NCBI GenBank assembly: GCA_963665815.1
Contig: OY762463.1
Location: 3,392,001-3,456,000, forward strand
DNA: 64,000 bases
Source: Candidatus Cloacimonadales bacterium
GTDB taxonomy: Bacteria > Cloacimonadota > Cloacimonadia > Cloacimonadales > JAIOQZ01
Direction: 5' to 3'
In this document: positions 1-64,000 of the stretch, in pieces
Layout: each line of letters opens with the position of its first letter
Numbering within the stretch: the stretch's first letter is position 1
The notes under the pieces: generated by a model
What the model was told of the DNA's origin: nothing
Databases searched by the model: none
Seen by the model: only the letters and a program-made list of their open reading frames with translations
Translations under genes and position numbers: made by a program

Positions 1-914
1 GAATTATCGCTTAATTCTATTGATATGTCCCCATGCATGGATTCGATTGTTTTCCTGATATCACTTAGATAGATGGAATGTTCACTTGCAGGTTTATTAT
101 CTCTGAAAAGTGTGAAGTCATGGTCGAAAAAACGTTCCTTCTCTAACTCAGAAAGAATCAATCCTTTAACATCTATTTTTAACTTGTTAAGATTGTTTTC
201 TTTATTAAAGCTTAGTAATATCGTATTATCCTTGTCAACATGATATACAATTTCTATCAGCTTAAGTAATACAGTAATCAATGTATTGAAATTCAATTTC
301 ATATAGTTATCATCAGAATCAATACTTTGCATGAGTTTACAATCCGGATATGAGTTACCGATCATCATGATTACTTCATTAAAGAGACTCCCTGTTGAAA
401 AAACAGAGTATTTTTTGCTTGTTGTCTCTGATTTCTCGTGAATCTCACTGAGGTTTTTTATCAGCTTACGGCTTTCATTTACAATGATCTGAATAAATGT
501 CCTGTTATCATCAGTCTCATCAGTGTTTTTAAGCATTTTTCTGGCAAAACCGTTTATGGAAGTAAGGGAGGTTGTTGCTTCTACAAGAAAATCATCATAG
601 TTCCGGTATTTACCTTTTGTAATGACAGGATTAAATACCCAGAAATCCTTTTTCCCGTCTTTAATCTTTTTTAGATTGAATTCTTTTCCATTTGAAAGCA
701 TTACTCTTGATGCAGAATAAGTTTCATCAAGTACTGTGGGCAGGAATTCAGCATTTATCAGAGAACTGAAGACAGGGAAAAACATGGTCGAATCTATTTC
801 TGAAGGTAGTATATGTCGGATAACTGAATTAATGTACAGTATCTTTTGCTCTTCTGAACAAATTACTCCGGAAGATACTTCATCAAGCAGAAATCTTAAA
901 TCAGTTCTTTTCAT
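1..914 (-). CDS. Sensor histidine-kinase-like protein with degenerate HisKA/HATPase; runs off the window edge
   Basis: Partial manual translation from ATG at 914 (frame spot-checked, not every codon): MKRTDLRFLLDE...DFLVEATTSLTSINGFARKMLK...IVNESRKL...IRKTIESMHGDISIE. H-box-like helix and HATPase-like tail; starts 3 nt after the hisC stop. Confidence 0.6.
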   Translation of the reverse strand, partial: MKRTDLRFLLDEVSSGVICSEEQKILYINSVIRHILPSEIDSTMFFPVFSSLINAEFLPTVLDETYSASRVMLSNGKEFNLKKIKDGKKDFWVFNPVITKGKYRNYDDFLVEATTSLTSINGFARKMLKNTDETDDNRTFIQIIVNESRKLIKNLSEIHEKSETTSKKYSVFSTGSLFNEVIMMIGNSYPDCKLMQSIDSDDNYMKLNFNTLITVLLKLIEIVYHVDKDNTILLSFNKENNLNKLKIDVKGLILSELEKERFFDHDFTLFRDNKPASEHSIYLSDIRKTIESMHGDISIELSDN

Positions 915-917
915 TTA

Positions 918-1988
918 TTACTCCTTACTTAGGAAATCTTTGATAGTATTGATAAAGTACTTATTTTGCTCAGGAGATGCAATAGTAACTCTCAGATGGT
1001 TTCTTAGCAAAGAGTGAGCTCCTATTGCTCTCACAGCAATTTCATTTTCAGATAAGAACTCATGCAGCTCTGCAGATTTATCCCCAATTGTGAACGGTAT
1101 GAAATTAGTATTAGTTTTATGGCACTTCATACTTTCTAAACTACTCAATTCCATATACATTTTATCTCTTTCGGAAATTACCAGTTTGTTATGATCCAGA
1201 AACTCATCCTTATGTTCCAGAATACTGCAGACAAAAGTCTTAGTGAGATTACTCATGTGGAAAAAAGTCATTACCTTGCCGATTTCAGAAATATACTTCT
1301 TGTTAGACAGCATATAACCGAATCTCAATCCGGCTGAGGAAAACGCTTTGGAAAAGGATCGTATCAGAATCAAATTATCGTATATATCAAGCTTGTCGGC
1401 AAATGTTACACCGGAAAACTCGAAATATGTTTCATCTATCAGCACAGGTTTATCTGTTGATTCAATTATTTTAATGATCTTTTCTGTATTTAGCAGATTT
1501 CCGGTTGGATTATTAGGATTGCACAAAATGGCAAGTCTGCATTCCGGTTTGTTTATCTCAGCAATGTACTCATCCACATCAAAATCAAAGTCCTCGTTCA
1601 GATGCTGGAAATTTACGGGCATACCTATGGCAGTCGAGTATGTTTTATAATCAAAGTAGGATGGAGCAAGGGAGTAGGCATAATCTCCTTCACGCCCTCT
1701 AAGAGATGTAAACAGGTAGTACAGCATTTCATCTGCGCCATTACCATATACAAAGTTCTCTGAAGTCAGCCCGAAACCGATATAATCTGTAAGTTTCTGT
1801 TCCAGCTCAGCAGTTATGCCCTGAAAGTATCTGTTCAGGTGGACATTCTCCATTTTATTGAGAAATGTTGCTTTTATCAACTGATACGGATCAAGGCTGC
1901 TTTCATTCAGGCACATCATGTGCTTTTTAAGAGGGACATCTATAATTGCAGGTTTACGTTCTTCAAGATCTTTGCGGAATCTGTACAT
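918..1988 (-). CDS. hisC: Histidinol-phosphate aminotransferase family (PLP class I/II)
   Basis: Motifs LNES, GNGADE, CNPNNPTG, DETY, RSFSKAFSSAGLRFGY, LRVTI. Confidence 0.85.
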   Translation of the reverse strand: MYRFRKDLEERKPAIIDVPLKKHMMCLNESSLDPYQLIKATFLNKMENVHLNRYFQGITAELEQKLTDYIGFGLTSENFVYGNGADEMLYYLFTSLRGREGDYAYSLAPSYFDYKTYSTAIGMPVNFQHLNEDFDFDVDEYIAEINKPECRLAILCNPNNPTGNLLNTEKIIKIIESTDKPVLIDETYFEFSGVTFADKLDIYDNLILIRSFSKAFSSAGLRFGYMLSNKKYISEIGKVMTFFHMSNLTKTFVCSILEHKDEFLDHNKLVISERDKMYMELSSLESMKCHKTNTNFIPFTIGDKSAELHEFLSENEIAVRAIGAHSLLRNHLRVTIASPEQNKYFINTIKDFLSKE

Positions 1989-2293
1989 GGTCTAATACCT
2001 TTCTAAAGTTTTTCTTCATTGAGATGATAATAGTTTTTCTGTCAAGAACAGTATTTTTTCACATGACATCTCATATAGCCGTTTGTTAATATTCCAGAGA
2101 CGATTTCATGCATCCCCCGAAACCAATACAATGTATGTATAACTTATTATAAATAAAAGTATTGAAACAGTAAATCAGTGGAAAATATGAATCAATGTAA
2201 TAGCTTTGACTAAGTATGATTGTTTTGCATTGATGATAGCATTTTCTCTTTTTTACTGTATAATAAATTTAACCGTTAAGAAATCCTGAAGCC

Positions 2294-2504
2294 TTGGAAG
2301 GATTTTAGGAAAAATTTATGGTTCCAGTTTACTGGAAATACATTTTAAAAAGAGTGCTTTTCGATGAAATTTACAATTTCATCAACTTCTCCATTTTCTT
2401 TTGTTTAGTTTTCTTTGGCACCAAAGAAAATGAAGAGTGCATTTTTCTAAGAAATGTCTGCTAAAAATCCTTCCAATTTTCTTGAAATCAGATTTTCAAG
2501 AAAA
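2294..2504. repeat. Intergenic multi-hairpin (MITE/REP-like) element
   Basis: ttggaaggattttag (2294) is inverted to ctaaaaatccttccaa (2461); palindromes at 2322-2337, 2363-2383, 2409-2430 and 2477-2504. Confidence 0.5.
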
Positions 2505-2587
2505 AACGGGGGGATTCCAAGAGACGATTTACCTTGACAGATACTTATTCAATTATTTATAAATGGATAAATTTTTAAGGAGTGTAT

Positions 2588-3130
2588 ATGAAGAAAGTAA
2601 ACTATTTTATCATGATAGCTCTGTTAGTGCTTATAGCTGGATGTGCATCTTCCAATGGACACACTAAACATTTGCCCTCATTGGATACAGGTAAATTCAT
2701 CCCATCCGAATCTGATGACAGACTAACTCAATATGATTACAGCAGACTTAACGATCATGGCCTTATTGTGTTTACGTATGATTTTACAGGATTATCAGGA
2801 CATAAAAAAGAAGGGATTAGAGTCATTGAAGTTCCTATGAAAGGGAATAAGAATAGTGATGTTTTTAACAAGATATTCAGAGTAGATGGTGTTCAAACTC
2901 TTCACAGATTCAGAGGTGTTTCAACGGAAGTACAAATGATGGCAATCAGGGGAAAAGTAGTTTATGGCGGTTGTCTGAAAATTGATGTGAGTGATATTGA
3001 TAACGTTGATGTCGTGCAAGTATTGGACAAAAGAGATGAACTGAATAAAACACTTTCTGAGAAGAACTGTAAGCTAAATATTGATGAAATTGAAGTTAAG
3101 CTGATGAAAGCCAGAATATTCGCCAGTTGA
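2588..3130 (+). CDS. Hypothetical lipoprotein
   Basis: AAGGAG RBS; MKK, hydrophobic stretch, lipobox LIAGC. Confidence 0.7.
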   Translation: MKKVNYFIMIALLVLIAGCASSNGHTKHLPSLDTGKFIPSESDDRLTQYDYSRLNDHGLIVFTYDFTGLSGHKKEGIRVIEVPMKGNKNSDVFNKIFRVDGVQTLHRFRGVSTEVQMMAIRGKVVYGGCLKIDVSDIDNVDVVQVLDKRDELNKTLSEKNCKLNIDEIEVKLMKARIFAS

Positions 3131-3152
3131 TACCTCTTAGTTTGAATGCATA

Positions 3153-3219
3153 AGATTTTCTGATGTCACTCAAAAATGAAATGAATGGAGAACTGATATT
3201 ACGCAATATTGCAGGTCAG
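3153..3219 (+). repeat. 67-bp direct-repeat copy of the helicase gene 5' end (other copy 4384-4450)
   Basis: agattttctgatgtcactcaaaaa...gcaatattgcaggtcag; 4 mismatches by manual alignment. Confidence 0.9.
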
Positions 3220-3327
3220 AGAGCTGTTCTCGAAAATGTCTCCGATTAAGTTGAACTTGATAATTAATTTACTGTTATCTATAATTATTAAAGAAAATAC
3301 TGACTATCAGTAATTTAGGAGACATAT

Positions 3328-4296
3328 ATGACCAAGTTTCATGTTGTGCTTTTCTTGTCTGCTTTTTTGATCACAGTCTTACCAGCAACACTTTCACCGG
3401 AATTTTTGAAAGCAGAAAAAGCAATTGCCGAAGATGACTATGAATTAGCTATTGAATTATATAGTTCAATTATTGAGTCTGATCCGGAGAATGCAGAAGC
3501 ATATTTCCTGAGGGGAGTCGCGAATTTAGAAGAAACAGACGATGATTTAGCTCTGGATGATCTCAATAAAGCTCAAGAACTTGGTTACAAGAATATCTAC
3601 TTGTATTATTATCGAGGTTTATCATACGAAAGTCTGATTGAATATGATAAAGCTATATCTGATCTTACAGTTTTTCTGGATGATTCATCCAGTAAACCAG
3701 ATTCTATTTTGATTAAGGCATATAAATCTCGAGGATGGTGTCGAAATGATTTGAAAGATTATTCCGGCTCTATTGAAGATTGCACAAAAGCAATCGAACT
3801 TAATCCAATGGATGTTAATGCAAACTTCCAGAGAGCAACCGTATTGTTTAAGGACAAGCAGTATGCAAAATCAATAAATGAATTCATACGACTTGCAAAG
3901 TTGTTCCCGAAGAAAAATAAAATTGCCAGAAAACGCATTATTTTCATAAAACTTGAAACCGGTGATTATAGCGGGGTGGTTAGAGACTGTACACAATTGC
4001 TGAATGAAGGATATCGAAAATGTTCATTGTATCAATTACGTGCAGAAGCCTACTTAGGACTTACGGAATATGAGAAAGCCCTTGCTGATATAAAAACAGC
4101 TCTCAATGATTTCGAAAAGCATGAGAAAATTCTTGATTACAGGAAAATTGCACAGATTAAAGCAAGAGCGATACTGGGATTAGGGTATGTTAAAGAAGCT
4201 GAAAGTTATATTAACAAGGCATTACAGCAAGATCCGGATAATACTGAGTTTCTTAAAATCAAACAGGAAATACTTGAAGCTTCAAAGAAAAAGTAG
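3328..4296 (+). CDS. Secreted tetratricopeptide-repeat protein
   Basis: Signal-like N-terminus; repeated TPR motifs (AEAYFLRG, AYKSRG...AIELNP, KALQQDPDN). Confidence 0.85.
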   Translation: MTKFHVVLFLSAFLITVLPATLSPEFLKAEKAIAEDDYELAIELYSSIIESDPENAEAYFLRGVANLEETDDDLALDDLNKAQELGYKNIYLYYYRGLSYESLIEYDKAISDLTVFLDDSSSKPDSILIKAYKSRGWCRNDLKDYSGSIEDCTKAIELNPMDVNANFQRATVLFKDKQYAKSINEFIRLAKLFPKKNKIARKRIIFIKLETGDYSGVVRDCTQLLNEGYRKCSLYQLRAEAYLGLTEYEKALADIKTALNDFEKHEKILDYRKIAQIKARAILGLGYVKEAESYINKALQQDPDNTEFLKIKQEILEASKKK

Positions 4297-4360
4297 TTTA
4301 TATACTTTCACATATTTCAATAGAACTTGACATCCGAACATCTCCATTCTTCAATGCTGC

Positions 4361-6877
4361 ATGGATTATAATAATAAACTGTCAGATTTTCTGATGTCAC
4401 TCAAAAACGAAATGAGCGGAGAACTGATATTCCGCAATATTGCAGGTCAGGATGCTGTCTTTGATGCAATCCCCCAACGGGTCGATCTGTCAATCCGGAG
4501 TTTTCTTGCAGCCAATGGTATAAGCAAACTGTTCAAGCACCAGTCAGATGCTCTAAATGCTGTTTTTCGCAGAGAAAACGTAGTTATCACTACAGGTGTG
4601 TCCAGCGGGAAATCGCTCTGTTATCAGGTTCCTGTCGTTCAGTCGATTTTGGATGATCACGAGTCATCTTCACTTTTTCTCTACCCTACAAAAGCATTGT
4701 CTCGTGATCAGCTTAAACAGATGAACAATCTTTTCCCGAATGACAACAACAGGATGTTCAAGGCTTTTGTATATGATGGTGATACTCCGGCTGATAAAAG
4801 AAAGCACATTCGGAATCATGCAAATATCGTAGTGACTAATCCTGACATGCTGCACATGAGTATATTACCACATCATACAACCTGGGAGAAATTCTTTTCC
4901 GGTCTGCGCTATGTCGTCATTGATGAAATCCATACCTACAGAGGTGTTTTCGGGTCTCATTTCATTAATGTTATGAGACGCCTCCACAGAATTATGAAGT
5001 TTTACGGAGCATCACCGCAATATATTATGACATCTGCCACAATTGCCAATGCTCGGGAAACTGCAGAGAAAATATCAGGACAGAAAGTTACTCTGATTGA
5101 TCAGGATTACTCCGCAAAAGGCAGCAGATACTTCATTTATTATAATCCACCCATAGTAAACGAAGAGCTGGGCATTCGTAAAAGCTCCCTGCTCGAAGCT
5201 GAGGAAATAGGCTATAAGCTGATTAGAAATGATCTTCAGTCTATCATATTTGCCCAGACAAGAAAGAGTGTTGAATTGATAGTCAACTATCTGCTTCGTC
5301 ATGAGGATGTCTCAGAAAAAGATGTGCGTGGCTACCGTTCAGGCTATCTGCCGGGATTCCGTCGAGAGATTGAGCAGGAATTACAGCAGGGAAATGCTAA
5401 ATGTGTCGTTGCAACCAATGCTCTTGAGCTGGGAATTGATATCGGATCTCTGGATGTGTCCGTTATAAGCGGTTACCCCGGAACTATAGCCTCTCTATGG
5501 CAGCAGGCAGGCAGAGCAGGCAGATCCGGTAAAGAGTCTGTGAACATATATTTGACAAGTGCCAGTCCGTTGGATCAGTATCTGTATAGTCATCCGGAAT
5601 ACATTTTCGACAGAGAGTCCGAGAAAGCCATAACGAATCCTGATCACCTCCTTATACTGTTCAATCACCTGCAATGTGCTGTGTTTGAACTGCCTTTCAA
5701 GAATGACGAGTATTTCGGAAATCTTTCACCTGAAGAGATAATTGACATGTGGGAAGTACTGAAAGAAGAACGCAAAGTTTTCGAGGACAGAGATAGCTAT
5801 TACTGGACTGCCGGAGGGTATCCTCCTGAACTGATCAGTCTGCGCAATATCGATTCAGGATTGATAAAACTCATCAATGATGCTCCTCAGAGAACAATCA
5901 TAGGATATACTGACCGACACAGTTCATACTGGCTACTTCATCCTAAAGCTATATATATACATGACGGTACATCTTACATCGTGAAAGATCTGAATCTGGA
6001 AGAAAAATACGCTCTGCTTCAGGAAGCGGAAATGGATTATTTTACTCAGGCACAGATGAAAACAGAGTTTGATATAGAATCAACAGATAACGCCAAAGAA
6101 TATAAAGGATTTACAATTGAAAAAGGTGAATTGATTGTTCGCAGCAGAGTTATAGGATTTCAGGCGAAAAAGTGGTACACTCACGAAATTGTGGGACAGG
6201 AAGAACTGGAAATGCCTGAGCATGCTCTGGATACATATGGATGCTGGATAAAACTGTCTGCGGATTTTGTGGAATCCCTGAGACAAAGCGACTCCTGGAG
6301 TAACAACCGGAATAACTATGGGGCTGACTGGAATTTGATAAAGGAAGCAGTCAGACGCAGAGACCATTACAGTTGTCGTAATTGTGGAAAACTTGAGGAC
6401 GGAGCAAACCATGATGTACACCACATAAAACCGTTCCGGTTCTTTGATTCTGCCAGAGAAGCGAATGCTATGGAAAACCTGATTACCCTGTGTAAAAGCT
6501 GTCATCATCAGGCAGAGAGTCAGGTTAGAGTTGTTTCCGGTCTCGATGGAGTCAGACATCTGCTCCAGAATATGAGTCCGCTTAAGCTTATGTGCGATAA
6601 TACAGATATAAGAGTGTTTGCAGAAAGTGCAAGTTCACTTAATGCACAGCTCCCGGCTATTGTCTTTTACGATGCAATTTCGGGAGGGATTGGACTGAGT
6701 GAAGAAGTTTATAAAGAGTTTTTCAGTATTCTGAGAAAGTCACTTGAAGTCCTGAAAAGCTGTCAATGCGACTCTGGTTGTCCATCCTGTATAGGACCTT
6801 CCGCAAGTAAGGACTCTAAGAAATACTCAGCAATAATTATTAGCAAACTGCTGAAGGTACACAATGAAAAAGCTTAA
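4361..6877 (+). CDS. DEAD/DEAH-box helicase with DUF1998 (MrfA/YprA-like) and an inserted HNH domain
   Basis: TGVSSGKS, PTKALS, DEIH, SATIAN, ATNALELGIDIG, QQAGRAGR; C-terminal YDAISGGIG...CQCDSGCPSC; HNH-like RDHYSCRNCG..HHIKP..NLITLCKSCH. Confidence 0.9.
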   Translation: MDYNNKLSDFLMSLKNEMSGELIFRNIAGQDAVFDAIPQRVDLSIRSFLAANGISKLFKHQSDALNAVFRRENVVITTGVSSGKSLCYQVPVVQSILDDHESSSLFLYPTKALSRDQLKQMNNLFPNDNNRMFKAFVYDGDTPADKRKHIRNHANIVVTNPDMLHMSILPHHTTWEKFFSGLRYVVIDEIHTYRGVFGSHFINVMRRLHRIMKFYGASPQYIMTSATIANARETAEKISGQKVTLIDQDYSAKGSRYFIYYNPPIVNEELGIRKSSLLEAEEIGYKLIRNDLQSIIFAQTRKSVELIVNYLLRHEDVSEKDVRGYRSGYLPGFRREIEQELQQGNAKCVVATNALELGIDIGSLDVSVISGYPGTIASLWQQAGRAGRSGKESVNIYLTSASPLDQYLYSHPEYIFDRESEKAITNPDHLLILFNHLQCAVFELPFKNDEYFGNLSPEEIIDMWEVLKEERKVFEDRDSYYWTAGGYPPELISLRNIDSGLIKLINDAPQRTIIGYTDRHSSYWLLHPKAIYIHDGTSYIVKDLNLEEKYALLQEAEMDYFTQAQMKTEFDIESTDNAKEYKGFTIEKGELIVRSRVIGFQAKKWYTHEIVGQEELEMPEHALDTYGCWIKLSADFVESLRQSDSWSNNRNNYGADWNLIKEAVRRRDHYSCRNCGKLEDGANHDVHHIKPFRFFDSAREANAMENLITLCKSCHHQAESQVRVVSGLDGVRHLLQNMSPLKLMCDNTDIRVFAESASSLNAQLPAIVFYDAISGGIGLSEEVYKEFFSILRKSLEVLKSCQCDSGCPSCIGPSASKDSKKYSAIIISKLLKVHNEKA

Positions 6878-8054
6878 AGCAAAACTGAAGTCACTTGGTG
6901 CAGAGTTAAAAAAAGAGGATTCTGCTGTTGAAGAAGTTTTAGAGACTGAATCCGAGTCTTATATTGAAACTCCTTATGGAAAAGTACGCTGCAAAAAGAC
7001 AATTCATGATATGAATCTACAATTTTCGAGTGATATTTCGCAAGGGATAAGAAGTGTAAGTAAATATTGCAGAGTTCCACAAGCACTGGCATCAAATCCA
7101 TTCAATTTTGTGTTCATTGATCTGGAGACAACAGGACTTTCAGGTGGAGCAGGGACTATACCATTTCTGACAGGAGCAGGAGTCCTTAAAAATGGCAAAT
7201 TTGAGCTGTATCAGTATTTTCTTGAGTCACCATCTCAGGAGAAAGCAGGTCTGCATCTTGTAAAAGATATGATAAAAGATAAGTCGATTGTTGTCTCATT
7301 CAATGGAAAGAGCTTTGATATCCCGCTTCTGAAGAGTCGTTTTGTACTCCATTTCAGAGAACATCCATTTGACGAAAAGTATAATCTTGATCTTCTGCAT
7401 ATTTTCCGAAGGCTCTATAAAAACCGGTTCGAGAATTGTTCTCTGCAATACCTTGAATACCGCATACTGAAGCTATTCAGAACCTCATCTGACATAGAAG
7501 GTTATCTCATACCGGAGATGTATACACAGTATCTGCATGACAGAGATGAGGACTTTGTAGAAAGTGTGCTGTATCATAATGAAGTGGATATTACCTCCAT
7601 GGTAAGTCTACTTGATTTTCTGGTGAAATACCTGTCTGAGCCGTGCTGTGAAGATTATGAGGATTTAACCGATCCATTAGCTGTATGCAGATTCTTTGAG
7701 TTCATTGAAGATACTGAATGTGCAGAGAATATGTATTCAAGCTATAAAGAGAATCCGTTATGTACTAATGATGAGAAATTTCAGTGGCACTATTCGATTA
7801 TGCTGAAAAAGTCTAAACGAGTTAATGAGGCTGTGGAAGTCTGGGAAAAACTGACGGAATCCAGCATAGATGCGTGTTGCGAACTGGCAAAGCACTATGA
7901 ACACCGGATGAAGAACTTCGATAAGGCTATTCAGTATACATATTCGGCATTTGATCTGGCATTGAGTCAGGGGAAATCTGTCACAGTCCTGAAGGCAATC
8001 CAGACCAGAATGCAAAGACTTGAGCAAAAATTGAAAAGGGTGAGAAACGGATAA
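6864..8054 (+). CDS. RNase H-like DEDD exonuclease with C-terminal TPRs (MrfB/YprB-like)
   Basis: FIDLETTGLSGGAGT, SFNGKSFDIP, DLLH, HNEVDI, LAKHYEH; overlaps the helicase stop. Confidence 0.85.
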   Translation: MKKLKAKLKSLGAELKKEDSAVEEVLETESESYIETPYGKVRCKKTIHDMNLQFSSDISQGIRSVSKYCRVPQALASNPFNFVFIDLETTGLSGGAGTIPFLTGAGVLKNGKFELYQYFLESPSQEKAGLHLVKDMIKDKSIVVSFNGKSFDIPLLKSRFVLHFREHPFDEKYNLDLLHIFRRLYKNRFENCSLQYLEYRILKLFRTSSDIEGYLIPEMYTQYLHDRDEDFVESVLYHNEVDITSMVSLLDFLVKYLSEPCCEDYEDLTDPLAVCRFFEFIEDTECAENMYSSYKENPLCTNDEKFQWHYSIMLKKSKRVNEAVEVWEKLTESSIDACCELAKHYEHRMKNFDKAIQYTYSAFDLALSQGKSVTVLKAIQTRMQRLEQKLKRVRNG

Positions 8055-8351
8055 AATCCATATTAACCTTTGTAATACGAATAACAGGGATTCCTGTTAC
8101 CTTAGAAGAGATCAGCGAAATCATCCTCGTTTAAGGTTAGTTTAAAATGTACTTATTTTTTATCTCAGAGCACAATGACTGAGCCTATACTAAATCGACA
8201 ATGTTGATATAATCCTGAATAAGAATCAAACATATGTATGCCTTTAAGTGTCAAGAACCAGATCAAATCCATATCTTTTATCAGCAATATTTCCGTAAAT
8301 AAAACTTGCAGTTCAGTTAATATTTTGATCATATTGGTTTATGAGGCAAAA

Positions 8352-9716
8352 ATGAATAGAAATTATAAATATCACGAGGCAACAATAAGTATCTGCCCGG
8401 AGTGCAATAAAAGAGTCCCTGCAAAGATAATTTTCAGAGATAACAAAGTATATCTGAAGAAACACTGCGAGGAACACGGGATAACAGAAGAACTCTTCGA
8501 AGAGGATATTGAGTATTATCTGAATAAAAGGAAGTTCGATAAACCCGGTACTGTCTCAGAGATTCAGACTGAGACAAATAGAGGCTGTCCCTGGGATTGC
8601 GGACTGTGCCCTGAGCACGATCAGCATACCTGCATTGGTTTGGTGGAGATAACAGAAAACTGTGATCTGAATTGTCCGGTTTGTTATGCTAAGAGTGATT
8701 CAGGTAGTTTCATGTCATTGGATAGAATCAGTAAAATGATGGATTTCTTTGTGCAGAGTGAAGGTGGAGAAGCTGAGATTCTGCAGATCAGCGGGGGAGA
8801 ACCTACAACCCATCCGGATATTATCAAAATCATAGAGCTGGCTCGCAAGAAGAATATACGCTATGTGATGCTTAATACAAACGGACTGCGCATTGCTGAT
8901 GATCTTGAGTTTGTCTCAGATCTCAGCAAATTCGAAGGAGGATTTGAAGTGTATCTCCAGTTTGATGGTTTTGATCCTGAAATATACCGAACTTTACGTG
9001 GCAGAGATATTCTGGAACAAAAACTGAAAGCTGTGAAAGTGCTGACTATGTTCAAAATTCCCGTAACGCTTGTGGTAACTGTTCAGAAAGGGTTAAATGA
9101 TCACCAACTTGGTAAAATCATTGAGTTCGGTATGGAAACCGAAGGAGTGCGTGGAGTTAATCTTCAGCCTGTAGCATATTTTGGCAGATTTAACAAAGAG
9201 GCAACATCTGACAGGATTACTCTGTCCGGAGTGATTCACAGTATTGAGAACCAGCTTCCGGATGTATTTCAAAAGGGTGATATAGTGCCGCTTCCCTGCA
9301 ATGTTGAACGGGTAGGTGTGACATATCTCAGCAAAGTAAAAGGTAAGTTTGTACCTGTTACCAGAAACGTGAAGATAGAAGACTATCTACCGCTTATAGA
9401 TAACACCTTTGCATTTGATGCGGACAGAATCATAAAGAAGAGGGAAAAAGAATCTGTGACTTCAATTGAAGGAACCTGCAGTTGTATGAACTTCCTGAAA
9501 GATATGAAGTCAATTATTCCTGTAAGTTTTGCATTCAAGTCAAAGAAAGAAAAGCTCAAGTATATTAATAACAATACATTCCGAATAAGTGTGACCTCTT
9601 TTGTAGATAAATACAATTTTGATCTGAAATCTATGCAGAAAGAATGCGTTCATATATTAACGGAAGATTTAAGAAGAATTCCATTTTCTGCGTATAACAT
9701 GTTTTACAGGGATTAA
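8352..9716 (+). CDS. Radical SAM protein of the Tes/GDGT-MAS (MJ0619-like) family
   Basis: N-terminal CPEC...CEEHG, GCPWDCGLCPEH, SAM motif CDLNCPVC, SGGEPT, YLQFDG, C-terminal ECVH...IPFSAYN; start moved to ATG 8352 after a GAGG RBS. Confidence 0.8.
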   Translation: MNRNYKYHEATISICPECNKRVPAKIIFRDNKVYLKKHCEEHGITEELFEEDIEYYLNKRKFDKPGTVSEIQTETNRGCPWDCGLCPEHDQHTCIGLVEITENCDLNCPVCYAKSDSGSFMSLDRISKMMDFFVQSEGGEAEILQISGGEPTTHPDIIKIIELARKKNIRYVMLNTNGLRIADDLEFVSDLSKFEGGFEVYLQFDGFDPEIYRTLRGRDILEQKLKAVKVLTMFKIPVTLVVTVQKGLNDHQLGKIIEFGMETEGVRGVNLQPVAYFGRFNKEATSDRITLSGVIHSIENQLPDVFQKGDIVPLPCNVERVGVTYLSKVKGKFVPVTRNVKIEDYLPLIDNTFAFDADRIIKKREKESVTSIEGTCSCMNFLKDMKSIIPVSFAFKSKKEKLKYINNNTFRISVTSFVDKYNFDLKSMQKECVHILTEDLRRIPFSAYNMFYRD

Positions 9717-9718
9717 GA

Positions 9719-10300
9719 ATGTTTTTCAGAATAGCAAATTTATCTGTTGGATTGAGCGTTATGGCACTCTCAATATCCATAATCTATAACTTTATGAACA
9801 GCAGAGAACAGAAGGTGAATAAGGAAAAGAAGAGCGTTGTCGAAACAGGATCGATGTCCGCTTTTGCAGTTGCCATGTATTTTATTCTGATGTTCGGCAT
9901 AGGCAGATACAAGATAGAGAACCCTCTGCTTAACGTATCCATTGCTGTGGGCATGCTGTTTGTGCATGCCGGTTGTGTTGCAAATATTGTTGGCAGATTG
10001 AATCTTGGCAAAAACTGGGGTAACCACATAAGGATATATGATGATCATTCTTTTTCCAGAAAGGGAATGTACCGAATTGTCAGGCACCCGTTATATTCAT
10101 CGATAATCCTGATGTTCTTTGGTGCAGGCTTGATCTACTCTAACTATCTGTGTTTTTTAGCTACCACAGTAATTTTTATCCCTGCTATGTACTACAGGGC
10201 TAAACAGGAAGAAAATTTATTGAAAGAGAAGTTTTCTGAATACAGGCTGTATCAGAAAGAAGTTGGAATGCTGTTCCCAAAGGTAAGATTATGGAAATAA
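9719..10300 (+). CDS. Isoprenylcysteine carboxyl methyltransferase/PEMT family membrane protein
   Basis: LGKNW...GMYRIVRHPLYS...RAKQEE..L..KF.EY..Y. Confidence 0.85.
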   Translation: MFFRIANLSVGLSVMALSISIIYNFMNSREQKVNKEKKSVVETGSMSAFAVAMYFILMFGIGRYKIENPLLNVSIAVGMLFVHAGCVANIVGRLNLGKNWGNHIRIYDDHSFSRKGMYRIVRHPLYSSIILMFFGAGLIYSNYLCFLATTVIFIPAMYYRAKQEENLLKEKFSEYRLYQKEVGMLFPKVRLWK

Positions 10301-10713
10301 ACAAGTATGCTTTAAAATTCTGCAAATTCGGTGTAGCTATAATGCTCTGGTTAGCTTTTATCCTGAAGGTGAAACTGTTAATAAGTGTCGTGTTCGTTAT
10401 TTTTGTGCTTTCAGCTTTGCTGAAGATTAGCAGAGCTCCTATGATTCTGCTGTATAATTACACTGTTGGTTTACTTATAAAATCACCGAAAGTTATAGTC
10501 AATGCTGAGGCAATGAGATTTGTTCATACTCTTGCATCATGTTTCAGCGGGATATGTCTTCTACTTGTCAATTTGAACTTGCGTTTTGCCTGGAGTGTTG
10601 TGTTGATTTTTGCCATCATGAAGACTGTCAGTTCACTGGGATTTTGTCCGGGAGAAAAGATTTACTCCTGTGTAAAAGGTGGTTGCTGCTCTGTAAGGAA
10701 ATCGGATGATTGA
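10291..10713 (+). CDS. DUF4395-like membrane protein with Cys-rich C-terminus
   Basis: Four hydrophobic segments; AMRF..TLA; LGFCPGEKIY...CVKGGCC. Confidence 0.6.
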   Translation: MEINKYALKFCKFGVAIMLWLAFILKVKLLISVVFVIFVLSALLKISRAPMILLYNYTVGLLIKSPKVIVNAEAMRFVHTLASCFSGICLLLVNLNLRFAWSVVLIFAIMKTVSSLGFCPGEKIYSCVKGGCCSVRKSDD

Positions 10714-11479
10714 CAGCCACAACCATCCTGAAAACTGGGGAATAAAACCTTATCTGCTTGAAATCGGTAAATTCAGGCTGGGCTCTTATGAGGTGTTTGT
10801 TTCACTGGGCATAATTGTCGGATTTATTGTATACAAGCATCTTTCTGCACAAGACAAGAAGATGAGCGATAACTCTTTTATTGTGCTGATTGCAGCGTTT
10901 ATTGGAGGAGTACTGGGAGCAAAACTACCCATCTGGATTATGCATTTCCGGGAGATAGTTCAGGCATTACCGGATATAAGACCAATTCTGGCAGGCAGGA
11001 CTATTACCGGAGGATTGGTTGGCGGAACTCTCGCAGTAATTTTTACAAAACGCAAACTGGGGATTAAGGAGAAGAAAGGCAATTTCTTTGCTCCGGCTAT
11101 AGCAATCGGTGTGGCAATAGGGAGAGTGGGCTGTCTTTTACGAGGCTGCTGCTATGGTCATGAGACATGTCTTCCTTGGGGAATTGAGCTTGGTGATGGT
11201 GTTATGCGTCATCCAACCCAGATTTATGAGATTATCTTTATGCTGATAATGTTTGCAGTACTGATGAAGCTTCGTAAGAAAGCAAAACCCGGATTTCTTT
11301 TCTATCTGCTTATGACCTCATATTTCTCATTCAGATTTATTGAGGAATATCTGCGGGAGAGTGTCTACTATTACGGTTTCACATTATTCCAGTATATATC
11401 TGTCGGAGCATTGCTGTTTATTAATGTAAAGTATATTCTTGAAAAGAAGAGGAGAGAGTGTGTCAAAGAAAATGAGTGA
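10706..11479 (+). CDS. Prolipoprotein diacylglyceryl transferase (Lgt) family paralogue
   Basis: GGLVGG, GRVGCLLRGCCYG (variant of GRxGNFxNxE), PWG, RHPTQIYE, RFIEEYLR. Confidence 0.8.
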   Translation: MIDSHNHPENWGIKPYLLEIGKFRLGSYEVFVSLGIIVGFIVYKHLSAQDKKMSDNSFIVLIAAFIGGVLGAKLPIWIMHFREIVQALPDIRPILAGRTITGGLVGGTLAVIFTKRKLGIKEKKGNFFAPAIAIGVAIGRVGCLLRGCCYGHETCLPWGIELGDGVMRHPTQIYEIIFMLIMFAVLMKLRKKAKPGFLFYLLMTSYFSFRFIEEYLRESVYYYGFTLFQYISVGALLFINVKYILEKKRRECVKENE

Positions 11480-11711
11480 AGGCAAAGAGTTCAAGATTGG
11501 GTCATTCATAGGAATTATGGCACTATTTATCATGATGATGGTTTCAATATCAGGTTTTCTGATATGGTTAATATTATATGATATCGTTCTGATATTTGTC
11601 GGACTTCTGATCTATAAATCCGGAAAGATGAAGATGTTTTTTTCATATTGCCTGTTCGTCATACCGGGATTTATTTTCCACGGATCATGCTTCGGCGGAG
11701 TGAATTTTTAG
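11472..11711 (+). CDS. Small membrane protein, paralogue 1 (C-terminal GSC)
   Basis: ATG overlaps the Lgt-like stop; hydrophobic; KEFKIGSFIG...FHGSCFGGVNF. Confidence 0.7.
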   Translation: MSEGKEFKIGSFIGIMALFIMMMVSISGFLIWLILYDIVLIFVGLLIYKSGKMKMFFSYCLFVIPGFIFHGSCFGGVNF

Positions 11712-11761
11712 TGAATTGATTTTACAATAACTGATTATAAAATGTATAAGGAGAAAATATT

Positions 11762-12046
11762 ATGAACTCAAAAAGAAAACAGTTTTTTAAGGGTCTACTT
11801 ATTGGATTGCTGTTATTGATAACTTTTTTTGTTATATTCATAATGTTTGGTTTTCCAAATGGCTTTGATGATGGTTCCGCTTCCTATCCACTTATAATTA
11901 TTATGGGCTTAGTTTATGCATCATTATGTGTATTCTTCTGGCTTCGAGGAAAAAATCGTGCGCTGTTTTATGGATTTATTTCAGCAGTTGCTGTGTTTGC
12001 TTTGATTTTTGGAGCTTGTACTTTCACCTGGATATACACATTGTAG
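11762..12046 (+). CDS. Small 3-TM membrane protein, paralogue 2 (C-terminal GAC)
   Basis: AAGGAG RBS; KQFFKGLLIG...LIFGACTFTWIYTL. Confidence 0.75.
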   Translation: MNSKRKQFFKGLLIGLLLLITFFVIFIMFGFPNGFDDGSASYPLIIIMGLVYASLCVFFWLRGKNRALFYGFISAVAVFALIFGACTFTWIYTL

Positions 12047-12070
12047 GATTAAGAACCCAAAGGAGTTTAT

Positions 12071-12394
12071 ATGGATAAACAACAGGATTTTTCTTTTAAA
12101 GAAAACAAAACCGACAGAAAATTCAAAGATGTCATTATTGGTGCATTAATCGGAGTTGTGCTGATTGCATTAATATTTATCATTGCAATACCGCAAACAT
12201 ACTCATCAGTAGTATCAAATGTTTTTTTTGCATACACAATTTATGCTTTAGCAATATTAGTAGTTCTGGGTATTGTTTATATTAGTATTAGAAAGAAGCA
12301 GTATTTTTTGCTTTTAGGTTTGATACTAAGTCCATTACTAGCTCTGATTCTGGTAGGTGCATGTTTTGTTGCTGTCATGGGTAGTGCGGGATAA
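12071..12394 (+). CDS. Small 3-TM membrane protein, paralogue 3 (C-terminal GAC)
   Basis: AAGGAG RBS; KDVIIGALIG...LVGACFVAVMGSAG. Confidence 0.75.
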   Translation: MDKQQDFSFKENKTDRKFKDVIIGALIGVVLIALIFIIAIPQTYSSVVSNVFFAYTIYALAILVVLGIVYISIRKKQYFLLLGLILSPLLALILVGACFVAVMGSAG

Positions 12395-12434
12395 ATAGTG
12401 TTGAATATTGTAATCTCAGTTGTAGTATGATACA

Positions 12435-13913
12435 CTAAACAAGATTATCAGTATCTTCTTTTAATTTCCTTCTGTTGACCTCCGGGTAAAGCTTGGCTGC
12501 ACATTCCGGGCAGATACCATGTGAAAACTGAACATCAGGCAGTCTTTCAGTGATGTAATCTGCAGGTTTCATCCATGGTTTGCCATCTTTGCTTTTGTCT
12601 TTGATAGAGTGGCAGCTTGCACACATTGTTATGAGGTTTCCTAATGCGTGACTTTGCTGTATGTTTGTTCTCATTATTTCCAGAAATTCCTTCTGTCTTG
12701 TTATATCCCGAATAATACAAAAATATGCTTTGAGACCATTAAAGTCCCCAACGTTTTCACTGATATGAGTAATAATTATACTGCCGTCTTTTTTTCTTAA
12801 CTCTACTTCATATTGATAGTTTAAATTGCCTGATCTTTCATTCTCCTCAATAATCTTTCGCACCTTTTCTTTTTCCTTTTCAGGAAGGAATTTCTTTCCG
12901 TCAATTTTTAACAAATTATCTACTGAATATCCCAATAATATAGCTGATGCATCATTTGCAAATATAAATTTCCCGTTCTGTCTGATAACTATAGCTTCAT
13001 TGGATCTTTCCATCATCCATCTATATTTCTTTTCCTGTTCAAAAGTCCTTTTCATATACATGAATTTGTCTCTTTTGTAAATAGTTGAAACAATGAACAG
13101 GATCAACAGGATTAACAGCGATATTGTTATGATCTGCTCTTTCAGAAAAATTTGATAATCAGAGAACATATTTTTCTCGGAAGAAGAGAATTTCAGATAT
13201 ATTTTTGAATGTTCTGATTTTATTAAATACGATACCAGACCGTTATTAAGGGACAAAAAGCTGCCTATATTATTATGTTTATTTAAATCAGATAATTTAA
13301 GTATTTCAAGTTGAACTGTTGGTTCTGATATTTCTTTAAGTACTTTTTCATTATTGTAATAAATGACATCATGTCCGAGAAGTTCTCCATTTTTCTTTAT
13401 TGGACTGATTACATACATAATAGAAAGCTTATCAGTATTGAAATAGTACAATGTCGTAGATGTACAACAGGTATCAACTTTTGCCGGATGTAACATGTAT
13501 ATGTCTTTGTCACCTGTTTCTACAAGAACGTTGTTTTTAATCTCTCGCCGGGCATAAACAAAGCATTCCAGGGCTTCAACTCCTTCTCTATATTTAGGGA
13601 ATGTATAATCTCTAAGTTGTTCAAAACTGAGTTCACCAAGGTAAAAATCAGCTATTTTATTCCTGATCATGGATCTGCTGCTCATACTCCTGGATCCCTG
13701 GATATACTGAGATACTGTATTGTCGAAAATAACAGCTTTTGTTTTCAGCTTTGAAATATACTCTTTTATTATCTGTTCCCTGATAACCTCTTGAGATGGT
13801 TTAAAAAGAAACAGGTAGTAAGTCATGAAAATCATACCGGATAAAATAATGATAATCAAAGCTATAATGTATTTATTGGGTCTCAAATCGTAGAAATCTG
13901 AAAAAAAACTCAT
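12435..13913 (-). CDS. Membrane PAS-domain sensor with C-terminal Cys/His motif
   Basis: Two TM helices; PAS (EAIVIRQNGKFIFAN...RDIT); C-terminal CASCHSIKD...FSHGICPECA. Confidence 0.75.
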   Translation of the reverse strand: MSFFSDFYDLRPNKYIIALIIIILSGMIFMTYYLFLFKPSQEVIREQIIKEYISKLKTKAVIFDNTVSQYIQGSRSMSSRSMIRNKIADFYLGELSFEQLRDYTFPKYREGVEALECFVYARREIKNNVLVETGDKDIYMLHPAKVDTCCTSTTLYYFNTDKLSIMYVISPIKKNGELLGHDVIYYNNEKVLKEISEPTVQLEILKLSDLNKHNNIGSFLSLNNGLVSYLIKSEHSKIYLKFSSSEKNMFSDYQIFLKEQIITISLLILLILFIVSTIYKRDKFMYMKRTFEQEKKYRWMMERSNEAIVIRQNGKFIFANDASAILLGYSVDNLLKIDGKKFLPEKEKEKVRKIIEENERSGNLNYQYEVELRKKDGSIIITHISENVGDFNGLKAYFCIIRDITRQKEFLEIMRTNIQQSHALGNLITMCASCHSIKDKSKDGKPWMKPADYITERLPDVQFSHGICPECAAKLYPEVNRRKLKEDTDNLV

Positions 13914-14097
13914 GGCTGATCCTGCAATATTTTTAGAAAAACTAAGTAAATTGTCAGTTAATACAATGATTTTATGCTATTTGAGGAAAAAACGTTGAGT
14001 TTGAAAAATGATTATATCAGTTGTTTTTAAAAACATGTTGTCAGATATTGCAGGATAATCTATTTCTACATATTACATTATGTAATGAGGAGATTTA

Positions 14098-14568
14098 ATG
14101 AAATATCTGTGCTCTTTAATAGCTGTTGAAAATATCGAACGCTCAAGAAAGTTCTATGAAAGTATTATGGGAATGAAGGTTGAAGAAGATTATGGAGAGA
14201 ATGTTGTTTTTGAGGATAGTTTTTCCATTCATGACAGAAAGCACTTCCGTGAGTTGATCAACGGTAAAGAAATCCTGCACAAATCAAACAGTTTTGAGCT
14301 ATACTTTGAGGAAAATAAAGTAAACGACCTTTTCAATAAGCTGAAAGACAATCATGTTGAGTTTATTCATGAGCCGAGAGAACAGCCCTGGAGACAACTT
14401 GTCATGAGATTTTACGATCCGGATGGTCATATAATAGAAGTGGGGGAGTCATTGGAATATCTGGCTGTACGGCTTCACAAGGAAGGATTGGATATAGATG
14501 AGATTTGTCGAATCACATATTTCGACAGCGCAAAAGTAGCAGCATTAATAAGAGAAAATAACACCTGA
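14098..14568 (+). CDS. VOC/glyoxalase family protein
   Basis: IAVENIERSRKFY...EQPWRQLVMRFYDPDGHIIEVGE. Confidence 0.85.
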   Translation: MKYLCSLIAVENIERSRKFYESIMGMKVEEDYGENVVFEDSFSIHDRKHFRELINGKEILHKSNSFELYFEENKVNDLFNKLKDNHVEFIHEPREQPWRQLVMRFYDPDGHIIEVGESLEYLAVRLHKEGLDIDEICRITYFDSAKVAALIRENNT

Positions 14569-14649
14569 TACAGATAATTCAATTTCCTGCTTGACGAAAA
14601 CAATCCTCAGATTATTATATATGGTTAATTTGGATTTAAAGGAGTTGTT

Positions 14650-15798
14650 GTGAATTATCCACAATATGAGAATAACAGTATCATTAATCTTGTGAGTTCT
14701 CTGGTAAAGTCAATGGGCGGAAGCCTGCACACAGGTGAACTGAAACATTTTGATGTTGAAACCCTGAGGAAGAAGAAGAATATTGTATTCATTATTCTGG
14801 ATGGAATGGGATACAATCAGCTTAAAGCTCTTGAAAAAGCTGAGTTTCTGAATAGCAATATAAAGCAAAGAATCACTTCTGTTTTCCCGACAACTACTGC
14901 AGCAGCAATTACAAGTTTTGTCAGTGGTATTGCACCTCTGGAACATGCCGTAACCGGCTGGTACATGTACATGAGAGAACTTGGAGCAGCTTCTCTTGCC
15001 TTACCATTCAGTCCAAGATATGTGTTCGAAGAATACAATATTCCGGGAGATGTAGTATACAATTTCAACAGTGTTTTCCCACAGATTGAAAGAACTTCTT
15101 ATTATATCAGTCCCGAAAAAATTATTAATTCGGTATTTTCATCAATTGCCTGTGCTGATTCTGTGAAGATGGGATATAATGATCTGGATGAGTTTTTCGA
15201 TAATATTCATAAAGCGGTTGATATATCTGATGAGGATAAATTTGTTTATGCTTACTGGTCATATTATGATAAACTATGCCACCAGACAGGAACCGAATCA
15301 GAAGAATCTACTTCTCATCTGCTTGATCTCAACAATAGAATAGAAAATCTGGTTAATAGTTTTGAAGGTAAAGATTACCAGATAATTGTTACTGCTGATC
15401 ATGGGCATATTAATGTTGAGCAGAAAAAAAAGATTTTTCTTTCTGACCATCCTGAGCTGCATAAGTGCCTTATCCTGCCTTTGTGCGGGGAACCAAGAGC
15501 TCCTTACTTCTATGTGAAATCTGATTGTGTTGAAAAATTCAAAAGCTATGTTGATGAAAATTTTAGTGATCGAATTGATTTGATATCCAGAAAATCTGCA
15601 ATAGAATCAGGTATTTTCGGAATTGCCGAAAGGAATCCTAAATTTGATGACAGGGTTGGCGACTATATAGGATTATTCAAGGATAATTCAATTTTATGTG
15701 ATGCTGTTTATGGTGAGCAGATACCTGACTTTATAGGCTATCATGGGGGATTATCCGAAAATGAAATGTTTGTTCCGTTAATCACAATAAAAAATTAA
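14650..15798 (+). CDS. Alkaline phosphatase superfamily (nucleotide pyrophosphatase/phosphodiesterase-like)
   Basis: ILDGMG, SVFPTTT, YDKLCH, TADHGH, GYHGGLS..EM.VPL. Confidence 0.85.
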   Translation: MNYPQYENNSIINLVSSLVKSMGGSLHTGELKHFDVETLRKKKNIVFIILDGMGYNQLKALEKAEFLNSNIKQRITSVFPTTTAAAITSFVSGIAPLEHAVTGWYMYMRELGAASLALPFSPRYVFEEYNIPGDVVYNFNSVFPQIERTSYYISPEKIINSVFSSIACADSVKMGYNDLDEFFDNIHKAVDISDEDKFVYAYWSYYDKLCHQTGTESEESTSHLLDLNNRIENLVNSFEGKDYQIIVTADHGHINVEQKKKIFLSDHPELHKCLILPLCGEPRAPYFYVKSDCVEKFKSYVDENFSDRIDLISRKSAIESGIFGIAERNPKFDDRVGDYIGLFKDNSILCDAVYGEQIPDFIGYHGGLSENEMFVPLITIKN

Positions 15799-15957
15799 GA
15801 TGTTTCATTAAAGAAATTTATTGTTATACTGATGTCTTCTGATCTTCAGAGAGTGAACATATTTTCGAGTTTACATTAGCAATCTGAGACTTATATTTTC
15901 TAATATATTTAGATAAATGATATGTCATTTTAAGAAAACTTAATTCTGGAGATTATC

Positions 15958-17163
15958 TTGAAAATTCTGATCATTCTTTTATTTTTTTCGTTTTCTCCAA
16001 TGATGAACGGCCAACCAATTATTCTTAATACTGAACTTGCTGCACCATATCAGGTAATGGAAGGAGAAACACTATCTGGTAAATCCATAAAGACTGTAAA
16101 TTGCGTTTTATCTAAGCTTGATTATGAATTTGAGATGCAGGTTGTGACGTGGAAAAGAGCAATGATGAATGTTAAGTCTAATAGATCGAATGGTTTATTC
16201 GCATCAATGAATACTCCTGATTTAGATGATATTGCGGATATTTCTGCTCCAATAATCCTTGAAAAATGGTATTTTTTTACACTGAAAAAAGGGGAGCGTG
16301 TTGATGTTGGTGACAAGATGAGATCACGTGTTGGGACTATTTTTGGGAGTAATCAGTATACATGGCTGGAAGAAAACGGTTATACTAACATTCAGGGTGT
16401 AGAAACTTTTGCCCAATTGTTTAAATTAATGGAAATTGAAAGAATCGATGCTGTGCTCGCTGATTCTAAGACATTCTACAACGAAATGAAAGAAGCCGAA
16501 TACCCAGATGAATATGTTTATAATTTCTGTAAATATACACCACTTGGTGTTTACTTCTCAAAGGTTTTTCTCAATAAGAATCCTGAATTCCTCATGAAAT
16601 TTAACGAAACAATTGCCGTTTGTTCTCCGGAAGTCAGCGAACTAACAAATGAAGAAAAAGAAAAACTGAAACAGCTTATCAGGGATGTTATTTCTGTCTG
16701 GAAAGAAAACCAAGTGATTAAATCCGGGACAAAAGCAGGAAATCTAAAGCATAAGAATATAAGCTTGAGCAATGTCAGTGAACTGGAAAGTATCTGGAGA
16801 AGTGAAATACAAAATGGGGAAAGACCATTGATAGACTCTATTCTGAATAATGATTTGTCTGAATATCTTCGGGAAATTCAAGAAAAATCTGAGGGTCTTT
16901 TCACCGAGATTTTTGTGATGGATAACAAAGGACTTGTTGTTGGAATGTGCACTGTGACGTCTGATTACTGGCAGGGTGATGAAGAAAAGTTCACACGTGC
17001 CAGAGCAAAAGATTTATTCATTGATGACATTGATTATGACAGCTCAGTACAGAAGTTTCAGTCCCAGATCAATATAGCTCTGAAAGATGATAATTCTAAT
17101 GAAACTATTGGAGTTATCACAGTTGGGGTTGATCTGGAAAAAGCTCTTCGAGCGGTAGAGTAA
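15958..17163 (+). CDS. Extracytoplasmic solute-binding (family 3-like) protein fused to a PDC/Cache-like domain
   Basis: Signal peptide; APYQ..G..SG...WKRA; C-terminal EIFVMDNKGLVVG...SDYWQGDEEKF...IGVITVGVD. Confidence 0.6.
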   Translation: MKILIILLFFSFSPMMNGQPIILNTELAAPYQVMEGETLSGKSIKTVNCVLSKLDYEFEMQVVTWKRAMMNVKSNRSNGLFASMNTPDLDDIADISAPIILEKWYFFTLKKGERVDVGDKMRSRVGTIFGSNQYTWLEENGYTNIQGVETFAQLFKLMEIERIDAVLADSKTFYNEMKEAEYPDEYVYNFCKYTPLGVYFSKVFLNKNPEFLMKFNETIAVCSPEVSELTNEEKEKLKQLIRDVISVWKENQVIKSGTKAGNLKHKNISLSNVSELESIWRSEIQNGERPLIDSILNNDLSEYLREIQEKSEGLFTEIFVMDNKGLVVGMCTVTSDYWQGDEEKFTRARAKDLFIDDIDYDSSVQKFQSQINIALKDDNSNETIGVITVGVDLEKALRAVE

Positions 17164-17172
17164 TAGATAGTG

Positions 17173-18396
17173 CTATTCAGATGCATCGGTTTTATTCAAT
17201 GGGACAAAGTTCTTTTTTTGTATTTCAACTCTCTTAGTGATTTTCTCAGAATCCAGATTATATATAATAAATGAATTACCATCGTAAGAAAGCCCTAAAA
17301 GATCTTTGTCATTGTTAAAGACAATGAATGAATCGAAAATTTGTTTGTTAAAGCTTCTGAATTTTCTGCCGTCAATAGAATCTGCTATGTATGTGCCTTT
17401 TCCAGTCTCGCAATTAGCCTGCCAGATACCTGTAAAATCATTCATTGATTTAACAAGAATCGCATCTCTGTTTTTCAGAATCGCAATTCTCTGATACCAT
17501 GGCCTCCACTTTTTCTTTTTTGGGTTTTCCCAATCTATATTGACTTGAGTAATTTTGCCGGTCTCAAGATTTAGATACAGATACCCTCCATATGGTTCTC
17601 TACGCTCAATATTCAGGTTATTGAAACGGTCAAGGATGGGGATTTTTGCCTTATCGTAAGTATGAAAGAAAATGTTGGGAATGGTGGGTTCGTATTTCTC
17701 TTCCGACTCAAACCACTCAATAGGTTTAAGAATCAAACTTGATTTGTCCTGTGAGATTCCAAGGATTTTCACACCATCGAAATATACATTGGAAATTTTA
17801 CGGATTTCTCCCGATAAAAGATCTCTCTCGTATATGTCAAGATAAGGATATCTGTAGTTTTTCAGATCAAGCGTGTCCTTGTTAACGGATGAATCTACAA
17901 AAAAGATTTTTCTGTCATCAAGAGAAAAAAAGTGATCTTCGAGCTCAAAATGATAATCACCAGATAAGTCTATGAATTTCTTCGATTCTATATCATATAA
18001 ATCTATTTTTTTAAAAAAACTACCTGTACAAGTTTTGAATGCCAGAAACTTTTCATTATTTGATAAAACAGGATCATATTGCAGCATTTCAGTATTAACC
18101 AGCTCATAAAACAATGTGTCATTTAGATTTATACTACAGATAGACAAGTCCTCATTATTCATCAAAGTAAAGTAGATAGTGCCATCAGAAGAAATATCGA
18201 ACCATTCAGGGAATGCTTTAAAATTACCTGATTTACTTCTCCAACCGAACGAGCCGGCATGGACAATCTTGTGATACAGGTAGCATCCTGAAATATTTAG
18301 AAGTATAAGCAGTAGAATCATTAAGATAACTGATTTGATAAACATTGCTTTGCTATTTTTTAATAAAGTAAAAATTTCCCCCATAAAAAACCTCAT
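17173..18396 (-). CDS. Putative TolB-like beta-propeller envelope protein
   Basis: N-terminal TM with Cys; repeats ISSDG, LSNNEKFLAF, FSLDDRKIFF, ISQDKSSL. Confidence 0.55.
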   Translation of the reverse strand: MRFFMGEIFTLLKNSKAMFIKSVILMILLLILLNISGCYLYHKIVHAGSFGWRSKSGNFKAFPEWFDISSDGTIYFTLMNNEDLSICSINLNDTLFYELVNTEMLQYDPVLSNNEKFLAFKTCTGSFFKKIDLYDIESKKFIDLSGDYHFELEDHFFSLDDRKIFFVDSSVNKDTLDLKNYRYPYLDIYERDLLSGEIRKISNVYFDGVKILGISQDKSSLILKPIEWFESEEKYEPTIPNIFFHTYDKAKIPILDRFNNLNIERREPYGGYLYLNLETGKITQVNIDWENPKKKKWRPWYQRIAILKNRDAILVKSMNDFTGIWQANCETGKGTYIADSIDGRKFRSFNKQIFDSFIVFNNDKDLLGLSYDGNSFIIYNLDSEKITKRVEIQKKNFVPLNKTDASE

Positions 18397-18441
18397 CTAT
18401 TTATTGAATAAATACTAGTATAAAGGGAAATTTATGTCAAT

Positions 18442-18469
18442 AAAAAAGCCCGAAGCATAACTCCGGGCT
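18442..18469 (-). terminator. Intrinsic terminator
   Basis: aaaaaagcccgaag-cataa-ctccgggct hairpin with an A-run, downstream of the minus-strand gene ending at 18489. Confidence 0.65.
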
Positions 18470-18488
18470 CATAAAAAAAATATATTGT

Positions 18489-18956
18489 TTAGCAAAGTTT
18501 AAGAACTTCGCTGAGTTTTCTGATTTCTTCCTGATGAATATCTATAAGGTTAACAAGGATTTCTTTGAGAGATTCTGTGTTGCCGTTCTGGAAAGATACA
18601 ACTGCATGCTTCTTGTAGCCAAGTTCGTTTTCCTTGTCTTGATCTATCAGTCCGATATACTCGTAGTACTTTTCAGAATCAGGGAGTTTGATTATTTTAG
18701 CCATAATTGGGGCAGCATCTTCTTCATCTTCAACAAAAAGCTTATTGTTTATTGGCATACGAACAACATCTTTTGTCCATTTTCCACCGTCCCAGTATCC
18801 GGTATAACATTCACAGTCCATCAATCCGTCTTTATATACATCTACTGAAAGACCGAAATTATTGGGAAATCTGTAAATATATCTGATCTTCTTGACCATT
18901 TCAGTTTCTTTAACAAGATATTGCTGGTATTCTTTTAATGGCATTATATTCCTCAT
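18489..18956 (-). CDS. Hypothetical protein
   Basis: 155-aa ORF followed by a terminator; no recognised motif. Confidence 0.6.
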   Translation of the reverse strand: MRNIMPLKEYQQYLVKETEMVKKIRYIYRFPNNFGLSVDVYKDGLMDCECYTGYWDGGKWTKDVVRMPINNKLFVEDEEDAAPIMAKIIKLPDSEKYYEYIGLIDQDKENELGYKKHAVVSFQNGNTESLKEILVNLIDIHQEEIRKLSEVLKLC

Positions 18957-19084
18957 TACGTTTCTTTATTGAACAATTATAATAGAAACATCTTTTTTGT
19001 CAATGGACTTTATTGTTTAGGGGTGTAAATTTTAAGATTTTTAACTTGATAAAAAAATGTCGATTTGAAAAACTTCGATTTCTA

Positions 19085-20515
19085 TCAATAATCGTGCTTA
19101 ACATGCATCCACTTTCCTTTGAAATAAAGATACATCCCCAGAAAAGCTGTTACAATATTTGAAATCAACATCGCATACCACAATGAATTGTACGGTTCTG
19201 ATCCTAAAGTCATACTGTTTAAAAATCCCGGTACTGCAAAGTTATATTTTTCAAGAATTTCTGTAGCTTTACCAGATATTATATAGGTCAATGGTATGCG
19301 GAGAATCCATAATCTTGTTATGTTAATGATCATTACAGGCAGCGTGTATCCGGAACCGTTAAACACTCCCCATAGCACAAAAACTACACCAAAAACTACT
19401 GAAGCAGGTGACACAATCTTGAACATTGTATGCCCAATTGCAACTACTTCAGGGTCGTTGATGAAGAACTGAGTCAGGTATGTCCCGGAAGTAAAGAGGA
19501 TTATCCCTCCCAGACCCAGAAATCCCAGAACTGCCATCAAGGCAACATGGAAGCTGTGTTTAGCTCTGGTTACGTTTTCTGCTCCAAGATTCTGTCCTAC
19601 AATTGTAGCCAGTGCATTACTTATGCCCATTGCAGGCATCATGAAGAAACCTATCATTCTATTACAGATGGAATAAGCACTCATTACGACTGTTCCGAAG
19701 GTATTGACGAATCCCTGCAGGAGTATGAACCCGAAGCTGGTAATAGATTGTGAAATTGATGCAGGAATAGCTATTTTCAGGATTGTCAGCATTAACTTGA
19801 ATCTTGGTTTTAAATCTGAAACATGAGGAATCAGTATCCTGTTTCTGCTGTATAGGAACCATAAAGCAAGGATTGAAGCAGAAACTCTGGCAATAAGTGT
19901 TGCATATCCGGCTCCGTAAATTTCCATTCTTGGGAAGAATCCCAGTCCGAAGATCAGTAATGGATCCAGAACAAAGTTAATTGATATTGAAATAAGCTGT
20001 ATTATCATAGGTGACCAGGTGTCACCAACTCCATGAGCTCCACTTTGATAGCTCAGAAAAACAAACATGAAAATCATACCGTTCAGGATAATCAGGATGT
20101 ATTTACTTGCATCTGCAAAGATTTCTTCAGGAGTATCAAGGAACTTCAGTATCGGGTCAAGACATGTATATCCTATAATTGCAAATGTTAGCATACATAG
20201 AATTGTGATGATGAAAAACTGACCGGCAACGAGTTTAACTTTCTGAAGGTTGTTTTCACCGACTGCTCTTGATATCAAAGCTGTACCTGCAATTGTGAAG
20301 CCTACTGCAAAAGAAGAAATGAAGAATACGAGTGGGAAAGCCAGACCTGTTACTGCAACAGCTTCTTTGGCTTTATCTCCGAGTTTTCCCAGCCAGAAAG
20401 TATCTGTAAGGTTATAAAAAACCTGAACAAAATTAGAAAGCATTATCGGTAACGAGAGTTTTATCAGATTACCAAAAATGCTTCCTTCTGTAAGGTTTTT
20501 CGTTTTCTGTTTCAT
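19085..20515 (-). CDS. MATE family efflux transporter
   Basis: LTEGSI..LIKLSLP, DTFWLG, GDT.SP, LDPLLIFG, VGQNLGA; ~12 TM segments. Confidence 0.9.
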   Translation of the reverse strand: MKQKTKNLTEGSIFGNLIKLSLPIMLSNFVQVFYNLTDTFWLGKLGDKAKEAVAVTGLAFPLVFFISSFAVGFTIAGTALISRAVGENNLQKVKLVAGQFFIITILCMLTFAIIGYTCLDPILKFLDTPEEIFADASKYILIILNGMIFMFVFLSYQSGAHGVGDTWSPMIIQLISISINFVLDPLLIFGLGFFPRMEIYGAGYATLIARVSASILALWFLYSRNRILIPHVSDLKPRFKLMLTILKIAIPASISQSITSFGFILLQGFVNTFGTVVMSAYSICNRMIGFFMMPAMGISNALATIVGQNLGAENVTRAKHSFHVALMAVLGFLGLGGIILFTSGTYLTQFFINDPEVVAIGHTMFKIVSPASVVFGVVFVLWGVFNGSGYTLPVMIINITRLWILRIPLTYIISGKATEILEKYNFAVPGFLNSMTLGSEPYNSLWYAMLISNIVTAFLGMYLYFKGKWMHVKHDY

Positions 20516-21345
20516 TAATAATGATATACCGATGAGATATCTACAGCCTGAATACCTTTTTCACTGTCGACAATCTTGAATTCAAAAATCTGTTCCCTGT
20601 TTGGAAGGTGTTTGAGATCAATTTCTTCCGGGAATTGAGAGTGGTGGACAAAAGCTGTGATGTAAGGTGAACCTTCATCTCGGGAGTCAGTTATCCAGGT
20701 ACCACCTGAAACGTGTTTCATAACTCGCATGAAACCAAATCCTTTGTCGTGGTAGTATGCATAACATATTCCTCTGACTCTGCTGTTCAGTTCGCCCCAT
20801 TTGATGTGTGCTTCCTCGTTTTTCTGGATAGGAAGCAGATCCGGAACTGAGTATCCTGAAAAGAACACGTCAGTTTCGTTTCTCAGTTCATGCGACACGT
20901 TCTCGAAAGCAAGAGCTTCTACTCGGCAGCCTTTACTCTGCAATGCTCTTACTACCTGAACAAAGTCACCGTCTCCTGTTACCATCAGGACATAATCCAG
21001 ACGTTCCGACTGCATCAGTGCATCAACAGCCATGTCAAGGTCAGCATTAGCTTTAGCGTAAAGTTGACCTTTTTCGTCTACAAACCATTTCACTTGTTTA
21101 ATAACTACTTTATATCCGTAATCTCTGAGTACCGCATGGAAGTTCTGAGCTTTCTTTTTGTATTCACTATTATGTATTGCTTCTTCAGCATTATATGCTA
21201 CATAGGCATTAAGTCGGATTGCAGTTCCGCGGTTGCGGCAGGCAAATTCTCTGAGGACATCATATTGTATTCCATATCCACCGTTAAGTGCAATGTTTGA
21301 TACATCAACATAAACTCCAACTCTTAAGTTTCCGCCTTTATTCAT
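20515..21345 (-). CDS. NYN (LabA/DUF88) domain protein with C-terminal cold-shock-like domain
   Basis: VYVDVSN, KANADLDMAVD, TGDGDF; C-terminal KGFGF...FVHHS. Confidence 0.8.
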   Translation of the reverse strand: MNKGGNLRVGVYVDVSNIALNGGYGIQYDVLREFACRNRGTAIRLNAYVAYNAEEAIHNSEYKKKAQNFHAVLRDYGYKVVIKQVKWFVDEKGQLYAKANADLDMAVDALMQSERLDYVLMVTGDGDFVQVVRALQSKGCRVEALAFENVSHELRNETDVFFSGYSVPDLLPIQKNEEAHIKWGELNSRVRGICYAYYHDKGFGFMRVMKHVSGGTWITDSRDEGSPYITAFVHHSQFPEEIDLKHLPNREQIFEFKIVDSEKGIQAVDISSVYHY

Positions 21346-21369
21346 TGTTTCTCCTTTGCAATTTCAATT

Positions 21370-23169
21370 CTAAGTTCTTTCAGATTTAAGTACAGCAAGG
21401 AAGGCTTCCTGAGGAACATTAACCGATCCAACTTCCTTCATTCTTTTTTTACCTTCTTTTTGTTTTTCAAGAAGTTTTTTCTTTCTGGTGATGTCACCAC
21501 CATAGCATTTTGCAGTTACATTTTTTCTCATTGCTGAAATAGTAGATCTGGCAATGATTTTACTGCCTATTGATGCCTGAAGTGCAATTTTAAATAAGTG
21601 TCTCGGGATTACTTCTCTCAGGGTCTCAGTTACACTTTTACCCCAATTGTAAGCTTTTTCCTCATGACACATGAATGACATGGCATCAACTTTTTCATTG
21701 TTTATTAAAATATCAACTTTGACAATATCTGATTTCCTGTTTTCGCGGAAAGAATAATCTAAGGAAGCATAGCCGCGGCTAACTGATTTGAGTTTATCAT
21801 AGAAATCAAAAATTATTTCAATTAACGGCATTTCATAATGCAGAGCAACTCTCTTTTCATCGATGTACTGCATATCTTTCTGAATACCGCGACGTTCCAG
21901 AGTAATCTTCATTATATTACCGACATATTCAGTAGGAACAATAATCTCCACATCCATAATCGGTTCCAAGATATAATCAATACTCACAGGATCAGGGAAG
22001 TCAACAGGATTATACACAATAATTTCTTCTCCATTGTTGAGCTTGATGACAAACTTAACACTTGGAGTTGTAGTAATAATAGGAATGTTATACTCCCGCA
22101 TCAACCTTTCTTTAACAATTTCCAGATGCAGCATACCGAGGAATCCGCAACGGAATCCATAGCCAAGGGCAAGTGAGTTTTCTTTCTCATAAACCAGAGA
22201 AGCATCATTAAGCTCCAGTTTTGCCATAGCATCAACCAGATTCTCGTAGTCATCTCCGTTAATTGGAAAAATACCGGAATAAACCATTGGTTTCGGTTCT
22301 TGAAATCCCGGAAGTGCTTTTTCACAACCGTTTTTCTTCAGAGTAACCGTGTCACCTACCATTGCATCTCCAACGTTTTTGATACCACCAATAATGTAAC
22401 CGACTTCACCGGAGGAAAGCTGATCGCCAGGTTCAAGTACAATTCCAAGATGACCGATCTCTTCGATCTGGAATGATTTACCGTTAGACATGAACTTAAT
22501 TTGATCTCCCTTTTTCAGAGTTCCATCGTACATTCTGATAAGAACAACAACACCTCTGTATACGTCATAATAAGAGTCGAAAATCAAAGCCTGAGGAGGA
22601 AGATTCTCGTCTCCTTCAGGGGATGGTATATTTTCTATAACTCCAACAAGCAGTTCTTCAATACCGATGTTCTGTTTTGCACTGATTTTGTAGACTTCTT
22701 CGGAATCAATTCCGATAGTTTCTTCAATCTCGTGGAGAACGCCTTCTATGTCTGCATTGGGTATATCTATCTTATTGAGAACAGGGACAATTTCCAGATT
22801 GTTTTCCATAGCAAGATACATGTTGCTCATTGTCTGAGCTTCAATACCTTGAGAAGCATCAACGAGAAGCAGCGCACCTTCGCAGGAAGCAAGACTTCTT
22901 GAGACTTCATAGGAAAAGTCAACGTGTCCTGGAGTATCTATCAGGTTAAGAATATATTCTTCACCATTATGTGTGTACGGCATTCGGATAGCGTGGGATT
23001 TAATTGTAATTCCTCTTTCACGTTCCAGATCCATATCGTCGAGTATCTGATCAACTCCTGAGTTAACATCAATAACTTTTGTCGTTTCAAGCAGTCTGTC
23101 AGCCAGTGTCGATTTACCATGATCAATATGAGCTATTATACAAAAGTTTCTAATATTAGTTTTCTTCAT
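21370..23169 (-). CDS. lepA: Translation elongation factor 4 (LepA)
   Basis: IRNFCIIAHIDHGKSTLADR, DTPGHVDFSYEVSRSL, KCYGGDITRKKKLLEKQKEGKKRMK. Confidence 0.98.
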   Translation of the reverse strand: MKKTNIRNFCIIAHIDHGKSTLADRLLETTKVIDVNSGVDQILDDMDLERERGITIKSHAIRMPYTHNGEEYILNLIDTPGHVDFSYEVSRSLASCEGALLLVDASQGIEAQTMSNMYLAMENNLEIVPVLNKIDIPNADIEGVLHEIEETIGIDSEEVYKISAKQNIGIEELLVGVIENIPSPEGDENLPPQALIFDSYYDVYRGVVVLIRMYDGTLKKGDQIKFMSNGKSFQIEEIGHLGIVLEPGDQLSSGEVGYIIGGIKNVGDAMVGDTVTLKKNGCEKALPGFQEPKPMVYSGIFPINGDDYENLVDAMAKLELNDASLVYEKENSLALGYGFRCGFLGMLHLEIVKERLMREYNIPIITTTPSVKFVIKLNNGEEIIVYNPVDFPDPVSIDYILEPIMDVEIIVPTEYVGNIMKITLERRGIQKDMQYIDEKRVALHYEMPLIEIIFDFYDKLKSVSRGYASLDYSFRENRKSDIVKVDILINNEKVDAMSFMCHEEKAYNWGKSVTETLREVIPRHLFKIALQASIGSKIIARSTISAMRKNVTAKCYGGDITRKKKLLEKQKEGKKRMKEVGSVNVPQEAFLAVLKSERT

Positions 23170-23205
23170 TGAGAAACCTCCAATGATACAAGAGATTTAG
23201 CTCGG

Positions 23206-23235
23206 TTTTTATGTCAATCGTTTTCGGGAAATAAT
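23206..23235 (+). repeat. 30-bp direct repeat flanking the Fic gene (other copy 24979-25008)
   Basis: tttttatgtcaatcgttttcgggaaataat vs tttttatggcaatagttttcgggaaataat; contains a minus-strand TTGACA upstream of lepA. Confidence 0.75.
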
Positions 23236-23397
23236 CCTCTAAATGCTTGTAAAAGATGAAAAAGTAGCAATTAAGTGATTGGAGGATTACATAACTCTTA
23301 TATAAGATGTGATATTTTCTTGACACAAAGTTTTTCAAAATCACTATTTAATATAATTTGTGTTTAAAATAGAATTCGGAATTTGGTGGTTATTTTA

Positions 23398-24816
23398 ATG
23401 AAAATTGATTACTATAGCGAAAGAAATGAGTCGTTTGATAATGATGATTACAGGGAAAAGATATTTGATCAAGTTTTAAAAAAACTAGAATTTGATAATA
23501 TGACCGAGGAAGCAAACATTATAGAATCTTCTAAAATATACATTGATGATTTTGGTGGTATTGATGGAGAGCAATTTTATAATCTGGTATTTTATATAGA
23601 CTTAAATTCTTATCTAAACATTTTTGATGTAGAAATGTCTGAGAAAAGAATACTGCTAGCCTTCAAGTATGTTACAAGGCATTTAACATATGAGACTGTT
23701 AATAATGTATTAATAAGACAAGAAGTAATTGTTGCGAAGAATTCTATCCCTTTGAAAGCATATAATGATTTACCTGGTCTACCACCATCAATAAACTTAA
23801 ATAAACCTAAGATTTTGAAGCACTTAATAGAAACTCATAAAGTATTAGCAGAATTGAAAGGCTTTTCTGAGAAGCTGCCTAATAAAAGTATCATTTTAAA
23901 TTCAATTGTACTACAAGAAGCTAAAGACAGTTCTGAAGTTGAAAATATTGTTACAACTCATGACGACTTGTTCAAAGCCATTGCATTTAAATACAAAAAT
24001 ATTGACCCACAAACTAAGGAAGTTGTGAATTATAAAAGAGCATTGTTTACAGGCTTGGATTTAGTAAATAGGAAACAAATGATTAGCTCAAATGTAATAA
24101 AGAAAATACAGGAGATTATTGTTGGGAATACTGGTGGTTTTAGATCTCAAATTGGAACTCAGATTAAGAATATGAGTACTAATGAAGTTGTTTATACACC
24201 GCCTGATACGAATAGAATTAATGATTTGATGGCTGAACTTACAGAATTTATGAACAGTCATTCAGGAGACTTGGATCCCCTAATCAAATTAGCTTTCATT
24301 CATTATCAGTTCGAGGCAATTCACCCTTTCTCTGATGGAAATGGAAGAACTGGTAGGATTATTAATGTGTTGTACTTGATTCTTACTAATTTACTTGAAG
24401 ATCCATTCTTGTACTTAAGCAGTTATATTATTCAAAATAAAGATGACTACTATAAGCTACTACGAGGAGTAACAGAAGAAGATAAGTGGGAAGATTGGGT
24501 AATGTATATGTTGTCAGCTGTTAGAGAAACTGCAAGTAAAACACTGTCTACCAGTAAGAGAATTATAGACTTATTTGATACAACATCAAACAAAATAAAG
24601 ATTGGCTATCCTAAAGTATACTCTAAGGAATTTATTGAGTTGCTCTTTTCAAATGTTTACACAAGAATCTCAGATGTAGAAGGATTAGGCTTTTCAAGAA
24701 ATACAGCTTCTAAGTATTTGAATATTTTGGTCGGTGATATTCTTTACAGGGAGGTAATTGGTAAGTCTGCATTGTTTATTAACAAGGATTTATTGAACTT
24801 ATTAAGAGATGGATAG
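23398..24816 (+). CDS. Fic family protein with N-terminal extension
   Basis: Fic motif HPFSDGNGRTGR; EAKDSSEVENI; C-terminal HTH-like SRNTASKYL. Confidence 0.9.
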   Translation: MKIDYYSERNESFDNDDYREKIFDQVLKKLEFDNMTEEANIIESSKIYIDDFGGIDGEQFYNLVFYIDLNSYLNIFDVEMSEKRILLAFKYVTRHLTYETVNNVLIRQEVIVAKNSIPLKAYNDLPGLPPSINLNKPKILKHLIETHKVLAELKGFSEKLPNKSIILNSIVLQEAKDSSEVENIVTTHDDLFKAIAFKYKNIDPQTKEVVNYKRALFTGLDLVNRKQMISSNVIKKIQEIIVGNTGGFRSQIGTQIKNMSTNEVVYTPPDTNRINDLMAELTEFMNSHSGDLDPLIKLAFIHYQFEAIHPFSDGNGRTGRIINVLYLILTNLLEDPFLYLSSYIIQNKDDYYKLLRGVTEEDKWEDWVMYMLSAVRETASKTLSTSKRIIDLFDTTSNKIKIGYPKVYSKEFIELLFSNVYTRISDVEGLGFSRNTASKYLNILVGDILYREVIGKSALFINKDLLNLLRDG

Positions 24817-24820
24817 TCTA

Positions 24821-24910
24821 ATGCACACATTTTGTGCATATTGAGATTTAATGCGCAAATTTTCGAATTTATTGTGCATATTGGTTGTAAATGCACAATT
24901 GTTGTGCATA
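24821..24910. repeat. Three ATGC(A/G)CA...TGTGCAT inverted pairs
   Basis: Left arms at 24821, 24851, 24891; right arms at 24833, 24873, 24903. Confidence 0.7.
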
Positions 24911-25168
24911 AATACAATGAGCTATATTAATGTTTATCTTACTAAACATCAATTTCTTCTTCTAATGATGTATCGAATTTTTTATGGCAATAGTTTTCGG
25001 GAAATAATAGAAAGGCAGGCTTTTATAACGATTAACTTGACGTACATGGAAAAAATTTATTGTGTTGGTTTTCATGCATAAGCATTAGTGTTATTCTTGG
25101 GTGGATTTAATAGGTTGTAATATTGATTCTATTCACATTTTTTAACTAAGTTATCTAATAGAGGAATA

Positions 25169-25537
25169 ATGAAAGTATTGATTTGGGTTGTAAGGATCAT
25201 TACATTATTATCAATTATCTTATTAGCTGCCATGTTTCTTATGGATAAGCAAAGATTTGATATGGTGGTACAGAACAGATATGTCTGGCGAATCTACTTG
25301 TATTTATGTGGTTCTGTGCATGAAATTAAATTAATGAAGTCATACAGGAATTTTCTACAAAGTTCCCTTGATTTACTGCCTGTTATATTAATTTGCGGAT
25401 TATCCGTATTTGTTAAAGATATCTACTTTGTGGAATTGCTGATACTCCCACTGTTCGGCTTTGTCGTTTCTACTCTGCTTCTTAAACTGAGCAGAAGAAA
25501 TGTACTGAATGATGAAGATGCATCAGAAACTAATTAG
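25169..25537 (+). CDS. Hypothetical membrane protein
   Basis: GAGGA RBS; several hydrophobic segments. Confidence 0.55.
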   Translation: MKVLIWVVRIITLLSIILLAAMFLMDKQRFDMVVQNRYVWRIYLYLCGSVHEIKLMKSYRNFLQSSLDLLPVILICGLSVFVKDIYFVELLILPLFGFVVSTLLLKLSRRNVLNDEDASETN

Positions 25538-25652
25538 TTAAACAATTGAGATATTGCAGGGCTACTGTTCATATGCGGAATCCCTGTTTTCTTTATGTCA
25601 TTATTAGAGAATGCATCTTAGGGTAATTTCGTTGCAGGTATGTGGGGAATAG

Positions 25653-25736
25653 TGACTATTGAAATAGTCATAATATACTTAAAAGTGACCAGTAGGGTAG
25701 TCGAAAACATATTAAACTTGACAATTAGGATAGTCA
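25653..25736. promoter_or_regulatory. Three 18-bp palindromic operator-like sites at 33-bp period, the third overlapping a TTGACA -35 box
   Basis: TGACTATTGAAATAGTCA (25653), TGACCAGTAGGGTAGTCG (25686), TGACAATTAGGATAGTCA (25719). Confidence 0.65.
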
Positions 25737-25762
25737 TAAATATTTTATTGTCGGGAGTTAAT

Positions 25763-26977
25763 ATGGAAATATTGAATGAATTATTCACAATCCAGAATAG
25801 GATATCAGCGTTGATACCAAGGAAATTTAGAAGGTATATAGATATTGACTGGAGTAAGAGGCTGGTGGTTATTACCGGAGCTAGGGGTACTGGAAAGACT
25901 ACACTCGTATTGCAGCACTATCTGGATAGTTTTAAGTCACCGGCAGATTGCCTGTACTTCTCAGTGGATAATCCACTTGTAGTCAAGAGTGGAATTTATG
26001 AGATTGCCAAAGCATATTTTTCATTATATGGGGATACAATCATAATTGATGAAGTTCATAAACAAAAGGACTGGTCTTTTGATGTAAAAGCTATTTATGA
26101 CTCATTTCCTGATAAGAGGATTATCATTCTCGGAAGCTCCAGACTGAATATTCTCAGTGAGAAGGGAGACTTATCCAGAAGAGCATTAATATATAATCTC
26201 AGAGGGTTATCATTCAGGGAATACATTGAGCTTAAATATAATATAAAACTACAATCATTTTCTCTTGAGGAAATACTTACAGATCATGTTGCAATAGCAT
26301 CTGCTATAACTCGGGAAGTTCCGAAGATTAAAAAGTACTTTTTTGAGTATAAGCAATATGGGTTCTACCCCTTTTTCAATGAGTACTCAAAGGATGAATA
26401 CCAACAGGTTTTACATAATGTTCTGGATAAGATTGTGTATGAAGATGTACCGAGTCTGAAGGATGTGAAAGGTTCTTCCAGTTTTGTATTTAAGAAACTG
26501 ATCGCCTATTTGGCAATGTCAAGAATCCCAACGGTTAAGGTGTCAAGCATCTGCAATGAGCTTGATATAAATAAGGAAACTTTGTATGTCTATCTGGATT
26601 TACTGGACAGAGCAGAGGTTATAAATATAATAAGAAGAGAAAAAGCATCATTGAGGTCGCTGCGGTTTTCGAAAATTATGTTGGCGAATCCCAATCTTTA
26701 CTATGCAGTAAGCCATGAAATGTGGTATCACAGTAGTGAATTAGGGAATATACGAGAATCATTCTTTGTTTCTCAGATTGGACTACCTGTTTCTGCTTCG
26801 ACATTCGTAGATTACAGTATTGGTTCCGGTACTGGTAAAATAGAAGTTGAAATAGGTGGAAAGAATAAGAATCGAAAACAGATAAAGGATTTAAAAAGTG
26901 CATATGTCTTCAAGGATGATACCGAAATTGGTTATGAAAATATAGTTCCTCTGTATCTGGCAGGTTTCTTATATTGA
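25763..26977 (+). CDS. AAA_14/DUF4143-type ATP-binding protein
   Basis: GARGTGKT, IIIDEVHK, GSS, DLSRRA, RESFF...EIGGKNK; start moved to ATG 25763 after GGGAG. Confidence 0.85.
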   Translation: MEILNELFTIQNRISALIPRKFRRYIDIDWSKRLVVITGARGTGKTTLVLQHYLDSFKSPADCLYFSVDNPLVVKSGIYEIAKAYFSLYGDTIIIDEVHKQKDWSFDVKAIYDSFPDKRIIILGSSRLNILSEKGDLSRRALIYNLRGLSFREYIELKYNIKLQSFSLEEILTDHVAIASAITREVPKIKKYFFEYKQYGFYPFFNEYSKDEYQQVLHNVLDKIVYEDVPSLKDVKGSSSFVFKKLIAYLAMSRIPTVKVSSICNELDINKETLYVYLDLLDRAEVINIIRREKASLRSLRFSKIMLANPNLYYAVSHEMWYHSSELGNIRESFFVSQIGLPVSASTFVDYSIGSGTGKIEVEIGGKNKNRKQIKDLKSAYVFKDDTEIGYENIVPLYLAGFLY

Positions 26978-27189
26978 TCAAATTTCCTACATAAGAGAAG
27001 GGATTTCCATGATAATCTAACTATTAATTGAGGATATTGTAAATGCATCTATATCTCATTGCAGTACAGGGTATTGAATGTATATTAATGAATGCCGTCT
27101 TTTAAAAAATTATTCTCTTGACTAAATTTCAGGGCATGGAAAATTGAAATAGTATATCGTGACAAAATCTAATTTAAATACGCAGGATT

Positions 27190-27654
27190 ATGAGAAAATA
27201 CAAAGAAATAATAATAAATTTAATAGCATGCGTTCTGCTAATAGGTGGAATAGCAAACTTGATTCACTTTCTTTTGGACAGTGATAGCTTGAATGTTATA
27301 CATTTTAACGACCCTGAGGACTACTTCAGAATGTTTGGTCGTATATTGGGTAATATTGGTATTTACTTTGTAAAGCCATTTTTCGGGATTGGGATATTCT
27401 CAGTGTACTTCGTGCTTTGCAGCTGGTGGATATTTAAAAGATATTTCTGGGCAGGTGTTACCGGTACAATTGCTGCATCTATTTACATACTTAGAGATAC
27501 AATGATTTTTATTAATGATATGGAGTCAACAATCGTAACTTCTCAAAGTCTGGTTGTTTTCTTTTCAAAGCTTGTTATTGCCGGGATGTGTATTGGCTTA
27601 TTGAACTCCCGTGAAATTTGTGACAGTTTTAAGCGTCAGGCAGGGGATTACTAA
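27190..27654 (+). CDS. Hypothetical membrane protein
   Basis: About four hydrophobic segments; upstream TTGACT and AGGA. Confidence 0.6.
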   Translation: MRKYKEIIINLIACVLLIGGIANLIHFLLDSDSLNVIHFNDPEDYFRMFGRILGNIGIYFVKPFFGIGIFSVYFVLCSWWIFKRYFWAGVTGTIAASIYILRDTMIFINDMESTIVTSQSLVVFFSKLVIAGMCIGLLNSREICDSFKRQAGDY

Positions 27655-27947
27655 TTCTCAAGCCTTTTTCATGCTGATAAAAGTATTTTATCTTGAAGAT
27701 AACATTGTGTTAGAATTTTCATTGTAATTTTTAACGTAAATTCTTAGTGTAATTTTATGGATTTAGATAGAAATCTATATATCGCAGACTAATAAGTAAT
27801 GGTCTTTGTATCATATGTATGTTAGAGGTTATGATATTACAAACCCATGTAAAGTTGTATTTCTCTTAAGAAAAATATCTATTGACAATTTTTCATCTAT
27901 ATTTGCATTAAAATTAGAACAATAATCCATTAAAAAAGGAGAAAGTA

Positions 27948-28151
27948 ATGGCTCGAGTTACTATTGATCCAAACTATTGTAAAGGATGTGGCCTCTGTAT
28001 AGAAGCTTGTCCGAAGAAAATCCTTCAATTCTCAGAAAACATTAATGCTAAGGGTTATCACTATTCAGAATGTAAAGATCAGGACAAATGTATTGCCTGT
28101 AAATTCTGTTACACAGTATGCCCTGATGTCGCAATCACAATCGAAAAATAA
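27948..28151 (+). CDS. 2[4Fe-4S] ferredoxin (delta) subunit of 2-oxoacid:ferredoxin oxidoreductase
   Basis: CKGCGLCIEACP and CIACKFCYTVCP. Confidence 0.92.
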   Translation: MARVTIDPNYCKGCGLCIEACPKKILQFSENINAKGYHYSECKDQDKCIACKFCYTVCPDVAITIEK

Positions 28152-28162
28152 TGGAGGGAAAT

Positions 28163-29239
28163 ATGAAAGTCTTAATGAAAGGTAATGAAGCTGTAGCAGA
28201 AGCAGCAATCCGCTCAGGATGTCGTTTATATTTTGCTTATCCTATTACACCACAGAGTGAATTGATAGAATACATGTCCAGGATGATGCCAAAAGTTAAT
28301 GGTACATTCCTTCAGGCAGAATCTGAAGTAGCAGCGATTAACATGGTTTACGGTGCATCAGGATGTGGAAAACGTGTTATGACATCATCTTCATCTCCTG
28401 GTATCTCACTCAAGTCCGAAGGTATCTCATATATTGCAGGTGCTAATCTGCCAGCAGTTATTGTAAACGTTCAGCGTGGCGGACCAGGTCTTGGTGATAT
28501 TCAGCCGGCTCAGGGAGATTATTTCCAGGCTACTAAAGGTGGTGGACACGGCGATTTCAGAATGATCGTTCTTGCTCCTGCCTCTGTTCAGGAATTTGCT
28601 GACATGGCTGCGCAGGCATTTGATCTTGCAGATAAATATCGCAATCCTGTAATGATACTCTCAGATGGTCTTCTTGGTCAGATGATGGAACCTGTTGAGT
28701 TCAAACCTGCTAAAACTGATGAAGAAATTGAAGCATTAAATAACCAGCATCTTGACTGGTGTATGTATCCAAATGAAGATGGACCAAATCATCATCATCA
28801 TGAGGTTAACTCACTTGAAATAGATCCGTTAGTGCTTGAACAACATGTTCTTAAACTTGATAAAAAGTATAAAGAAATTACAAAGAACGAACAACTTTGG
28901 GAAGAATATAATCTTGCTGAAGATAATGAAGTTCTCTGCGTAGCATTTGGAACAGCTTCCAGAATCGTAAAATCCGCAATTGATGATCTTAAAGAAGAAG
29001 GCAAGAATGTTGGACTTATTCGTCCTATTACATGCTGGCCATATCCTTACGATGCAATCAAGAAAGCTTTACACAAAAACATCAAAAAGGTTGTTGTTTT
29101 CGAACTTAACCTTGGTCAAATGGTTGAAGATGTGAAACTTGCTGTAAATGGTAAGATTCCTGTTGAGTTTATGGGTAAAGTCGGCGGTATCGTATTTACT
29201 CCGGAAGAAGTAAAAACTAAAATCGAAGAGTACTTATAG
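28163..29239 (+). CDS. vorB: 2-oxoacid:ferredoxin oxidoreductase alpha subunit (VorB-type)
   Basis: MKGNEAVAEAA, YPITPQSE, QAESEVAAINMVYGA, RGGPGLG, QATKGGGHGD. Confidence 0.9.
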   Translation: MKVLMKGNEAVAEAAIRSGCRLYFAYPITPQSELIEYMSRMMPKVNGTFLQAESEVAAINMVYGASGCGKRVMTSSSSPGISLKSEGISYIAGANLPAVIVNVQRGGPGLGDIQPAQGDYFQATKGGGHGDFRMIVLAPASVQEFADMAAQAFDLADKYRNPVMILSDGLLGQMMEPVEFKPAKTDEEIEALNNQHLDWCMYPNEDGPNHHHHEVNSLEIDPLVLEQHVLKLDKKYKEITKNEQLWEEYNLAEDNEVLCVAFGTASRIVKSAIDDLKEEGKNVGLIRPITCWPYPYDAIKKALHKNIKKVVVFELNLGQMVEDVKLAVNGKIPVEFMGKVGGIVFTPEEVKTKIEEYL

Positions 29240-29247
29240 GAGGAATA

Positions 29248-30000
29248 ATGGAAGTTATTGCAACAAGACCAAAATCGTTAACAGATTTACAATTTACATA
29301 TTGCCCGGGATGTACTCACGGGATCGCACATAGATTAATCGCAGAATGTATGGATGAACTTGGAATGCAGAATAACATGATGGGTGTTGCTCCTGTCGGA
29401 TGTTCTGTGTTTGCTTATAAATTCTTTGATTGCGATATGGCGGAAGCTGCTCACGGTAGAGCTCCTGCTGTCGCAACAGGTATGAAAAGAGCAAGACCTG
29501 ATATGCATGTATTCACTTATCAGGGAGATGGTGACCTTGCAGCTATCGGTACTGCAGAAATCGTTCACGCAGCAAACAGAGGTGAAAACATTTCTGTATT
29601 TTTCGTTAACAATGCTATATACGGAATGACAGGTGGACAAATGGCTCCAACAACACTTTCGGGCATGAAAACATCTACATCACCTTATGGTAGAGATACA
29701 GACGATATCGGACACCCTGTACTTGTTAGTGAACTGATTAATTCTTTAACAGCTCCTTACTTCATTGAACGAGTATCACTTCTTTCAGCTCCTGATATAA
29801 TGAAAGCTAAAAAAGCTGTGAAGAAAGCTCTTCAGTATAATAAAGAAGGCAGAGGATTTACACTTGTAGAGTTCATCTCAACTTGTCCTACTAACTGGGG
29901 AACAGATGCTGTTGAAGCAATTAAATGGGCAAAAGAAAACATGTTACCTGTATTCAAACTTGGTAACTACAGAGATAAAGGCGTAGAAGGGGGAGAATAA
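29248..30000 (+). CDS. 2-oxoacid:ferredoxin oxidoreductase beta (TPP-binding) subunit
   Basis: YCPGCTHG, HGRAPAVATG, GDGDLAAIG, NNAIYGMTGGQMAPT, CPTNW. Confidence 0.92.
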   Translation: MEVIATRPKSLTDLQFTYCPGCTHGIAHRLIAECMDELGMQNNMMGVAPVGCSVFAYKFFDCDMAEAAHGRAPAVATGMKRARPDMHVFTYQGDGDLAAIGTAEIVHAANRGENISVFFVNNAIYGMTGGQMAPTTLSGMKTSTSPYGRDTDDIGHPVLVSELINSLTAPYFIERVSLLSAPDIMKAKKAVKKALQYNKEGRGFTLVEFISTCPTNWGTDAVEAIKWAKENMLPVFKLGNYRDKGVEGGE

Positions 30001-30542
30001 TGAAAACTGAAATGATATGCTCAGGTTTTGGTGGACAAGGTGCTCTCACAATAGGTAAATTCCTGGCGAAAGCCGGAATGCAGGAAGGAAAAAACGTTTC
30101 ATGGCTTCCATCTTACGGACCTGAAATGCGCGGTGGTACAGCTAACGTTGCTACAGTTATCTCAGATAAACCGGTAGCTTCTCCGCTCGTATCTTTCCCG
30201 GATATCCTTATTGCTCTTAATCAACCATCTCTGGACAAATTCGGTCCGGACGTAAAAGCCGGTGGATTAATTATTGCAAACTCTGATATGTGCCCTAACA
30301 AACTTGATAGAGATGACGTTGACGTTGTATATGCTCCAATGTCTACTTTCGCTATTGAAGCAGGATCACTTAAAGTGCTCAATGTTGTTTCAATCGGTGT
30401 ACTTCTTGGTAAAAAAGAACTGGTGAATATTCAGACAATTAAGGATGATCTCACATCATTCCTTAAAGCAAAGAAACCTGAACTTCTTGATGCTAACCTT
30501 AAAGCTCTTGATTCAGGATATGAATTTGCAAAGAATAACTAA
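30000..30542 (+). CDS. 2-oxoacid:ferredoxin oxidoreductase gamma subunit
   Basis: GFGGQG, PSYGPEMRGGTA. Confidence 0.92.
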   Translation: MKTEMICSGFGGQGALTIGKFLAKAGMQEGKNVSWLPSYGPEMRGGTANVATVISDKPVASPLVSFPDILIALNQPSLDKFGPDVKAGGLIIANSDMCPNKLDRDDVDVVYAPMSTFAIEAGSLKVLNVVSIGVLLGKKELVNIQTIKDDLTSFLKAKKPELLDANLKALDSGYEFAKNN

Positions 30543-30565
30543 TCAGTATGATTAAATAAACTTAC

Positions 30566-30595
30566 GAGCTGCTTGTTATCAGGCAGCTCTTTTTT
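30566..30595 (+). terminator. Intrinsic terminator of the oxidoreductase operon
   Basis: gagctgcttg-ttat-caggcagctc followed by a T-run. Confidence 0.85.
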
Positions 30596-30600
30596 GTGTA

Positions 30601-30631
30601 AAAAAAAAAGGCTGTGGAGTATCCACAGCCT
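30601..30631 (-). terminator. Intrinsic terminator of rnhB
   Basis: A-run then aggctgtgga-gta-tccacagcct. Confidence 0.85.
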
Positions 30632-30658
30632 GAAAGTGTATACAATAACTCAGGAATA

Positions 30659-31270
30659 TTATTCAAAATCTATTCTAACTTCCTGACAAGGTTTATATGA
30701 TTTACGGTGATGTTCTGTTAACCCGTACTTTGCAATTGCCCTAAGGTGTTCAGGAGTAGGATATCCTTTATTCTGGGCAAAATTGTACTGAGGATGCTTT
30801 TCATGAAGTTTGATCATGATTCTGTCTCTGGTTACTTTTGCCAGAACAGATGCAGCGGCGATAGAGGCATAAGTACTGTCTCCGCGTACAATAGCTCGTG
30901 GAGTGATCAGCATATCGTCCGGGATTCTGTTTCCGTCTATAAGCACTACATCCGGTTTAGTCCCCAGATTTTCCACAGCTTTTTTCATTCCGTTCAGAGT
31001 AGCCTGAAGGATGTTAACTTCATCAATAACTTCCGGTGGAACTGCCAGGATTTCCCAAGCAATAGCTTCTTCTTTTATTGTATCGTACAGGATGTTTCTT
31101 TTAGCTTCAGTGAGCTTTTTTGAGTCATCGAGTTCGTGGATAAATGCGTTTTCTCCAAGGATAACAGCGGCAACTACAAGCGGCCCTGCGAGAGGACCTC
31201 GCCCTGCTTCGTCAACACCGGCAACGTAATGATATGTACGATACAGTTCTGCTTCGTTTTGAAATATCAT
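30659..31270 (-). CDS. rnhB: Ribonuclease HII
   Basis: GVDEAGRGPLAGP, DDSKKL, LIDGN, SIAAASVLAKVTRD, NKGYPT; start moved to MIFQ after an AAGGAG RBS. Confidence 0.95.
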   Translation of the reverse strand: MIFQNEAELYRTYHYVAGVDEAGRGPLAGPLVVAAVILGENAFIHELDDSKKLTEAKRNILYDTIKEEAIAWEILAVPPEVIDEVNILQATLNGMKKAVENLGTKPDVVLIDGNRIPDDMLITPRAIVRGDSTYASIAAASVLAKVTRDRIMIKLHEKHPQYNFAQNKGYPTPEHLRAIAKYGLTEHHRKSYKPCQEVRIDFE

Positions 31271-31541
31271 TGATACTCCTTTATAGTCTTTTATATGTAA
31301 TTTAATGTAATAAAACCTCTGATACAACCAGAGATTCGATAAATTTGTTAAAAATCGTGTGAATCTAAGGCTGCAACAATATAAAAGAAACCTATAAGAG
31401 ATAAATGTCAAGAAGTTTAAGCATATTCGAATATTTTTTTGATATTTTCCCATTTTCGCTTTCTTTTGGCAAGTTGAATTTGTGCACAGTCCTTGATAAA
31501 TCCTTGACACAAAAACGGGTTTTTCGAGTATATGAAACAGT

Positions 31542-31618
31542 GCCCCCGTAGCTCAGCTGGATAGAGCAGTTCCCTCCTAAGGAAAAGGTCGTGCGTTCGA
31601 ATCGCGCCGGGGGTGCCA
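31542..31618 (+). tRNA. tRNA-Arg(CCT)
   Basis: Acceptor stem GCCCCCG/CGGGGGT, D-arm TAGCTCAGCTGGATAGAGC, anticodon loop CT-CCT-AA, T-loop GTTCGAATC, encoded CCA. Confidence 0.97.
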
Positions 31619-31674
31619 TTTAACTACTATCAAAATATTCTGTAGTTTATAACCCATGAAGGCCTTTTCCTTTC

Positions 31675-31727
31675 AAAGGTCGTGTGTTTCCCGATCCATC
31701 GGGACGCCGGGGGGGCCATACAAAACT
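31675..31727 (+). repeat. Modified tRNA-Arg 3'-half copy (att-like), near-identical to 63783-63833
   Basis: aaaggtcgtgtgtttcccgatccatcgggacgccggggggg-ccatacaaaact. Confidence 0.85.
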
Positions 31728-32005
31728 ATTACTAATTCTATACATTATAGCATTTCACTATCATTTTATTTTTGTTCAGTGATGAAGAACTTCCATGTTT
31801 TAAGATAACCTTAGTATGTAGTATTTTTGTTGCTATTCACTTATATTATATCATGTATTAATTAAAAAAATCTTACTTAAGTATCGAGAAAAACTCTTTT
31901 GCTGAAAAAAAAATTGACAAAGAAACTCCTAACTGCTTTTTTTAAAGTTACATAGAGATTATTTAGTTAATCAAACACTGATTTTAAATATTAGAGGGAG
32001 ATCAA

Positions 32006-32296
32006 ATGGCAACACGGAAATACCGAATTAAAGTTAGACAAAGTTCAAACAACCTTGAAGTGTATGGTGAAGCAGTAAGTATATTAAAAAAAGCAGTAAA
32101 TGGTTGGGATATATGTATTGAAATAAAAGAAAATCCCAAAAAGGGTAGTTTCAGACCATCTACAGGCTACTATTTTTATACGAATGGGATTATTGAAATA
32201 CAAGATAATCCTGATTGTATGCAAAATTTTAAATCTTGGTGGATGAGTATTTCGAAGCATGTAGCTCTAAGACCAATAAAAATTTCTGAATGTTAG
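32006..32296 (+). CDS. Hypothetical protein, first gene of a two-gene unit
   Basis: GAGGGAG RBS, upstream TTGACA; ends 12 nt before the next gene. Confidence 0.65.
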   Translation: MATRKYRIKVRQSSNNLEVYGEAVSILKKAVNGWDICIEIKENPKKGSFRPSTGYYFYTNGIIEIQDNPDCMQNFKSWWMSISKHVALRPIKISEC

Positions 32297-32308
32297 TGGT
32301 CAGTAATT

Positions 32309-35053
32309 ATGAAAGAAAGTATCAATAAACTTTCAATAAAAAAAATTCATAGAGAAGACTTGTTAGATCAAATTGTAAATGAAAATGAAAAGAGAAGACA
32401 CTATTGGGAATCTAAATACCCAAACCATATAGAGTGGATAAAAAAAGTAATCGCAAATCATAAGAAGAACACATATGAGAGGGTGATTCTTGGTGGTTTT
32501 GCAAATATCAATAATGAGGAAGTATTTTGCTGTTCTGTAATATTGAAGAAAAATCCTTTCACAACTTTTTTAGAGATAAAAAATCTAATTCTATTTGAGT
32601 CTTTACTTAAAGAATGTGCTGAAACTCAAGAAAAATTAAATAAATTATTGTTGAAGCACATTTCACTTTTTGCAGAAGAAAGAGGTTATACTAAGCTTAT
32701 AATTGAACTCACCAATACAAATCTTGCTGATAATAAGTTGATTAAATTGTTTCTTGAGGAGGATTTCGTTATAGCAGGAAGTCAGACATCATTATATGCT
32801 GATAACAATGATGTTGTATATCTTGTAAAGGAGTTAAGCTCTCTTTATTCATTGGATTCTTTTGATTATGATAAAATTGCCTTTTGGATTATGGATAAAT
32901 ACATAGGTGGAGGAAAATTAAACTATAACATATTAAGTTATGTAAAAGTATCTACAATTGATAGACACGGTAAATCTTGTGATTATGAAGGTGCTGTACA
33001 TACATATAAAATAAGCAGAAATGAATCAGATAGTATGCTATCTAACCTTTTCTCATTAGTTATACAGGTTCTTGTAATTAATGAGAGTACAATGAATTCA
33101 AGAATAACAAAGGAAATCACGAATATAGAAAGGACGACATGCAATAATTCTAGTTTTTTTGTATTTAATTTTACAGAAATAAAAATTAAAGAGCAAGAAA
33201 ACATTAAATTGATCAATAAAAGTGAGATTGATAATCTTATAAATCTTGAAAAAATGCCTTTAATACATACTAGGTTATCTTATAGAGAAATTGGAGGACT
33301 TTTGTTAATGTCGGATCCTAAGATTTTCCCTTTTGAAAAACTAAAGGATAATATCAGGGATAATATTGTTTCTGTATATATTAAACTTGGTGCACTCGGT
33401 CAATTTATAGATAATAGGATGCCAATTTTTTTAGCTTATTTTAACTCAAAAAATCGTTTATCTATATGGGGGATATTACATCAAGACAGTAGGTTCCCAG
33501 AATCTAAGAACATTTATGAACTAGAAGGTGAAAATTCTAAAGATAAATATGAAAACTTCTATCAAGTCCTTATTCGTGATGGAACTTCTCCATTATGGAA
33601 CCTCGATGAGTTCAAAAGACATAGTTCATATAACTCATCTGGGAATTTCATATGTTACTTCATAAAGAATTTTGATGAATATCGTGATGAAGATGCCGAC
33701 AATATAATTATTGATAACTCAATAATAGAAGGATTTGAAGAAAAGTATCAAGATCAGGCATTTGATTTCTATGTCTCAAAGAAAGAAGTTAATAACATTC
33801 TTAAAAAGAAACAGGTGATTGATAACAGGAGGAATGAAATTAATATGGATAAGAGAAAAAATATTATTGAGGGCAAAATTTGCAAAGAAAAATATGATAA
33901 TGAAAATAAAGAACGATTGGGAAAAATTTTGTATAACAAAAATGTAGTGCCTTCTCTGACGGCAACTTCAAAGAAAGAATTAAGAAAAATAATCGATAAT
34001 AGTTACAATAGATCACAAGAAACAATAAACAGTATTATTCAAAAATTAAAGTCTGTGCTACCAGAATTCTTGCACAATAAAGAATACTCTAATATCTCAA
34101 TAGGATTATTTGGTTCTGTGGGAAGACTGGAGATGCATTCAAGGTCTGATGTAGAATTCGTAATTGTGTATGAGAGCAATGAGTCTGATGTAAATAAAGA
34201 ACATTCACTTCTTACATGGAACATTGTTAGAAATGCTATTGAAGAAATTGGGTTTGAATGGGAAGGAAAACAGATGTTTGAAGTCGACAGTGATTATGAA
34301 TTAACGACTGAGATTTATGATTCTTATGTTGTGGAAAATGATTTTCCTAACAAGTATCTCCCAATAATTGACATAAGAACTCTATTGAGCAAAAATATGC
34401 ATATGGACGCGAGATTGAAGTCAAGATACTATCAATTACTAACTGAGTTAACTCCAATATATAATCCAGAATTACTGGATAAGCTAAAAATGCAGATGAT
34501 TAACGACAATATTCCTGGTGAAAAAAGTTGGGGATCTATATATCATTCATCATTTTTTAATGAGATTATGGGAGATTATTATAATAACACTAGGCCAGAA
34601 AAGTTCCTTAGTATAGAGGATGTTAAAAAATTCTGCTATAGGGTTCTAAATGTTCTTATGTTTAAAATAAGTACATTGAAAAGTCTAATTAAATTTGATG
34701 CATTACATGATGAAGCTGATATATCATTGTTACTGAAACAATTTAATCAATCACCTTTTACAAGACTAATCAGTTTAATCTTTGAAAGAATTGATTGTAC
34801 AAGCAAGGAAATTGACTATCTTTTTAATGGATATATAGAAATGTTTCATTATTTCTCACACTATAAAACAACGAATGGTGATTTAGAAATTAGTGAAGCA
34901 GCAAGAATAATGATTAAAAATATAATAGAAACCATTGAAGAAATATTCAAGATAATAAAAAGACGCTATCCACAGATATTTGATAAGAGTCCATGGTTAT
35001 TCGGTGAGAATGAATTGAGTGAGTTAGCTCGTGCATTGGTCAGTGTCCATTAA
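32309..35053 (+). CDS. Multidomain protein: GNAT-like N-terminus and Pol-beta-type (DUF294/GlnD-like) nucleotidyltransferase C-terminus
   Basis: LEIKNL...LLLKHISLFAEERGYTKLIIE...IKLFLEEDF (GNAT); GLFGSVGRLEMHSRSDVEFVIVY (NTase GS..DxE). Confidence 0.6.
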   Translation: MKESINKLSIKKIHREDLLDQIVNENEKRRHYWESKYPNHIEWIKKVIANHKKNTYERVILGGFANINNEEVFCCSVILKKNPFTTFLEIKNLILFESLLKECAETQEKLNKLLLKHISLFAEERGYTKLIIELTNTNLADNKLIKLFLEEDFVIAGSQTSLYADNNDVVYLVKELSSLYSLDSFDYDKIAFWIMDKYIGGGKLNYNILSYVKVSTIDRHGKSCDYEGAVHTYKISRNESDSMLSNLFSLVIQVLVINESTMNSRITKEITNIERTTCNNSSFFVFNFTEIKIKEQENIKLINKSEIDNLINLEKMPLIHTRLSYREIGGLLLMSDPKIFPFEKLKDNIRDNIVSVYIKLGALGQFIDNRMPIFLAYFNSKNRLSIWGILHQDSRFPESKNIYELEGENSKDKYENFYQVLIRDGTSPLWNLDEFKRHSSYNSSGNFICYFIKNFDEYRDEDADNIIIDNSIIEGFEEKYQDQAFDFYVSKKEVNNILKKKQVIDNRRNEINMDKRKNIIEGKICKEKYDNENKERLGKILYNKNVVPSLTATSKKELRKIIDNSYNRSQETINSIIQKLKSVLPEFLHNKEYSNISIGLFGSVGRLEMHSRSDVEFVIVYESNESDVNKEHSLLTWNIVRNAIEEIGFEWEGKQMFEVDSDYELTTEIYDSYVVENDFPNKYLPIIDIRTLLSKNMHMDARLKSRYYQLLTELTPIYNPELLDKLKMQMINDNIPGEKSWGSIYHSSFFNEIMGDYYNNTRPEKFLSIEDVKKFCYRVLNVLMFKISTLKSLIKFDALHDEADISLLLKQFNQSPFTRLISLIFERIDCTSKEIDYLFNGYIEMFHYFSHYKTTNGDLEISEAARIMIKNIIETIEEIFKIIKRRYPQIFDKSPWLFGENELSELARALVSVH

Positions 35054-35145
35054 ACATCTATTACTATATATATGAAATCATAATTTATTGATAGATATAC
35101 AGAAAAGAAGGATAGACCTTTTTTTAATATATTCATCCAACCGGT

Positions 35146-36018
35146 TCATGCTACTTTTACAGTATTCATCAAACCTTGGTAGTAGTTGCAAAACTCATTG
35201 CATCTACAATATTCCATACATCGTATGGGTTCTGATTGTCGGATCTCAACAACTAAGTCTGAGCGCTTAGTTTTACGGATATATTCTTCTGCTTGGGGTC
35301 TGTCATCAAAAAGCTTTGTTGCTCGTTTAGCATTTACTTTTTGTACTGCCCAGCGTATAGTCTGCCATCTTTCTTCCGGTAGACAAACAGGAATATCGTC
35401 ATCCGGGAGATTTAAAGCCATTTCGAAAAGCTTTATCCTTTTTCTAATGAATTCCTCAACTTGTTCGTTTGACCATACTTTTAGATTGATAGTCTCTATC
35501 TGACGAGGATAGTTGCATTCTCTCTTGAACTTTGACTTGCTCCAGTCTCTGAAGATCGTGATTACTTTTAGACGATTAACTGGGAATCCTGCTTTTCTAA
35601 ATAGATATGCATAGATATTAAGCTGCTCTGTCCATTCTTTAATACGTGACTTGAATATGTAAGTCCATATTGAGGTAAACTTGTAATCCGAAATAGTTCT
35701 GTTCTCATACAGGTCTACAGCACCAGATATAAGCCTTCCATCAATAGAAGCAAACAACCTTTCTTCATTGATTGAGTTTTCCCATTCTGACTTCTCAAGT
35801 ACTGCATGCATTGCAGATCCCATTAAAGACCAGATAAGATCACTGGCTTCCTCAACAATTTCTTCTGAATGTCTTTTCTCCAGAACGAATATCTTTGGTG
35901 GTTTAAGCAATCCAGTTACACTTGAAAAATGATTCACATTAGAGCCGGAATACCAGCCCTTCTTTATAGATCTAAAGATTGGATCAGGTATTCCGTTTCT
36001 ATTAGTAATAACAGTCAT
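35146..36018 (-). CDS. Cas4/RecB-like PD-(D/E)XK exonuclease
   Basis: GSAMHAVLE, ISGAVDL...DYK, QLNIYAYL, C-terminal CMEYCRCNEFC. Confidence 0.8.
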   Translation of the reverse strand: MTVITNRNGIPDPIFRSIKKGWYSGSNVNHFSSVTGLLKPPKIFVLEKRHSEEIVEEASDLIWSLMGSAMHAVLEKSEWENSINEERLFASIDGRLISGAVDLYENRTISDYKFTSIWTYIFKSRIKEWTEQLNIYAYLFRKAGFPVNRLKVITIFRDWSKSKFKRECNYPRQIETINLKVWSNEQVEEFIRKRIKLFEMALNLPDDDIPVCLPEERWQTIRWAVQKVNAKRATKLFDDRPQAEEYIRKTKRSDLVVEIRQSEPIRCMEYCRCNEFCNYYQGLMNTVKVA

Positions 36019-36023
36019 AGTAC

Positions 36024-36236
36024 TTAAGCAGCTTGTTCTAATGGTTTGTTGTATTCATAATACTGTGTGAGTATTTCCTGAACAACTTTTGCAAATGATA
36101 TTCTGTCATCACCTGCTTCTTCTCGAGCTTTCATGTCTTCAAGTACGTTTCTGATAAGTTTGTTCTGAAGGTAGATTCCTTTCGTTGTTCCACCGATTTC
36201 CGGTAAATTATCAATTTGTTTTTGGATACTTGCCAT
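36024..36236 (-). CDS. Small putative ribbon-helix-helix DNA-binding protein
   Basis: TKGIYL...ISFAKVVQEILTQY; GGAG RBS. Confidence 0.45.
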   Translation of the reverse strand: MASIQKQIDNLPEIGGTTKGIYLQNKLIRNVLEDMKAREEAGDDRISFAKVVQEILTQYYEYNKPLEQAA

Positions 36237-36274
36237 AATTTTAACTCCTATGCGGCTATTTGGTTTAATTCTTG

Positions 36275-37123
36275 TTATATTTTACTTAATTTCGAACTGT
36301 TTGCAGTCATGATGTTTTTGTAGATTGCTTTCCCTTCATCCTCTTCTATAGCACCTACACGAATCAGCGAATAGAGTTTATCTATAGACTGGAATTGATT
36401 GTAGAAGAACTTAAGAAGTCCAAATCCTGTACCGGGATCTTTGACTTTGCTCTTATACTCATGGAATCGCTTCTCAGTCAGAGCTTTCTGTTCATACAGA
36501 GAATCGATAAACTCTAAAAGCAGGATTCTCATTGAACCCGAGTCTGTAGGCATTTCATTACGCTCCTGAGTGCTTGGTTGTGATTCTTTCGGGTAGTCCG
36601 CCGGTAATTCGGAAATCTGGGTTTCCAGTTTAGCAGCTTTCTCTGATCTTGCCCAAGAAGGTAATTCCGGTACAATCCAGAAAGCCGAGATATCCTTTGA
36701 ATAGTATGTGTGTAACTTTTCCTTTGGTATGTTATAAGGTTTGGTTCTATGAAGCTCTACAATATGCTCAGGTAGATTGTAGAGGTAACGACCAATTCCA
36801 AACTTCACTGCTGCTCTTTTCAGGGAATCCGAAAATCCACCTTTCAGAGCTTCGATATTTGTAAACTGAGCAGTATCCTGCTTGCATATCCATTCTCCTT
36901 CAATAAGAACTGATAATTTACACAATACCCCTGTAGGCAAAACTTCGTATGAGTCCACCCAACCACTTACACCAAAGATATCGTCAAGCCTGTCCATGAC
37001 AGCCCTAGATGTTATATAAGCAAGAACAACCGCTTTCTGGTTGTTCTTGAATACTCGAGCAATTCGAAACTCAATATCACTTGCCGGAAAAGGTTTCTTC
37101 AATTGTTGTTCAATATCATTCAT
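36275..37123 (-). CDS. Rad52/Rad22-family (Sak-like) single-strand annealing protein
   Basis: LKKPFPASDIEFR, LAYITSRAVMDRLDDIFG..GW, KGGFSDSLKRAAVKFGIGRYLY. Confidence 0.88.
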   Translation of the reverse strand: MNDIEQQLKKPFPASDIEFRIARVFKNNQKAVVLAYITSRAVMDRLDDIFGVSGWVDSYEVLPTGVLCKLSVLIEGEWICKQDTAQFTNIEALKGGFSDSLKRAAVKFGIGRYLYNLPEHIVELHRTKPYNIPKEKLHTYYSKDISAFWIVPELPSWARSEKAAKLETQISELPADYPKESQPSTQERNEMPTDSGSMRILLLEFIDSLYEQKALTEKRFHEYKSKVKDPGTGFGLLKFFYNQFQSIDKLYSLIRVGAIEEDEGKAIYKNIMTANSSKLSKI

Positions 37124-37191
37124 TTTGTAATCCTTTGAGTCTGATTGTTATAAGACTCTAAAAGTTGTTTTCAAGATTGTAGCTTTGTCTG

Positions 37192-37413
37192 TTAGTCGGT
37201 TTTTCTGTTTGTATGATTTTGGAGTACACATTCAAGAGCTTTTCTTTCAGCCATGAATCGAGATAAACCACCATCGAATTCTATGATCCCCGCTCTTTCG
37301 ATAAACTCCTCAAGTAGGTTTTCCAATTCAATGTTGTTCTTTGCAACATCAGATAGTTTCTTGTAAATACCAGCTGATACATTTTGCTTCATATTGTGAA
37401 GATTAGCATTCAT
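37192..37413 (-). CDS. Hypothetical mobile-element protein
   Basis: ERAGIIEFDGGLSR..AE motif, common in phage/plasmid small proteins; ATGA overlap with the upstream gene. Confidence 0.6.
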   Translation of the reverse strand: MNANLHNMKQNVSAGIYKKLSDVAKNNIELENLLEEFIERAGIIEFDGGLSRFMAERKALECVLQNHTNRKTD

Positions 37414-37682
37414 GATTGCCTTTCCTTAGTATAACACTCATGACATAAATATGTATCATCATCCTCACAGCTATGACATGTATCTTCAAACTCATATTTC
37501 TTACATATCTTGCATTGTTTAAACCAGCCTTCCTGAAAGCAACTTATGCAGAGAGTTCCATGGTTGATAGAAACAATATCATCTCTGTTTTCTTCATCAA
37601 AGATTGTTCCGCAGATGATGCATTGCTCCAAAATCTCTTCTCTAACTTCAATTGGTTTAATCCTTCTTGTCACTTCCTCCAT
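37410..37682 (-). CDS. Cys-rich zinc-finger-like hypothetical protein
   Basis: Five CxxC pairs; AAGGGAG RBS. Confidence 0.6.
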   Translation of the reverse strand: MEEVTRRIKPIEVREEILEQCIICGTIFDEENRDDIVSINHGTLCISCFQEGWFKQCKICKKYEFEDTCHSCEDDDTYLCHECYTKERQS

Positions 37683-37770
37683 TGTTTCTCCCTTTACATA
37701 TAATTAATTCACTTAACACACCAACAACAATACTAACTATGATTTTTATTACTCCTTTGATAATATCCTC

Positions 37771-38082
37771 CTAGTATTCACTTGGATATAGAAAGGTTCC
37801 TACAAAGTATTCTCCATAGTCATCAATCTTGAACCAGATAACAGAACCGAGTTTAAGACCTATCGTTTTAACGATTATCCCTTCTTTCAGGTCACCGTTT
37901 TTGAAACTATAACCTTCCAAAGTAATATTGGTTTTTGATGCTTCTCCAGGTCTGAACACGAACATATCGTAATCATGTTTTTCAAAGAGTTGTTGAACTG
38001 TTAATGTCAGTAATGGAAGGACATTTTGAAAATCATGTTGAATTGTTTGAGTAGCAAAAATGTTTAATGGTTTAATAGGCAT
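37771..38082 (-). CDS. Hypothetical mobile-element protein
   Basis: GGAGG RBS; ends TFLYPSEY like many plasmid/phage small proteins. Confidence 0.6.
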   Translation of the reverse strand: MPIKPLNIFATQTIQHDFQNVLPLLTLTVQQLFEKHDYDMFVFRPGEASKTNITLEGYSFKNGDLKEGIIVKTIGLKLGSVIWFKIDDYGEYFVGTFLYPSEY

Positions 38083-38108
38083 ATCACCTCCAGTTATAAT
38101 AATTAAAT

Positions 38109-38137
38109 TGACCTATAATCATTGCGATTATAGGTCA
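38109..38137. terminator. Hairpin, possible terminator or attenuator
   Basis: tgacctataatc-attgc-gattataggtca perfect 12-bp stem. Confidence 0.5.
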
Positions 38138-38174
38138 TAATTAAAATATGAAGATAAACATAAGCTAAATACGG

Positions 38175-38759
38175 CTAATTGATTAAACTACTAAACACAT
38201 CATACGATTGCTCTATCAGATCTTCCATTGCTTCTTCAAGCATATCTTTCACAGTTGTATCTTTAATTACAGCTAATACTTTTATCTTCTTTGCTACTAA
38301 TTCGTTTACGTTGATTGTTAGCTTCACAGAACTTGATTTAATACTAACAACAGGTTCTTCGTCGAAGTTATCATAAAGTTCAGTAATTGTTTCTGCTAGT
38401 GATTCTGTTTCGTCAAGCTCATCCTCTATTTCCTCATATAACTGTATCGCCTGATCAAAATCATCCTCATGATCCTCCTGTTCTTCTTCATAGCTATCTG
38501 AAGACTTCAATTGATCTTCTTCTCCCTCAAAAATATTATGATAAGATTTATCAGTAAATGGATTAAATGTGACTGGACTAGCGACACTATCATCATTATT
38601 GTTATTATTGTTATATCCATTGATTTTATCAGCTCTATTAACATCATCTTGATCACCCTCCTTATTTTGTGTATGTGTAGCTTTTTTCGCTTGTTCAAGC
38701 ATGTACTGCCTATACTTCGCTGGATTCCTTCGTAATCTGTTATACTTCATTATTTCCAT
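38175..38759 (-). CDS. Acidic protein with C-terminal RHH-like domain
   Basis: KLTINVNELVAKKIKVLAVIKDTTVKDMLEEAM; AAGGAG RBS. Confidence 0.6.
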   Translation of the reverse strand: MEIMKYNRLRRNPAKYRQYMLEQAKKATHTQNKEGDQDDVNRADKINGYNNNNNNDDSVASPVTFNPFTDKSYHNIFEGEEDQLKSSDSYEEEQEDHEDDFDQAIQLYEEIEDELDETESLAETITELYDNFDEEPVVSIKSSSVKLTINVNELVAKKIKVLAVIKDTTVKDMLEEAMEDLIEQSYDVFSSLIN

Positions 38760-38886
38760 TTGTTATTTTCTCCTTAAAAATTATTTAATTTTATGTTCGA
38801 AAAATCTGGAACCCGACGACTCGAAAATACGAGAGTTCAAAAAATGGTTTTGAGCTGATTTGCCCTGATTGAATGTACTGGATAAT

Positions 38887-39306
38887 CTATTGTACAGCAG
38901 CTGTATTAGTATTATGTAGATATTGTGTAATTGCAGATGTAGTAATTGATGATAATGTTTTGTCTATTTCTAAGGCAAAGAATTTTAAATCCTTTATCAA
39001 CTGTTTATCAATTAATAATGTTAACTTACCTTTATCAACTGGTCTTCTTTTTGCTTTCTTTCTGGTTATCTCTGGTTTACTCATTATTTCCTCCTCATGT
39101 TTTAAAAGTATATTCTCAATATCGACTGTAGCAGTTTCTGCAAGAAACTGGTCAGTAGAGGGATTAATTTTATGTTCACTCAGAAAACCGAAAATTTTAT
39201 CGAAAAATTTTCGAACATTATAATAATCGAAATCGTAGATTTCGGAAGAAAGGGGGATTAGGGGGTTCAAGTAGTTTAAAAAGAGTTTATGTTGGAGTAG
39301 TTCCAA
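38887..39306 (-). CDS. Protein with C-terminal RHH-like (CopG/ParG-like) domain
   Basis: GKLTLLIDKQLIKDLKFFALEIDKTLSSITTSAITQYL; start uncertain. Confidence 0.5.
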   Translation of the reverse strand: MELLQHKLFLNYLNPLIPLSSEIYDFDYYNVRKFFDKIFGFLSEHKINPSTDQFLAETATVDIENILLKHEEEIMSKPEITRKKAKRRPVDKGKLTLLIDKQLIKDLKFFALEIDKTLSSITTSAITQYLHNTNTAAVQ

Positions 39307-39510
39307 GAAGAGGAAGAAAAAGAGAACATTAAGAAGATAAGGGTGAACAGGGGGGATGTGTTGAATTAGGAATCAGTAAAATAACTGCTGTTAGATCAAT
39401 CTGAAATATTTTACTTGACTTATTATAGTTTATGTAAAACAAATCATAAGTTCATACAATGTATGGATTAGACTATAATGTAACAGAATTTTATGGATAA
39501 AGGAAATAGA

Positions 39511-41664
39511 ATGGCAAAGAAAAAAGCGGTGAAACAAGAACCTCTTGAAAAGCAATTATGGAAAGCAGCTGACAAATTAAGAAAGAATATTGATGCAGCA
39601 GAATATAAGCATGTAGTACTAGGTTTGATATTCCTCCGATATATCTCTGATTCTTTTGAAGACTTACATATTAAATTGAAAGAAGGTATTGGGGAGTATG
39701 AAGGAGCTGACCCGGAAGATAAAGACGAATACAAAGCTGAAAATGTTTTCTTTGTTCCACTAAATGCTCGTTGGTCTTACTTACAAAGCAGAGCGAAGCT
39801 ACCTGAAATTGGAAAAGATATTGATGGAGCAATGGATTTGATCGAAAAAGAAAATCCTTCACTCAAGAATGTATTACCAAAAGTCTATGCCAGACAAAAT
39901 CTTGATCCGACAAGTCTCGGTGAATTGATAGATTTAGTCGGTAATATTGCTCTCAGAGACACTAAAAAGAAAAGTGCTGATGTCCTTGGACATGTGTTTG
40001 AATACTTCCTTGGTGAATTCGCTCTTGCAGAAGGTAAAAAAGGGGGACAGTTCTATACACCACGATGCGTTGTTGAACTGCTTGTGCAAATGCTAGAACC
40101 ATATAGAGGACGAGTTCTTGATCCATGCTGTGGTTCTGGTGGAATGTTTGTTCAATCCGAGAAATTTGTGGAAGACCATCAAGGTAACCTTAATAATATC
40201 TCAATATACGGACAGGAAAGCAACCAAACGACCTGGAGATTGGCAAAGATGAACCTTGCAATACGTGGAATTGACTCCTCTCAGGTTAAGTGGAATAATG
40301 AAGGATCTTTCCTCAATGATGCTCATAAAGACCTTAAAGCTGATTTTGTTATAGCGAATCCACCATTTAACTCCAGTGACTGGAGCGGAGAACTACTAAC
40401 AAGTGACGGACGCTGGAAGCATGGAACACCACCAAAAGGTAACGCTAACTATGCCTGGATTCAACATTTCCTCTATCATTTAGCTCCAACAGGACAAGCA
40501 GGATTTGTCCTTGCAAAAGGTGCATTGACATCCAAAACATCCGGTGAAGGTGATATTAGAAAGAATCTGATAGAAGCTAAACTTGTTGATTGTGTAGTTA
40601 ACCTCCCAGCAAAGCTATTTCTTAATACTCAGATTCCTGCTAGTTTATGGTTTTTGAATAGAAACAAAGCTAATGGTGGATTTAGAAACAGAGAAGATGA
40701 AATATTGTTTATAGATGCTCGAAATATGGGACATTTGATTAACAGACGAACTAGAGAGCTATCACATGATGATATAATGGAAATAGCTGATACCTACCAC
40801 AAATGGAAATCCCCTGTGTCCCCTGAAGGGGAAATTAAAGCTCATATGTCCCCTGAAGGGAAAATTAATGGAATAGATGAACAAGAACGTGATAAAAAGA
40901 AACCGTCAGTTCTTAAATCATCAAATCCTGCATTATATATGGAGTTAAATGATAAAGCAGTTAAAATGCGGAATAATCCAACAAAAGCAGAAAGTAAGTT
41001 GTGGAACTTATTACGAGGGAAAAAATTAGGAGTGAAATTCAGGCAACAACATATTGTTAACAAATTCATTGTTGATTTCTGTTCTCTGGAAAAAGCTTTG
41101 ATTATTGAAGTAGATGGAGAAATTCATGAAAAACAAAAAGAAGCTGATTTACTTCGTACTGAAGTTCTGATAAATGAGGGTTATCGAGTAATTAGGTTTA
41201 CTAATGATCAAGTATTGAATGATATCGAAAATGTGTTAGCCACAATCCGAAGTGAATTATTGAAAGCCCCTAAATCCCCTAAAGGGGAAATTAAAGCCCC
41301 TGTGTTTAATGAAAAATCCCCTTTAGGTGAGGAGAAAAATCATTTGTTTAATGAAAAGTCCCCTTTAGGTGAGGAGAAAGATCATTTGTTTGATGAAAAG
41401 TCCCCTTTAGGGGATTTAGGGGCTTACGAAGACATTAAAGGTTATTGTTGTTCAGTTCCGTTAGATAAAGTTAGAGAACTGGATTATGTGCTTACTCCGG
41501 GTAGGTACGTTGGACTTGCAGAAGTAGAAGATGATTTTGATTTTAAAGAACGATTTACATCTCTAAAAGCTGAGTTTGAAGAACAATTAAAAGAAGAAGC
41601 CGTACTTAATAAAAGAATACTGGAAAATCTTTCTAAGATCAAGATGCCGGTAGATGGTAAATAA
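39511..41664 (+). CDS. hsdM: Type I RM methyltransferase with an in-frame DUF559-like endonuclease insertion
   Basis: [37 protein letters not shown]; insert [13 protein letters not shown]...FRQQH...IVDFC...IIEVDGEIH...GYRVIRFTN. Confidence 0.93.
40810..41424. mobile_element. REP-like repeat-flanked DUF559 cassette inside hsdM
   Basis: TCCCCTGAAGGG(G/A)A palindromes at 40819 and 40849; 23-bp perfect inverted repeat 41266-41288 / 41401-41423; 42-bp tandem units at 41303, 41345, 41387. Confidence 0.75.
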
Positions 41665-41676
41665 TGGATATAATTT

Positions 41677-41955
41677 ATGTATAATGAGCTGATAACTACA
41701 CAGTCTATCAAAGATAGAATTTTCAATTTGCGTGGAAAACAAGTTATGATAGACAGAGATTTAGCAGAATTGTATAATGTTGAAGTGAAAAGACTAAACG
41801 AACAAGTAAAAAGAAATTTAGATAGATTTCCCGATGAATTTAGATTCCAATTGAATAGTAATGAAAAAAATGAACTGGTCGCAAATTGCGATCGGTTAAG
41901 CAATCTGAAGCATTCTACATCTGATATTGAAAGCAAATTAGGAAGCGAGGTGTAA
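41677..41955 (+). pseudogene. Truncated ORF6N-domain protein
   Basis: RGKQVMIDRDLAELYNVE.KRLNEQVKRN..RFP.EF.FQL; ends before the usual PYAFTE motif. Confidence 0.65.
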
Positions 41956-41958
41956 GTT

Positions 41959-42822
41959 ATGAGTATAATTGATAATTTATCAACTTTTGAAAAGATAAAA
42001 CACATAAATGAATACGATGTTGAATTCTGGTATGCAAGAGAGTTTGCTCAAGCACTTGATTATAGTAAATGGGCAAACTTCGAGAACATTATTAAAAAGG
42101 CTAAAATTGCCTGCAAAACCAGTGGTAACGTGGTTTCCGATCATTTTGCCGACGTCGGCAAAATGATAGATCTTCCTAAGGGAGCAGAAAGAGAAATAAA
42201 TGATGTAGCTCTTTCTCGATATGCTTGCTACCTCATTATGCAAGAAGCTGACTCTCGAAAAAAAGTTGTAGCTTTAGGGAAAACTTACTTTGCCATCCAG
42301 ACAAGAAGACAGGAACTTCAGGATGAATTTGAGCAGATTTCCGAAGATAGAAAGAGACTCGCTATTAGAAATGAATTAAAAGAACACAATAAACAATTAG
42401 CTGATGCTGCCCATAAAGCTGGAATTCAAAACAACATAGAATATGCAGTTTTTCAGAATTTTGGATATATGGGACTTTATGGTGGATTGAAAGCAAAAGA
42501 TATTCATAGAAGAAAAGGGTTGAGGAAAAGTCACAAAATTCTCGATTATATGGGAAGCACAGAACTCGCAGCTAATCTTTTCCGGGCTACCCAAACAGAG
42601 GAGAAATTGCGAAGAGATAATATTAAAGGTAAAGATAATGCCAATAAGACTCATTTGGAAATTGGTAAAAAAGTAAGACAAACTATAAAAGAAATTGGTG
42701 GTACAATGCCTGAAGATTTACCAACACCAAAGAAATCAATAATAAAAATACAAAAAGAAAACTGTATCTCCTCCAATGCTCCACAGTCCAAAATCCACTC
42801 CAATGGAGAAACTGATGAATAA
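41959..42822 (+). CDS. dinD: DNA damage-inducible protein D family
   Basis: FWYARE, LSRYACYLI, YFAIQTRRQE, FQNFGYMGLYGG, MGSTELAANLFRATQT, GGTMPEDLPTP. Confidence 0.9.
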   Translation: MSIIDNLSTFEKIKHINEYDVEFWYAREFAQALDYSKWANFENIIKKAKIACKTSGNVVSDHFADVGKMIDLPKGAEREINDVALSRYACYLIMQEADSRKKVVALGKTYFAIQTRRQELQDEFEQISEDRKRLAIRNELKEHNKQLADAAHKAGIQNNIEYAVFQNFGYMGLYGGLKAKDIHRRKGLRKSHKILDYMGSTELAANLFRATQTEEKLRRDNIKGKDNANKTHLEIGKKVRQTIKEIGGTMPEDLPTPKKSIIKIQKENCISSNAPQSKIHSNGETDE

Positions 42823-44002
42823 TTTTCCAAAAGAATGGAAAGAAGTAAAACTTGGTGATTATATATCTACAAATGACAGCAGTTTGAACAAAAATGATTT
42901 TCACGAGAAGATTCAGTATTTAGATACAGGATCAATTTCCAATAACAATATTGATAAATTACAAGACTTCAACCTCTGGGATGCTCCTAGTAGAGCAAAA
43001 AGACTTGTGGAGAATGAAGACATAATATATTCTTCAGTTAGACCCAATCAGCGACACTATGGATTTATAGAGAATCCTGCGGAAAATTTAGTTGTTTCAA
43101 CTGGATTTGTTGTTATTAAAACAGATAAAAAGGAATTGTATCCTAAATTCTTATATTATTTATTATCTTCTGACGAGTTAACTGAATATCTTCATACAAT
43201 AGCTGAAGCCTCAACCTCAGCATATCCCTCTCTGAAACCAAGTGATATTGAAGCTCTTGAGGTAGCATTTCCTGCCATTAACGAACAAAAAGCTATTGCG
43301 GAGGTTCTTGCCAGTCTGGATGATAAAATAGATTTACTACACAGGCAGAATAAAACCCTTGAGCAAATGGCTGAGATTCTCTTCCGCCAATGGTTTGTTG
43401 AAGAAGCTGATGATAGCTGGGAGGAAGGGAAACTTGGTGATTTTGTCTCAATTATTGATAACAGAGGTAAAACTCCACCTAATCAGAATGAGGAAACACC
43501 ATTTCCATTAATTGAAGTAAATGCACTTGGAAAATTGACACGTATTATTGATTATTCTGTAGTAAGAAAGTATGTTAGTTTAGAGGTGTTTAACACATGG
43601 TTTAGACAGTATTTAAGCAAGTATGACATTTTGCTATCAACAGTAGGAAGTATAGGTGCTATTTCAATGTTTTTATCTGAAGTTGGCAATGTTGCACAGA
43701 ATGTAATAGGTTTGAAAGCACAGAGGCTATCTCCATTGTACTTATACCAAACTTTAAAATACAGAACTGAGGAAATTATGCAATTAGATATTGGTGGAGT
43801 ACAACCAAGTATAAAGGTTCCACATTTGCTAGACTTAATTATATCAATACCTTCAAAAGATAAGCAAGATAATTTCGATGAACTTGCTTATGACTTCGTA
43901 GATCAAATGGAGAAAAATCAACATCAAATTCAAAAACTAAAAAGCCTGAGAGATACTTTGTTACCAAAACTAATGAGTGGAAAAGTGAGAGTTGTCATCT
44001 AA
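42815..44002 (+). CDS. hsdS: Type I RM specificity subunit
   Basis: WKEVKLGD, EQKAIAEVLASLDDKI, LRDTLLPKLMSG; two TRDs. Confidence 0.93.
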   Translation: MNNFPKEWKEVKLGDYISTNDSSLNKNDFHEKIQYLDTGSISNNNIDKLQDFNLWDAPSRAKRLVENEDIIYSSVRPNQRHYGFIENPAENLVVSTGFVVIKTDKKELYPKFLYYLLSSDELTEYLHTIAEASTSAYPSLKPSDIEALEVAFPAINEQKAIAEVLASLDDKIDLLHRQNKTLEQMAEILFRQWFVEEADDSWEEGKLGDFVSIIDNRGKTPPNQNEETPFPLIEVNALGKLTRIIDYSVVRKYVSLEVFNTWFRQYLSKYDILLSTVGSIGAISMFLSEVGNVAQNVIGLKAQRLSPLYLYQTLKYRTEEIMQLDIGGVQPSIKVPHLLDLIISIPSKDKQDNFDELAYDFVDQMEKNQHQIQKLKSLRDTLLPKLMSGKVRVVI

Positions 44003-44016
44003 TCCAAGGAGGAATT

Positions 44017-46614
44017 ATGAGTAGTTTTTGTAGAGGTTCTGAATGGAGAAAATGGGATTTACACGTACATACTCCTTATACTTATCTTAATAAGTATAAG
44101 GCAACAGATGATGAATTTGTGAAGAAAATCATTGAAGAAAAACTCGCAGTAGTAGGATTAACAAACTACTTCAAATTCGATAAAAAAGAGTATGAACTTA
44201 AAAATATACTAGAAGGAAAAGGGATTTGCGTGTTCCTCAATTTGGAACTCAGGTTGACATATCAAAATAAAGAAGACCAATGTTGTGATATTCATATTGT
44301 TTTTGACAATGAATTACCAGAAAGTATTATTAATGATTTTCTTTCAAATTTGACTCTAAAAGTAGACGCAAATGCAGTTAAAGCAAAGGACTTATCCATT
44401 GAGAATGATGGTTTTGCAAAGGCAGTTGTAGAGTTTAATGATTTAATAAGAGTATTAGAAGATGAATCTTTAAGACTAAATAATAAATACTTGATAGGTT
44501 TTCTTTCACGAGGAAAAGGTAATTCACGCTCAAGTAATGCTTATGAAATTATTGCAAGAGAATCTAACATATTAATACATTCATCAGATAATGAGTTAAA
44601 TATTCAAAAAGATAGAGAGTTTTGGCTAGAACATAACAAGCCTTTACTACAATGTAGCGATACTCACGCAATTGAAGACATTGGGTCAAAATATACATGG
44701 ATAAAAGCAGACCCGACATTTGAGGGTTTAAAGCAGATAATCTTTGAGCCAAGAGACAGAATCCACATAGATGATGAAAAACCCGAAAAACATGGCTATC
44801 GTGCTATTGATAAAGTTATATTACGAAAAGATGAGGAAAACTTCTGGGATCAGACAATATGTTTTAACGAAAACCTGAATACTATTATTGGAGGAAGAGC
44901 TACTGGTAAATCAACATTATTGAGTTCTATAGCGAATAGATTTGGAGAAATGATCAATCCAGAAGAATATATTAAAAAGCATAGCGAGAATCTCACAGTA
45001 ATATGGAAAGACGGAGATGAAAATGATAGCAGAGAAGTAGAATTTTTCCCTCAAAATTACATGTATGATTTAGCTAGAAATGACACAGAAAGAAACAGCT
45101 TAATTAATGAAATAATTGAAGAATATGATACAGAAAGTCTTCTAAGTAATTATGTTAAGTTCGTTGAATCAAATAAAAGTAATATTTCTAAAGAAATCTC
45201 TAACTCTTTCAATATAAAAACTGAGATAGATGGAATTAATGAGAAAATTAAAGCTATAGGTGATAAAACGGGAATTTCTAAAGGTATTGAAGAAACAAAG
45301 GCAAAAATTGAAGCCAGTAAAGTTACATTATCTGAAGAAGTTAAAAAGGAATACGAGCGAGTTTCAAACTTAATAAATAACAATGGGAGAAAAATCATTT
45401 CCATTAGTGATGATATTCGTAAAATAGAAAATATTAAGGTATCTGAACTTTATAATACTTCATTAAAATACGATTTTACATCACTATCAGAAAAGTCAAA
45501 AAATAAGATTGAAAAAGTATACACAAAGCTTGTTTCTGAGTTTAAGCAAAAATGGGAAAGTGAAATTGCCAATATAGTTATACAGCTTAATGAGGATAAA
45601 CAGAGATTTATTCAAGATAATGTATCACTTATGAAAAACACTGATTACAAAAGTGGATTAGAGTTTCTTGAGAAAAATAAATATCTCAAAGGATTAGATA
45701 AAATAATAAGTGATGAGACTAAGAAATTGAATGAAATTAATATAGAAGAAAAAAAACGTGAAGAGAAGAAAAAAATCCTTGAAGAAATAATAGACAAAAT
45801 CACCTCTAATGTTAAGGAATATAAGAGCAAAATCGATGAATTAAAACAGAATTTCAGAATTGACCAAAAAGATATACAAATTGGTGTGGAATTTAACCTT
45901 GATGATATAGGCATGACAAGCTTACTATCTAAGAGTTTGAACCTTCGAGGAAATGAAAGACAGGATTTCGTAAGTCAATTTGCTCAAAGCTATAAAGAAA
46001 ATATTGTAAATTGCACAAAAGACTTCTTAATTAAAGCTTTAGATAATAAAGTAGAATATAAGGGTGAATATCTTAAAAAAAACCTTTCAAACTTTCCTGT
46101 AGAACTTATATCCGTAAATTGGTTTGATAAATCGTTTCAGTTAACCTACCAAGGTGATGTATTTGAGAACATGTCACAAGGAAAACAAGCATTTGTTATA
46201 CTCAAATTATTGTTAGAATTTAGTAAGAAGGAATGCCCTATATTGATAGATCAACCAGAGGACAGTTTGGACAATAGAGCGATTTATAATGAGCTAGTAA
46301 AATACTTAGTCAACAAAAAGAAAGAACGTCAAATAATACTTGTTACTCATAATTCAAATGTTGTAGTAAGCTCAGATGCCGAACAAGTCATTGTTGCAAA
46401 TCAACATGGAGAGAAGACACGAAACAAAAGAGGAGTGAAGTTTCAATACTTAACTGGAAGTTTAGAGAATACAAAAGTAAAAACTGTAGTATCAAACACT
46501 GAAGAGGATAAGCAAATCGTTCTAGAAAAACAAGGTGTTCGCGAACATGTTTGCGAAATACTCGAAGGTGGAAATGAAGCCTTTAAAAAAAGGGAAATGA
46601 AATATGGCATCTAA
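44017..46614 (+). CDS. PHP phosphoesterase fused to an SMC/ABC-type ATPase (TrlF/Ppl-like)
   Basis: WRKWDLHVHTP, CSDTH, TWIKADPTFEGLKQI; GGRATGKS, coiled coil, MSQGKQA, ILIDQPED, VTHN. Confidence 0.85.
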   Translation: MSSFCRGSEWRKWDLHVHTPYTYLNKYKATDDEFVKKIIEEKLAVVGLTNYFKFDKKEYELKNILEGKGICVFLNLELRLTYQNKEDQCCDIHIVFDNELPESIINDFLSNLTLKVDANAVKAKDLSIENDGFAKAVVEFNDLIRVLEDESLRLNNKYLIGFLSRGKGNSRSSNAYEIIARESNILIHSSDNELNIQKDREFWLEHNKPLLQCSDTHAIEDIGSKYTWIKADPTFEGLKQIIFEPRDRIHIDDEKPEKHGYRAIDKVILRKDEENFWDQTICFNENLNTIIGGRATGKSTLLSSIANRFGEMINPEEYIKKHSENLTVIWKDGDENDSREVEFFPQNYMYDLARNDTERNSLINEIIEEYDTESLLSNYVKFVESNKSNISKEISNSFNIKTEIDGINEKIKAIGDKTGISKGIEETKAKIEASKVTLSEEVKKEYERVSNLINNNGRKIISISDDIRKIENIKVSELYNTSLKYDFTSLSEKSKNKIEKVYTKLVSEFKQKWESEIANIVIQLNEDKQRFIQDNVSLMKNTDYKSGLEFLEKNKYLKGLDKIISDETKKLNEINIEEKKREEKKKILEEIIDKITSNVKEYKSKIDELKQNFRIDQKDIQIGVEFNLDDIGMTSLLSKSLNLRGNERQDFVSQFAQSYKENIVNCTKDFLIKALDNKVEYKGEYLKKNLSNFPVELISVNWFDKSFQLTYQGDVFENMSQGKQAFVILKLLLEFSKKECPILIDQPEDSLDNRAIYNELVKYLVNKKKERQIILVTHNSNVVVSSDAEQVIVANQHGEKTRNKRGVKFQYLTGSLENTKVKTVVSNTEEDKQIVLEKQGVREHVCEILEGGNEAFKKREMKYGI

Positions 46615-49600
46615 CATAAAAATCACCGAAACAACAATAGAAAACTTTGCCATAGAGCTGCTAGAAGGGCTCGGATACGAATATTTATATGGTCCGGACT
46701 TAGCACCGGAAGGAGACAGACAGGAAAGACAATCTTTTGAAGATGTATTGCTGTTGGACAGGCTGGAAAATGCTATCCGCAGGTTAAATCCTGTATCCAC
46801 AAAAGAAGCCAGGGAAGATGCTTTCAAGCAGGTTTTAAGGCTTAATTCCACAGAGCTTATAAATAGTAACAGAGATTTTCATAAGCTTGTTACAGAGGGT
46901 GTAAATGTCTCTGTAAGGGATAACTCATACGAACGTGGAGACTACATCAAGTTAATTGACTTTGATATTGTTGAGAATAATGAGTTTCTTGTAGTCAATC
47001 AATATACCATTATTGAAGATGGAAAGAATAAACGACCGGATGTAATCTTGTTTGTCAATGGTATACCGCTTGTTGTAATTGAGCTAAAGAATCCTGCAGG
47101 TGAGAAATCCACCGTTAAGTCAGCTTTTAATCAGATTCAAAACTACAAGAAGACAATCCCATCATTATTTACTTATAATGGTTTAATCGTCATTTCGGAT
47201 GGACTGGAAGCAAAAGCAGGATCACTTTCTGCAGGTTATAACAGATTTATGAGCTGGAAAACAGCTGATGGTAAAACAGAAGCATCCAGACTTGTCGGAC
47301 AAATGGAAATCCTTATCAAAGGAATGCTCAATAAGAAAGTTCTCCTTGATTTGATAAGACACTTCATTGTTTTTGAACAAACAAAAAAAGAGGATTATAA
47401 AACAAAGATCACAACTATAGAGGTTGTGAAAAAACTTGCTGCTTACCATCAATACTATGCAGTAAACAAAGCAGTTGAAAGCACAATTCGAGCTGTCAAT
47501 TTATGCGGAGATAGTGTCAGGGAATCGCCTGCTGTATATAACTTACCCAATGTAATGAATCAACCTAAAGGAGACAGAAAAGCAGGGGTTATCTGGCATA
47601 CACAGGGATCAGGAAAGTCACTTTCCATGGTTTTCTACTCGGGGAAGATAGTCCTCAAACTCAATAATCCTACAATTCTTGTTATCACAGACAGGAACGA
47701 CTTGGATGATCAGCTTTTTGATACTTTTGCATCATCTCAACAATTATTGCGTCAAGTACCTGTTCAGGCAGAAAGCCGTGAGCATCTAAAAAAGCTGTTG
47801 AGAGTCTCGAGTGGTGGTGTTGTTTTTTCTACAATACAGAAGTTTCAACCTGAAGCGGGAAATGTGTATGAGAGGCTCTCCAACAGGGAAAATATTGTTG
47901 TAGTAGCTGACGAAGCACATAGAACTCAATATGGATTTAAAGCCAGAAATGTTGATGAAAAAGACTCAGCTGGTAATGTTATAGGTAAGAAAACTGTTTA
48001 TGGTCTGGCAAAATACTTAAGAGATGCTTTACCACACGCAAGTTTTATTGGATTCACCGGAACACCTATTGAGAAAACGGATGTGAACACACCTAAGGTT
48101 TTCGGAAACTATATAGATATATATGATTTTGCTCAGGCAATAGAAGATAAAGCAACTGTACCGATCTATTATGAAAGTCGTTTAGCCAAAGTATTCCTGA
48201 GCGATGAAGGTAAGAAACTAATCAAAGAACTGGATGACCGACTTGATAAAGAGGACATGGAGTTCTCAAAAGAAGTTAAAGCAAAACGAACCAAGTTAAA
48301 TGCATTAATAGGTAGTGATGAGCGAGTAAAACAGGTTGCACTGGATATTGTTAAACATTTTGAGAACAGACAGGAAGTATCATTCGGAAAAGGTATGATT
48401 GTAACATCTGCAAGATGGATTGCAGCTAAGCTATACAGTGAAATCATAAAACTTCGTCCTGAATGGGAACATAAAGATCTTGATAAAGGTTCCCTGAAAG
48501 TTGTAATGACAACATCTTCATCCGATGGAACTAAGTTTGAGAAACATCATACATCTAAATCTGACAGAAAAGTTTTATCAGATAGAATGAAAGATGCAGA
48601 TGATGAACTCAAGTTGGTAATCGTATGCGATATGTGGCTAACAGGATTTGATGTTCCTTGTCTTCATACAATGTACATAGATAAACCTATGAAGGGTCAT
48701 AATCTTATGCAGGCAATAGCAAGAGTTAATAGAGTTTATAAAGATAAGCCCGGAGGATTGATTGTAGATTATCTTGGTATTGCGTCAGATTTGAAAAGAG
48801 CGTTGTCATTTTATAGTGAGAATGGAGGTAAAGGAGACCCGGCAGAAGCCCAGGAACAAGCAGTGAAAATCATGCTTGAAAAACTTGAGGTTGTATCACA
48901 GCTATTACATGGATTCCCGTATGAAGATTATTTTGATGCTGATGTTTCCAGAAAATTGTCAATTATCTTAGAAGCTGAAGAATTTATTCTCCAACTTGAA
49001 AATGGAAAGAAGCGATTCATCTCAGAAGTAACAGCACTTTCAAAAGCATTTGCAATTGCAGTCCCCCATGAAGAAGCAATGGATGTTAAAGAGGAGATAG
49101 CATTCTTCCAGACTGTTAAATCCAGATTAGTTAAATTTGAGCCCAAAGGATCAGGTTTATCTGATGAAGAAATGGAGACAACTATCAAACAGGTTATTGA
49201 TCAAGCTCTTGTTTCAGACAAAGTTATCGATGTCTTTGATGCAGCAGGAATTAAGAAACCTGATATATCTATTCTTTCAGAAGAGTTTCTTCTTGAAGTC
49301 AAAGGCATGAAACATAAAAACGTAGCATTGGAAGTTCTTAAGAAATTACTGAATGATGAGATAAGAATAAGAGCTAAGACCAATATTGTACAGAGTAAGA
49401 CACTTATGGAGATGTTGGAGAATGCAATCCTTAAGTATCAGAACAAGATCATCTCAGCAGTCGAAGTTATTGAAGAGCTGATTAAAATGAGTAAAGAAAT
49501 GCAGAATATGGACAGAGAACCAGAGGAAATGGGATTATCTCCGTTTGAGTATGCATTTTATTCTGCAGTTGCTAACAATGATAGTGCAAAAGAGTTAATG

Positions 49601-49822
49601 GGTAAGGACAAACTAAGAGAACTAGCTGTTGTCTTGTTTGAAAAAGTTCGAAAGAACGCAACAATAGACTGGACAATCAAGGGTAGTGTCAGATCAAAAC
49701 TCAAGGTAATAGTCAAGAGAACTCTCAGACAGTTTGGTTATCCACCGGATATGCAAAAGCTTGCAACCGATACTGTACTTAAACAAGCAGAAAAAATAGC
49801 AGATGAGTTAACAAAAATGTAA
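46604..49822 (+). CDS. hsdR: Type I RM restriction subunit
   Basis: RPDVILFVNGIPLVVIELK, HTQGSGKS, DEAHR, FTGTP, MWLTGFD, QAIARVNR. Confidence 0.95.
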   Translation: MASNIKITETTIENFAIELLEGLGYEYLYGPDLAPEGDRQERQSFEDVLLLDRLENAIRRLNPVSTKEAREDAFKQVLRLNSTELINSNRDFHKLVTEGVNVSVRDNSYERGDYIKLIDFDIVENNEFLVVNQYTIIEDGKNKRPDVILFVNGIPLVVIELKNPAGEKSTVKSAFNQIQNYKKTIPSLFTYNGLIVISDGLEAKAGSLSAGYNRFMSWKTADGKTEASRLVGQMEILIKGMLNKKVLLDLIRHFIVFEQTKKEDYKTKITTIEVVKKLAAYHQYYAVNKAVESTIRAVNLCGDSVRESPAVYNLPNVMNQPKGDRKAGVIWHTQGSGKSLSMVFYSGKIVLKLNNPTILVITDRNDLDDQLFDTFASSQQLLRQVPVQAESREHLKKLLRVSSGGVVFSTIQKFQPEAGNVYERLSNRENIVVVADEAHRTQYGFKARNVDEKDSAGNVIGKKTVYGLAKYLRDALPHASFIGFTGTPIEKTDVNTPKVFGNYIDIYDFAQAIEDKATVPIYYESRLAKVFLSDEGKKLIKELDDRLDKEDMEFSKEVKAKRTKLNALIGSDERVKQVALDIVKHFENRQEVSFGKGMIVTSARWIAAKLYSEIIKLRPEWEHKDLDKGSLKVVMTTSSSDGTKFEKHHTSKSDRKVLSDRMKDADDELKLVIVCDMWLTGFDVPCLHTMYIDKPMKGHNLMQAIARVNRVYKDKPGGLIVDYLGIASDLKRALSFYSENGGKGDPAEAQEQAVKIMLEKLEVVSQLLHGFPYEDYFDADVSRKLSIILEAEEFILQLENGKKRFISEVTALSKAFAIAVPHEEAMDVKEEIAFFQTVKSRLVKFEPKGSGLSDEEMETTIKQVIDQALVSDKVIDVFDAAGIKKPDISILSEEFLLEVKGMKHKNVALEVLKKLLNDEIRIRAKTNIVQSKTLMEMLENAILKYQNKIISAVEVIEELIKMSKEMQNMDREPEEMGLSPFEYAFYSAVANNDSAKELMGKDKLRELAVVLFEKVRKNATIDWTIKGSVRSKLKVIVKRTLRQFGYPPDMQKLATDTVLKQAEKIADELTKM

Positions 49823-49861
49823 ATGCAGAACCTGTTGGTTCTGTTATAGATAGAAGGAGGA

Positions 49862-50506
49862 ATGTTGAAAGGGTTACCGATGAAAGAAAAAAGGAAATTT
49901 GCTAAGAAGTATAATTCTATCAGAAAAATTGTTGCAGGTACATCAGCAATAATAGCAGCTATAGCAACATACAAGTTTATTTTCCATCATACTAAAAGGC
50001 GGAGGTTGATCAAGTATGGAAATATAGTAATAGATATCTATGAAAAACCGCAAACTAAAGAGTTTATAAATTTGATAAAAACTGGAATATTAAACTCAAA
50101 AGATTTGAACTCTGAAGTTGTTTCAGGTTTTAATCACCTTCTTGATAATCTAATTTCATTTGATGTCGATAAATCTTTCCACACACTATGTAAAATATTA
50201 GAGCTTGCATTAAGCCTGCATATTAGAGTAGAAAACAATAGTTTCGAATTTAGTATCAATAAAGCTCAAAAAGAAAGACTGATAACTTGGAAAGAAAGAA
50301 AGAACTTACATAAAATTCGTATTATAAGGAATAAGTTTGTACATCGAATCGGATTTAAAATCGAGTGGCAAGAATTTATTGAGTATTTCCAAGTAGCTTT
50401 CCCAGTGATTTTGAAACTATCAAGAACCGAAGCTACTATTCCGCAGGTAGAAGCTAAACCCCAAAAACTTCTATGCTCCAAAAAGAAAACTAATTGTGAC
50501 ACATAA
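49862..50506 (+). CDS. Membrane-anchored protein with HEPN-like RxxxxH motif
   Basis: N-terminal hydrophobic helix; CKILELAL...LHKIRIIRNKFVH. Confidence 0.5.
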   Translation: MLKGLPMKEKRKFAKKYNSIRKIVAGTSAIIAAIATYKFIFHHTKRRRLIKYGNIVIDIYEKPQTKEFINLIKTGILNSKDLNSEVVSGFNHLLDNLISFDVDKSFHTLCKILELALSLHIRVENNSFEFSINKAQKERLITWKERKNLHKIRIIRNKFVHRIGFKIEWQEFIEYFQVAFPVILKLSRTEATIPQVEAKPQKLLCSKKKTNCDT

Positions 50507-50576
50507 AAACATTGACTTAAAAAGTCATTCTATACAGATTTACTAAAAGAACATAGCAAAAATTGCAACATAACTT

Positions 50577-50742
50577 ATTGGTCAGCTTCAAAAATCGCCA
50601 AATTTAAGTAAGCCACCAGACCAACAGTAAAGTTGCGTCCATTAATATATGGGCGCGCTTTCTAATATCTTGGTGGCTGGTGTTTGGCGATACCTTGAGG
50701 CAAGAGAACGAAAGCGACGCCTTTTCTTCTTTATAGATCAAT
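50577..50742 (+). ncRNA. Putative structured leader RNA (degenerate second copy ~51222-51378)
   Basis: Nested complementary pairs attggtc/gatcaat, gcttca/tgaggc, atcgccaaa/tttggcgat, agccacca/tggtggct, gcgtccat/atgggcgc. Confidence 0.4.
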
Positions 50743-50775
50743 TCGATATGAAAATCAAAATTATAAGGAGGAAAT

Positions 50776-51096
50776 ATGTTCTGTTCACACTGTGGAAGTG
50801 AAATAGTTGATGATGCTGTAATATGTATCAAATGTGGAAGACAAGTCAAAACAATAACCAAGCAAGGCATTGTAAGTGATGAGAAATGGAGTATAGACAA
50901 GTTCGCTGGTCTCATTGCAGCAACTCTGTTAATTCCATATATCGGAGGATTGATAGGTCTAATTTTTGGAATCATGAGTTTAGGATCACCCGGTAAGAAG
51001 AAGCAAGGTATTATTCTAATCTACATTGCTGTCGGAGGATTCATTTTATCATTAACTTTCTGGGCAATGATATTTGGTTTCCTATCTTACTATTGA
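50776..51096 (+). CDS. Zinc-ribbon membrane protein
   Basis: MFCSHCG...CIKCG plus two TM segments; AAGGAGG RBS. Confidence 0.8.
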   Translation: MFCSHCGSEIVDDAVICIKCGRQVKTITKQGIVSDEKWSIDKFAGLIAATLLIPYIGGLIGLIFGIMSLGSPGKKKQGIILIYIAVGGFILSLTFWAMIFGFLSYY

Positions 51097-51409
51097 TTTT
51101 AAGGTAATTTCAGAACTAACATACATCTGCAAGCAGTTTTACAGACTAAATGTAACACTATATATATTATGATTCAAATTAATAATCATAGTGTAAGATA
51201 CTTAAAATTGTAACACACACATATTGATCTGCTTCTAAATCGCCAAACTAATGTAAGCCGTTGGATCAAGAGTCAAACTACATCTATTATAATGAATGCA
51301 GTTTGGTTAAAACTAACTGATATGAGGGTTTTAAAAGCATTAGGTTTAAGGCAATTCTTTCTTCAAAGTAGATCAATAGATTTATGATCAGGAGATCAAA
51401 GGAGGAAAA

Positions 51410-51847
51410 ATGAGAAATTTAAAGCTTTTGCTGATTTTAATTTTGTCAATATTTTGCATATTTGGTTGCTCATCCAAGAGAGTTCGAGTTGTAAAGAGAG
51501 GTACAATCCCAGGATATGACCAAACAACAATAAAGAAAGCTTTCGAAGCAGTATTTGATAATCCTAAATGGACAGAAGAAGTAACTTCTAATGGAACGGT
51601 ATTTGTCGAATTTACTGGGAACATCTCCAAAGTATTTAGACGTACAATATCTAAAGATAGAGATGGTACCGGTAGTATAATGATGGCATTAGACTCCAAA
51701 TTATGTGAAGTAGGCAAAGAGGTAACTGCTCAATGGACATTTGCTTCGGATAGAAAATCTTTTCGTTTGAGCTACATAAACAGTGATGCTTTTAGAGGTT
51801 TAGATATCCCTTGTATACTCGACATGATTTACTATGGGAAAATGTAA
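51410..51847 (+). CDS. Hypothetical lipoprotein
   Basis: AAGGAGG RBS; lipobox IFGC. Confidence 0.7.
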   Translation: MRNLKLLLILILSIFCIFGCSSKRVRVVKRGTIPGYDQTTIKKAFEAVFDNPKWTEEVTSNGTVFVEFTGNISKVFRRTISKDRDGTGSIMMALDSKLCEVGKEVTAQWTFASDRKSFRLSYINSDAFRGLDIPCILDMIYYGKM

Positions 51848-51884
51848 CATGATTGATGCAAATAATAATATAGTAACTTAAAAC

Positions 51885-51918
51885 ATAGCGTAAGATAGTT
51901 TCAACTATCTTACGCTAT
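51885..51918. terminator. Bidirectional terminator-like hairpin between convergent genes
   Basis: atagcgtaagatagtt-tc-aactatcttacgctat, perfect 16-bp inverted repeat. Confidence 0.75.
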
Positions 51919-51919
51919 T

Positions 51920-52519
51920 TCATAATATCCTATCCAAATTAACATACACTTCGTCAATCTGATCTTGAGTAATTCCGATATATCTTAGTGTCACATCTTG
52001 TGATGAATGATTGAATATCCGCATTAGTAAACTGAGATCAACACCATTTTTGTAAGCATGATACCCAAAGGTCTTTCTTAATGTGTGCGTACCTATCTTT
52101 GACCGAATTCCTGAACGATAAGCATAATCGTTCAGGAACTGCCAGACGTATTGTCGGGTCCAAGAATTTTTCGATCCAGACACACTATTGGATTTTGACT
52201 TGAACAGGAAATCCATTTCCTCTGGTTTAACATTCTTGTACAATTCCAGAATACTTTTTTTAACATTATCAGAAAATCTGAATTGCCTACTCTTTTTCGT
52301 TTTCTTTTCTTTTATAGTTATTGATAGTCTGAAAGTCGGATCCTTACCCAAATCTGAAAAAATATCATTCCAAGTTAATCTCAGAATATCAGAAATTCGC
52401 AATCCTGTTTTTATACCAATTTCGAATAGAGTTAATTCTCGGATCTTATTTTCCTTTTTCATTAGCTTTTTCATTTTACTAAGTTTCCGGAGATCTTTGA
52501 TTGGTTCTACATAGTTCAT
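51920..52519 (-). CDS. Short (catalytic-domain-only) tyrosine recombinase
   Basis: TGLRISD, EKKTKK, HTLRKTFGYH, FNHSS..VTLRYIG. Confidence 0.92.
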   Translation of the reverse strand: MNYVEPIKDLRKLSKMKKLMKKENKIRELTLFEIGIKTGLRISDILRLTWNDIFSDLGKDPTFRLSITIKEKKTKKSRQFRFSDNVKKSILELYKNVKPEEMDFLFKSKSNSVSGSKNSWTRQYVWQFLNDYAYRSGIRSKIGTHTLRKTFGYHAYKNGVDLSLLMRIFNHSSQDVTLRYIGITQDQIDEVYVNLDRIL

Positions 52520-52718
52520 ATAGTTGTCCTTTATTTTACTTAATGAGTTGTATGGCTCTATTTGTAATGCAAAACGGATTAACAGTTGATCCTGTTAATC
52601 CGTATATATGTTATAACTATAAGAATAATATGTAGTTAACTTTCTTTTATTTACTTTACACAAAATGATTGAGGAAAGGAGAAGAGCATTTCATAAATGA
52701 CGGTTATGAATAAGTGCT

Positions 52719-52756
52719 AAAAAAATAGGCATCACTATGAAAGTCGATGCCTATTT
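52719..52756 (-). terminator. Intrinsic terminator closing the decarboxylase-tyrS-orf93 unit
   Basis: aaataggcatc...gatgcctattt stem preceded by an A-run. Confidence 0.7.
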
Positions 52757-52767
52757 AAGATATTAGG

Positions 52768-53049
52768 TTACTTAAATAATTTTAGATTCAAGTTCTTCTC
52801 TAAATCAAGATACTCGTAAGTTTCATTCTTTTGAAGCGGAGTTCTTACGTCATGAGTTCCCATCGGAGTATAAAGCGGTTTATATTCTCTGAGAGGATTT
52901 ACTTGCTCATTCATTATGTAATCCTGAGAATAGTTTGGTCTTAACTGTTGATGATAAAGATTATCAACTCTGAATTGTCCTTGATCAATGCGTCTTGAGA
53001 AATCAAGTTGCCTTTGTTGTGATTGATTATAGAAAAAACTCTCACTCAT
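52768..53049 (-). CDS. Hypothetical Q/N/Y-rich small protein
   Basis: AGGAG RBS right after the tyrS stop; followed by a terminator. Confidence 0.65.
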   Translation of the reverse strand: MSESFFYNQSQQRQLDFSRRIDQGQFRVDNLYHQQLRPNYSQDYIMNEQVNPLREYKPLYTPMGTHDVRTPLQKNETYEYLDLEKNLNLKLFK

Positions 53050-53059
53050 TTCATTCTCC

Positions 53060-54352
53060 TTAGCTTAATTTAAGCATAATATAGTTTTTTTTTCCTTTTC
53101 TGACTACAACAACTTTCTTATCTATTATTGATTTGTTAAAAAGCTCATTGTAGTTGCCTGTGTTAGCTTTGACGTTATTGATGTAGAAACCACCATTTTT
53201 TACCAATCTTCTAAATTCACCATTTGAAGAAAAAATTCCTGATTTTGTAAAAGAAAATGCAATATCTGATTGCTGTTCAATCTCCCTTCTACTAATTGTG
53301 TAGATTGGGATTTGATCAAAAATGCGTAGTAATTCATCGTCAGTAAACTCACTTATATCTCCACCAAACAATGCTTTTGATGCTCTAAGAACTTTATTAA
53401 GTTCATCTACGCCATGAATCAGTTCAGTCATTGATTTTGCCAATTCTTTTTGAGCATACCTTTTTTCCGGAGCTTGCTTGTGTATTAACATAACTTGTTC
53501 AATATTTTCGAGCGTGGAAAAAGTGAAGTACTTCAAAAAATCCTCTACATCAGTATCCTCAACGTTGATCCAATACTGATAAAACTCATAAGGAGTAGTC
53601 ATGCTCTTATCAAGCCATATGGCATTTCCCATAGATTTACCAATTTTCTCACCATCTTTTGTTGTTATCAACGGTGATGTACAGCCATATACTTGTTGAT
53701 TAGATATTTTGTGTGTTAGAGCTATACCTGCTAATATATTTCCCCATTGATCGTTACCACCAATTTGCACATTTACTCCATATTTTTTGTTCAAGTAGTA
53801 GAAGTCATAGGCTTGCATTGTTTGATATGAAAACTCGGTAAATGTTATTCCATTCTCGGAGTTCAACCTTTTCTTTACACTTTCTTTGGCTAGCATATTG
53901 CTTAATTTGAAATGTTTACCAACATCTCTTAACCAGTCAACAAAGGTTATACTCCCAATCCAGTCATTATTGCGAACAATCTTTGTCTTGTTCTCTGAAT
54001 TGGGATTGATAATTGCCCTAATTTGTGTTTGTAATGATTTTACATTATTGTCTACAGTTTCCTTTGTGAGAAGAGATCTTTCGGATATCCTTCCTGATGG
54101 ATCTCCAATCATGCCTGTCGCATCACCAATCAGAACTATTGTTTTGAGTCCTCTATCCTTATACCTTTTGAGAGTCAATATTGAAAGAAGATGCCCTGTA
54201 TGAAGGCTAGGACCTGTAGGATCTACACCTACATATATTACAGGATTTTCATTTTCAATTATTTCATCCAATTTCTCGTATGAAACTTGTGCAAGCAGTC
54301 CTCTGAGTTCTAATTCTTTTAAGATTGATAAATCACATTTATGCTGATTCAT
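53060..54352 (-). CDS. tyrS: Tyrosine--tRNA ligase (island-borne)
   Basis: YVGVDPTGPSLHTGH, IGDPSGR, EFSYQTMQAYDF, QIGGNDQWGNI, KIGKS, C-terminal S4-like domain; start moved to MNQH after a GGAGA RBS. Confidence 0.93.
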   Translation of the reverse strand: MNQHKCDLSILKELELRGLLAQVSYEKLDEIIENENPVIYVGVDPTGPSLHTGHLLSILTLKRYKDRGLKTIVLIGDATGMIGDPSGRISERSLLTKETVDNNVKSLQTQIRAIINPNSENKTKIVRNNDWIGSITFVDWLRDVGKHFKLSNMLAKESVKKRLNSENGITFTEFSYQTMQAYDFYYLNKKYGVNVQIGGNDQWGNILAGIALTHKISNQQVYGCTSPLITTKDGEKIGKSMGNAIWLDKSMTTPYEFYQYWINVEDTDVEDFLKYFTFSTLENIEQVMLIHKQAPEKRYAQKELAKSMTELIHGVDELNKVLRASKALFGGDISEFTDDELLRIFDQIPIYTISRREIEQQSDIAFSFTKSGIFSSNGEFRRLVKNGGFYINNVKANTGNYNELFNKSIIDKKVVVVRKGKKNYIMLKLS

Positions 54353-56342
54353 TTTGTTCTCCTTCATTGAAAAAATGAGTTATTGGTGAGATTTCATCGA
54401 CCTGTTTTGACGAGTCTATACCTGAATAGTATTCCTCTTTAAGCTTCTTCAAGTAGTCACAAAAAGCATCAAAGACATGCTTTTTCTCTTCACCTTCTAC
54501 TACATATGAATTAATTGCATGAGGATGCATTATGCACGTCCTGAAGTATTTTTTACCATTCATAGTAGTTTCTACGACAGAGAATCGTTTACATCCATTC
54601 ACGGGGTGCATTTTCTTTAGCATTAACTCAGTTAGATGTTCGTTATTTTGCCATCGGTATGTTAGTATGTTGCTCTGGGGAGAATTAACAACCATCCCAT
54701 CTATTTCCTTAAGTTTTCTATATAAAAGGTTCGCAGCAATGATAGATGAGCAAACATCTTTACCTAAACCTTCTTGATTTAGAGGTTTAGAAACTAATGA
54801 AAAATAAAGCGAAATCGCACTTGCACCTGGTCTGCTTCCTTCAAGAGAAAACATTCCAGTAGGTAATTTAGCTTCTTTCTGAGTCCAGAGGTAGTCTGCA
54901 TTAGACGCAATATGCATAAGAGATCTCTTGTCTTTATACAATACGACTGACGATGGGTATGGAATGTATGTTGCTTTGTGAGGATCATATGTAATTGCAT
55001 CAACATCTTTCAATGCATTAGCCTTTTTCAGAATTCTGTCTGTAAAAAAAAGGCATTCATTTTGTATCTTATTGGAATCACTGGACGAAAAGCCGTGACT
55101 AACAGCTATTTGCCTAAAATAATTCTCTAATTGGCTTTGAGAAACAAGTTTTCCTTGTTTGTCTCGTAAAGCAGCAACAAAACTGATACCATAAGCTCCA
55201 TCAACAATTGTAAAAAAGCTAATGCCATGATTTTCTTCTAATTCATTTCTGAGTAATATAATAGCTTCAATGTCATCAAAGTTTGAATTCTCAGTTGTTC
55301 CAAAAATTCCAATGCAACCCATTATCCAAGACTCACTATTAATTATTATTTTTTTTACCTTATTTAAATCAATCGCATCATTTGTATCATTTTCAACTAA
55401 AATGAGACTTTCAGATCCAGAAGATCTCATTTTCAATGCTTTAACTATACTATAGTGTGCTGATTCAGATACTATGAACTTCCAAGAATTGTTCATTACT
55501 GTAAGGGAATCGGGAAAAGCTTTCTTGCATTTACATCTAAAAGCAAACTCACCAATGTAGTTCAGTAAATATGGAGATAGTATTTTATTAGTGATTCTAA
55601 CAACGTTTTTTGATTCATTATGAGCAATAATTTGGGAGGATAGCCTGATTAAGTCTTCCTTGATACAATTCTTCTGATTTATCGGTAAATTGATAAGTTC
55701 ATGAAATGATAATTCTGAGAACTGCTTGTTTTCTCCCCAAGCATTTGTTACGAAGTAATTATGTTTCCAATGTGAGATAAATCTTGAATGTAACTCGTTA
55801 TCTACTTCTATTGTCTCGTTTTTAATTGCTAATGAAACTGATAAGGGAAATGTCTGAATATTTGTTGCGACATGAATAGAACTCATCATTCCTGTTGTTC
55901 CTCCAGTTGTAAGGTTTCCATGAGCTGTGGAAGGATTATAACCTACTAGTTTTATAGCTTCAATGATGCAATACTCTTCACACTTGCTTGAAACGGGTGA
56001 ACTTACACTATCTACTAGGTTTTCATTAACTGTCATGCCTATCATTCCACCCATTAGTGATTCAGGACTCAATCTTGAATTCATATGTGCTAAGTATCTA
56101 GTTGATTGAAAGACTGGTGTTAATTGAAAAATGTCCTTGATTACTTGATATTGCTTATGATTAATGGGTTCTCTTCGAGGTTTTAAGTCGTTTGTGTCTA
56201 ATGGAAATTGCTGACGTTGTTTTGCAAGAAGTTCATCAATAGTATTTTGAAGATTGTTGCAAATACTTGTTACTGTCCTATAATAGGACTCATCGTAACC
56301 ATCTTTTGACTCTTCTGATGTCGGTGCATCGATACGTTCCAT
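54339..56342 (-). CDS. Group II PLP-dependent decarboxylase, tyrosine-decarboxylase-like
   Basis: RYLAHMNS, SSPVSS..EE, HYSIVKA, GTTE...D, VDGAYG, DPHK..YIPY, LEGSRPGA; stop overlaps the tyrS start. Confidence 0.8.
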   Translation of the reverse strand: MERIDAPTSEESKDGYDESYYRTVTSICNNLQNTIDELLAKQRQQFPLDTNDLKPRREPINHKQYQVIKDIFQLTPVFQSTRYLAHMNSRLSPESLMGGMIGMTVNENLVDSVSSPVSSKCEEYCIIEAIKLVGYNPSTAHGNLTTGGTTGMMSSIHVATNIQTFPLSVSLAIKNETIEVDNELHSRFISHWKHNYFVTNAWGENKQFSELSFHELINLPINQKNCIKEDLIRLSSQIIAHNESKNVVRITNKILSPYLLNYIGEFAFRCKCKKAFPDSLTVMNNSWKFIVSESAHYSIVKALKMRSSGSESLILVENDTNDAIDLNKVKKIIINSESWIMGCIGIFGTTENSNFDDIEAIILLRNELEENHGISFFTIVDGAYGISFVAALRDKQGKLVSQSQLENYFRQIAVSHGFSSSDSNKIQNECLFFTDRILKKANALKDVDAITYDPHKATYIPYPSSVVLYKDKRSLMHIASNADYLWTQKEAKLPTGMFSLEGSRPGASAISLYFSLVSKPLNQEGLGKDVCSSIIAANLLYRKLKEIDGMVVNSPQSNILTYRWQNNEHLTELMLKKMHPVNGCKRFSVVETTMNGKKYFRTCIMHPHAINSYVVEGEEKKHVFDAFCDYLKKLKEEYYSGIDSSKQVDEISPITHFFNEGEQNESA

Positions 56343-56708
56343 AGTATCCTCCATATTTAATTTGACACAGAAAACAGATCCCCTATAATTGTTTCGACTA
56401 GAACTACAGGGTTGGTTTCTTAGGAAACTGGCTCTGTTTTTGTGCTTTAACTAGAAAATATTCAGTATGAAGTTAATGTCAAGATAAAAAAACTCAAAAT
56501 ACATAAAAAAATATTCAAAAAAACATCACGAATAATTGGGTTGACTCTTTGCCTGTTGCCTTACGCGCTTTTAAAAAGCTCACAGTAACGATATTCTAGA
56601 TACTTTTAAATAAAATTTTTAACATTTTATACACAATCTCCGAAATATTTACATTATTCTTGACAAACTACTCATAAAAGTTTCAATTTGCATGAAAGGA
56701 GATTACTA

Positions 56709-58439
56709 TTGAGTGATTTTATTGATATAAAAGAATTCCTGAAACAACAAAAAGATAAGAGGAAAAGCTTTTCGATTGAAGAGTTAGCAAAGGAATTAAA
56801 AGCACAAGAAGATTTAGTAAAAAAAGAAATAGAGTCAAATATTCATGAATTTCAGATTGTATATGATCGAAGTGGAAAAGAAAAATATAAACTTGCCAAA
56901 GAAAAAACGAGTTTAGAAAAAGTACAAGAATTTTTGGTCAAGAATAGGCTAAAGTACTACACAAAGGATGAAATAGCCAAGCATACAGGCGTTGCTGGTG
57001 CGACCATGAATACTCTTTATGAAAGAAACCCCAATATGTTCGAAGTAAATAAAGTAAAGGCAAACAGTAAAACAAAACCGATAAATACTTATAAACTAAG
57101 AATTAAGAAAGCAGGGGAAATAATTGGACCTGGGGATTTTGGCTTCATCAAAAAAAACGATTTTAAGAAAGTTGATAAACTGACAAGCCCTGATAGTATT
57201 ATGGGAAATAGATTCGTTTCAATTGTTGGTGGAGTAAAAACAGGGAAAACTTCATTAGGTAATTATTATATTCAGAAATTTTGTGAAATTTTGCCTGAGT
57301 ACAAAGTTGTTGAAATAGATTTTGAAACTTTAATAAATTATTCAAATGCTGAAAGCGATATTAGTAAAACTGATGTGAAAGATGAGAGGGAACAAGGGCA
57401 CAGGTTAACATCATTGAAGTTGTTTTATGAAAATCTGCTATTGATAATACATGAGCAGATTTCAGACATAAAGATGACTATCAGATACTCGAAAGATAGA
57501 AAAAAAGCTGCTGTTGCTTGGGTAAACAAACTCAAATTGTATGGTTACAATTTTGAGGGTAATATGTTACAGGTTAATGAACCTTTCAATGAATTAAAGA
57601 TTGCTATAGGTGATGATGATAAAATGCCTTTACCGGATTCTTTGAGTGAAGTTCTGCAAATAGTATTGGAGCTGGATGATATAAAGAACGAAATTGCTCC
57701 AAAACTTGAACTTCCTGATTTTAAAAACGATGACTTATGTGCTCAAGATCTCATATATCAAGCATTAAACAAGTTTATTGCATTGATGATGAACGAGAGA
57801 TTCAATTTGTTCGTTTTCGATTGCATGGGGGCTGAGACGACTACAAACCAAAAGAATAATAGAGCTTTTAATTATGTGCAAGATAATTTCCTACATTTCC
57901 TTAGGGGAGTATACAACATGCAGTCTCATGCTGCACTAAGATACACAAAGTTCTTGTATATACTAACTGCAGAAAACGATTTAAGTGATGTATCTGTGTT
58001 CATGAAAACTCATAATAGTTGTATTAGACAACATGCTTTCAGTAAAGATAATGTAAAACATTTACTAGAAACAATGTGTATTGAAGATGAAGAATTTGTC
58101 ATTTCAGATTTAATTCATAAAAGTTTTTTGGGGCAGTGTTTTCTTACGCAATATTTTGTCCAGCATAGATCCAATGAACTTTTTGACTTAACTGAGCAGA
58201 AATTGTATTCATTGATGGATGATTTGCTATCTGAGACACCAATTATTCATTACTTCAGTAGAATTGATGATTTATTTAAGGATTTCTTTAAGGGTGACTC
58301 AATTTCTCAGGTGGATTTAAGTAATGTAAAAAAGAAAATGTTTTTGATGCAGAATAGTTTGATTAACGAGAAAGGGGAAAAGAGCTTATTTTATGAAATA
58401 CTTCTTAAAAATTTGAAAAAGGAGAATGCTGATGGATAA
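56709..58439 (+). CDS. Tandem wHTH-like N-terminus plus AAA_35/STAND-like P-loop ATPase
   Basis: FSIEELAKEL and YTKDEIAKHTGV (HTH-like); Walker A GGVKTGKT; Walker-B-like LFVFDC; TTG start after AAGGAG. Confidence 0.65.
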   Translation: MSDFIDIKEFLKQQKDKRKSFSIEELAKELKAQEDLVKKEIESNIHEFQIVYDRSGKEKYKLAKEKTSLEKVQEFLVKNRLKYYTKDEIAKHTGVAGATMNTLYERNPNMFEVNKVKANSKTKPINTYKLRIKKAGEIIGPGDFGFIKKNDFKKVDKLTSPDSIMGNRFVSIVGGVKTGKTSLGNYYIQKFCEILPEYKVVEIDFETLINYSNAESDISKTDVKDEREQGHRLTSLKLFYENLLLIIHEQISDIKMTIRYSKDRKKAAVAWVNKLKLYGYNFEGNMLQVNEPFNELKIAIGDDDKMPLPDSLSEVLQIVLELDDIKNEIAPKLELPDFKNDDLCAQDLIYQALNKFIALMMNERFNLFVFDCMGAETTTNQKNNRAFNYVQDNFLHFLRGVYNMQSHAALRYTKFLYILTAENDLSDVSVFMKTHNSCIRQHAFSKDNVKHLLETMCIEDEEFVISDLIHKSFLGQCFLTQYFVQHRSNELFDLTEQKLYSLMDDLLSETPIIHYFSRIDDLFKDFFKGDSISQVDLSNVKKKMFLMQNSLINEKGEKSLFYEILLKNLKKENADG

Positions 58440-60681
58440 ATGTTTTGCTGATGGAGGATGTGTTGACAAGAGCAGACATATTTATGCTAGAAGAAAAGAA
58501 GATGTTAAACTTAAGGAATTGATTATTGATGATTGCAGTACCGTTTATGTTAATGGACCTAGAGCTGTTGGGAAATCAAGCTTAGTAAGAAGTGTAACTG
58601 ACGACTCAAATGAAGTAATTACAATCAATGTTGATTTAAGATTTTATTCTCGTAAGGAGTATACACCGGAAAACTGGTTCCTCATGTTGTTTCAAGCAAT
58701 TGATAGTAGTCTTAGTTTTGTTCTTCCAAATTTTAGGCATGGTGAAGTAATAAATTGGTTCAGAACATACAGTAGTGAATACTCATCACAAGCTAATTAT
58801 CTTCTTGATTTCTTTAAGTTGTTTATAAGGGGTGAAAAGAACATTAAAAGAAAATTTGTGATTGTGTTTGATGAAGTCGATGTGATTCAATCTAATGGAT
58901 ATCACACAGATAACTTTCTAACGGGAATCGTTTTACTTAATAAGGAGTTACAGAATCTTAACTTGTCTCAAGTTTTGATATCCATAAGTCACCCGATGTT
59001 CTTAGTTAGGGAGTTAAAGTACTCAGATATTAAGATAGGTACAAGGATAATTGTGAATGATTTTGAGAACATTGACGAGATAACAATGAAGGATTGGGCT
59101 GAGGGGTTATTTAACATTAATGAGGAATCTAGACTGAAATTAACAAAAGAGATTATTGAGTACACAGGGGGACATCCATATATTTCAGGTATAATTGGCA
59201 ATATTATAAATTCTGAATATTCTGGTAATATTGAAAATAACACTCTAAAAAAAATTATTGATCAATTCATTACTGATCAGAAGAGCTCATCAAATATTAA
59301 TCCTCATTTTGAAGCTCCAAGAGATTTCATTTTGATGAGACCTAGTTTGGCATATGAGGTACTCGACTTTTATGAGCAGGTTATTGCTGTTGATGGGTAT
59401 ATTGATCTAGATATAGAGAAAAAAACAGCAAATGATCCCAAACTAATTATTGCCGTATTGTCTATAACTGGGCTTGTAAGAAGACACTATTCTGGTCAGT
59501 ATAAGTGCAGAAGTTATATTTATAGGCGAATTTTCAATGATAAGTGGGTAGGTAACACTAAATCTCATCTTGGAAGTCGATTATTTTCAGGTAACGTATT
59601 GGCTTCGCACAAAAGGTCTGACCTACCCAAAATTGGATTAATTAATTGTGGTGGAACATTAGGTATGACAGAGCATGATGGAAAAATTCAAGCACCTTCA
59701 AATGAAGAGGAGTTTTATAGAATGTTCCCTTCATTAAGTCATATGGCAGATGTAAGACTTATACCATTCAGGATCAAAGATGGTGCAAACATGTTTATCG
59801 AGGATTATAGTGAGTTAGCTAAGCATATTTATTTAAGAAGAGATGATGGTTTTGATGCTTTTATAATAATGCATGGAACTGACACTTTAACATACACTGC
59901 ATCAGGTGTTGCATTTGCTTTGGGCAAAGGTTTAAATTGTCCAGTAGTCTTTGTTGCAAGTCAAGCCCCTGTTTCAGTTAGATATGGTGATGCTGAAATT
60001 AATCTTAAACGTGCTTTTGCAGTTGCCACAATGAAGATAAATGAAGTAGTCATATGTTTTAATGATTCTGTTTTTAGGGCTGTTAGAACCGAGAAATTGT
60101 CAGACTATAGATTTAATGGGTTTCACTCACCTACATATCCTGCTATTGCTACAATTAGCGAGAAGATAGAGTTAAGTGAAAAATGGTCATCTGAAAATGA
60201 AACAAATAAATCGAGTGCTCCTGAGTATATGTTAAATAATGAGTTTGAACCTAATATCCTACAGATAGTACAATATCCTGGAATAAATCCTAAGAATTAC
60301 GAGGATATTGTGTTTAGTTGTGGAAGTAAAGTTAAAGCGATTATTATTCAGAGTTTAGGTTTGGGTAATCTACCAACAATGGGTGAGTATAATTTTCTTC
60401 CATTTATAAGTAGGGCTGTTTCAAAAAATATTCCGGTTGTTATTACTAGTAAATATCCAATTCTGCCGGAGTTTGTTGAGAAATATATCCCTGCTAGTAG
60501 ACCGGTCCAATCAGGAGCTATACATGCAGGAAATATGACTCCATCTGCTGCTCTTACAAAATTATCTTGGATTTTAAAAGGGATATATAAAGAAGTAGAA
60601 ATAGGAATCACTAAAGTGGAAAATTTAATACGAGTTGTAGAGAGAAAAATGAAAACAAATTATATTGGAGAATTAGATTAA
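58432..60681 (+). CDS. AAA_35/STAND-like ATPase fused to type I L-asparaginase
   Basis: GG......YARRKED, GPRAVGKSS, VIVFDEVD, TGGHPY, IYRRIFNDKWV; then CGGTLGM, HGTDT, PVVFVASQ, GLGNLP, MTPSAALTKL. Confidence 0.85.
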   Translation: MDKCFADGGCVDKSRHIYARRKEDVKLKELIIDDCSTVYVNGPRAVGKSSLVRSVTDDSNEVITINVDLRFYSRKEYTPENWFLMLFQAIDSSLSFVLPNFRHGEVINWFRTYSSEYSSQANYLLDFFKLFIRGEKNIKRKFVIVFDEVDVIQSNGYHTDNFLTGIVLLNKELQNLNLSQVLISISHPMFLVRELKYSDIKIGTRIIVNDFENIDEITMKDWAEGLFNINEESRLKLTKEIIEYTGGHPYISGIIGNIINSEYSGNIENNTLKKIIDQFITDQKSSSNINPHFEAPRDFILMRPSLAYEVLDFYEQVIAVDGYIDLDIEKKTANDPKLIIAVLSITGLVRRHYSGQYKCRSYIYRRIFNDKWVGNTKSHLGSRLFSGNVLASHKRSDLPKIGLINCGGTLGMTEHDGKIQAPSNEEEFYRMFPSLSHMADVRLIPFRIKDGANMFIEDYSELAKHIYLRRDDGFDAFIIMHGTDTLTYTASGVAFALGKGLNCPVVFVASQAPVSVRYGDAEINLKRAFAVATMKINEVVICFNDSVFRAVRTEKLSDYRFNGFHSPTYPAIATISEKIELSEKWSSENETNKSSAPEYMLNNEFEPNILQIVQYPGINPKNYEDIVFSCGSKVKAIIIQSLGLGNLPTMGEYNFLPFISRAVSKNIPVVITSKYPILPEFVEKYIPASRPVQSGAIHAGNMTPSAALTKLSWILKGIYKEVEIGITKVENLIRVVERKMKTNYIGELD

Positions 60682-60695
60682 TAAAGGAGATTAAT

Positions 60696-62192
60696 ATGTC
60701 AAAGGAAGTATTTAAAACAGGATATGATAAGGCAAACAAAGGAAAAGGAGTGCTTGTTATATATACGGGTGGTACTATTGGATCAATGCCTAAGGATCCT
60801 AAAGATCCTGATAGTCCACAAGTCGTAGTCGGTTGGGAAAAATACAAGGAACTTACTCCGCAGATACATGAGGAATACATCGGATTCAATGTTGATGCCT
60901 ATAGTACTGAACCGTTAGATAGTTGTAATGTTGGTCCTGTCATATGGAAAGAGATAGCAATGGTTATCAAAGAATCATATGATAAATATGAAGGATTTGT
61001 CATTCTTCATGGCACAGACACAATGGTTTATACCGCAAGTGCATTAAGCTTCATGTTGAATAATCTTGGTAAACCCGTAGTTATAACTGGTGCTCAAATG
61101 GCATACCTGTTTAATGTAAGAAATGATGGGTTTCAGAACATGATATCAGCTTTGCAAATTGCAAATCCAAAATTTTCTGGTATACCAGTTATTCCAGAAG
61201 TTACACTCTATTTTAATGGAAAATTGCTCAGAGGTAATAGAGCGAGGAAAATTAATGCATCTGGATTTAACGCATATATTTCTGCAAACTATCCACCATT
61301 GGCAACAATAGGTGAAAGTATTGTTGTTGATGAGAAGTTGATACGAGAAAAGAGCAAGTTGTCTTTTAATGCAAAAACAAGAATGGAAACTGGTGTTGTG
61401 GCTATTAATTTTTTCCCTGGTATTCAGGATGGAAAAGTGCTTGAGAGAATACTCTCTGACCCAAGTTTAAAAGGGGTTGTTTTAATGGCTTATGGTGCTG
61501 GAAACATTCCAACCGACAAAAAAGTTCTGGACTTGATCAAGAAAACGACTGATCGAGGAGTAGTTGTATTGGATGTAACGCAATGTGGTGGTGGAAAGGT
61601 AGAACTTGGAATGTATGAGACTAGTGCTCTTTTATTGGACGTTGGTGTAGTTAGCGGAATAGATATAACTCCTGAAGCAGCACTCACTAAGTTAATGTAT
61701 TTACTTGCAGATGAAGATGATAGTCCTCATGCTATTGCGCTTAAGGTAGAAAGGGATTTGGCGGGAGAACAAAGTATGAGCATATATACTGCTGAGTTTA
61801 AATCATCGGGAACTTGCAGTGTTGATTCAACTATGAATAGAAGCAGAATTCCTGCTGCAAATATTGAAGGTACTTGGAATAATAATGATATTGAACGGAT
61901 AATGTTGCGTTTTAGAAATGGCGTGATAAGTAATCCTAATATAGATGAGTATGCAAAAATTAAACTATTTATGGATATTAGTTCAGATGATGATCTTGAT
62001 GAAAACAGTGTTAATTATTTAGGATGCTTCAACAGATTACAAAATGATGATCCAACTATTTTATTCTTTGATATAACAGATAAGGCAAAAGAAATATTAG
62101 CAAAAAGAGCTTCTATTACTGTAGTAATGGATTCAGAAACCGCTTCGTTTACTTGGGAAAAGGCTGAACTAACTATTTTTGTGAAAAGTTAA
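60696..62192 (+). CDS. Type I L-asparaginase/glutaminase family with ~130-aa C-terminal extension
   Basis: IYTGGTIGS, LDS, HGTDTMVYTASALSF, TGAQ, RGNRARK, YGAGN, TQC, DITPEAALTKL. Confidence 0.9.
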   Translation: MSKEVFKTGYDKANKGKGVLVIYTGGTIGSMPKDPKDPDSPQVVVGWEKYKELTPQIHEEYIGFNVDAYSTEPLDSCNVGPVIWKEIAMVIKESYDKYEGFVILHGTDTMVYTASALSFMLNNLGKPVVITGAQMAYLFNVRNDGFQNMISALQIANPKFSGIPVIPEVTLYFNGKLLRGNRARKINASGFNAYISANYPPLATIGESIVVDEKLIREKSKLSFNAKTRMETGVVAINFFPGIQDGKVLERILSDPSLKGVVLMAYGAGNIPTDKKVLDLIKKTTDRGVVVLDVTQCGGGKVELGMYETSALLLDVGVVSGIDITPEAALTKLMYLLADEDDSPHAIALKVERDLAGEQSMSIYTAEFKSSGTCSVDSTMNRSRIPAANIEGTWNNNDIERIMLRFRNGVISNPNIDEYAKIKLFMDISSDDDLDENSVNYLGCFNRLQNDDPTILFFDITDKAKEILAKRASITVVMDSETASFTWEKAELTIFVKS

Positions 62193-62196
62193 TGAT

Positions 62197-62222
62197 GGGT
62201 AAGTTTTCTTACCCCTTTTTTT
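62197..62222 (+). terminator. Intrinsic terminator-like hairpin before the last gene
   Basis: gggtaag-tttt-cttaccc-c-ttttttt. Confidence 0.65.
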
Positions 62223-62230
62223 GAGGAAAT

Positions 62231-63592
62231 GTGAAGAAATATACAAAGCTAGATTACAATAAAGCTAATATGAGAAGTAATTCAGAGTTTGATGAAGAAA
62301 TCCCGTCAAATGTAAAAGTTATTGAAAGCTTATTCAGCCAATACCGGAAAGGATTTAAGTTTTCAAGGAATGCTTATGCAGGAAGTTGCAGGGATGCTAG
62401 ATCAAAGCGTTATAGACTTGGGAATCGTGGTATTCCTCTTAGCGATGAGCTAAAGTCAATAATTGGTAAAGTTGTAAATCACAAGCAGATTACCTATGTT
62501 GCCTTACATTGCAGGGGGGATATGGAAATCTGTGTTGATAACATAATTGACGTTTTGAATATCGAAGGTGAGTTTGCTGTATTAAACGCAGATGAGCTTT
62601 TTGCTGTTTTCAATATGGAATACGGTACGGTTAACCCTTTTGTCCTATCGAGCTCGGAAACGGAAAGCATAAACCAAATTTTTGATTCAAGAGTGTTTGA
62701 GCAACATGTGAAGCTTCCCGGAACAATGATGACTAATGCCGGAGATCATACTTGGGCTATAGAGTTTGATCCTCTTGATTTAAAGGTATTGATTCCTGAT
62801 ATGGTTGTTGCGAAGATCGCAGAGATAAATCAGGCTACTGAGGACTACGAAGAATTGTCTAGATTAAATCTACGATCTATTGGTTTAATTACCGGAAATG
62901 GTCCAGATTCCGGAATGGCTCTGTGGCAACTGATTAATGATAATGTAAAAGAGATAATGAGTGATAAATTTCTTGGTGACTTATCATTACCGGAAGTAAA
63001 TGTGCTTTCGGTTCCGGGAATGGGGCTATCCATGGAATTGAAACTAAGAAAGAGTGCAACTTGGAGAGAATTATCAAGAGCTGTTGAAACTCTTTGTAAT
63101 CATGGTGTTGATATTCTATGTCTAGCTTGTCATACTACTCACTACTTCTCAGATCAGATTAAAGAGATTTGTAAAAAGTATGGAGTTACTTTTCTTTCTA
63201 TGCCGGAAGTTGTTGTATCATACCTTCAGAAAAAAAAGATTACAGAATTCGCCTTATTAGGGATACCGTCGGTTGCAGACCTTGGTGAATGGAGTGCATA
63301 TTCTACTTTGAATAAGTATAATCCTGAAATTTTGGATTCTGAAACTCTTGATTCTTTTCTAGAAATAGGTTACCTAGTTAAGCAGAAACAGCCATTTGAA
63401 AAAAGCTTCCAGAAACTTATACACTTAATAAAGAAAAAGATAAAATCTGAAAATGTTATTATTGCCTTAACAGAGTTATCAATATTGCTGCAAAAGCAAT
63501 CTAATAAAAAACGAAGAAGAAACATTATTGATGCTCTTGAGCTTTATGGAGAGGCTATTGCAAAAGCTTCTTTAGGCCTAAAATGGCATTAA
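62231..63592 (+). CDS. YbaK/ProX-like aminoacyl-tRNA editing domain fused to an Asp/Glu racemase-family domain
   Basis: ELKS, GTVNPF, TNAGD..WAIEF (YbaK); IGLITGNGP, LACHTTHYF, IIALTELS (racemase fold, second Cys replaced). Confidence 0.7.
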   Translation: MKKYTKLDYNKANMRSNSEFDEEIPSNVKVIESLFSQYRKGFKFSRNAYAGSCRDARSKRYRLGNRGIPLSDELKSIIGKVVNHKQITYVALHCRGDMEICVDNIIDVLNIEGEFAVLNADELFAVFNMEYGTVNPFVLSSSETESINQIFDSRVFEQHVKLPGTMMTNAGDHTWAIEFDPLDLKVLIPDMVVAKIAEINQATEDYEELSRLNLRSIGLITGNGPDSGMALWQLINDNVKEIMSDKFLGDLSLPEVNVLSVPGMGLSMELKLRKSATWRELSRAVETLCNHGVDILCLACHTTHYFSDQIKEICKKYGVTFLSMPEVVVSYLQKKKITEFALLGIPSVADLGEWSAYSTLNKYNPEILDSETLDSFLEIGYLVKQKQPFEKSFQKLIHLIKKKIKSENVIIALTELSILLQKQSNKKRRRNIIDALELYGEAIAKASLGLKWH

Positions 63593-63603
63593 ACAATTAA
63601 CTA

Positions 63604-63634
63604 AGTACAAGTTGGAGTTGTTCCAACTTGTACT
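63604..63634. terminator. Hairpin after the last island gene
   Basis: agtacaagttgga-gttgt-tccaacttgtact, perfect 13-bp stem. Confidence 0.6.
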
Positions 63635-63770
63635 CTCCATGAGCGGTAAAACAAACCAATTACATCAGTTTCCCACACATAATTTCATTAAAACTGTCCG
63701 TTAAACGTCCGTCGGTATGATGGGTCAATTGATAATTACCTGAAAGGTATAGGGTTAGAATACATAATAA

Positions 63771-63833
63771 CCCTCCTAAGGAAAAGGTCGTGCGTTTCCC
63801 GATCCATCGGACGCCGGGGGTACCATACAAAAC
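63771..63833 (+). repeat. attR-like tRNA-Arg 3'-half remnant with modified T-loop
   Basis: 26-bp identity to tRNA 31572-31597, then tcccgatccatcgga, then cgccgggggt-acca. Confidence 0.9.
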
Positions 63834-63985
63834 TTTTATATACTTAATAATTAATCATTTTACATTAAAATTTTAACTTTACTATCGCGATGAGAACGTC
63901 GACTACAAGCAGGATCCGAAATTACATAGTAATTTTGGTGCGCAGTAACAGCGTGTGAGAAGAGATTCATCACTTCGAGATAGCT

Positions 63986-64000
63986 AATCGCGCCGGGGGT
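63986..64000 (+). repeat. Further tRNA-Arg 3'-end fragment at the window edge
   Basis: aatcgcgccgggggt is identical to 31600-31614. Confidence 0.65.

Follow-up and report, generated by a model that had tools for sequence, protein, structure and literature searches.

A widespread, apparently undescribed cassette linking an Lgt-family paralogue, a Tes-like radical SAM enzyme and small cysteine-bearing membrane proteins

What might a Tes-like radical SAM enzyme, a second Lgt-family protein and a run of small membrane proteins do together? The question is raised by seven ORFs, all on the + strand at 8352..12394 of a 64,000-nucleotide stretch of Candidatus Cloacimonadales bacterium DNA (the window). 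Our ORF listing agrees with the initial annotation on the arrangement: seven co-oriented genes, the first five separated by one 2-nt gap (radical SAM/ICMT-like) and then three overlaps (10 nt for ICMT-like/DUF4395, 8 nt for DUF4395/Lgt-like, and an sm1 start that lies inside the Lgt-like gene). Its family calls were borne out by matches to PF04055 and PF23545, PF04140, PF14340 and PF01790. It had also reported no protease in the operon, and a Pfam search gave a protease family match for none of the seven proteins; across 78 related loci, we found no further conserved same-strand neighbour family of at least 90 aa besides ICMT and DUF4395. The seven-gene locus appears to be one copy of a horizontally spread, widespread cassette that is apparently undescribed, no description of it having been found in the literature searched (Haft and Tolstoy 2025 lay outside that search).

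The radical SAM enzyme and the Lgt-family paralogue

The first gene (8352..9716, + strand) encodes a 454-aa Tes/GDGT-MAS-like radical SAM enzyme; its frame is open from 8238, and we set the start at 8352 because 454-aa homologues align from the Met at that position. The protein matches PF04055 (79.7 bits) and PF23545 (64.6 bits), carries an N-terminal Zn-ribbon and a CxxxCxxC motif (C104/C108/C111) whose three Cys are invariant among homologues, and aligns over residues 8-453 with residues 22-497 of GDGT-MAS (7tol; E 1e-69), with Zn-ribbon, radical SAM core and C-terminal region corresponding end to end. Its scores nevertheless fall under the curated cut-offs, at 314.6 bits against 450 for Tes (NF045702) and 361.4 bits against 490 for TrsS (NF045646), the latter being its highest-scoring NCBIfam model. 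Eight relatives tested scored 281-351 bits on the Tes model, all under its cut-off, and all eight likewise fell under 490 bits for TrsS. TrsS, to which model NF045646 belongs, is reportedly the radical SAM (seleno)protein of Haft and Tolstoy 2025; the locus gene contains no in-frame TGA. By these comparisons the enzyme is of Tes/GDGT-MAS architecture and lies outside the curated Tes and TrsS equivalogs. It further differs from Tes/GDGT-MAS in having an Lgt-like gene and genes for Cys-tailed small proteins as linked neighbours, and in being found both in bacteria and in very small archaeal MAGs without any protein over the Tes cut-off.

In the available text of the sources, GDGT-MAS couples lipid tail carbons (PMC13459092) and bacterial Tes homologues are interpreted as synthases of brGDGTs or membrane-spanning lipids (PMC8941075, PMC13459092). 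That interpretation, and the full-length similarity to GDGT-MAS, would suit a pathway confined to lipids, in which membrane-spanning or macrocyclic lipids are the product of the radical SAM enzyme, the Lgt-like protein has no role beyond binding or passing on phosphatidylglycerol, and the small proteins are structural subunits or scaffolds that never receive a lipid.

The Lgt-like gene (10706..11479, + strand) encodes a 257-aa, N146C member of PF01790 (115.9 bits; gathering score, 24.9) that falls short of the TIGR00544 equivalog cut-off (88.5 versus 118.9 bits). The objection that it is simply the housekeeping Lgt fails, because a separate canonical Lgt (247.7 bits on PF01790) lies elsewhere in the same genome, as does a gene for LspA. 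All four of the other bacterial genomes tested also have a higher-scoring canonical Lgt beside the cassette copy; in the single archaeal MAG examined for genes of this family, only the cassette copy was present. A phylum survey located the radical SAM gene in 3 of 232 genomes and a close Lgt-like copy (>500 bits) in just two of those three and nowhere else among the 232, while in the third an Lgt-like gene of its own lies beside the radical SAM gene. On this sequence evidence, we regard the Lgt-like gene as a genuine paralogue.

According to the available text of PMC13251419, E. coli Lgt absolutely requires Y26, H103, R143, N146, G154 and R239, of which R143 and R239 hold the phosphatidylglycerol phosphate in place. 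The locus protein keeps Y28 (Y26), R140 (R143), G151 (G154) and R210 (R239), as well as the equivalents of Y235 and E243, but the required set of six is broken by changes of H103 to T101 and of N146 to C143. The second change lies in the variant signature motif that had been noted at the outset, GRVGCLLRGCCYG (GRxGCxxxGCCYG; 11120..11158, + strand), which we mapped to residues 139-151 and in which Cys stands in place of N146, E151 and L152 of the E. coli enzyme. A reading of the motif rows places Cys at the N146 position in 69 of the 74 locus Lgt-like copies. Because N146 and H103, essential in E. coli, are both replaced, the paralogue may catalyse another reaction or draw on another donor; for a pathway confined to lipids, the same replacements could mean that transferase activity has been lost. 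The available text of PMC13251419 states that Leptospira Lgt with N146C partly complements E. coli, and describes the second Lgt of M. smegmatis, MSMEG_5408 (Y26H, N146C), as a distant Lgt protein of 'presumed low activity'. Cassette copies share N146C with such second copies, and those of the Bacteroidota/Paenibacillus type share Y26H as well; the difference is that the same text treats the second copies as low-activity Lgt and mentions no radical enzyme, the word 'radical' occurring in it zero times. Ktedonobacteria loci retain Asn146 and have no Cys-tailed ORF.

Conserved linkage and the small membrane proteins

Across the comparison set of 78 related loci with a radical SAM ORF, drawn from many phyla, an Lgt-like gene is present in 73, and four of the five loci without one end at a contig edge. 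The initial proposal that these genes belong together, open to refutation had they failed to co-occur, survives this comparison. The triad occurs in three gene orders, rSAM-ICMT-DUF4395-Lgt-small, Lgt-rSAM-small and small x3-rSAM-Lgt, the last showing that small genes may also stand upstream of the enzymes. One 671-aa protein (P0121), the single example of its kind and from a single 5-kb contig, fuses an Lgt-like part with the GCCYG motif via an Arg-rich linker to a Zn-ribbon/radical SAM part. The cassette is found in archaeal and many bacterial lineages, including genomes of 0.6 Mb. That the genes are chance neighbours without a functional link is hardly credible, given that the same triad recurs in three orders across such distant lineages, that a natural fusion of the two enzymes exists, and that the genes co-vary in presence and absence within one phylum. 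The comparisons support the cassette genes as one functional unit, whose conserved core, as judged from sequence, is the Lgt-like paralogue, the Tes-like radical SAM enzyme and one to four small membrane proteins.

In the window, these small membrane proteins, all on the + strand, are sm1 (11439..11711; 90 aa from TTG 11439, but probably 83 aa from the likelier start GTG 11460, directly after AGGAG at 11450), sm2 (11762..12046; 94 aa, with AGGAG upstream) and sm3 (12071..12394; 107 aa, with AAGGAG upstream), which match the small-protein HMM with E values of 3e-15, 1e-15 and 1e-21, respectively. They end in ..HGSC-FGGVNF (Cys codon 11688-11690), ..FGAC-TFTWIYTL (12017-12019) and ..VGAC-FVAVMGSAG (Cys98, 12362-12364). 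The initial description of them as Cys-tailed is thus right in that each has a conserved Cys near its end, but the Cys is not C-terminal, being followed by 6, 8 and 9 residues, and in none of the three does it stand exactly four from the C-terminus as in a CAAX box. Genome-wide, 111 of 36,305 small ORFs combine a helix, Cys and tail in this way, sm1, sm2 and sm3 all among them, and the pattern exceeds chance.

The reported association of small Cys ORFs with the enzymes is kept across phyla. At least one small ORF with this layout occurs in 61 of 78 loci, compared with 52 of 8,962 background ORFs, and the first downstream ORF, picked by position only, has helix, Cys and tail in 61 of 73 loci; at the expected site it is absent in 12 of 73, with one nearby in L053 and L084. 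Copy number per locus ranges from 0 to 4. A profile search for the family recovered 590 cluster representatives at E<=0.001, and helix, Cys and tail were present in 149 of the best 150 of these distant representatives, a count biased by the Cys column that the search profile includes. Position -2 is G in 147 of the 149, and -1, in the window's clade, is A/G/S in 136; the other clade frequently has I, V or T at -1. The start Met (M1) and the Cys (C98 of sm3) are the only invariant residues in alignment A3. The last helix is laid out as a K/R-rich loop, ~18 uncharged residues, G-x-C and a short uncharged tail (median 7-9 residues, range 2-22, across the family), with mean K+R across 85 small proteins of 2.99 in the loop before the helix and 0.38 in the tail; by the positive-inside rule, the Cys is predicted to face the outer membrane side.

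The n-region, h-region and Cys of a lipoprotein signal are therefore present in proteins that are not canonical lipoprotein precursors. The locus resembles the Lgt-LspA-Lnt pathway in its PF01790 enzyme, with R143, G154, Y235, R239 and E243 retained, and in its substrate motif of K/R loop, uncharged helix, small residues and Cys. It differs in that the motif is found close to the C-terminus of a small membrane protein with several helices, 4-22 residues ahead of the stop codon, rather than in an N-terminal signal peptide that precedes a mature domain, with almost nothing after the Cys; in that the enzyme is a second copy, N146C and H103T, and invariably has a radical SAM partner; and in that the cassette has no dedicated LspA or Lnt. 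The small proteins are probably dedicated substrates of the Lgt-like enzyme. A pathway confined to lipids accords poorly with a Cys in a signal-peptide-like, lipobox-like setting as their sole invariant residue besides the start Met, with a copy number that would be unusual for a subunit, and with genomes as small as 0.6 Mb. To our knowledge, moreover, Lgt-family enzymes act only as Cys diacylglyceryl transferases, and we consider such a pathway unlikely, though worth keeping in view.

Tandem small genes of variable number, whose products keep a fixed motif and end in a hypervariable tail, would also suit a RiPP-like lipopeptide. Here, a membrane 'leader' would precede a core beginning at the Cys, signal peptidase II would cut before the Cys after lipidation to give a diacylglyceryl lipopeptide of 4-23 residues, and the radical SAM enzyme would modify peptide or lipid. 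LspA is encoded in the genome, tail endings are lineage-specific (N-F-H in Chitinophagaceae, for example), and the -1 residue of the window's clade fits the canonical lipobox, given as [LVI][ASTVI][GAS]C in the available text of PMC12462473. By that motif, however, the I, V or T often found at -1 in the other clade is poor for LspA, and the archaeal MAG tested has the cassette copy as its only Lgt-family gene. SPASM-type peptide maturase families gave only weak matches to the radical SAM protein (<=62.5 bits, the best stretches within the radical SAM core), far under its Tes and TrsS scores, and its similarity to a lipid enzyme extends over the full length. We find a RiPP-like product rather improbable.

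Clade-specific accessories and CAAX-like processing

The remaining two genes are clade-specific accessories. The ICMT/PEMT-family membrane methyltransferase (9719..10300, + strand; 193 aa) matches PF04140 (42.2 bits; gathering score, 24) and scores 79.8 bits, under the cut-off of 160, on NF040696 (protein-S-isoprenylcysteine O-methyltransferase); its closest solved relative is Ma-ICMT (4a2n; E 5e-15), and its RHPLY.S motif is conserved in 15 sequences. The DUF4395 four-helix membrane protein (10291..10713, + strand; 140 aa) matches PF14340 (46.3 bits; gathering score, 24.5), and C11, H79, C119, C127, C132 and C133 are kept in at least 90% of 14 sequences. Both had been put forward as parts of the system, which does not hold for the cassette at large: the ICMT-like gene is present in only 14 of 78 loci and DUF4395 in 13, all in one clade.

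The methyltransferase had also inspired a CAAX-like route, with Cys lipidation, proteolysis of the tail and methyl esterification of the new C-terminal Cys. Its top NCBIfam and PDB matches are indeed protein-S-isoprenylcysteine O-methyltransferases, the tails are short and uncharged, one consisting of three residues (CFLN), and the operon would share with eukaryotic CAAX processing (prenyltransferase, Rce1/Ste24, ICMT) both an ICMT-family enzyme and a putative Cys thioether lipid near the C-terminus. Against this, the donor enzyme is Lgt-like rather than a prenyltransferase, the cassette has no conserved protease, its Cys is 4-23 residues from the end, the ICMT-like gene is missing from 64 of the 78 loci, and the ICMT family also includes methyltransferases of lipids and small thiols, the locus protein itself matching the LmtA and MddA models. 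The K/R-rich loops around RHPLY place the methyltransferase site and SAM-binding region on the predicted cytoplasmic side by the positive-inside rule, and CAAX-like carboxyl methylation appears topologically awkward because the Cys is predicted outward. The proposed methylation step conflicts with this predicted topology, and we judge the whole route very improbable.

Proposed function and its implications

The most likely function, which we infer with slightly better than even confidence, is that of a dedicated system that lipidates the small proteins at Cys and tailors the lipid by radical chemistry. The small proteins would serve as dedicated substrates, a role that fits their variable copy number if this is taken as precursor-gene-like. 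The Lgt-like enzyme would use phosphatidylglycerol as donor and attach its diacylglyceryl group to the thiol of the invariant Cys, on the outer side of the membrane, and the radical SAM enzyme, located at the cytoplasmic side of the Lgt-like enzyme, would perform Tes-type radical chemistry on the lipid tail ends, before or after transfer. With the radical SAM enzyme cytoplasmic and the Cys predicted outward, the two enzymes could not act on the same atom. The radical step could close a macrocycle by C-C coupling, or link the tails to a lipid in the opposite leaflet. In the window's clade, two further components may act at the cytoplasmic face: the ICMT-like enzyme might cap a lipid head group, and the DUF4395 protein, rich in Cys, might assist the radical enzyme as its metal or redox partner.

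A more specific product, which we put forward tentatively and with low expectation, is a protein-bound bolalipid, in which the Tes-like enzyme would join one tail of the Cys-diacylglyceryl group to an inner-leaflet lipid tail, or both of its tails into a ring. If true, the bolalipid linkage would fasten a small protein covalently across the bilayer, a large share of the bacterial and DPANN Tes homologues now used as markers of brGDGT/GDGT synthesis would be protein-lipidation enzymes, and bona fide Lgt-family enzymes would exist also in archaea.

Gene content and surroundings of the cassette

Seven ORFs, all co-oriented on the + strand, occupy positions 8352-12394 in our ORF listing of the window, confirming what the initial annotation had observed; the junctions it described are borne out, with a 2-nt gap, overlaps of 10 and 8 nt, and a first small ORF that overlaps the end of the Lgt-like gene. 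Using Pfam and NCBIfam, we assigned a radical SAM protein bearing an HMPTM-type Zn-ribbon, an ICMT/PEMT-family methyltransferase (the second ORF), a DUF4395 protein, and an Lgt-like protein (PF01790, 116 bits), while the three small membrane proteins sm1, sm2, and sm3 (90, 94, and 107 aa) had no family match in these collections. The best models for the radical SAM protein are the (seleno)protein family TrsS (NF045646, 361 bits; cut-off 490) and tetraether lipid synthase, Tes (NF045702, 315 bits; cut-off 450), and none of 8 radical SAM relatives tested reaches either cut-off. According to the available part of PMC13188914, TrsS was named by Haft and Tolstoy 2025.

The open frame of the radical SAM gene runs 38 codons further upstream (window 8238-8351), and a public record (P0124) gives the protein as 492 aa; the alignment with homologues of 449-470 aa begins at Met 8352. 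For sm1, the start is probably the GTG at 11460, and AGGAG-type ribosome-binding sites precede sm2 and sm3. Scanning for promoters and terminators returned sites not above the level of shuffled sequence. Matches in the Protein Atlas were confined to DUF4395 clusters and "hypothetical protein" clusters, and the window stretch is present in three DNA sequencing runs, all from one study, with no RNA sequencing run among those listed.

Directly upstream of the cassette, at 4361-8054 on the + strand, lies a two-gene pair that we take to be like MrfA/MrfB: one member is a DEAD/Helicase_C protein of 838 aa that combines an MrfA Zn-binding domain with an HNH endonuclease domain (residues 672-719), and the other is a 396-aa RNase_H_2 superfamily protein, whose gene overlaps the helicase gene by 14 nt. 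The ORF at 14650-15798 (+) encodes 382 aa and matches phosphodiesterase and PglZ domains. A congener (G124, same genus; loci L092/L095/L103) carries the same cassette, with a 96% identical Lgt-like protein. There, some 48 kb separate it from the homologue of the gene that precedes the window's cassette, and it lies on the opposite strand; the cassette is therefore not syntenic even within the genus.

Distribution and gene order of related loci

We scanned the radical SAM alignment against one genome per species, kept the best 80 of 597 relatives, and analysed 78 loci, comparing their ORFs with the window proteins by phmmer and then clustering neighbours of at least 90 aa without bias. Among these loci from the best 80 of 597 relatives, the radical SAM gene was recovered in 77/78 by clustering and 78/78 by phmmer. 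The initial annotation had proposed a neighbourhood analysis of this kind: the pairing of Lgt-like and radical SAM genes held in 73/78 loci, four of the five exceptions being interrupted by a contig end, but the ICMT-like gene occurred in just 14/78, with DUF4395 in 13/78. The 78 loci contained no other conserved same-strand neighbour of at least 90 aa, and so the cassette lacks a protease gene, as had been claimed.

The loci form two clades. The first, at 49-69% identity, spans Woesearchaeota and other archaeal MAGs, Clostridia, Bacteroidales, Elusimicrobia, Actinobacteria, and Verrucomicrobia, and 12 of its 14 ICMT-bearing loci have the order rSAM-ICMT-DUF4395-Lgt; the two exceptions are L011, which is truncated beyond the ICMT gene, and L024, with the Lgt-like gene upstream. 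In the second, at 40-43% identity (Flavobacteriia, Chitinophagia, Paenibacillus, and others), the Lgt-like gene immediately precedes the radical SAM gene, and ICMT and DUF4395 are absent. A natural fusion (P0121, 671 aa) joins an Lgt-like part through an Arg-rich linker to a Zn-ribbon/radical SAM part, as one protein on one 5-kb contig. Within the window's phylum, the radical SAM gene is found in 3/232 genomes, and only the window genome and its congener carry a close Lgt-like copy. The third genome (G006, L093 784-3517) has a more distant version in a third gene order: three Cys-tailed small ORFs of 58-68 aa, each with GGC before its tail, are followed by the radical SAM gene and then the Lgt-like gene.

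The cassette is a real, conserved system and is apparently undescribed. We found no description of it in the literature searched; Haft and Tolstoy 2025, outside the scope of that search, may describe a related neighbourhood. The same literature yielded no paper pairing tetraether lipid synthase with a diacylglyceryl transferase, nothing relevant that combines diacylglyceryl transferase, radical SAM, and small membrane protein, and nothing relevant on lipoboxes or Lgt paralogues beyond PMC13251419 and PMC12462473. DUF4395 appears there in passing mentions, none relevant in connection with radical SAM and Lgt, and the Haft 2022 preprint has nothing on this radical SAM family. In its available text, PMC13251419 does not contain the word "radical", nor does that of a 2026 review (PMC13459092) mention Lgt or lipoproteins.

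The Lgt paralogue and the small Cys-tailed proteins

The window genome (3.96 Mb, one contig) encodes a canonical Lgt at 1.21 Mb with 248 bits, which makes the cassette gene a paralogue, as initially annotated, and not the housekeeping Lgt. A higher-scoring canonical Lgt is also present in 4/4 other bacterial carriers tested. LspA, whose cleavage would release a lipopeptide under a rival reading of the cassette, is encoded in one copy at 2.40 Mb. Aligned to E. coli Lgt (5azb, whose numbering we use) and within the alignment of Lgt-like proteins, the paralogue keeps Y26, R143, G154, Y235, R239, and E243; compared with 5azb, T replaces H103 and Cys replaces N146, E151, and L152. In E. coli Lgt, Y26, H103, R143, N146, G154, and R239 are absolutely required, according to the available part of PMC13251419. 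By motif rows, the N146 position is Cys in 69/74 locus copies (loci from the best 80 of 597 relatives), the others being four Ktedonobacteria copies with Asn and one partial copy, and the GCC triplet is limited to the first clade plus L081. No NCBIfam model specific to the Lgt-like or small proteins was found.

The Ktedonobacteria loci (L026, L027, L028, and L032) have a neighbouring Lgt-like gene that keeps Asn146 (GRLGN). In L026 and L028, the radical SAM gene is followed by an ORF of 306-332 aa that lacks a Cys tail, and in L027 by one of 66 aa that fails the helix criterion. These loci may represent a different subtype.

In both clades, the last enzyme gene is followed by small + strand ORFs whose C-terminal part is an uncharged helix, then [GSA]-x-C and a short tail. 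The Cys had been described as C-terminal; in the window's small proteins it instead lies 6, 8, or 9 residues before the end. With a fixed criterion (last uncharged helix, lipobox-like Cys, short tail), at least one small ORF passes in 61/78 loci (from the best 80 of 597 relatives) versus 52/8,962 background ORFs. When the first downstream ORF is picked by position alone, the feature is present in 61/73 loci with enough sequence, and of the 12 loci without it, at least L053 and L084 have a passing small ORF nearby according to position checks; the fixed criterion and the position-based choice replaced an initial, stricter motif heuristic that caught 41/78 loci. Across the window genome, 111/36,305 small ORFs pass, including all three from the cassette, and a family HMM matches those three only. 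Searching 1.84 billion representatives with a profile gave 590 matches at E<=0.001; helix, Cys, and tail occur in 149 of the best 150 of these 590, a count biased upward by the Cys column in the profile, and among those 149, position -2 is G in 147 and -1 is A/G/S in 136. Chance reading frames were considered and rejected in view of the ribosome-binding sites, the HMM matches, and the 590 relatives.

The consensus around the Cys is G at -4, L/F at -3, G/S/A at -2, and I/A/V/T at -1, then G/S after it, with a median of 18 uncharged residues preceding. K+R average 2.99 in the 10 residues before the uncharged stretch versus 0.38 in the tail (85 proteins). Judged by sequence, this is the layout of a signal peptide n-region and h-region, and the Cys is therefore predicted to lie at the outer face. 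The Lgt signature motif is placed at the outer face as well, with the periplasmic head and TM4, in the available part of PMC13251419. Predicted complexes of the Lgt-like and small proteins gave ipSAE values of 0.01 and 0.08 (mark 0.32), which weigh neither for nor against an interaction. In Chitinophagaceae of the more distant clade (for example L035, L042, L051, L073, and L083), N-F-H or N-x-H recurs at the end of the tail that follows the Cys, which hints that the tail may be more than a mere spacer.

A proposed lipidation route

The evidence best supports reading the cassette as a dedicated lipidation system. In this reading, the small proteins would receive a diacylglyceryl group at their outward-facing Cys from the Lgt-like enzyme. 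The Tes-like enzyme would sit at the cytoplasmic end of the latter, either docked or fused, and would carry out radical chemistry on the lipid tails. The reaction of GDGT-MAS/Tes passes through a cluster-sulfur intermediate. The bonds it forms between lipid tails are Csp3-Csp3, as described in the available part of PMC13459092. Rivals to dedicated protein lipidation are a pathway acting on lipids only, a lipopeptide set free when LspA cleaves, and the CAAX-like route.

The RHPLY.S motif is retained in the ICMT-like protein, whose nearest solved relative is Ma-ICMT (4a2n, E 5e-15), and the K/R-rich loops would place the RHPLY region in the cytoplasm by the positive-inside rule. A CAAX-like route, in which the lipidated Cys is methylated, had been part of the initial interpretation; it conflicts with this predicted topology, and the absence of the ICMT-like gene from 64/78 loci argues against it further. 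Overall, that interpretation has partial support, with the chemistry of the lipidation system a proposal. DUF4395 has conserved C11, H79, C119, C127, C132, and C133, and its four predicted helices with K/R-rich ends would bring all of these to the cytoplasmic face; their clustering there suggests a metal or redox site.

In a Woesearchaeota MAG (G001, 0.6 Mb, L018), the sole Lgt-family gene is the cassette PF01790 copy (143 bits), with mis-binning possible. Such genes in archaeal MAGs run against the absence of archaeal Lgt homologues stated in the available parts of PMC12462473 and PMC13251419. In 4 archaeal MAGs tested, the sole Tes-family match is the cassette radical SAM protein, at 277-323 bits, under the cut-off. 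The available part of Zeng et al. 2022 (PMC8941075) reports 456 bacterial Tes homologues, guessed to be brGDGT makers, and terms DPANN homologues unexpected.

If true, the proposal would define a new kind of protein lipidation, in which a dedicated transferase serves a C-terminal lipobox and the lipid undergoes radical tailoring, and culturable carriers (Flavobacteriia, Chitinophaga, and Paenibacillus) would give experimental access to it. The N146C "second Lgt" copies, low-activity leftovers in the Lgt literature, and the bacterial and DPANN archaeal Tes homologues, hints of tetraether producers to lipid geochemists, would both gain a concrete, testable role.

Follow-up and report, generated by a model that had tools for sequence, protein, structure and literature searches.

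The window, by which we mean the 64,000-nucleotide stretch of Candidatus Cloacimonadales DNA analysed here, contains two divergent gene arms that carry enzymes acting on amino acids or aminoacyl-tRNA. Do these arms form one module, and if so, what might it do? ORF calling and profile searches recovered all seven predicted reading frames in place, three in the minus arm and four in the plus arm (Table 1), and the gap between them measures 366 bp (56343-56708) when the Shine-Dalgarno-supported starts of the decarboxylase (56342) and ATPase1 (56709) are used. The proposed plus-arm order holds, but the gene at 58426-60681 proved to encode an ATPase-asparaginase fusion, and hence the arm has two ATPases. 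No transporter family was matched, in agreement with the original prediction, and no membrane-helix-like stretch turned up in any of the seven proteins; a hydrophobicity scan of all seven found a single 19-residue window above 1.6, in the decarboxylase. Hairpins do lie beyond both arm ends, but the one at 63603 has no T-run on the plus strand, and the terminator scan overall was not above chance (7 terminator-like sites versus 5.2 ± 2.7 in shuffles).

Table 1 Features of the divergent locus (window coordinates).
Feature	Position	Strand	Basis or remark
Hairpin, 12-bp stem	52574..52603		165 nt downstream of orf93
orf93, small soluble Gln/Leu/Tyr/Asn-rich protein, final minus-arm gene	52768..53049	-	ORF call
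TyrRS2, second tyrosyl-tRNA synthetase	53060..54367	-	TIGR00234 387.6 bits, cut-off 113.8
Group II PLP decarboxylase, first minus-arm gene	54339..56354	-	PF00282 55.7 bits; likely start 56342
Divergent intergenic region, 366 bp	56343..56708		Between decarboxylase and ATPase1 starts
ATPase1, P-loop NTPase, N-terminal ~165 residues uncharacterised	56688..58439	+	Likely start 56709 (Shine-Dalgarno-like motif)
ATPase2-asparaginase fusion	58426..60681	+	PF14516 30.8 bits (cut-off 27), PF00710 140.2, PF17763 50.8
Asparaginase2	60696..62192	+	TIGR00519 269 bits, cut-off 260.5
7-bp GC-rich hairpin, then CTTTTTTT	62197..62214	+	Between asparaginase2 and last gene
YbaK-like/racemase-like fusion	62231..63592	+	PF04073 24.6 bits (cut-off 25.5), PF01177 27.3 (cut-off 31); both below cut-off
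Hairpin, perfect 14-bp stem	63603..63635		Directly beyond last plus-strand gene

The intergenic region contains a perfect TTGACA-16-TATAAT match on the plus strand (56362-56389), although the promoter scan did no better than shuffles and its consensus may not fit the host. A 14-bp hairpin with a T-run follows this match (56406-56437). The region as a whole does not fold more stably than shuffles (z -0.81), and searches of it returned no T-box, no Rfam family at E ≤ 1 and no clear operator repeat.

ATPase1 has a Walker A motif (GGVKTGKTS) but no Pfam match, and profile searches did not return the winged helix-turn-helix that had been proposed for its N-terminus. Its sole relative among 1.84 billion representatives is a TIR_2 + AAA_35 protein (P0011, E 8.5e-8), which aligns to it in two collinear stretches that include a GQxxLT motif. 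The next gene, which overlaps that of ATPase1 by 14 nt, encodes an AAA_35/STAND-like NTPase (residues ~13-256), a helical region (to ~390) and a type I/GatD-like asparaginase (402-719). All 7 sequences compared share GK48 (Walker A), D147-E148 (Walker B) and, in the asparaginase part, T409, T483-D484 and K555 without exception, and we regard ATPase2 as an active-looking AAA_35/STAND-like NTPase. Asparaginase2 combines a type I asparaginase (1-360) with a conserved C-terminal β-sandwich (~362-496). Its mean column identity over 13 loci is 61%, with TGGTIGS, HGTDT and K185 invariant, and its structure model (pLDDT 79.8) matches a type I asparaginase structure with Z 35.8. The modelled C-terminal domain resembles that of tyrosinase (Z 12.1) and CBM6/35 modules (Z 8-10.5).

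In GatDE, the archaeal Glu-tRNA(Gln) amidotransferase, the GatD protein belongs to the asparaginase family and acts on an amino acid carried by tRNA. Models of GatD hit both asparaginase domains of the window (142-182 bits), and so does the GatD structure 2d6f_B (Z 31.4). However, the scores fall under the GatD cut-offs (310-324), and asparaginase2 instead exceeds the threshold for type I asparaginases. Nor did the region scanned, with its 12 proteins, yield a GatE/GatB-type partner or the GatD N-terminal domain.

The last plus-arm protein joins a YbaK-like aminoacyl-tRNA editing fold (~40-200) to an Asp/Glu-racemase-like domain (~215-450). Both assignments fall just short of the Pfam cut-offs in the window protein itself; among 13 family members, tRNA_edit was matched in 11 and Asp_Glu_race in 12. 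The structure model (pLDDT 92.6) gave Foldseek TMt values of 0.81 and 0.85 to YbaK-type structures 1dbu and 1wdv, and 0.83 to the racemase 5hra. The family has at least 299 members, and we counted conservation over 95 of their sequences. In the YbaK-like half, C53, R60, R62, H93, G132, P136, MTN167-169 and E178 are invariant. In the racemase-like half, the second catalytic Cys (position 413) is replaced by Leu or Met in all 95, and the equivalent of the first is Cys in only 75. The racemase-like domain thus appears to be catalytically disabled by loss of the second catalytic Cys, and the D-Asp formation envisaged in the original prediction is unlikely for the same reason. Like the YbaK/ProX trans-editing factors, whose fold it shares (1dbu, 1wdv, 2z0k and 2dxa, TMt 0.77-0.85), the window family keeps a Lys-Ser pair, with K75 present in 94 of 95 sequences, as well as a G-x-x-N-P loop. 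Those factors are free-standing, whereas the window's domain is fused to the racemase-like one and has additional invariant C53, H93 and C94; a profile search of solved structures with this family returned no YbaK at E ≤ 0.01.

How widely is this gene set found? The ATPase-asparaginase fusion occurs at 16 other loci (L004-L019), in Acidobacteriota, Alphaproteobacteria, Aminicenantes, Dehalococcoidales and one Thermoplasmatota archaeon. The order of the core is ATPase, ATPase-asparaginase, asparaginase with β-sandwich, and YbaK-like/racemase-like fusion: asparaginase2 adjoins the fusion gene at all 16 loci and the YbaK/racemase gene then follows at 14, the remaining two contigs ending earlier. 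A search of 40 relatives of the source genome did not return the core, only the asparaginase part giving matches. The plus arm is thus a rare, conserved and mobile core that moves horizontally. No core copies were found in viral contigs, and the sole match of a plasmid search was a plain racemase-family gene. PADLOC has no model for any of the seven proteins beyond an 18-bit P-loop match; the system is absent from it, and we found no description in the literature searched.

At 14 of the 16 loci, a same-strand gene encoding an upstream ATPase of 403-652 residues directly precedes the fusion gene. This family is homologous to the ATPase of the fusion (hhalign 97.9%, E 5.8e-13), and it carries a TIR_2 fusion in 2 of 13 members (L004, L010) and an XRE-type HTH in 4 of 13 by Pfam. 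ATPase1 cannot be tied to it by profile, the hhalign probabilities being only 11.8% (37 columns) and 6.9%; it is the positional counterpart of these HTH/TIR-AAA_35 ATPases, and its position, Walker A context and one intermediate sequence suggest that it belongs with them. The core recalls, in its switch-type P-loop NTPases with a variable N-terminal TIR or HTH, the STAND/NLR-like, TIR-linked defence systems (Avs, bNACHT and NTP-dependent conflict systems), which likewise have variable effector genes adjoining the NTPase and a patchy, island-borne distribution. In contrast to these, the window system is multi-gene, with amino-acid-metabolism enzymes and true synthetases in the variable position, and its core NTPases showed none of the repeat-type sensor domains (TPR, WD40 or LRR). 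The words asparaginase, YbaK and racemase do not occur in the article on NTP-dependent conflict systems (eLife 2020;9:e52696).

The setting also resembles that of defence systems. To the left of the locus lie a Type I R-M system (39493-49822) and an integrase fragment, and to the right a Type ISP R-M enzyme; neighbours of the core elsewhere include TIR, DUF4231/SLATT-like, RES, Schlafen/AlbA_2 and CHAT proteins, an integrase and an ICE gene. In our preferred reading, the whole 11 kb arrived by horizontal transfer as a single unit in this defence island.

The minus arm has a different character. TyrRS2 is a complete synthetase with HTGH and KIGKS motifs, matched by PF00579 and the SYY C-terminal domain; its true start is likely the internal ATG at 54352 behind AAGGAG, as judged from the two overlapping frames. 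The genome encodes a housekeeping TyrRS elsewhere, only 27% identical to it, and the 40 relatives contain no TyrRS2-like gene (matches reach at most 32% identity), which suggests that TyrRS2 is a foreign extra copy. The decarboxylase scores 149.1 bits with TIGR03811, far under the cut-off of 905.3. Its best solved relatives are 5hsi (E 3e-32) and 7cwx (E 2e-31), which we take to be the lactobacillal and enterococcal TyrDC, and compared with these it keeps the DPHK lysine and the HYS and VDxAYG motifs. It thus appears to be a divergent enzyme closest to bacterial tyrosine decarboxylases; a word-based search found one relative only, a weak one. The orf93 product is 9% Tyr and has no hydrophobic stretch. 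Its ATG is preceded by AAGGAG at 6 nt, and it has no match in Pfam, NCBIfam or PADLOC and no counterpart at other core loci.

This arm recalls the enterococcal/lactobacillal tyramine cluster, tyrS-tdcA-tyrP-nhaC, in which tyrS is proposed to secure or sense charged tRNA-Tyr during tyrosine decarboxylation (PMC3315439). Both place a second TyrRS gene beside a long-type tyrosine decarboxylase. The window order is nevertheless reversed, with the decarboxylase before tyrS, it has neither a Tyr/tyramine antiporter nor a T-box leader, and its decarboxylase scores 149 against 905 bits. Could the minus arm then be a degenerate tyramine-type module that fell by chance beside a separate plus-arm system in a variable island? 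By tblastn (E ≤ 1e-5), homologues of the decarboxylase, TyrRS2, orf93 and ATPase1 stand beside the core at 0 of the 16 other loci, so that, by gene family, the two arms adjoin each other only in the window and the predicted co-occurrence was not borne out. The tyrS-tdc pair is a known stand-alone pairing (PMC3315439), the island holds several independent systems, and the proteins flanking the core share no homology between loci except at L014 and L015.

An arm of the same kind does, however, occur at three of the 16 loci, which come from three other phyla. At L013 a Lys/Orn decarboxylase-like gene is followed by LysRS (560 bits, cut-off 468), and this arm is co-directional with the core, 126 nt upstream of its ATPase1. 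L017 has an L-Ser ammonia-lyase-like gene and then SerRS (473.6 versus 301.65), and L008 a Pro-3-hydroxylase-like gene, ProRS (318.2 versus 306.7) and a TauD-family gene; this ProRS lacks an INS editing domain, a further likeness to the YbaK/ProX factors. All four arms, that of the window included, have the enzyme before its cognate synthetase on the same strand, each of the four synthetases is an additional copy in its genome, and the partner enzymes all lie far under their equivalog cut-offs (149 versus 905, 94.5 versus 968, 152.9 versus 345 and 115.6 versus 300 bits). With the four synthetases as queries at 1e-8, we found 3 of 16 core loci (0.27 Mb) and 0 of 64 plain-asparaginase control loci (1.03 Mb). 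The repeated pairing with a rare core in three further lineages and for three other amino acids, the operon-like arm of L013, the empty controls and the lack of tyramine-cluster hallmarks (antiporter, T-box, a decarboxylase near the cut-off) together make chance adjacency unlikely. Because such arms recur at the core loci and not in the controls, the predicted single module for amino-acid pools and tRNA charging is supported in modified form, as a conserved core with swappable cargo; this, too, sets the window apart from the tyramine cluster, as its pair is attached to the NTPase-asparaginase core and is replaced elsewhere by Lys, Ser or Pro pairs.

Synthetase arms are present at only 4 of 17 loci, window included. 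Other cargo comprises a B3_4 editing-domain protein with a third asparaginase (L014/L015), LPG_synthase_C (L012), DgcN/DgcA-like genes (L009), racemases (L016, L017) and a PrnB-like gene (L018), and from family assignments it also appears to concern aminoacyl-tRNA or amino acids. Closely related cores bear different cargo. Two loci (L005, L011) have no recognisable cargo, and several flanking genes belong to ordinary metabolism and may be chance neighbours.

An extra synthetase beside an enzyme for the same amino acid is also the self-resistance pattern of synthetase-inhibitor clusters. The locus might accordingly be a small-molecule biosynthetic cluster, in which a metabolite derived from amino acids or dependent on tRNA is made by the asparaginases, the decarboxylase (which would yield tyramine) and the YbaK/racemase protein; the product could be a synthetase inhibitor, the spare synthetase giving self-resistance and the cargo enzyme supplying an amino-acid-specific warhead. 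The arms fit this pattern, every partner enzyme is divergent rather than housekeeping, an NRPS module and a ketosynthase lie near two cores (L016, L012), and the LPG_synthase_C and B3_4 proteins are tRNA-linked. Ligases, ATP-grasp enzymes, carrier proteins, methyltransferases, exporters and membrane proteins, in contrast, are all missing from the core, whose NTPases are AAA_35/STAND-like and TIR-fused in 2 of 13 relatives, and whose racemase-like domain is without one catalytic Cys. Moreover, products of a serine dehydratase or lysine decarboxylase would be poor building blocks for synthetase mimics, and the loci lie in R-M, TIR and toxin-antitoxin islands, not in biosynthetic neighbourhoods. 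We consider such a cluster improbable.

Acid resistance and ammonia production classically involve decarboxylases, asparaginases and serine dehydratase. In a stress or nutrient module without immune function, these enzymes would serve, under regulation, pH or nitrogen homeostasis: asparaginase and serine dehydratase would release ammonia, decarboxylases would consume protons, HTH-ATPases would regulate, and translation would be shielded at low pools by the synthetase and the YbaK-like protein. The HTH on 4 of 13 upstream ATPases suits this idea, and so does the rationale given for the tyramine-cluster tyrS (PMC3315439). The HTH-ATPases might simply regulate transcription of a catabolic regulon. 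Decarboxylation-based acid resistance, however, needs an antiporter or transporter, and none is present; the proline hydroxylase/TauD arm of L008 does not fit, nor do the TIR-fused variants, the highly divergent partner enzymes or the sporadic, island-borne distribution of a core absent from 40 relatives. Such a module seems very unlikely.

We therefore favour, with a probability of roughly one half, an NTPase-gated conflict system with amino acids and aminoacyl-tRNA as its targets, built as a conserved core with swappable cargo. Gene content, core conservation and mobility, the recurring arms of an enzyme followed by its cognate extra synthetase, the folds and the lost racemase Cys are observed; trigger, substrates, direction of control and immune role are what we infer. 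ATPase1 would probably be a sensing or regulatory P-loop NTPase, as its relatives with an N-terminal HTH or TIR suggest, and a trigger such as phage infection, sensed through the NTPases, would switch on the asparaginase pair. The pair would act on asparagine or another amide, draining the pool and making an Asp-like product. This product might bind the racemase-like domain, a candidate ligand sensor, and so control the fused YbaK-like domain, which may act on aminoacyl-tRNA. The minus arm (a tyrosine-decarboxylase-like enzyme, a complete second TyrRS and a small Tyr-rich protein) would be exchangeable cargo: its enzyme would remove a second amino acid, here Tyr, and the dedicated synthetase would keep or restore charging of the cognate tRNA, much as has been proposed for the tyrS of enterococcal tyramine clusters. 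Overall, translation would be braked in a reversible and amino-acid-specific manner. Metabolic enzymes and true synthetases are unusual as effectors, and it is not obvious how the cargo would serve immunity, because by keeping tRNA charged a spare synthetase would benefit phage and host alike. If the conflict-system reading is correct, the locus may represent an immune system that works through amino acids and charged tRNA.

A close parallel is offered by the V4R-asparaginase conflict systems, predicted by comparative genomics, in which an enzyme of the asparaginase family is proposed to generate a diffusible ligand for a sensor domain and so to activate the effector fused to it (bioRxiv 10.64898/2026.10.19.760177). 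They share with the window an asparaginase-family enzyme, a small-molecule-binding/effector fusion, a P-loop NTPase and immune-type neighbourhoods. The window, however, has no V4R or ParA domain; its NTPases are AAA_35/STAND-like, one of them fused to one of two asparaginases, and its candidate sensor and effector are a disabled Asp/Glu-racemase fold and a YbaK-like fold, respectively. YbaK and racemase each occur 0 times in the main text of the preprint (bioRxiv 10.64898/2026.10.19.760177). At one further locus (L102), an asparaginase2-like gene adjoins a ParA-like NTPase and another asparaginase, which links the window core to the V4R systems.

All seven open reading frames that the original prediction had assigned to the divergent locus were found in the window where it had placed them. 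Its account of the plus arm held for gene content, but the single ATPase proved to be two, the second joined with the first asparaginase in a fusion protein. With starts at 56342 and 56709, which are favoured by Shine-Dalgarno-like motifs, the gap between the arms measures 366 bp, as had been proposed. The plus-arm genes are closely packed: the first two share 14 nt, and the gaps that follow measure 14 and 38 nt. The expected closing hairpins are present as strong structures at 63603-63635 and 52574-52603, in a terminator scan that overall did not rise above shuffled sequences (7 sites vs 5.2 ± 2.7). The absence of a transporter was likewise borne out, with none among the protein families of the locus and no membrane-helix-like segment in its seven proteins. 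A search of the 366-bp gap for a shared operator returned short imperfect repeats only, and the leader fold is not more stable than shuffles (z = -0.81).

Features of the locus, of its surroundings and of the cargo at related loci; coordinates refer to the window unless another contig is named.
Feature	Coordinates	Place or remark
orf93	52768-53049	minus arm
TyrRS2	53060-54367	minus arm
Decarboxylase	54339-56354	minus arm
ATPase1	56688-58439	plus arm
ATPase2-asparaginase fusion	58426-60681	plus arm
Asparaginase2	60696-62192	plus arm
YbaK/racemase	62231-63592	plus arm
tRNA-Arg(CCT)	31542-31618	ahead of the variable region
Type I R-M system (hsdM-DUF559 fusion, Bro-N, hsdS, 865-aa AAA_21-like ATPase, hsdR)	39493-49822	left of the locus
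DUF4145 protein and 199-aa integrase fragment (catalytic half only)		left of the locus
Secreted BNR/Sortilin protein with Por-type sorting tail		right of the locus
1642-aa Type ISP R-M enzyme (Mrr_cat_2, ResIII, ISP coupler, methylase, Type_ISP_C)	L156:5073-10001	right, past the Por-tail protein
L014/L015 cargo: B3_4 editing-domain protein and third asparaginase		downstream block common to both; upstream sides differ
L012 cargo: LPG_synthase_C and AdoMet decarboxylase-like genes
L009 cargo: DgcN/DgcA-like genes		overlapping the core's end
L016 and L017 cargo: racemases
L018 cargo: PrnB-like protein

The four plus-arm genes form the core of the system. ATPase1 is a 583-aa P-loop protein that has no Pfam match, and no winged helix-turn-helix was found at its N-terminus in Pfam, PDB sequences or the Atlas. 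The fusion (751 aa) joins an AAA_35-type NTPase, which passes its family model (PF14516, 30.8 bits vs a gathering score of 27), to a type I/GatD-like asparaginase, and its Walker A and B residues (GK48 and D147-E148) are invariant. At other loci the genes directly upstream of the fusion constitute one divergent family that is homologous to the fusion's own ATPase half (hhalign 97.9%, E = 5.8e-13, 230 columns); by Pfam, 10 of 13 carry AAA_35, 4 of 13 an XRE-type HTH and 2 of 13 a TIR domain (L004 and L010). ATPase1 has diverged much further, and profile comparison with this family aligned the Walker A region only (probability 11.8% and 6.9%). A search of 1.84 billion representatives gave one relative of ATPase1, P0011 (E = 8.5e-8), a TIR_2 plus AAA_35 protein that aligns in two collinear stretches including the GQxxLT motif of the upstream-ATPase family, and it is only through P0011 that the sequence of ATPase1 suggests a tie to AAA_35 or STAND-like NTPases.

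Both asparaginases retain their catalytic residues. The fusion domain keeps T409, T483-D484 and K555 and scores 168.9 bits against TIGR00519, under the cut-off of 260.5, and asparaginase2 (498 aa, with a 135-residue extension) passes the same model at 269 bits. T24/T27, T107-D108 and K185 of asparaginase2 are invariant in 13 sequences, and with a mean column identity of 61% it is the best-conserved core protein. Its structural model (pLDDT 79.8) matches type I asparaginase (Z = 35.8 to 5dnc) and GatD (2d6f_B, Z = 31.4), and its C-terminal beta-sandwich resembles the tyrosinase C-terminal domain (Z = 12.1) and CBM6/35 modules (Z = 8-10.5). The modelled sandwich is a common, generic fold from which no function follows, and the scores of this domain against the Atlas were all below 0.8. 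GatD models were not reached (142-182 bits vs cut-offs of 310-324) and the GatD_N and GatB/GatE families gave no match among 12 proteins scanned; a GatDE-like transamidosome was dropped because GatE is lacking.

The last core gene encodes a 453-aa protein in which an aminoacyl-tRNA editing-like domain is followed by an Asp/Glu racemase-like domain. The window protein falls just short of both family thresholds (PF04073, 24.6 bits vs 25.5; PF01177, 27.3 bits vs 31), and 11 of 13 family members match PF04073 at E ≤ 0.01; a PDB search with the family profile returned no YbaK protein at E ≤ 0.01. The structural model, built from a 95-sequence alignment (pLDDT 92.6), assigns a YbaK fold to the N-terminal half (TMt 0.81 to 1dbu, 0.85 to 1wdv, 0.78 to ProX 2z0k) and a racemase fold to the C-terminal half (TMt 0.77 to 5ell, 0.83 to 5hra), the latter supported by a sequence profile match to 3ojc (E = 3.8e-13). 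In the YbaK-like half C53, R60, R62, H93, G132, P136, MTN167-169 and E178 are invariant, and K75, which we take to be the equivalent of the substrate-binding lysine of YbaK, is kept in 94 of 95 members; this half may act on aminoacyl-tRNA, as a candidate deacylase of mischarged tRNA. The racemase-like half differs. A two-base Asp/Glu racemase is excluded by its cysteine positions, because the GCTE-motif cysteine is replaced in all 95 members (L in 78, M in 17) while the first, CNT-type position is Cys in 75 (A in 17, D in 3), and the simplest reading of the sequences is that this half binds a ligand. The YbaK/racemase family is larger than that of the fusion: at least 299 clusters belong to it, and scores exceed 489 bits throughout the best 120.

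The fusion is rare, with 7 clusters in a word-based search. A scan of one genome per species yielded 16 fusion loci (L004-L019), hosted by nine Acidobacteriota, three Alphaproteobacteria (including Rhodospira trueperi), an Aminicenantes MAG, a Dehalococcoidales MAG, a Thermoplasmatota archaeon and an unclassified bacterium. An asparaginase2 homologue lies directly downstream of the fusion in all 16 (41-60% identity), the YbaK/racemase gene comes next in 14, the contigs of the remaining two ending first, and in 14 the fusion is immediately preceded by a gene of 403-652 aa on its own strand. In 40 relatives of the window's genome, from the same genus to the same order, the fusion was matched by its asparaginase part alone. 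A metagenome search for further loci found just short contigs with the core (L084, L085 and L102), no YbaK/racemase relative was detected on viral contigs, and a plasmid search matched nothing but an ordinary racemase-family gene carried by an Ensifer plasmid.

The minus arm begins with a 671-aa group II PLP decarboxylase (PF00282, 55.7 bits) that retains the PLP lysine (DPHK) and further cofactor motifs. Its closest PDB relatives are 5hsi and 7cwx (E about 1e-32), presumably the lactobacillal and enterococcal tyrosine decarboxylases; it reaches 149.1 bits against the TIGR03811 tyrosine decarboxylase equivalog, far from the cut-off of 905.3, and a word-based search for homologues gave one weak match. 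TyrRS2 is a complete tyrosyl-tRNA synthetase (TIGR00234, 387.6 bits vs 113.8; PF00579, 270 bits) with a C-terminal S4-like domain (PF22421, 42.9 bits) and the class I motifs HTGH (HIGH) and KIGKS (KMSKS). It is one of two tyrS copies in its genome, mutually 27% identical, and a TyrRS2-type gene is absent from all 40 relatives, where the best match is at most 32% identical. The third product, orf93 (93 aa), has no family match.

A decarboxylase gene beside tyrS recalls the enterococcal-type tyramine (TDC) cluster. That cluster, however, has a tyrosine/tyramine antiporter, tyrP, and a T-box leader on tyrS, whereas our locus contains neither a transporter family nor a T-box: no T-box or riboswitch matched Rfam in 52400-57000 at E ≤ 1, and the sole match at gathering score in the whole window is a tRNA. 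We therefore dropped the canonical tyramine cluster, as the antiporter and T-box are missing and the decarboxylase scores low. A degenerate tyramine module that adjoins the core by chance is a rival explanation, and a less likely one.

We asked whether the two arms co-occur in other genomes, as the original prediction of a single module implied. In terms of gene families they do not: homologues of the window's decarboxylase, TyrRS2, orf93 and ATPase1 were found in none of the 16 loci (tblastn, E ≤ 1e-5). The design of the arm, in contrast, recurs at three other core loci, as revealed by Pfam annotation of 133 flanking ORFs from 15 loci (L015, a near-duplicate, was omitted) and NCBIfam annotation of 55 of them. 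At L013 a Lys/Orn/Arg decarboxylase-like gene (OKR_DC_1) precedes LysRS (560.3 bits vs 468); the pair is co-directional with the core, LysRS ending 126 nt upstream of the ATPase1-position gene. At L017 an L-serine ammonia-lyase-like gene precedes SerRS (473.6 vs 301.65), and at L008 a Pro-3-hydroxylase-like gene (TIGR04531 family) precedes ProRS (318.2 vs 306.7) and a TauD-family dioxygenase; in both the core is divergent. An enzyme paired with its cognate synthetase is thus present at 4 of 17 loci, including the tyrosine decarboxylase-like gene and TyrRS of the window. In every case the synthetase gene follows that of the enzyme and shares its strand, with a 29-nt overlap in the window and gaps of 19, 74 and 19 nt in the others. 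All four synthetases pass their curated cut-offs, and all four partner enzymes are far under theirs (149 vs 905, 94.5 vs 968, 152.9 vs 345 and 115.6 vs 300). Each synthetase is an extra copy: in addition to the window's genome, that of L017 has two serS, that of L013 has lysS and two fragments at contig ends, and that of L008 has a proS at 588 bits besides the locus copy. In a control search with the four synthetases at E ≤ 1e-8, none of 64 plain-asparaginase loci (1.03 Mb) gave a match, compared to 3 of 16 core loci (0.27 Mb).

Because one syntax recurs beside a rare core, for four amino acids and in four lineages, once in line with the core, we consider it likely (a probability of about 70%) that the two arms are one functional unit. 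Chance hardly explains this recurrence, which argues against the degenerate tyramine module. In the L008 ProRS (L008:3979-5541) the INS editing domain is missing (no match to model positions 220-405), and the core at this locus supplies a YbaK-like domain, a free-standing relative of INS. No tRNA genes dedicated to the synthetase arms were found in the 16 loci, and the sole tRNA gene in the window is 21 kb from its synthetase arm.

Judged by its sequence families, the other cargo likewise concerns amino acids or charged tRNA (see table); the flanks of L005 and L011 contain no recognisable cargo. Cargo is exchangeable. Flanking proteins share no homology between loci, except at the near-identical L014 and L015, and close core relatives such as L013 and L016 carry unlike cargo; so do L010, L012, L014 and L017, among which upstream-ATPase E-values are 1e-68 or lower. 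L014 and L015, both from Acidobacteriota, are alike at 92-98% identity over the core and a downstream block (15347-21300) that encodes a 313-aa protein, the B3_4-domain protein, a 784-aa protein (split in L014) and the third asparaginase. On the upstream side the genes of the two loci differ completely, and therefore the core and downstream block moved together.

Together with the tRNA-Arg gene, the variable region at 32309-52519 looks like a tRNA-anchored defence island; besides the systems in the table it encodes a 914-aa protein with weak nucleotidyltransferase matches, a Rad52/22 protein and an RHH antitoxin-like protein. Upstream of the tRNA, 23383-26977 encodes a 477-aa member of the Fic/DOC family and a 445-aa AAA_14/nSTAND3-like ATPase. 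The Type ISP enzyme lies outside the window, about 4.1-9 kb past its right end, and is followed by an IS200-like remnant. Neighbours at other loci include TIR proteins, a DUF4231/SLATT-like protein, a RES-domain toxin, Schlafen/AlbA_2, CHAT-TPR, an integrase and an ICE gene. The island borders were sought in a same-genus genome, where two flanking markers are 266 kb apart and synteny is uninformative. No known defence system modelled in PADLOC fits any part of the locus: among 11 proteins compared with PADLOC-DB 2.0 none had a meaningful match, the sole one (PDC-S01, 18.1 bits, E = 2e-4) spanning a P-loop.

On balance we lean towards a conflict system rather than housekeeping metabolism, because the NTPase family has TIR- and HTH-bearing variants, the distribution is sporadic and crosses domains, R-M, TIR and toxin genes are neighbours, and cargo is swapped. 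A biosynthetic cluster whose synthetases provide self-resistance is a rival to this reading that the extra synthetase copies would suit, and the neighbourhoods just listed point instead to conflict. The same features favour conflict over a non-immune stress regulon, a second rival; on the other side, the weakest point of an immune reading is that a carried synthetase would serve the phage too.

How a conflict system of this kind might work can be proposed by analogy. The NTPases would gate the asparaginase pair; the disabled racemase domain would read an Asp-like product, or a drop in Asn, and control the YbaK-like domain, which would act on aminoacyl-tRNA; and the cargo enzyme would remove a second amino acid, its synthetase securing or restoring charging. 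We infer this chain at every step. A rationale of the last kind, to secure or restore tRNA charging, is offered for tyrS of the enterococcal tyramine cluster in PMC3315439. The closest described idea is that of the V4R-asparaginase systems (bioRxiv 10.64898/2026.10.19.760177), for which the preprint proposes that an asparaginase-family enzyme makes the ligand for a sensor fused to an effector. Asparaginase coupling is common to those systems, as described there, and our locus; in them, however, a V4R domain is fused to the effector, and the proteins of the locus have no V4R match. In the literature searched we found no description of an asparaginase-YbaK-racemase system, nor of a synthetase with a cognate enzyme as defence-island cargo, and the supplements of the preprints may list such neighbourhoods.

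It is a speculative and rather unlikely extension of the conflict reading that the locus represents a new class of immunity, amino-acid-specific translational starvation, in which an NTPase switch activates paired asparaginases and a YbaK-like aminoacyl-tRNA deacylase under the gate of an amino-acid sensor of racemase descent, and interchangeable cassettes pair an enzyme that destroys or alters an amino acid (Tyr, Lys, Ser or Pro) with its synthetase as a host reset or immunity device. Known metabolite-depleting defences remove NAD+, dNTPs or ATP, and to our knowledge none acts on free amino acids or the tRNA aminoacyl bond. If starvation is indeed the mechanism, the effector currency would be charged tRNA and free amino acids, not DNA, NAD+, nucleotides or membranes. 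An immune function would add a new effector currency and explain spare synthetases in genomic islands; it would also give a testable role to asparaginase-family genes that, in the preprint, are placed in conflict systems by prediction only (bioRxiv 10.64898/2026.10.19.760177). If the function is instead biosynthetic, the loci would make up one family of natural-product clusters that target synthetases and are labelled with their own targets (Tyr, Lys, Ser, Pro). In the literature searched we did not find the pattern of a mobile conserved core with extra synthetases that each follow an enzyme acting on their own amino acid. With seven soluble proteins in 11 kb, the locus is small enough for direct tests under either reading.

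Several smaller features were also seen. On the short contig L102 (818-5664), genes for an asparaginase2-like protein (500 aa), a ParA-like NTPase (534 aa) and another asparaginase (366 aa) adjoin AsnA (asparagine synthetase A) and GatE/GatD genes; this group may correspond to the preprint's ParA/V4R-asparaginase system, with a gene for Asn resynthesis as its neighbour. In the divergent gap, 56362-56443 (plus strand) contains a perfect TTGACA-16-TATAAT match and, ~17 nt on, a 14-bp hairpin then TTTTTG. This unit has no Rfam family and lies 270 nt ahead of the first plus-arm gene, and could yield a very short transcript or act as an early attenuator. A GC-rich 7-bp hairpin with a T-run at 62197-62222, between asparaginase2 and the YbaK/racemase gene, is an internal terminator-like site that could dampen expression of the latter.

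In 52768-58439, three gene starts are preceded by strong Shine-Dalgarno motifs (GGAGG, AAGGAG), and we infer a fourth for TyrRS2. Such motifs are rarely used in Bacteroidota. The Por-tail neighbour hints at a Bacteroidota host, and the motifs may be a trace of recent transfer. When recurrent counterparts of orf93 were sought at other loci, the small ORFs found there resembled non-coding frames of GC-rich DNA. Tyr makes up 9% of the orf93 product itself (8 of its 93 residues), Gln 12% and Asn 9%, and its gene directly follows the spare TyrRS behind a strong AAGGAG site; it is conceivable that orf93 is a Tyr-rich reporter or substrate peptide.

Follow-up and report, generated by a model that had tools for sequence, protein, structure and literature searches.

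A four-gene operon in a genome of Candidatus Cloacimonadales looks like an undescribed immune-type system directed at amino-acid supply, because, across many phyla, its relatives are coupled to well-known immune domains of bacteria. On the favoured reading, for which the probability is put at about 0.35, the operon (genes A to D) is the ATPase-gated form, or "type 1", of a widespread and undescribed family of conflict modules that would collapse the supply of asparagine and aminoacyl-tRNA, the family being of an anti-phage or anti-mobile-element, abortive-infection type. All positions below refer to the window, meaning the whole 64,000-nucleotide stretch of DNA that was analysed, and its features of interest are as follows.

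31542..31618, plus strand: tRNA-Arg(CCT), left junction of the island (ARAGORN); same-genus synteny ends at 31619
53060..54367, minus strand: extra tyrosyl-tRNA synthetase (TyrRS), possible accessory; TIGR00234, 387.6 bits
54339..56354, minus strand: group II PLP decarboxylase-like protein, 671 aa, possible accessory; Pyridoxal_deC (Pfam), 55.7 bits
56355..56687, no strand: AT-rich spacer of 333 bp separating the divergent genes for A and the decarboxylase
56688..58439, plus strand: gene A, ORF of 583 aa; N-terminal HTH-like units followed by a P-loop NTPase
58426..60681, plus strand: gene B, ORF of 751 aa; AAA_35 NTPase, helical linker and type I asparaginase
60696..62192, plus strand: gene C, ORF of 498 aa; type I asparaginase and beta-jelly-roll C-terminal domain
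62231..63592, plus strand: gene D, ORF of 453 aa; YbaK/ProX-like domain and Asp/Glu-racemase-like domain
63771..63818, plus strand: right junction of the island, an imperfect copy of the 3' half of tRNA-Arg; the alignment comprises 26 nt exact, plus CGCCGGGGGT

The four ORFs run in the same direction and are tightly packed, with A and B overlapping by 14 nt; gene A has an alternative TTG start at 56709 preceded by AAAGGAG. They occupy the right-hand end of an island of 32 kb that has inserted into tRNA-Arg. In a genome of the same genus, 91% identity extends to the final base of tRNA-Arg and the match picks up again at 63771; a search of that genome found nothing of 31620-63770. The right-junction repeat is a direct repeat located about 180 bp past the D stop codon. 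Thus, the sequence-only reading was correct in describing four co-oriented, closely coupled genes on a tRNA-integrated island with restriction-modification cargo. That cargo is a type I system accompanied by a TrlF-family ATPase, and the sole integrase-type ORF on the island (51920-52519) encodes a 199-aa integrase-domain protein. Along with the defence-type neighbours of relatives, this setting counts for the favoured reading.

Beyond the window, the A-B-C-D operon occurs at about 20 loci in at least seven phyla. The loci span Acidobacteriota, Pseudomonadota, Chloroflexota, Aminicenantes, Actinomycetota, Bacteroidota and a single Thermoplasmatota archaeon, whose copy of C is 66% identical to that of the window. 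Of the 19 loci tested, 14 show intact B-C-D order and strand, another four run into a contig end yet are consistent, and one (L107) differs. A co-oriented NTPase gene lies upstream in 16/16 loci. The neighbourhood conservation proposed earlier as a check is therefore present across phyla. The distribution is patchy and crosses domains, and a search of 40 genomes from the same order yielded no ATPase-asparaginase fusion. A broader survey centred on D yielded about 263 clusters at E<=1e-30, and D and an asparaginase are neighbours at 28 of the 34 D loci newly added. In two natural fusions (P0063 and P0156) asparaginase and D form a single polypeptide. What stays constant across the family is D together with one or two asparaginases of type I.

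The same core is found with a TIR-fused asparaginase (L173, L180, L181, L194, L161 and L167) or with cyclase-, KAP- or TIR-FGE-sulfatase proteins, including Guanylate_cyc-FGE-sulfatase in L169 and L179. Elsewhere it is linked to ThsB-like, SpbK-like and QatA-like proteins, and a ThsA gene sits beside L173. Among the neighbours of relatives are ThsA, Pycsar-type TIR, RES, PIN, integrases, T4SS genes and ArdC. The anticipated defence context thus holds for the core but not for every type-1 locus: a scan of the neighbours of L009, L014, L016 and L021 found no mobile or defence genes, which counts against the favoured reading.

A and B are members of a general, recurrent two-gene AAA_35 switch-type module, in agreement with the suggestion that the ATPase pair serves as a switch. 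In relatives' loci, gene 1 of this module carries TIR, CHAT, CHAT-TIR, Mrr-TIR or wHTH, and gene 2 carries WD40, TPR or CHASE2, so that a tripartite effector-NTPase-sensor layout is divided over two genes. Since gene 2 carries the sensors, the asparaginase of B would occupy the sensor slot, the HTH-like region of A taking the effector slot. This placement, with the effector of the general module on gene 1, counts against the favoured reading. A and B share with STAND/NLR-like pairs of this kind their adjacent, translationally coupled AAA_35-type NTPases with Walker A and B motifs, the order of effector-NTPase and NTPase-C-terminal module, and the TIR or HTH N-termini of A relatives. They differ in having a motif-intact asparaginase in gene 2 in place of WD40/TPR repeats, in always being followed by C and D, and in that the window A has no recognised effector domain.

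Protein A contains two N-terminal HTH-like units, weakly similar to each other, at about residues 10-140. Motif inspection places Walker A (GGVKTGKTS) at residue 181, with GKT at 186-188, and Walker B (LFVFDC, hhhhD at 374-378) at 374; a GQCFLTQ motif follows at 482 in a G-QP-LT region that aligns in the A-family comparison. Of the earlier assignment of wHTH-like repeats plus a P-loop ATPase, the ATPase is borne out by the Walker motifs, whereas the repeats are suggested by a sub-threshold HTH_6 match and a weak internal repeat (E 0.004). The Walker A lysine is retained in 13 of 17 A-family members. A word-based search with A found no sequence homologue and a Pfam scan of the window A gave no match, and this want of independent sequence homology counts against the favoured reading. 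A profile of 16 positional homologues is matched weakly (20.1 bits, E 1.3e-8 for one target), AAA_35 exceeds 27 bits (Pfam) in 5 of 14 scanned A homologues, and the ESM Atlas neighbours of A are AAA_16, KAP, NB-ARC and ATPase_2 clusters (score 0.94). A TIR domain is present on A in L009, where it is ThsB-like (143 bits), and in L015. Since the remaining 12 of 14 scanned A proteins have no TIR, any output enzyme of type 1 must be B, C or D.

Protein B joins an AAA_35 NTPase (residues 13-256, nt 58462-59193; 30.8 bits against a Pfam cut-off of 27) to an asparaginase (residues 402-719, nt 59629-60582; Asparaginase 140.2 bits and Asparaginase_C 50.8 bits in Pfam). Among seven aligned homologues, Walker A G47 K48, Walker B D147 E148 and the catalytic positions G407-T409, G482-D484 and K555 are invariant. 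The first asparaginase motif is CGGT in B, with T409 as nucleophile, and TGGT in C (T24-T27), both invariant in the alignments; HGTDT is at 481-485 in B, with K555, and at 105-109 in C, with K185. A motif table shows TGGT, HGTD and the lysine retained in 9/9 B-type and 4/4 C-type domains. The family models used were PF00710/PF17763 and TIGR00519; against asnASE_I (NCBIfam, cut-off 260.5), C scores above at 269 bits and B below at 168.9 bits. The canonical asparaginase of C comprises residues 17-358, is matched by AnsA structures at E 1e-87, and as a model aligns with 5dnc_A (Z 35.8, rmsd 2.7, 325 residues) and 2ocd_A (Z 34.1). Beyond it lie about 140 extra residues, which by fold matches of the model form a beta-jelly-roll (residues 361-498, nt 61776-62189); pLDDT is 79.8 for the full-length C model and 93.5 for this domain modelled alone. 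The earlier descriptions of B as an AAA_35-asparaginase fusion with GGT, HGTDT and Lys, and of C as an asparaginase with an extra C-terminal domain, therefore stand. Both proteins keep every catalytic asparaginase motif and are predicted amidohydrolases.

A precedent for an asparaginase-family protein working on tRNA is GatD of the archaeal GatDE Glu-tRNA(Gln) amidotransferase, which acts in a tRNA-bound complex. That such a subunit has been solved in complex with tRNA counts for the favoured reading. The C model also aligns with the GatD structure 2d6f_B (Z 31.4, rmsd 3.2, 325 residues). However, B and C score 142-182 bits with GatD models, far under the cut-offs of 310-324 bits, type I asparaginase models score higher, and the operon has no GatE partner.

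Protein D combines a YbaK/ProX-like domain (residues about 40-205, nt 62348-62845) with a racemase-like domain (residues about 215-449, nt 62873-63577). The window D is just under the Pfam cut-off for tRNA_edit (PF04073; 24.6 against 25.5 bits) and under that for Asp_Glu_race (PF01177; 27.3 against 31 bits), which counts against the favoured reading. Its homologues exceed both cut-offs, with tRNA_edit reaching 42.4 bits in L180, 33.8 in L188, 32.5 in L173 and 29.8 in L175. The four best PDB matches of the D N-terminal profile are YbaK (1dbu) and ProX proteins, the similarity being weak (1dbu E 0.007). The alignment with 1dbu begins at K46, the conserved lysine of H. influenzae YbaK, and the invariant lysine of D pairs with it. 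Of 38 D proteins, 37 have the corresponding DELKS motif; a Y/F-G-x-V-N/T-P motif is likewise conserved. D differs from YbaK/ProX trans-editing deacylases in carrying a racemase-like domain and in its genetic tie to asparaginases. To our knowledge, no YbaK protein has been placed in an asparaginase/racemase-like context, and our literature search found none in a D-like context.

The racemase homology of D is evident from profile matches to 3ojc (E 4.3e-13), 2zsk, 5ell, 5hqt and 1jfl. The catalytic cysteines were examined through the ACNT and GCTE motifs in a table of the 38 D members. The second is absent in 38/38, replaced by Leu or Met (Ser in L202); at the first position there are 27 Cys, 8 Ala, 2 Asp and 1 Asn, the window having Cys. 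The proposed YbaK-racemase fusion thus retains the YbaK lysine and racemase homology but not the full catalytic pair. Diversion of Asp to D-Asp, also proposed at first, is not supported, the second cysteine being missing throughout and the first in 11/38.

Enzymes of amino-acid metabolism recur beside the core, which counts for the favoured reading; they comprise three non-homologous decarboxylase families, DAO oxidases, class IV aminotransferases, a Ser dehydratase-like gene and hydroxylases. In the window, the sequence-only reading overlooked a divergent pair of decarboxylase and extra TyrRS genes, which overlap by 29 nt. The best family of the decarboxylase is tyrosine decarboxylase, although tyr_de_CO2_Ent (NCBIfam) gives 149 bits, far under its cut-off of 905; no close relatives were found in the genome contigs. 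A second TyrRS elsewhere in the genome is 28% identical to that of the island. An extra aminoacyl-tRNA synthetase with an enzyme that destroys the matching amino acid is present at 4 of 19 type-1 loci, the three other pairs concerning Lys, Ser and Pro, and the extra synthetases are additional copies in 4/4 genomes tested. Such synthetases would offset starvation in phage and host alike, which counts against the favoured reading.

Under the favoured reading, A and B would form a hetero-oligomeric STAND-like NTPase switch in which A supplies an HTH-type N-terminus, or a TIR in some relatives. We infer that a trigger would cause nucleotide-dependent assembly of A/B, uniting the asparaginase domain of B with C. 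In asparaginases, active sites arise only where two subunits of a dimer meet. D, as a putative YbaK/ProX-like aminoacyl-ester hydrolase, would release from tRNA an amino acid of the amide or acidic kind, in the simplest case Asn or Gln, and the asparaginases would destroy both the released and the free amino acid. Charging of that tRNA would then collapse and translation would stop. The beta-jelly-roll tail of C may be a ligand-binding domain or latency lid, and the racemase-like domain of D may have kept the amino-acid pocket while losing two-base racemase chemistry. Charged-tRNA supply would then be a target shared with toxSAS enzymes, which are reported to block the tRNA CCA end (PMC11245113); the proposed chemistry differs from such translation toxins in being deacylation and amino-acid destruction, not tRNA modification or cleavage.

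A rather doubtful alternative is that the asparaginase(s) and D act on a small messenger derived from an amino acid, by making, converting or degrading it, with the variable TIR, cyclase, KAP or HTH of A as outputs. The racemase-like pocket of D would be the receptor, and hydrolysis of an aminoacyl or acyl-ribose ester, such as an amino-acid-ADP-ribose conjugate, would fall to its YbaK domain. We know of no such ester or conjugate chemistry for YbaK domains. The ties of the core to signal-making domains noted above (TIR-asparaginase fusions, Guanylate_cyc-FGE-sulfatase and the ThsA beside L173) and the sensor-slot position of the asparaginase fit this alternative. So do variant motifs: HGTNT replaces HGTDT in type 2/3 relatives, plain asparaginases of TIR- and FGE-sulfatase-linked variants have HGTNT or MGTNT in 13/13, and TIR-fused asparaginases have HG[TA]NT or QGVNT in 7/7, with the Thr gone in 4/7. 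The HGTNT and HGANT forms suit altered chemistry or binding only, so in these variants the asparaginase may be a sensor or regulator and not the killer, which counts against the favoured reading. V4R-asparaginase conflict systems have been predicted, in which a TIR, HEPN, 2TM or ParA domain fused to V4R accompanies a separate asparaginase proposed to yield a diffusible messenger from Asn or another amide (10.64898/2026.10.19.760177). These share an asparaginase-family gene linked to TIR-type effectors in predicted immune loci, but in the present family AAA_35 or TIR is fused directly to the asparaginase, and D is its constant partner; the words YbaK and racemase are absent from the main text of that paper. 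TIR domains can also join ADP-ribose to a free amino acid, as His-ADPR (10.64898/2025.12.03.692087). Nevertheless, neither a TIR or cyclase nor any recognised receptor-effector is present in the window operon or in most type-1 loci, Pfam calls no V4R domain in A-D at E<=0.1 (the C tail being a beta-jelly-roll), though a divergent V4R may lie elsewhere, and Asp and Glu are abundant metabolites and hence poor signals.

It is unlikely that the operon serves regulation and not immunity, with A/B as a STAND-type transcriptional regulator pair that senses amino-acid status through the asparaginase domain of B and controls island amino-acid catabolism and back-up tRNA charging (the decarboxylase and TyrRS operon, C and D). 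Most A proteins, including those of the window, L013, L022 and L024, have HTH-type N-termini as in transcription regulators, which also counts against the favoured reading, and in L126, L133 and L142 regulator-like Trans_reg_C-AAA_35 pairs are oriented divergently from a peroxidase operon that is conserved. The divergent layout of the window fits a regulator and its target operon. The region 56355..56687 presumably holds the promoters of both gene A and the decarboxylase/TyrRS operon; a repeat search within it gave short imperfect repeats only and no operator. L014, L160 and L178 have metabolic neighbours. The tyramine cluster of Enterococcus durans likewise combines a decarboxylase with a tyrS, induced there by tyrosine lack (PMC3315439). 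Pairs of the window type differ from such clusters in flanking an ATPase/asparaginase/YbaK operon on mobile DNA, and the window pair has no visible transporter or antiporter gene. Moreover, housekeeping regulation sits poorly with the forms of these modules that carry TIR, CHAT, KAP or cyclase domains; the absence of the island from the sister species, the patchy cross-domain distribution and the very fast evolution of A also speak against this alternative.

A role in making a non-proteinogenic amino acid or antimetabolite, or in shielding the cell from one, in which D would clear analogue-mischarged tRNAs, the asparaginases and neighbour enzymes would make or destroy the analogue and the extra synthetases would be discriminating, resistant copies, is improbable: it accords with the lone D inside NRPS clusters (L186 and L188, which also count against the favoured reading), the additional synthetase copies, an L013 ProRS without editing insertion beside a 'nonproteinogenic amino acid hydroxylase'-type gene, the recurrent EamA exporters (L160, L185, L189 and L191) and a D-PALP fusion (P0031), but it leaves the ATPase, TIR, KAP and cyclase partners and the two paralogous asparaginases unexplained, and the loci examined share no conserved enzyme of a biosynthetic core.

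Returning to the ATPase-gated conflict module, comparison with known systems upholds the novelty that had been suspected. PADLOC-DB v2.0.0 gave P-loop-level matches only for A-D (mad8 E 0.015; PDC-S01 E 2e-4 over 40 residues) and no match for the asparaginase and D homologues, and the literature search found no equivalent system. By these comparisons, the predicted asparaginase and D conflict family is undescribed, while the two-gene AAA_35 module is of a general kind. What it may represent, as a tentative proposal, is a new class of immune effector in which aminoacyl-tRNA hydrolysis by the YbaK-like D is coupled to irreversible destruction of the freed amino acid by a heteromeric asparaginase, with a STAND-like switch of two proteins, or else TIR, KAP or cyclase sensors, as the gate. 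If true, this effector class would sometimes be reinforced by cassettes of an amino-acid destroyer and an extra synthetase, and it would amount to nutritional immunity operating inside the bacterial cell.

Four closely spaced ORFs on the + strand comprise the operon, as the sequence-only reading had observed and as domain calls from Pfam and NCBIfam bear out:

56688-58439, + strand: gene A, a 583 aa ORF for a P-loop NTPase
58426-60681, + strand: gene B, a 751 aa ORF for an AAA_35-asparaginase fusion
60696-62192, + strand: gene C, a 498 aa ORF for an asparaginase with a C-terminal tail
62231-63592, + strand: gene D, a 453 aa ORF for a fusion of YbaK-like and racemase-like domains

Genes A and B share 14 nt, and gaps of 14 nt and 38 nt separate B from C and C from D, respectively. 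In Pfam, B scores 30.8 bits on AAA_35, where the cut-off is 27, and also matches Asparaginase (140.2 bits) and Asparaginase_C (50.8 bits); in NCBIfam, C exceeds the cut-off for asnASE_I (269 bits against 260.5). D matches the Pfam families tRNA_edit (24.6 bits) and Asp_Glu_race (27.3 bits), each slightly below cut-off, as well as the NCBIfam CuyB-type racemase (E 3.9e-17). For A, the Pfam scan returned no family and a word-based search returned no homologue. The protein has Walker A and Walker B motifs and a weak internal repeat in residues 1-140 (E 0.004), and its ESM Atlas neighbourhood consists of STAND/ORC-type ATPase clusters (score 0.94), to be taken as a lead only. When PADLOC was run on A to D, as had been proposed as a check of novelty, it gave P-loop-level matches and nothing more. 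The intergenic region between A and the neighbouring decarboxylase gene (56355-56687) holds no convincing operator-like repeat.

The suggestion that the operon belongs to a tRNA-integrated island is confirmed by comparison with G001, a genome of the same genus that lacks the island. G001 is 91% identical to the window from 28000 to 31619, up to the final base of tRNA-Arg(CCT), and its next sequence is the match to window 63771 onward; no match to 31620-51600 or 51600-63770 was found in this genome. The 3' half of the tRNA-Arg is repeated at about 63771-63818. Exact borders and a repeat of this kind define a 32.2-kb island with the operon at its right end. The rest of the cargo includes a type I restriction-modification system, a Rad52-family gene, an integrase-domain ORF, and a decarboxylase-like gene with an extra TyrRS.

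Several features of the island and its surroundings may be recorded here. The product of the first island gene past the tRNA (32309-35053) is 914 aa long, and its sole match is a weak DUF294 nucleotidyltransferase-like one; the Rad52/22-family gene lies near this gene at 36275-37123. The type I restriction-modification locus (39493-49822) is unusual in its inserts. HsdM carries a fused DUF559 endonuclease-like domain, HsdS and HsdR are present, and the interval between hsdM/hsdS and hsdR holds a Bro-N gene as well as a gene for a TrlF-family AAA-like ATPase (865 aa, 521 bits). The only integrase sequence seen in the island is the 199-aa integrase-domain ORF at 51920-52519, a full-length integrase not being seen. 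In L203, the DNA running past the right end of the window, a 30-bp unit repeated perfectly in tandem (4.9 copies; L203:1011-1157, equivalent to about 64011-64157 of the window) adjoins the right junction; at the matching place, G001 has five tandem copies of a ~178-bp unit. Just outside the island, ~4 kb past the window end (L203:5072-10000), a T9SS-tailed BNR protein precedes a 1642-aa type ISP restriction-modification enzyme with Mrr_cat_2, helicase, methylase and Type_ISP_C domains. The T9SS tail would hint at a host among the Bacteroidota, and an origin of Legionella type was rejected on this ground.

The AAA_35-asparaginase fusion is rare, with six other full-length proteins found by a word-based search of 5.8 billion proteins. 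Among 40 genomes of the same order the fusion was not found, as matches span the asparaginase part alone, and a locus scan with B as a single protein gave no loci. An alignment-based scan yielded 16 genomic loci (L009-L024) and the metagenome loci L089 and L090. Gene order was checked by tblastn in 19 of 156 loci; the order and strand of B-C-D are kept in 14 of the 19, four more are truncated by contig ends yet consistent, and L107 differs. The search for the fusion across genomes, proposed from sequence, thus reveals an operon conserved across phyla. Before B, in 16 of 16 loci, lies a gene of 403-652 aa on the same strand. These upstream proteins form one family, the profile of which matches A of the window at 20.1 bits with the Walker A, Walker B and G-QP-LT motifs aligned. 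Of 14 A proteins scanned, seven have AAA_35 (five above cut-off), two have TIR (L009 and L015) and three have a sub-threshold HTH. A further scan with D added L160, L163, L178 and L192 to this ATPase-gated form of the operon (type 1), with the order B-D-C in L163 and L178.

Asparaginase and D also occur together as a core in other settings. Of 48 loci found in a scan with the D profile, 34 lie on new contigs; an asparaginase adjoins D in 28 of these 34, and two of the remaining six are short contigs. Domain scans covered 25 of the 34 loci, with 236 ORFs in all, the omitted nine being short or near-duplicates. In type 2 (L173, L180, L181, L194), a plain asparaginase is followed by a TIR-asparaginase-tail protein and D, with the TIR above cut-off in L161 and L167 and below it in L175. 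In type 3 (L169, L179, L189, L191, L199), an X-FGE-sulfatase protein precedes a plain asparaginase and D, where X is KAP in L193 and TIR in L202, and the N-termini in L169 and L179 match Guanylate_cyc. FGS, taken to be the FGE-sulfatase domain, is named among the ligand-binding domains of known conflict systems in the available text of a 2026 preprint (10.64898/2026.10.19.760177). PADLOC matched ThsA in a neighbour of the L173 operon (656.8 bits), a ThsB-like protein in A of L009 (143 bits), an SpbK-like protein in the TIR-FGE-sulfatase protein of L202 (130.8 bits) and a QatA-like protein in the KAP protein of L193 (119.7 bits); it gave no match to the asparaginases and D of these loci. Searching 1.84 billion representative proteins with a profile recovered 263 members of the D family at E<=1e-30. 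Among 15 unusually long matches, P0063 and P0156 are single chains that combine an asparaginase with D or its YbaK-like part; long members of the family also include P0031 with an extra PALP domain and P0016 with an extra PP2C. In L186 and L188 (Actinoplanes and Winogradskya), the D-family protein has NRPS condensation-adenylation-carrier modules beside it and no asparaginase.

The asparaginase domains differ in their catalytic residues. TGGT, HGTD and Lys are retained in nine of nine B-type and four of four C-type domains. The plain asparaginases of types 2 and 3 have HGTNT in all 13 (MGTNT in L198), and the TIR-fused copies have Asp replaced by Asn in seven of seven, with the Thr also lost in four of those. 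An unrooted tree of 32 domains resolves four groups, plain, B, C and TIR-fused, with support of 100/99 for three groups and 95/89 for the C group; in it, C clusters with the TIR-fused copies (100/97). The core of C matches AnsA structures (E 1e-87; Z 35.8 by model comparison). Its tail, modelled alone, forms a confident beta-jelly-roll (pLDDT 93.5). Latent tyrosinases and polyphenol oxidases have the C-terminal domains most like it (7xio: Z 12.2, rmsd 4.4 over 130 residues; Foldseek E 1.3e-5), and there are further likenesses to TGF-beta-type prodomains, BcsB and carbohydrate-binding modules. As modelled, the likeness shows a common fold rather than function. A V4R identity for the tail is disfavoured, as neither a V4R call nor a V4R fold match was seen. 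Turning to D, the DELKS motif is retained in 37 of 38 proteins, and a profile of 27 N-terminal sequences has YbaK and ProX proteins as its four best PDB matches, all weak (best E 0.007); a PDB search with the YbaK part as a single sequence gave no match. In the racemase-like domain, the first Cys is present in 27 of 38 proteins and the second catalytic Cys is missing in all 38, so the proposal that D acts as a working Asp racemase is not borne out.

The ATPase pair proves to be a general module in a survey of 45 ORFs from 15 metagenome loci that match the N-terminus of B alone. Gene 1 of these pairs joins an N-terminal domain to AAA_35 (TIR in five loci, CHAT-TIR in three, Mrr-TIR in one, Trans_reg_C in four), and gene 2 joins AAA_35 to a C-terminal module (WD40 in six, TPR, CHASE2 and a beta-propeller in one each). 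By this layout, gene 1 bears the effector or output and gene 2 bears the sensor. On this domain logic, B's asparaginase is in the putative sensor slot, which is the main reason that the asparaginase effector of the sequence-only reading is not accepted outright. In L126, L133 and L142, Trans_reg_C-AAA_35 and AAA_35-WD40 pairs are oriented divergently from a conserved set of three genes, among them one for an animal-haem-peroxidase-like protein; the arrangement resembles that of a regulator and the operon it controls. In L120, a fused GlyRS alpha-beta gene (L120:5857-8970, 1037 aa) that may be housekeeping starts 2 nt past the AAA_35-propeller gene of a TIR-AAA_35 pair.

A second pattern is found beside the type 1 operon. 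In four of 19 scanned loci, an aminoacyl-tRNA synthetase lies beside an enzyme acting on the cognate amino acid:

Window 53060-56354, - strand: TyrRS and a 671-aa tyrosine-decarboxylase-like PLP gene, overlapping by 29 nt and divergent from A
L018: LysRS and a Lys/Orn/Arg decarboxylase-like gene
L022: SerRS and a serine ammonia-lyase-like gene
L013: ProRS without the editing insertion and a proline-hydroxylase-like gene

Synthetases make up about 0.6% of genes, and a rough estimate that assumes this figure gives an expectation of ~0.8 synthetase genes among the ~124 flanking ORFs. All four are additional genome copies, the second LysRS copy being seen as fragments alone, and no synthetase was found in 21 other scanned D loci. 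The extra ProRS (L013:3979-5541), which shares its locus with a YbaK-like D, is without profile positions about 220-405, the editing insertion; the same genome also encodes a full-length ProRS (588 bits). Decarboxylases recur next to the core and belong to three unrelated families; other recurrent neighbours are DAO oxidases, class IV aminotransferases and EamA exporters. The decarboxylase of the window has no close relative in genome_contigs.

The operon is mobile and spread patchily across domains, its A evolves fast, and links to TIR, KAP, cyclase, FGE-sulfatase and STAND parts are found repeatedly; these features argue for a conflict-type role, with a probability of roughly 0.6. Within such a role, B, C and D are the sole enzymes of the type 1 operon and keep their catalytic residues; on these grounds an effector directed at amino acids and aminoacyl-tRNA is tentatively favoured. 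A messenger-type role, which would fit both the slot logic and the HGTNT variants, is doubtful. A regulatory or metabolic role appears unlikely, and an antimetabolite role very unlikely. The nearest published likeness to this architecture is the V4R-asparaginase systems predicted in the available text of the October 2026 preprint (10.64898/2026.10.19.760177), and the main text of a December 2025 survey of TIR systems, as available, has no asparaginase, YbaK, racemase or tRNA (10.64898/2025.12.03.692087). Literature searches on asparaginase with anti-phage STAND, YbaK-racemase, defense islands, abortive infection and YbaK with TIR gave no description of the architecture, judged by title in the case of abortive infection, and a full-text search for AAA_35 returned unrelated papers alone.

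Bacterial immune effectors are established that deplete NAD+, nucleotides or ATP, cut nucleic acids or act on membranes. A module of asparaginases and a tRNA-editing-type domain, acting as effector or signal, would add amino-acid and aminoacyl-tRNA metabolism to these targets. The proteins concerned are small and soluble and lend themselves to assay. The pairing of an extra synthetase with a destroyer of its amino acid constitutes a second recurrent, unexplained rule. A module of this kind would also provide a first function for ~260 YbaK-racemase-like protein clusters and explain the TIR-asparaginase fusions.
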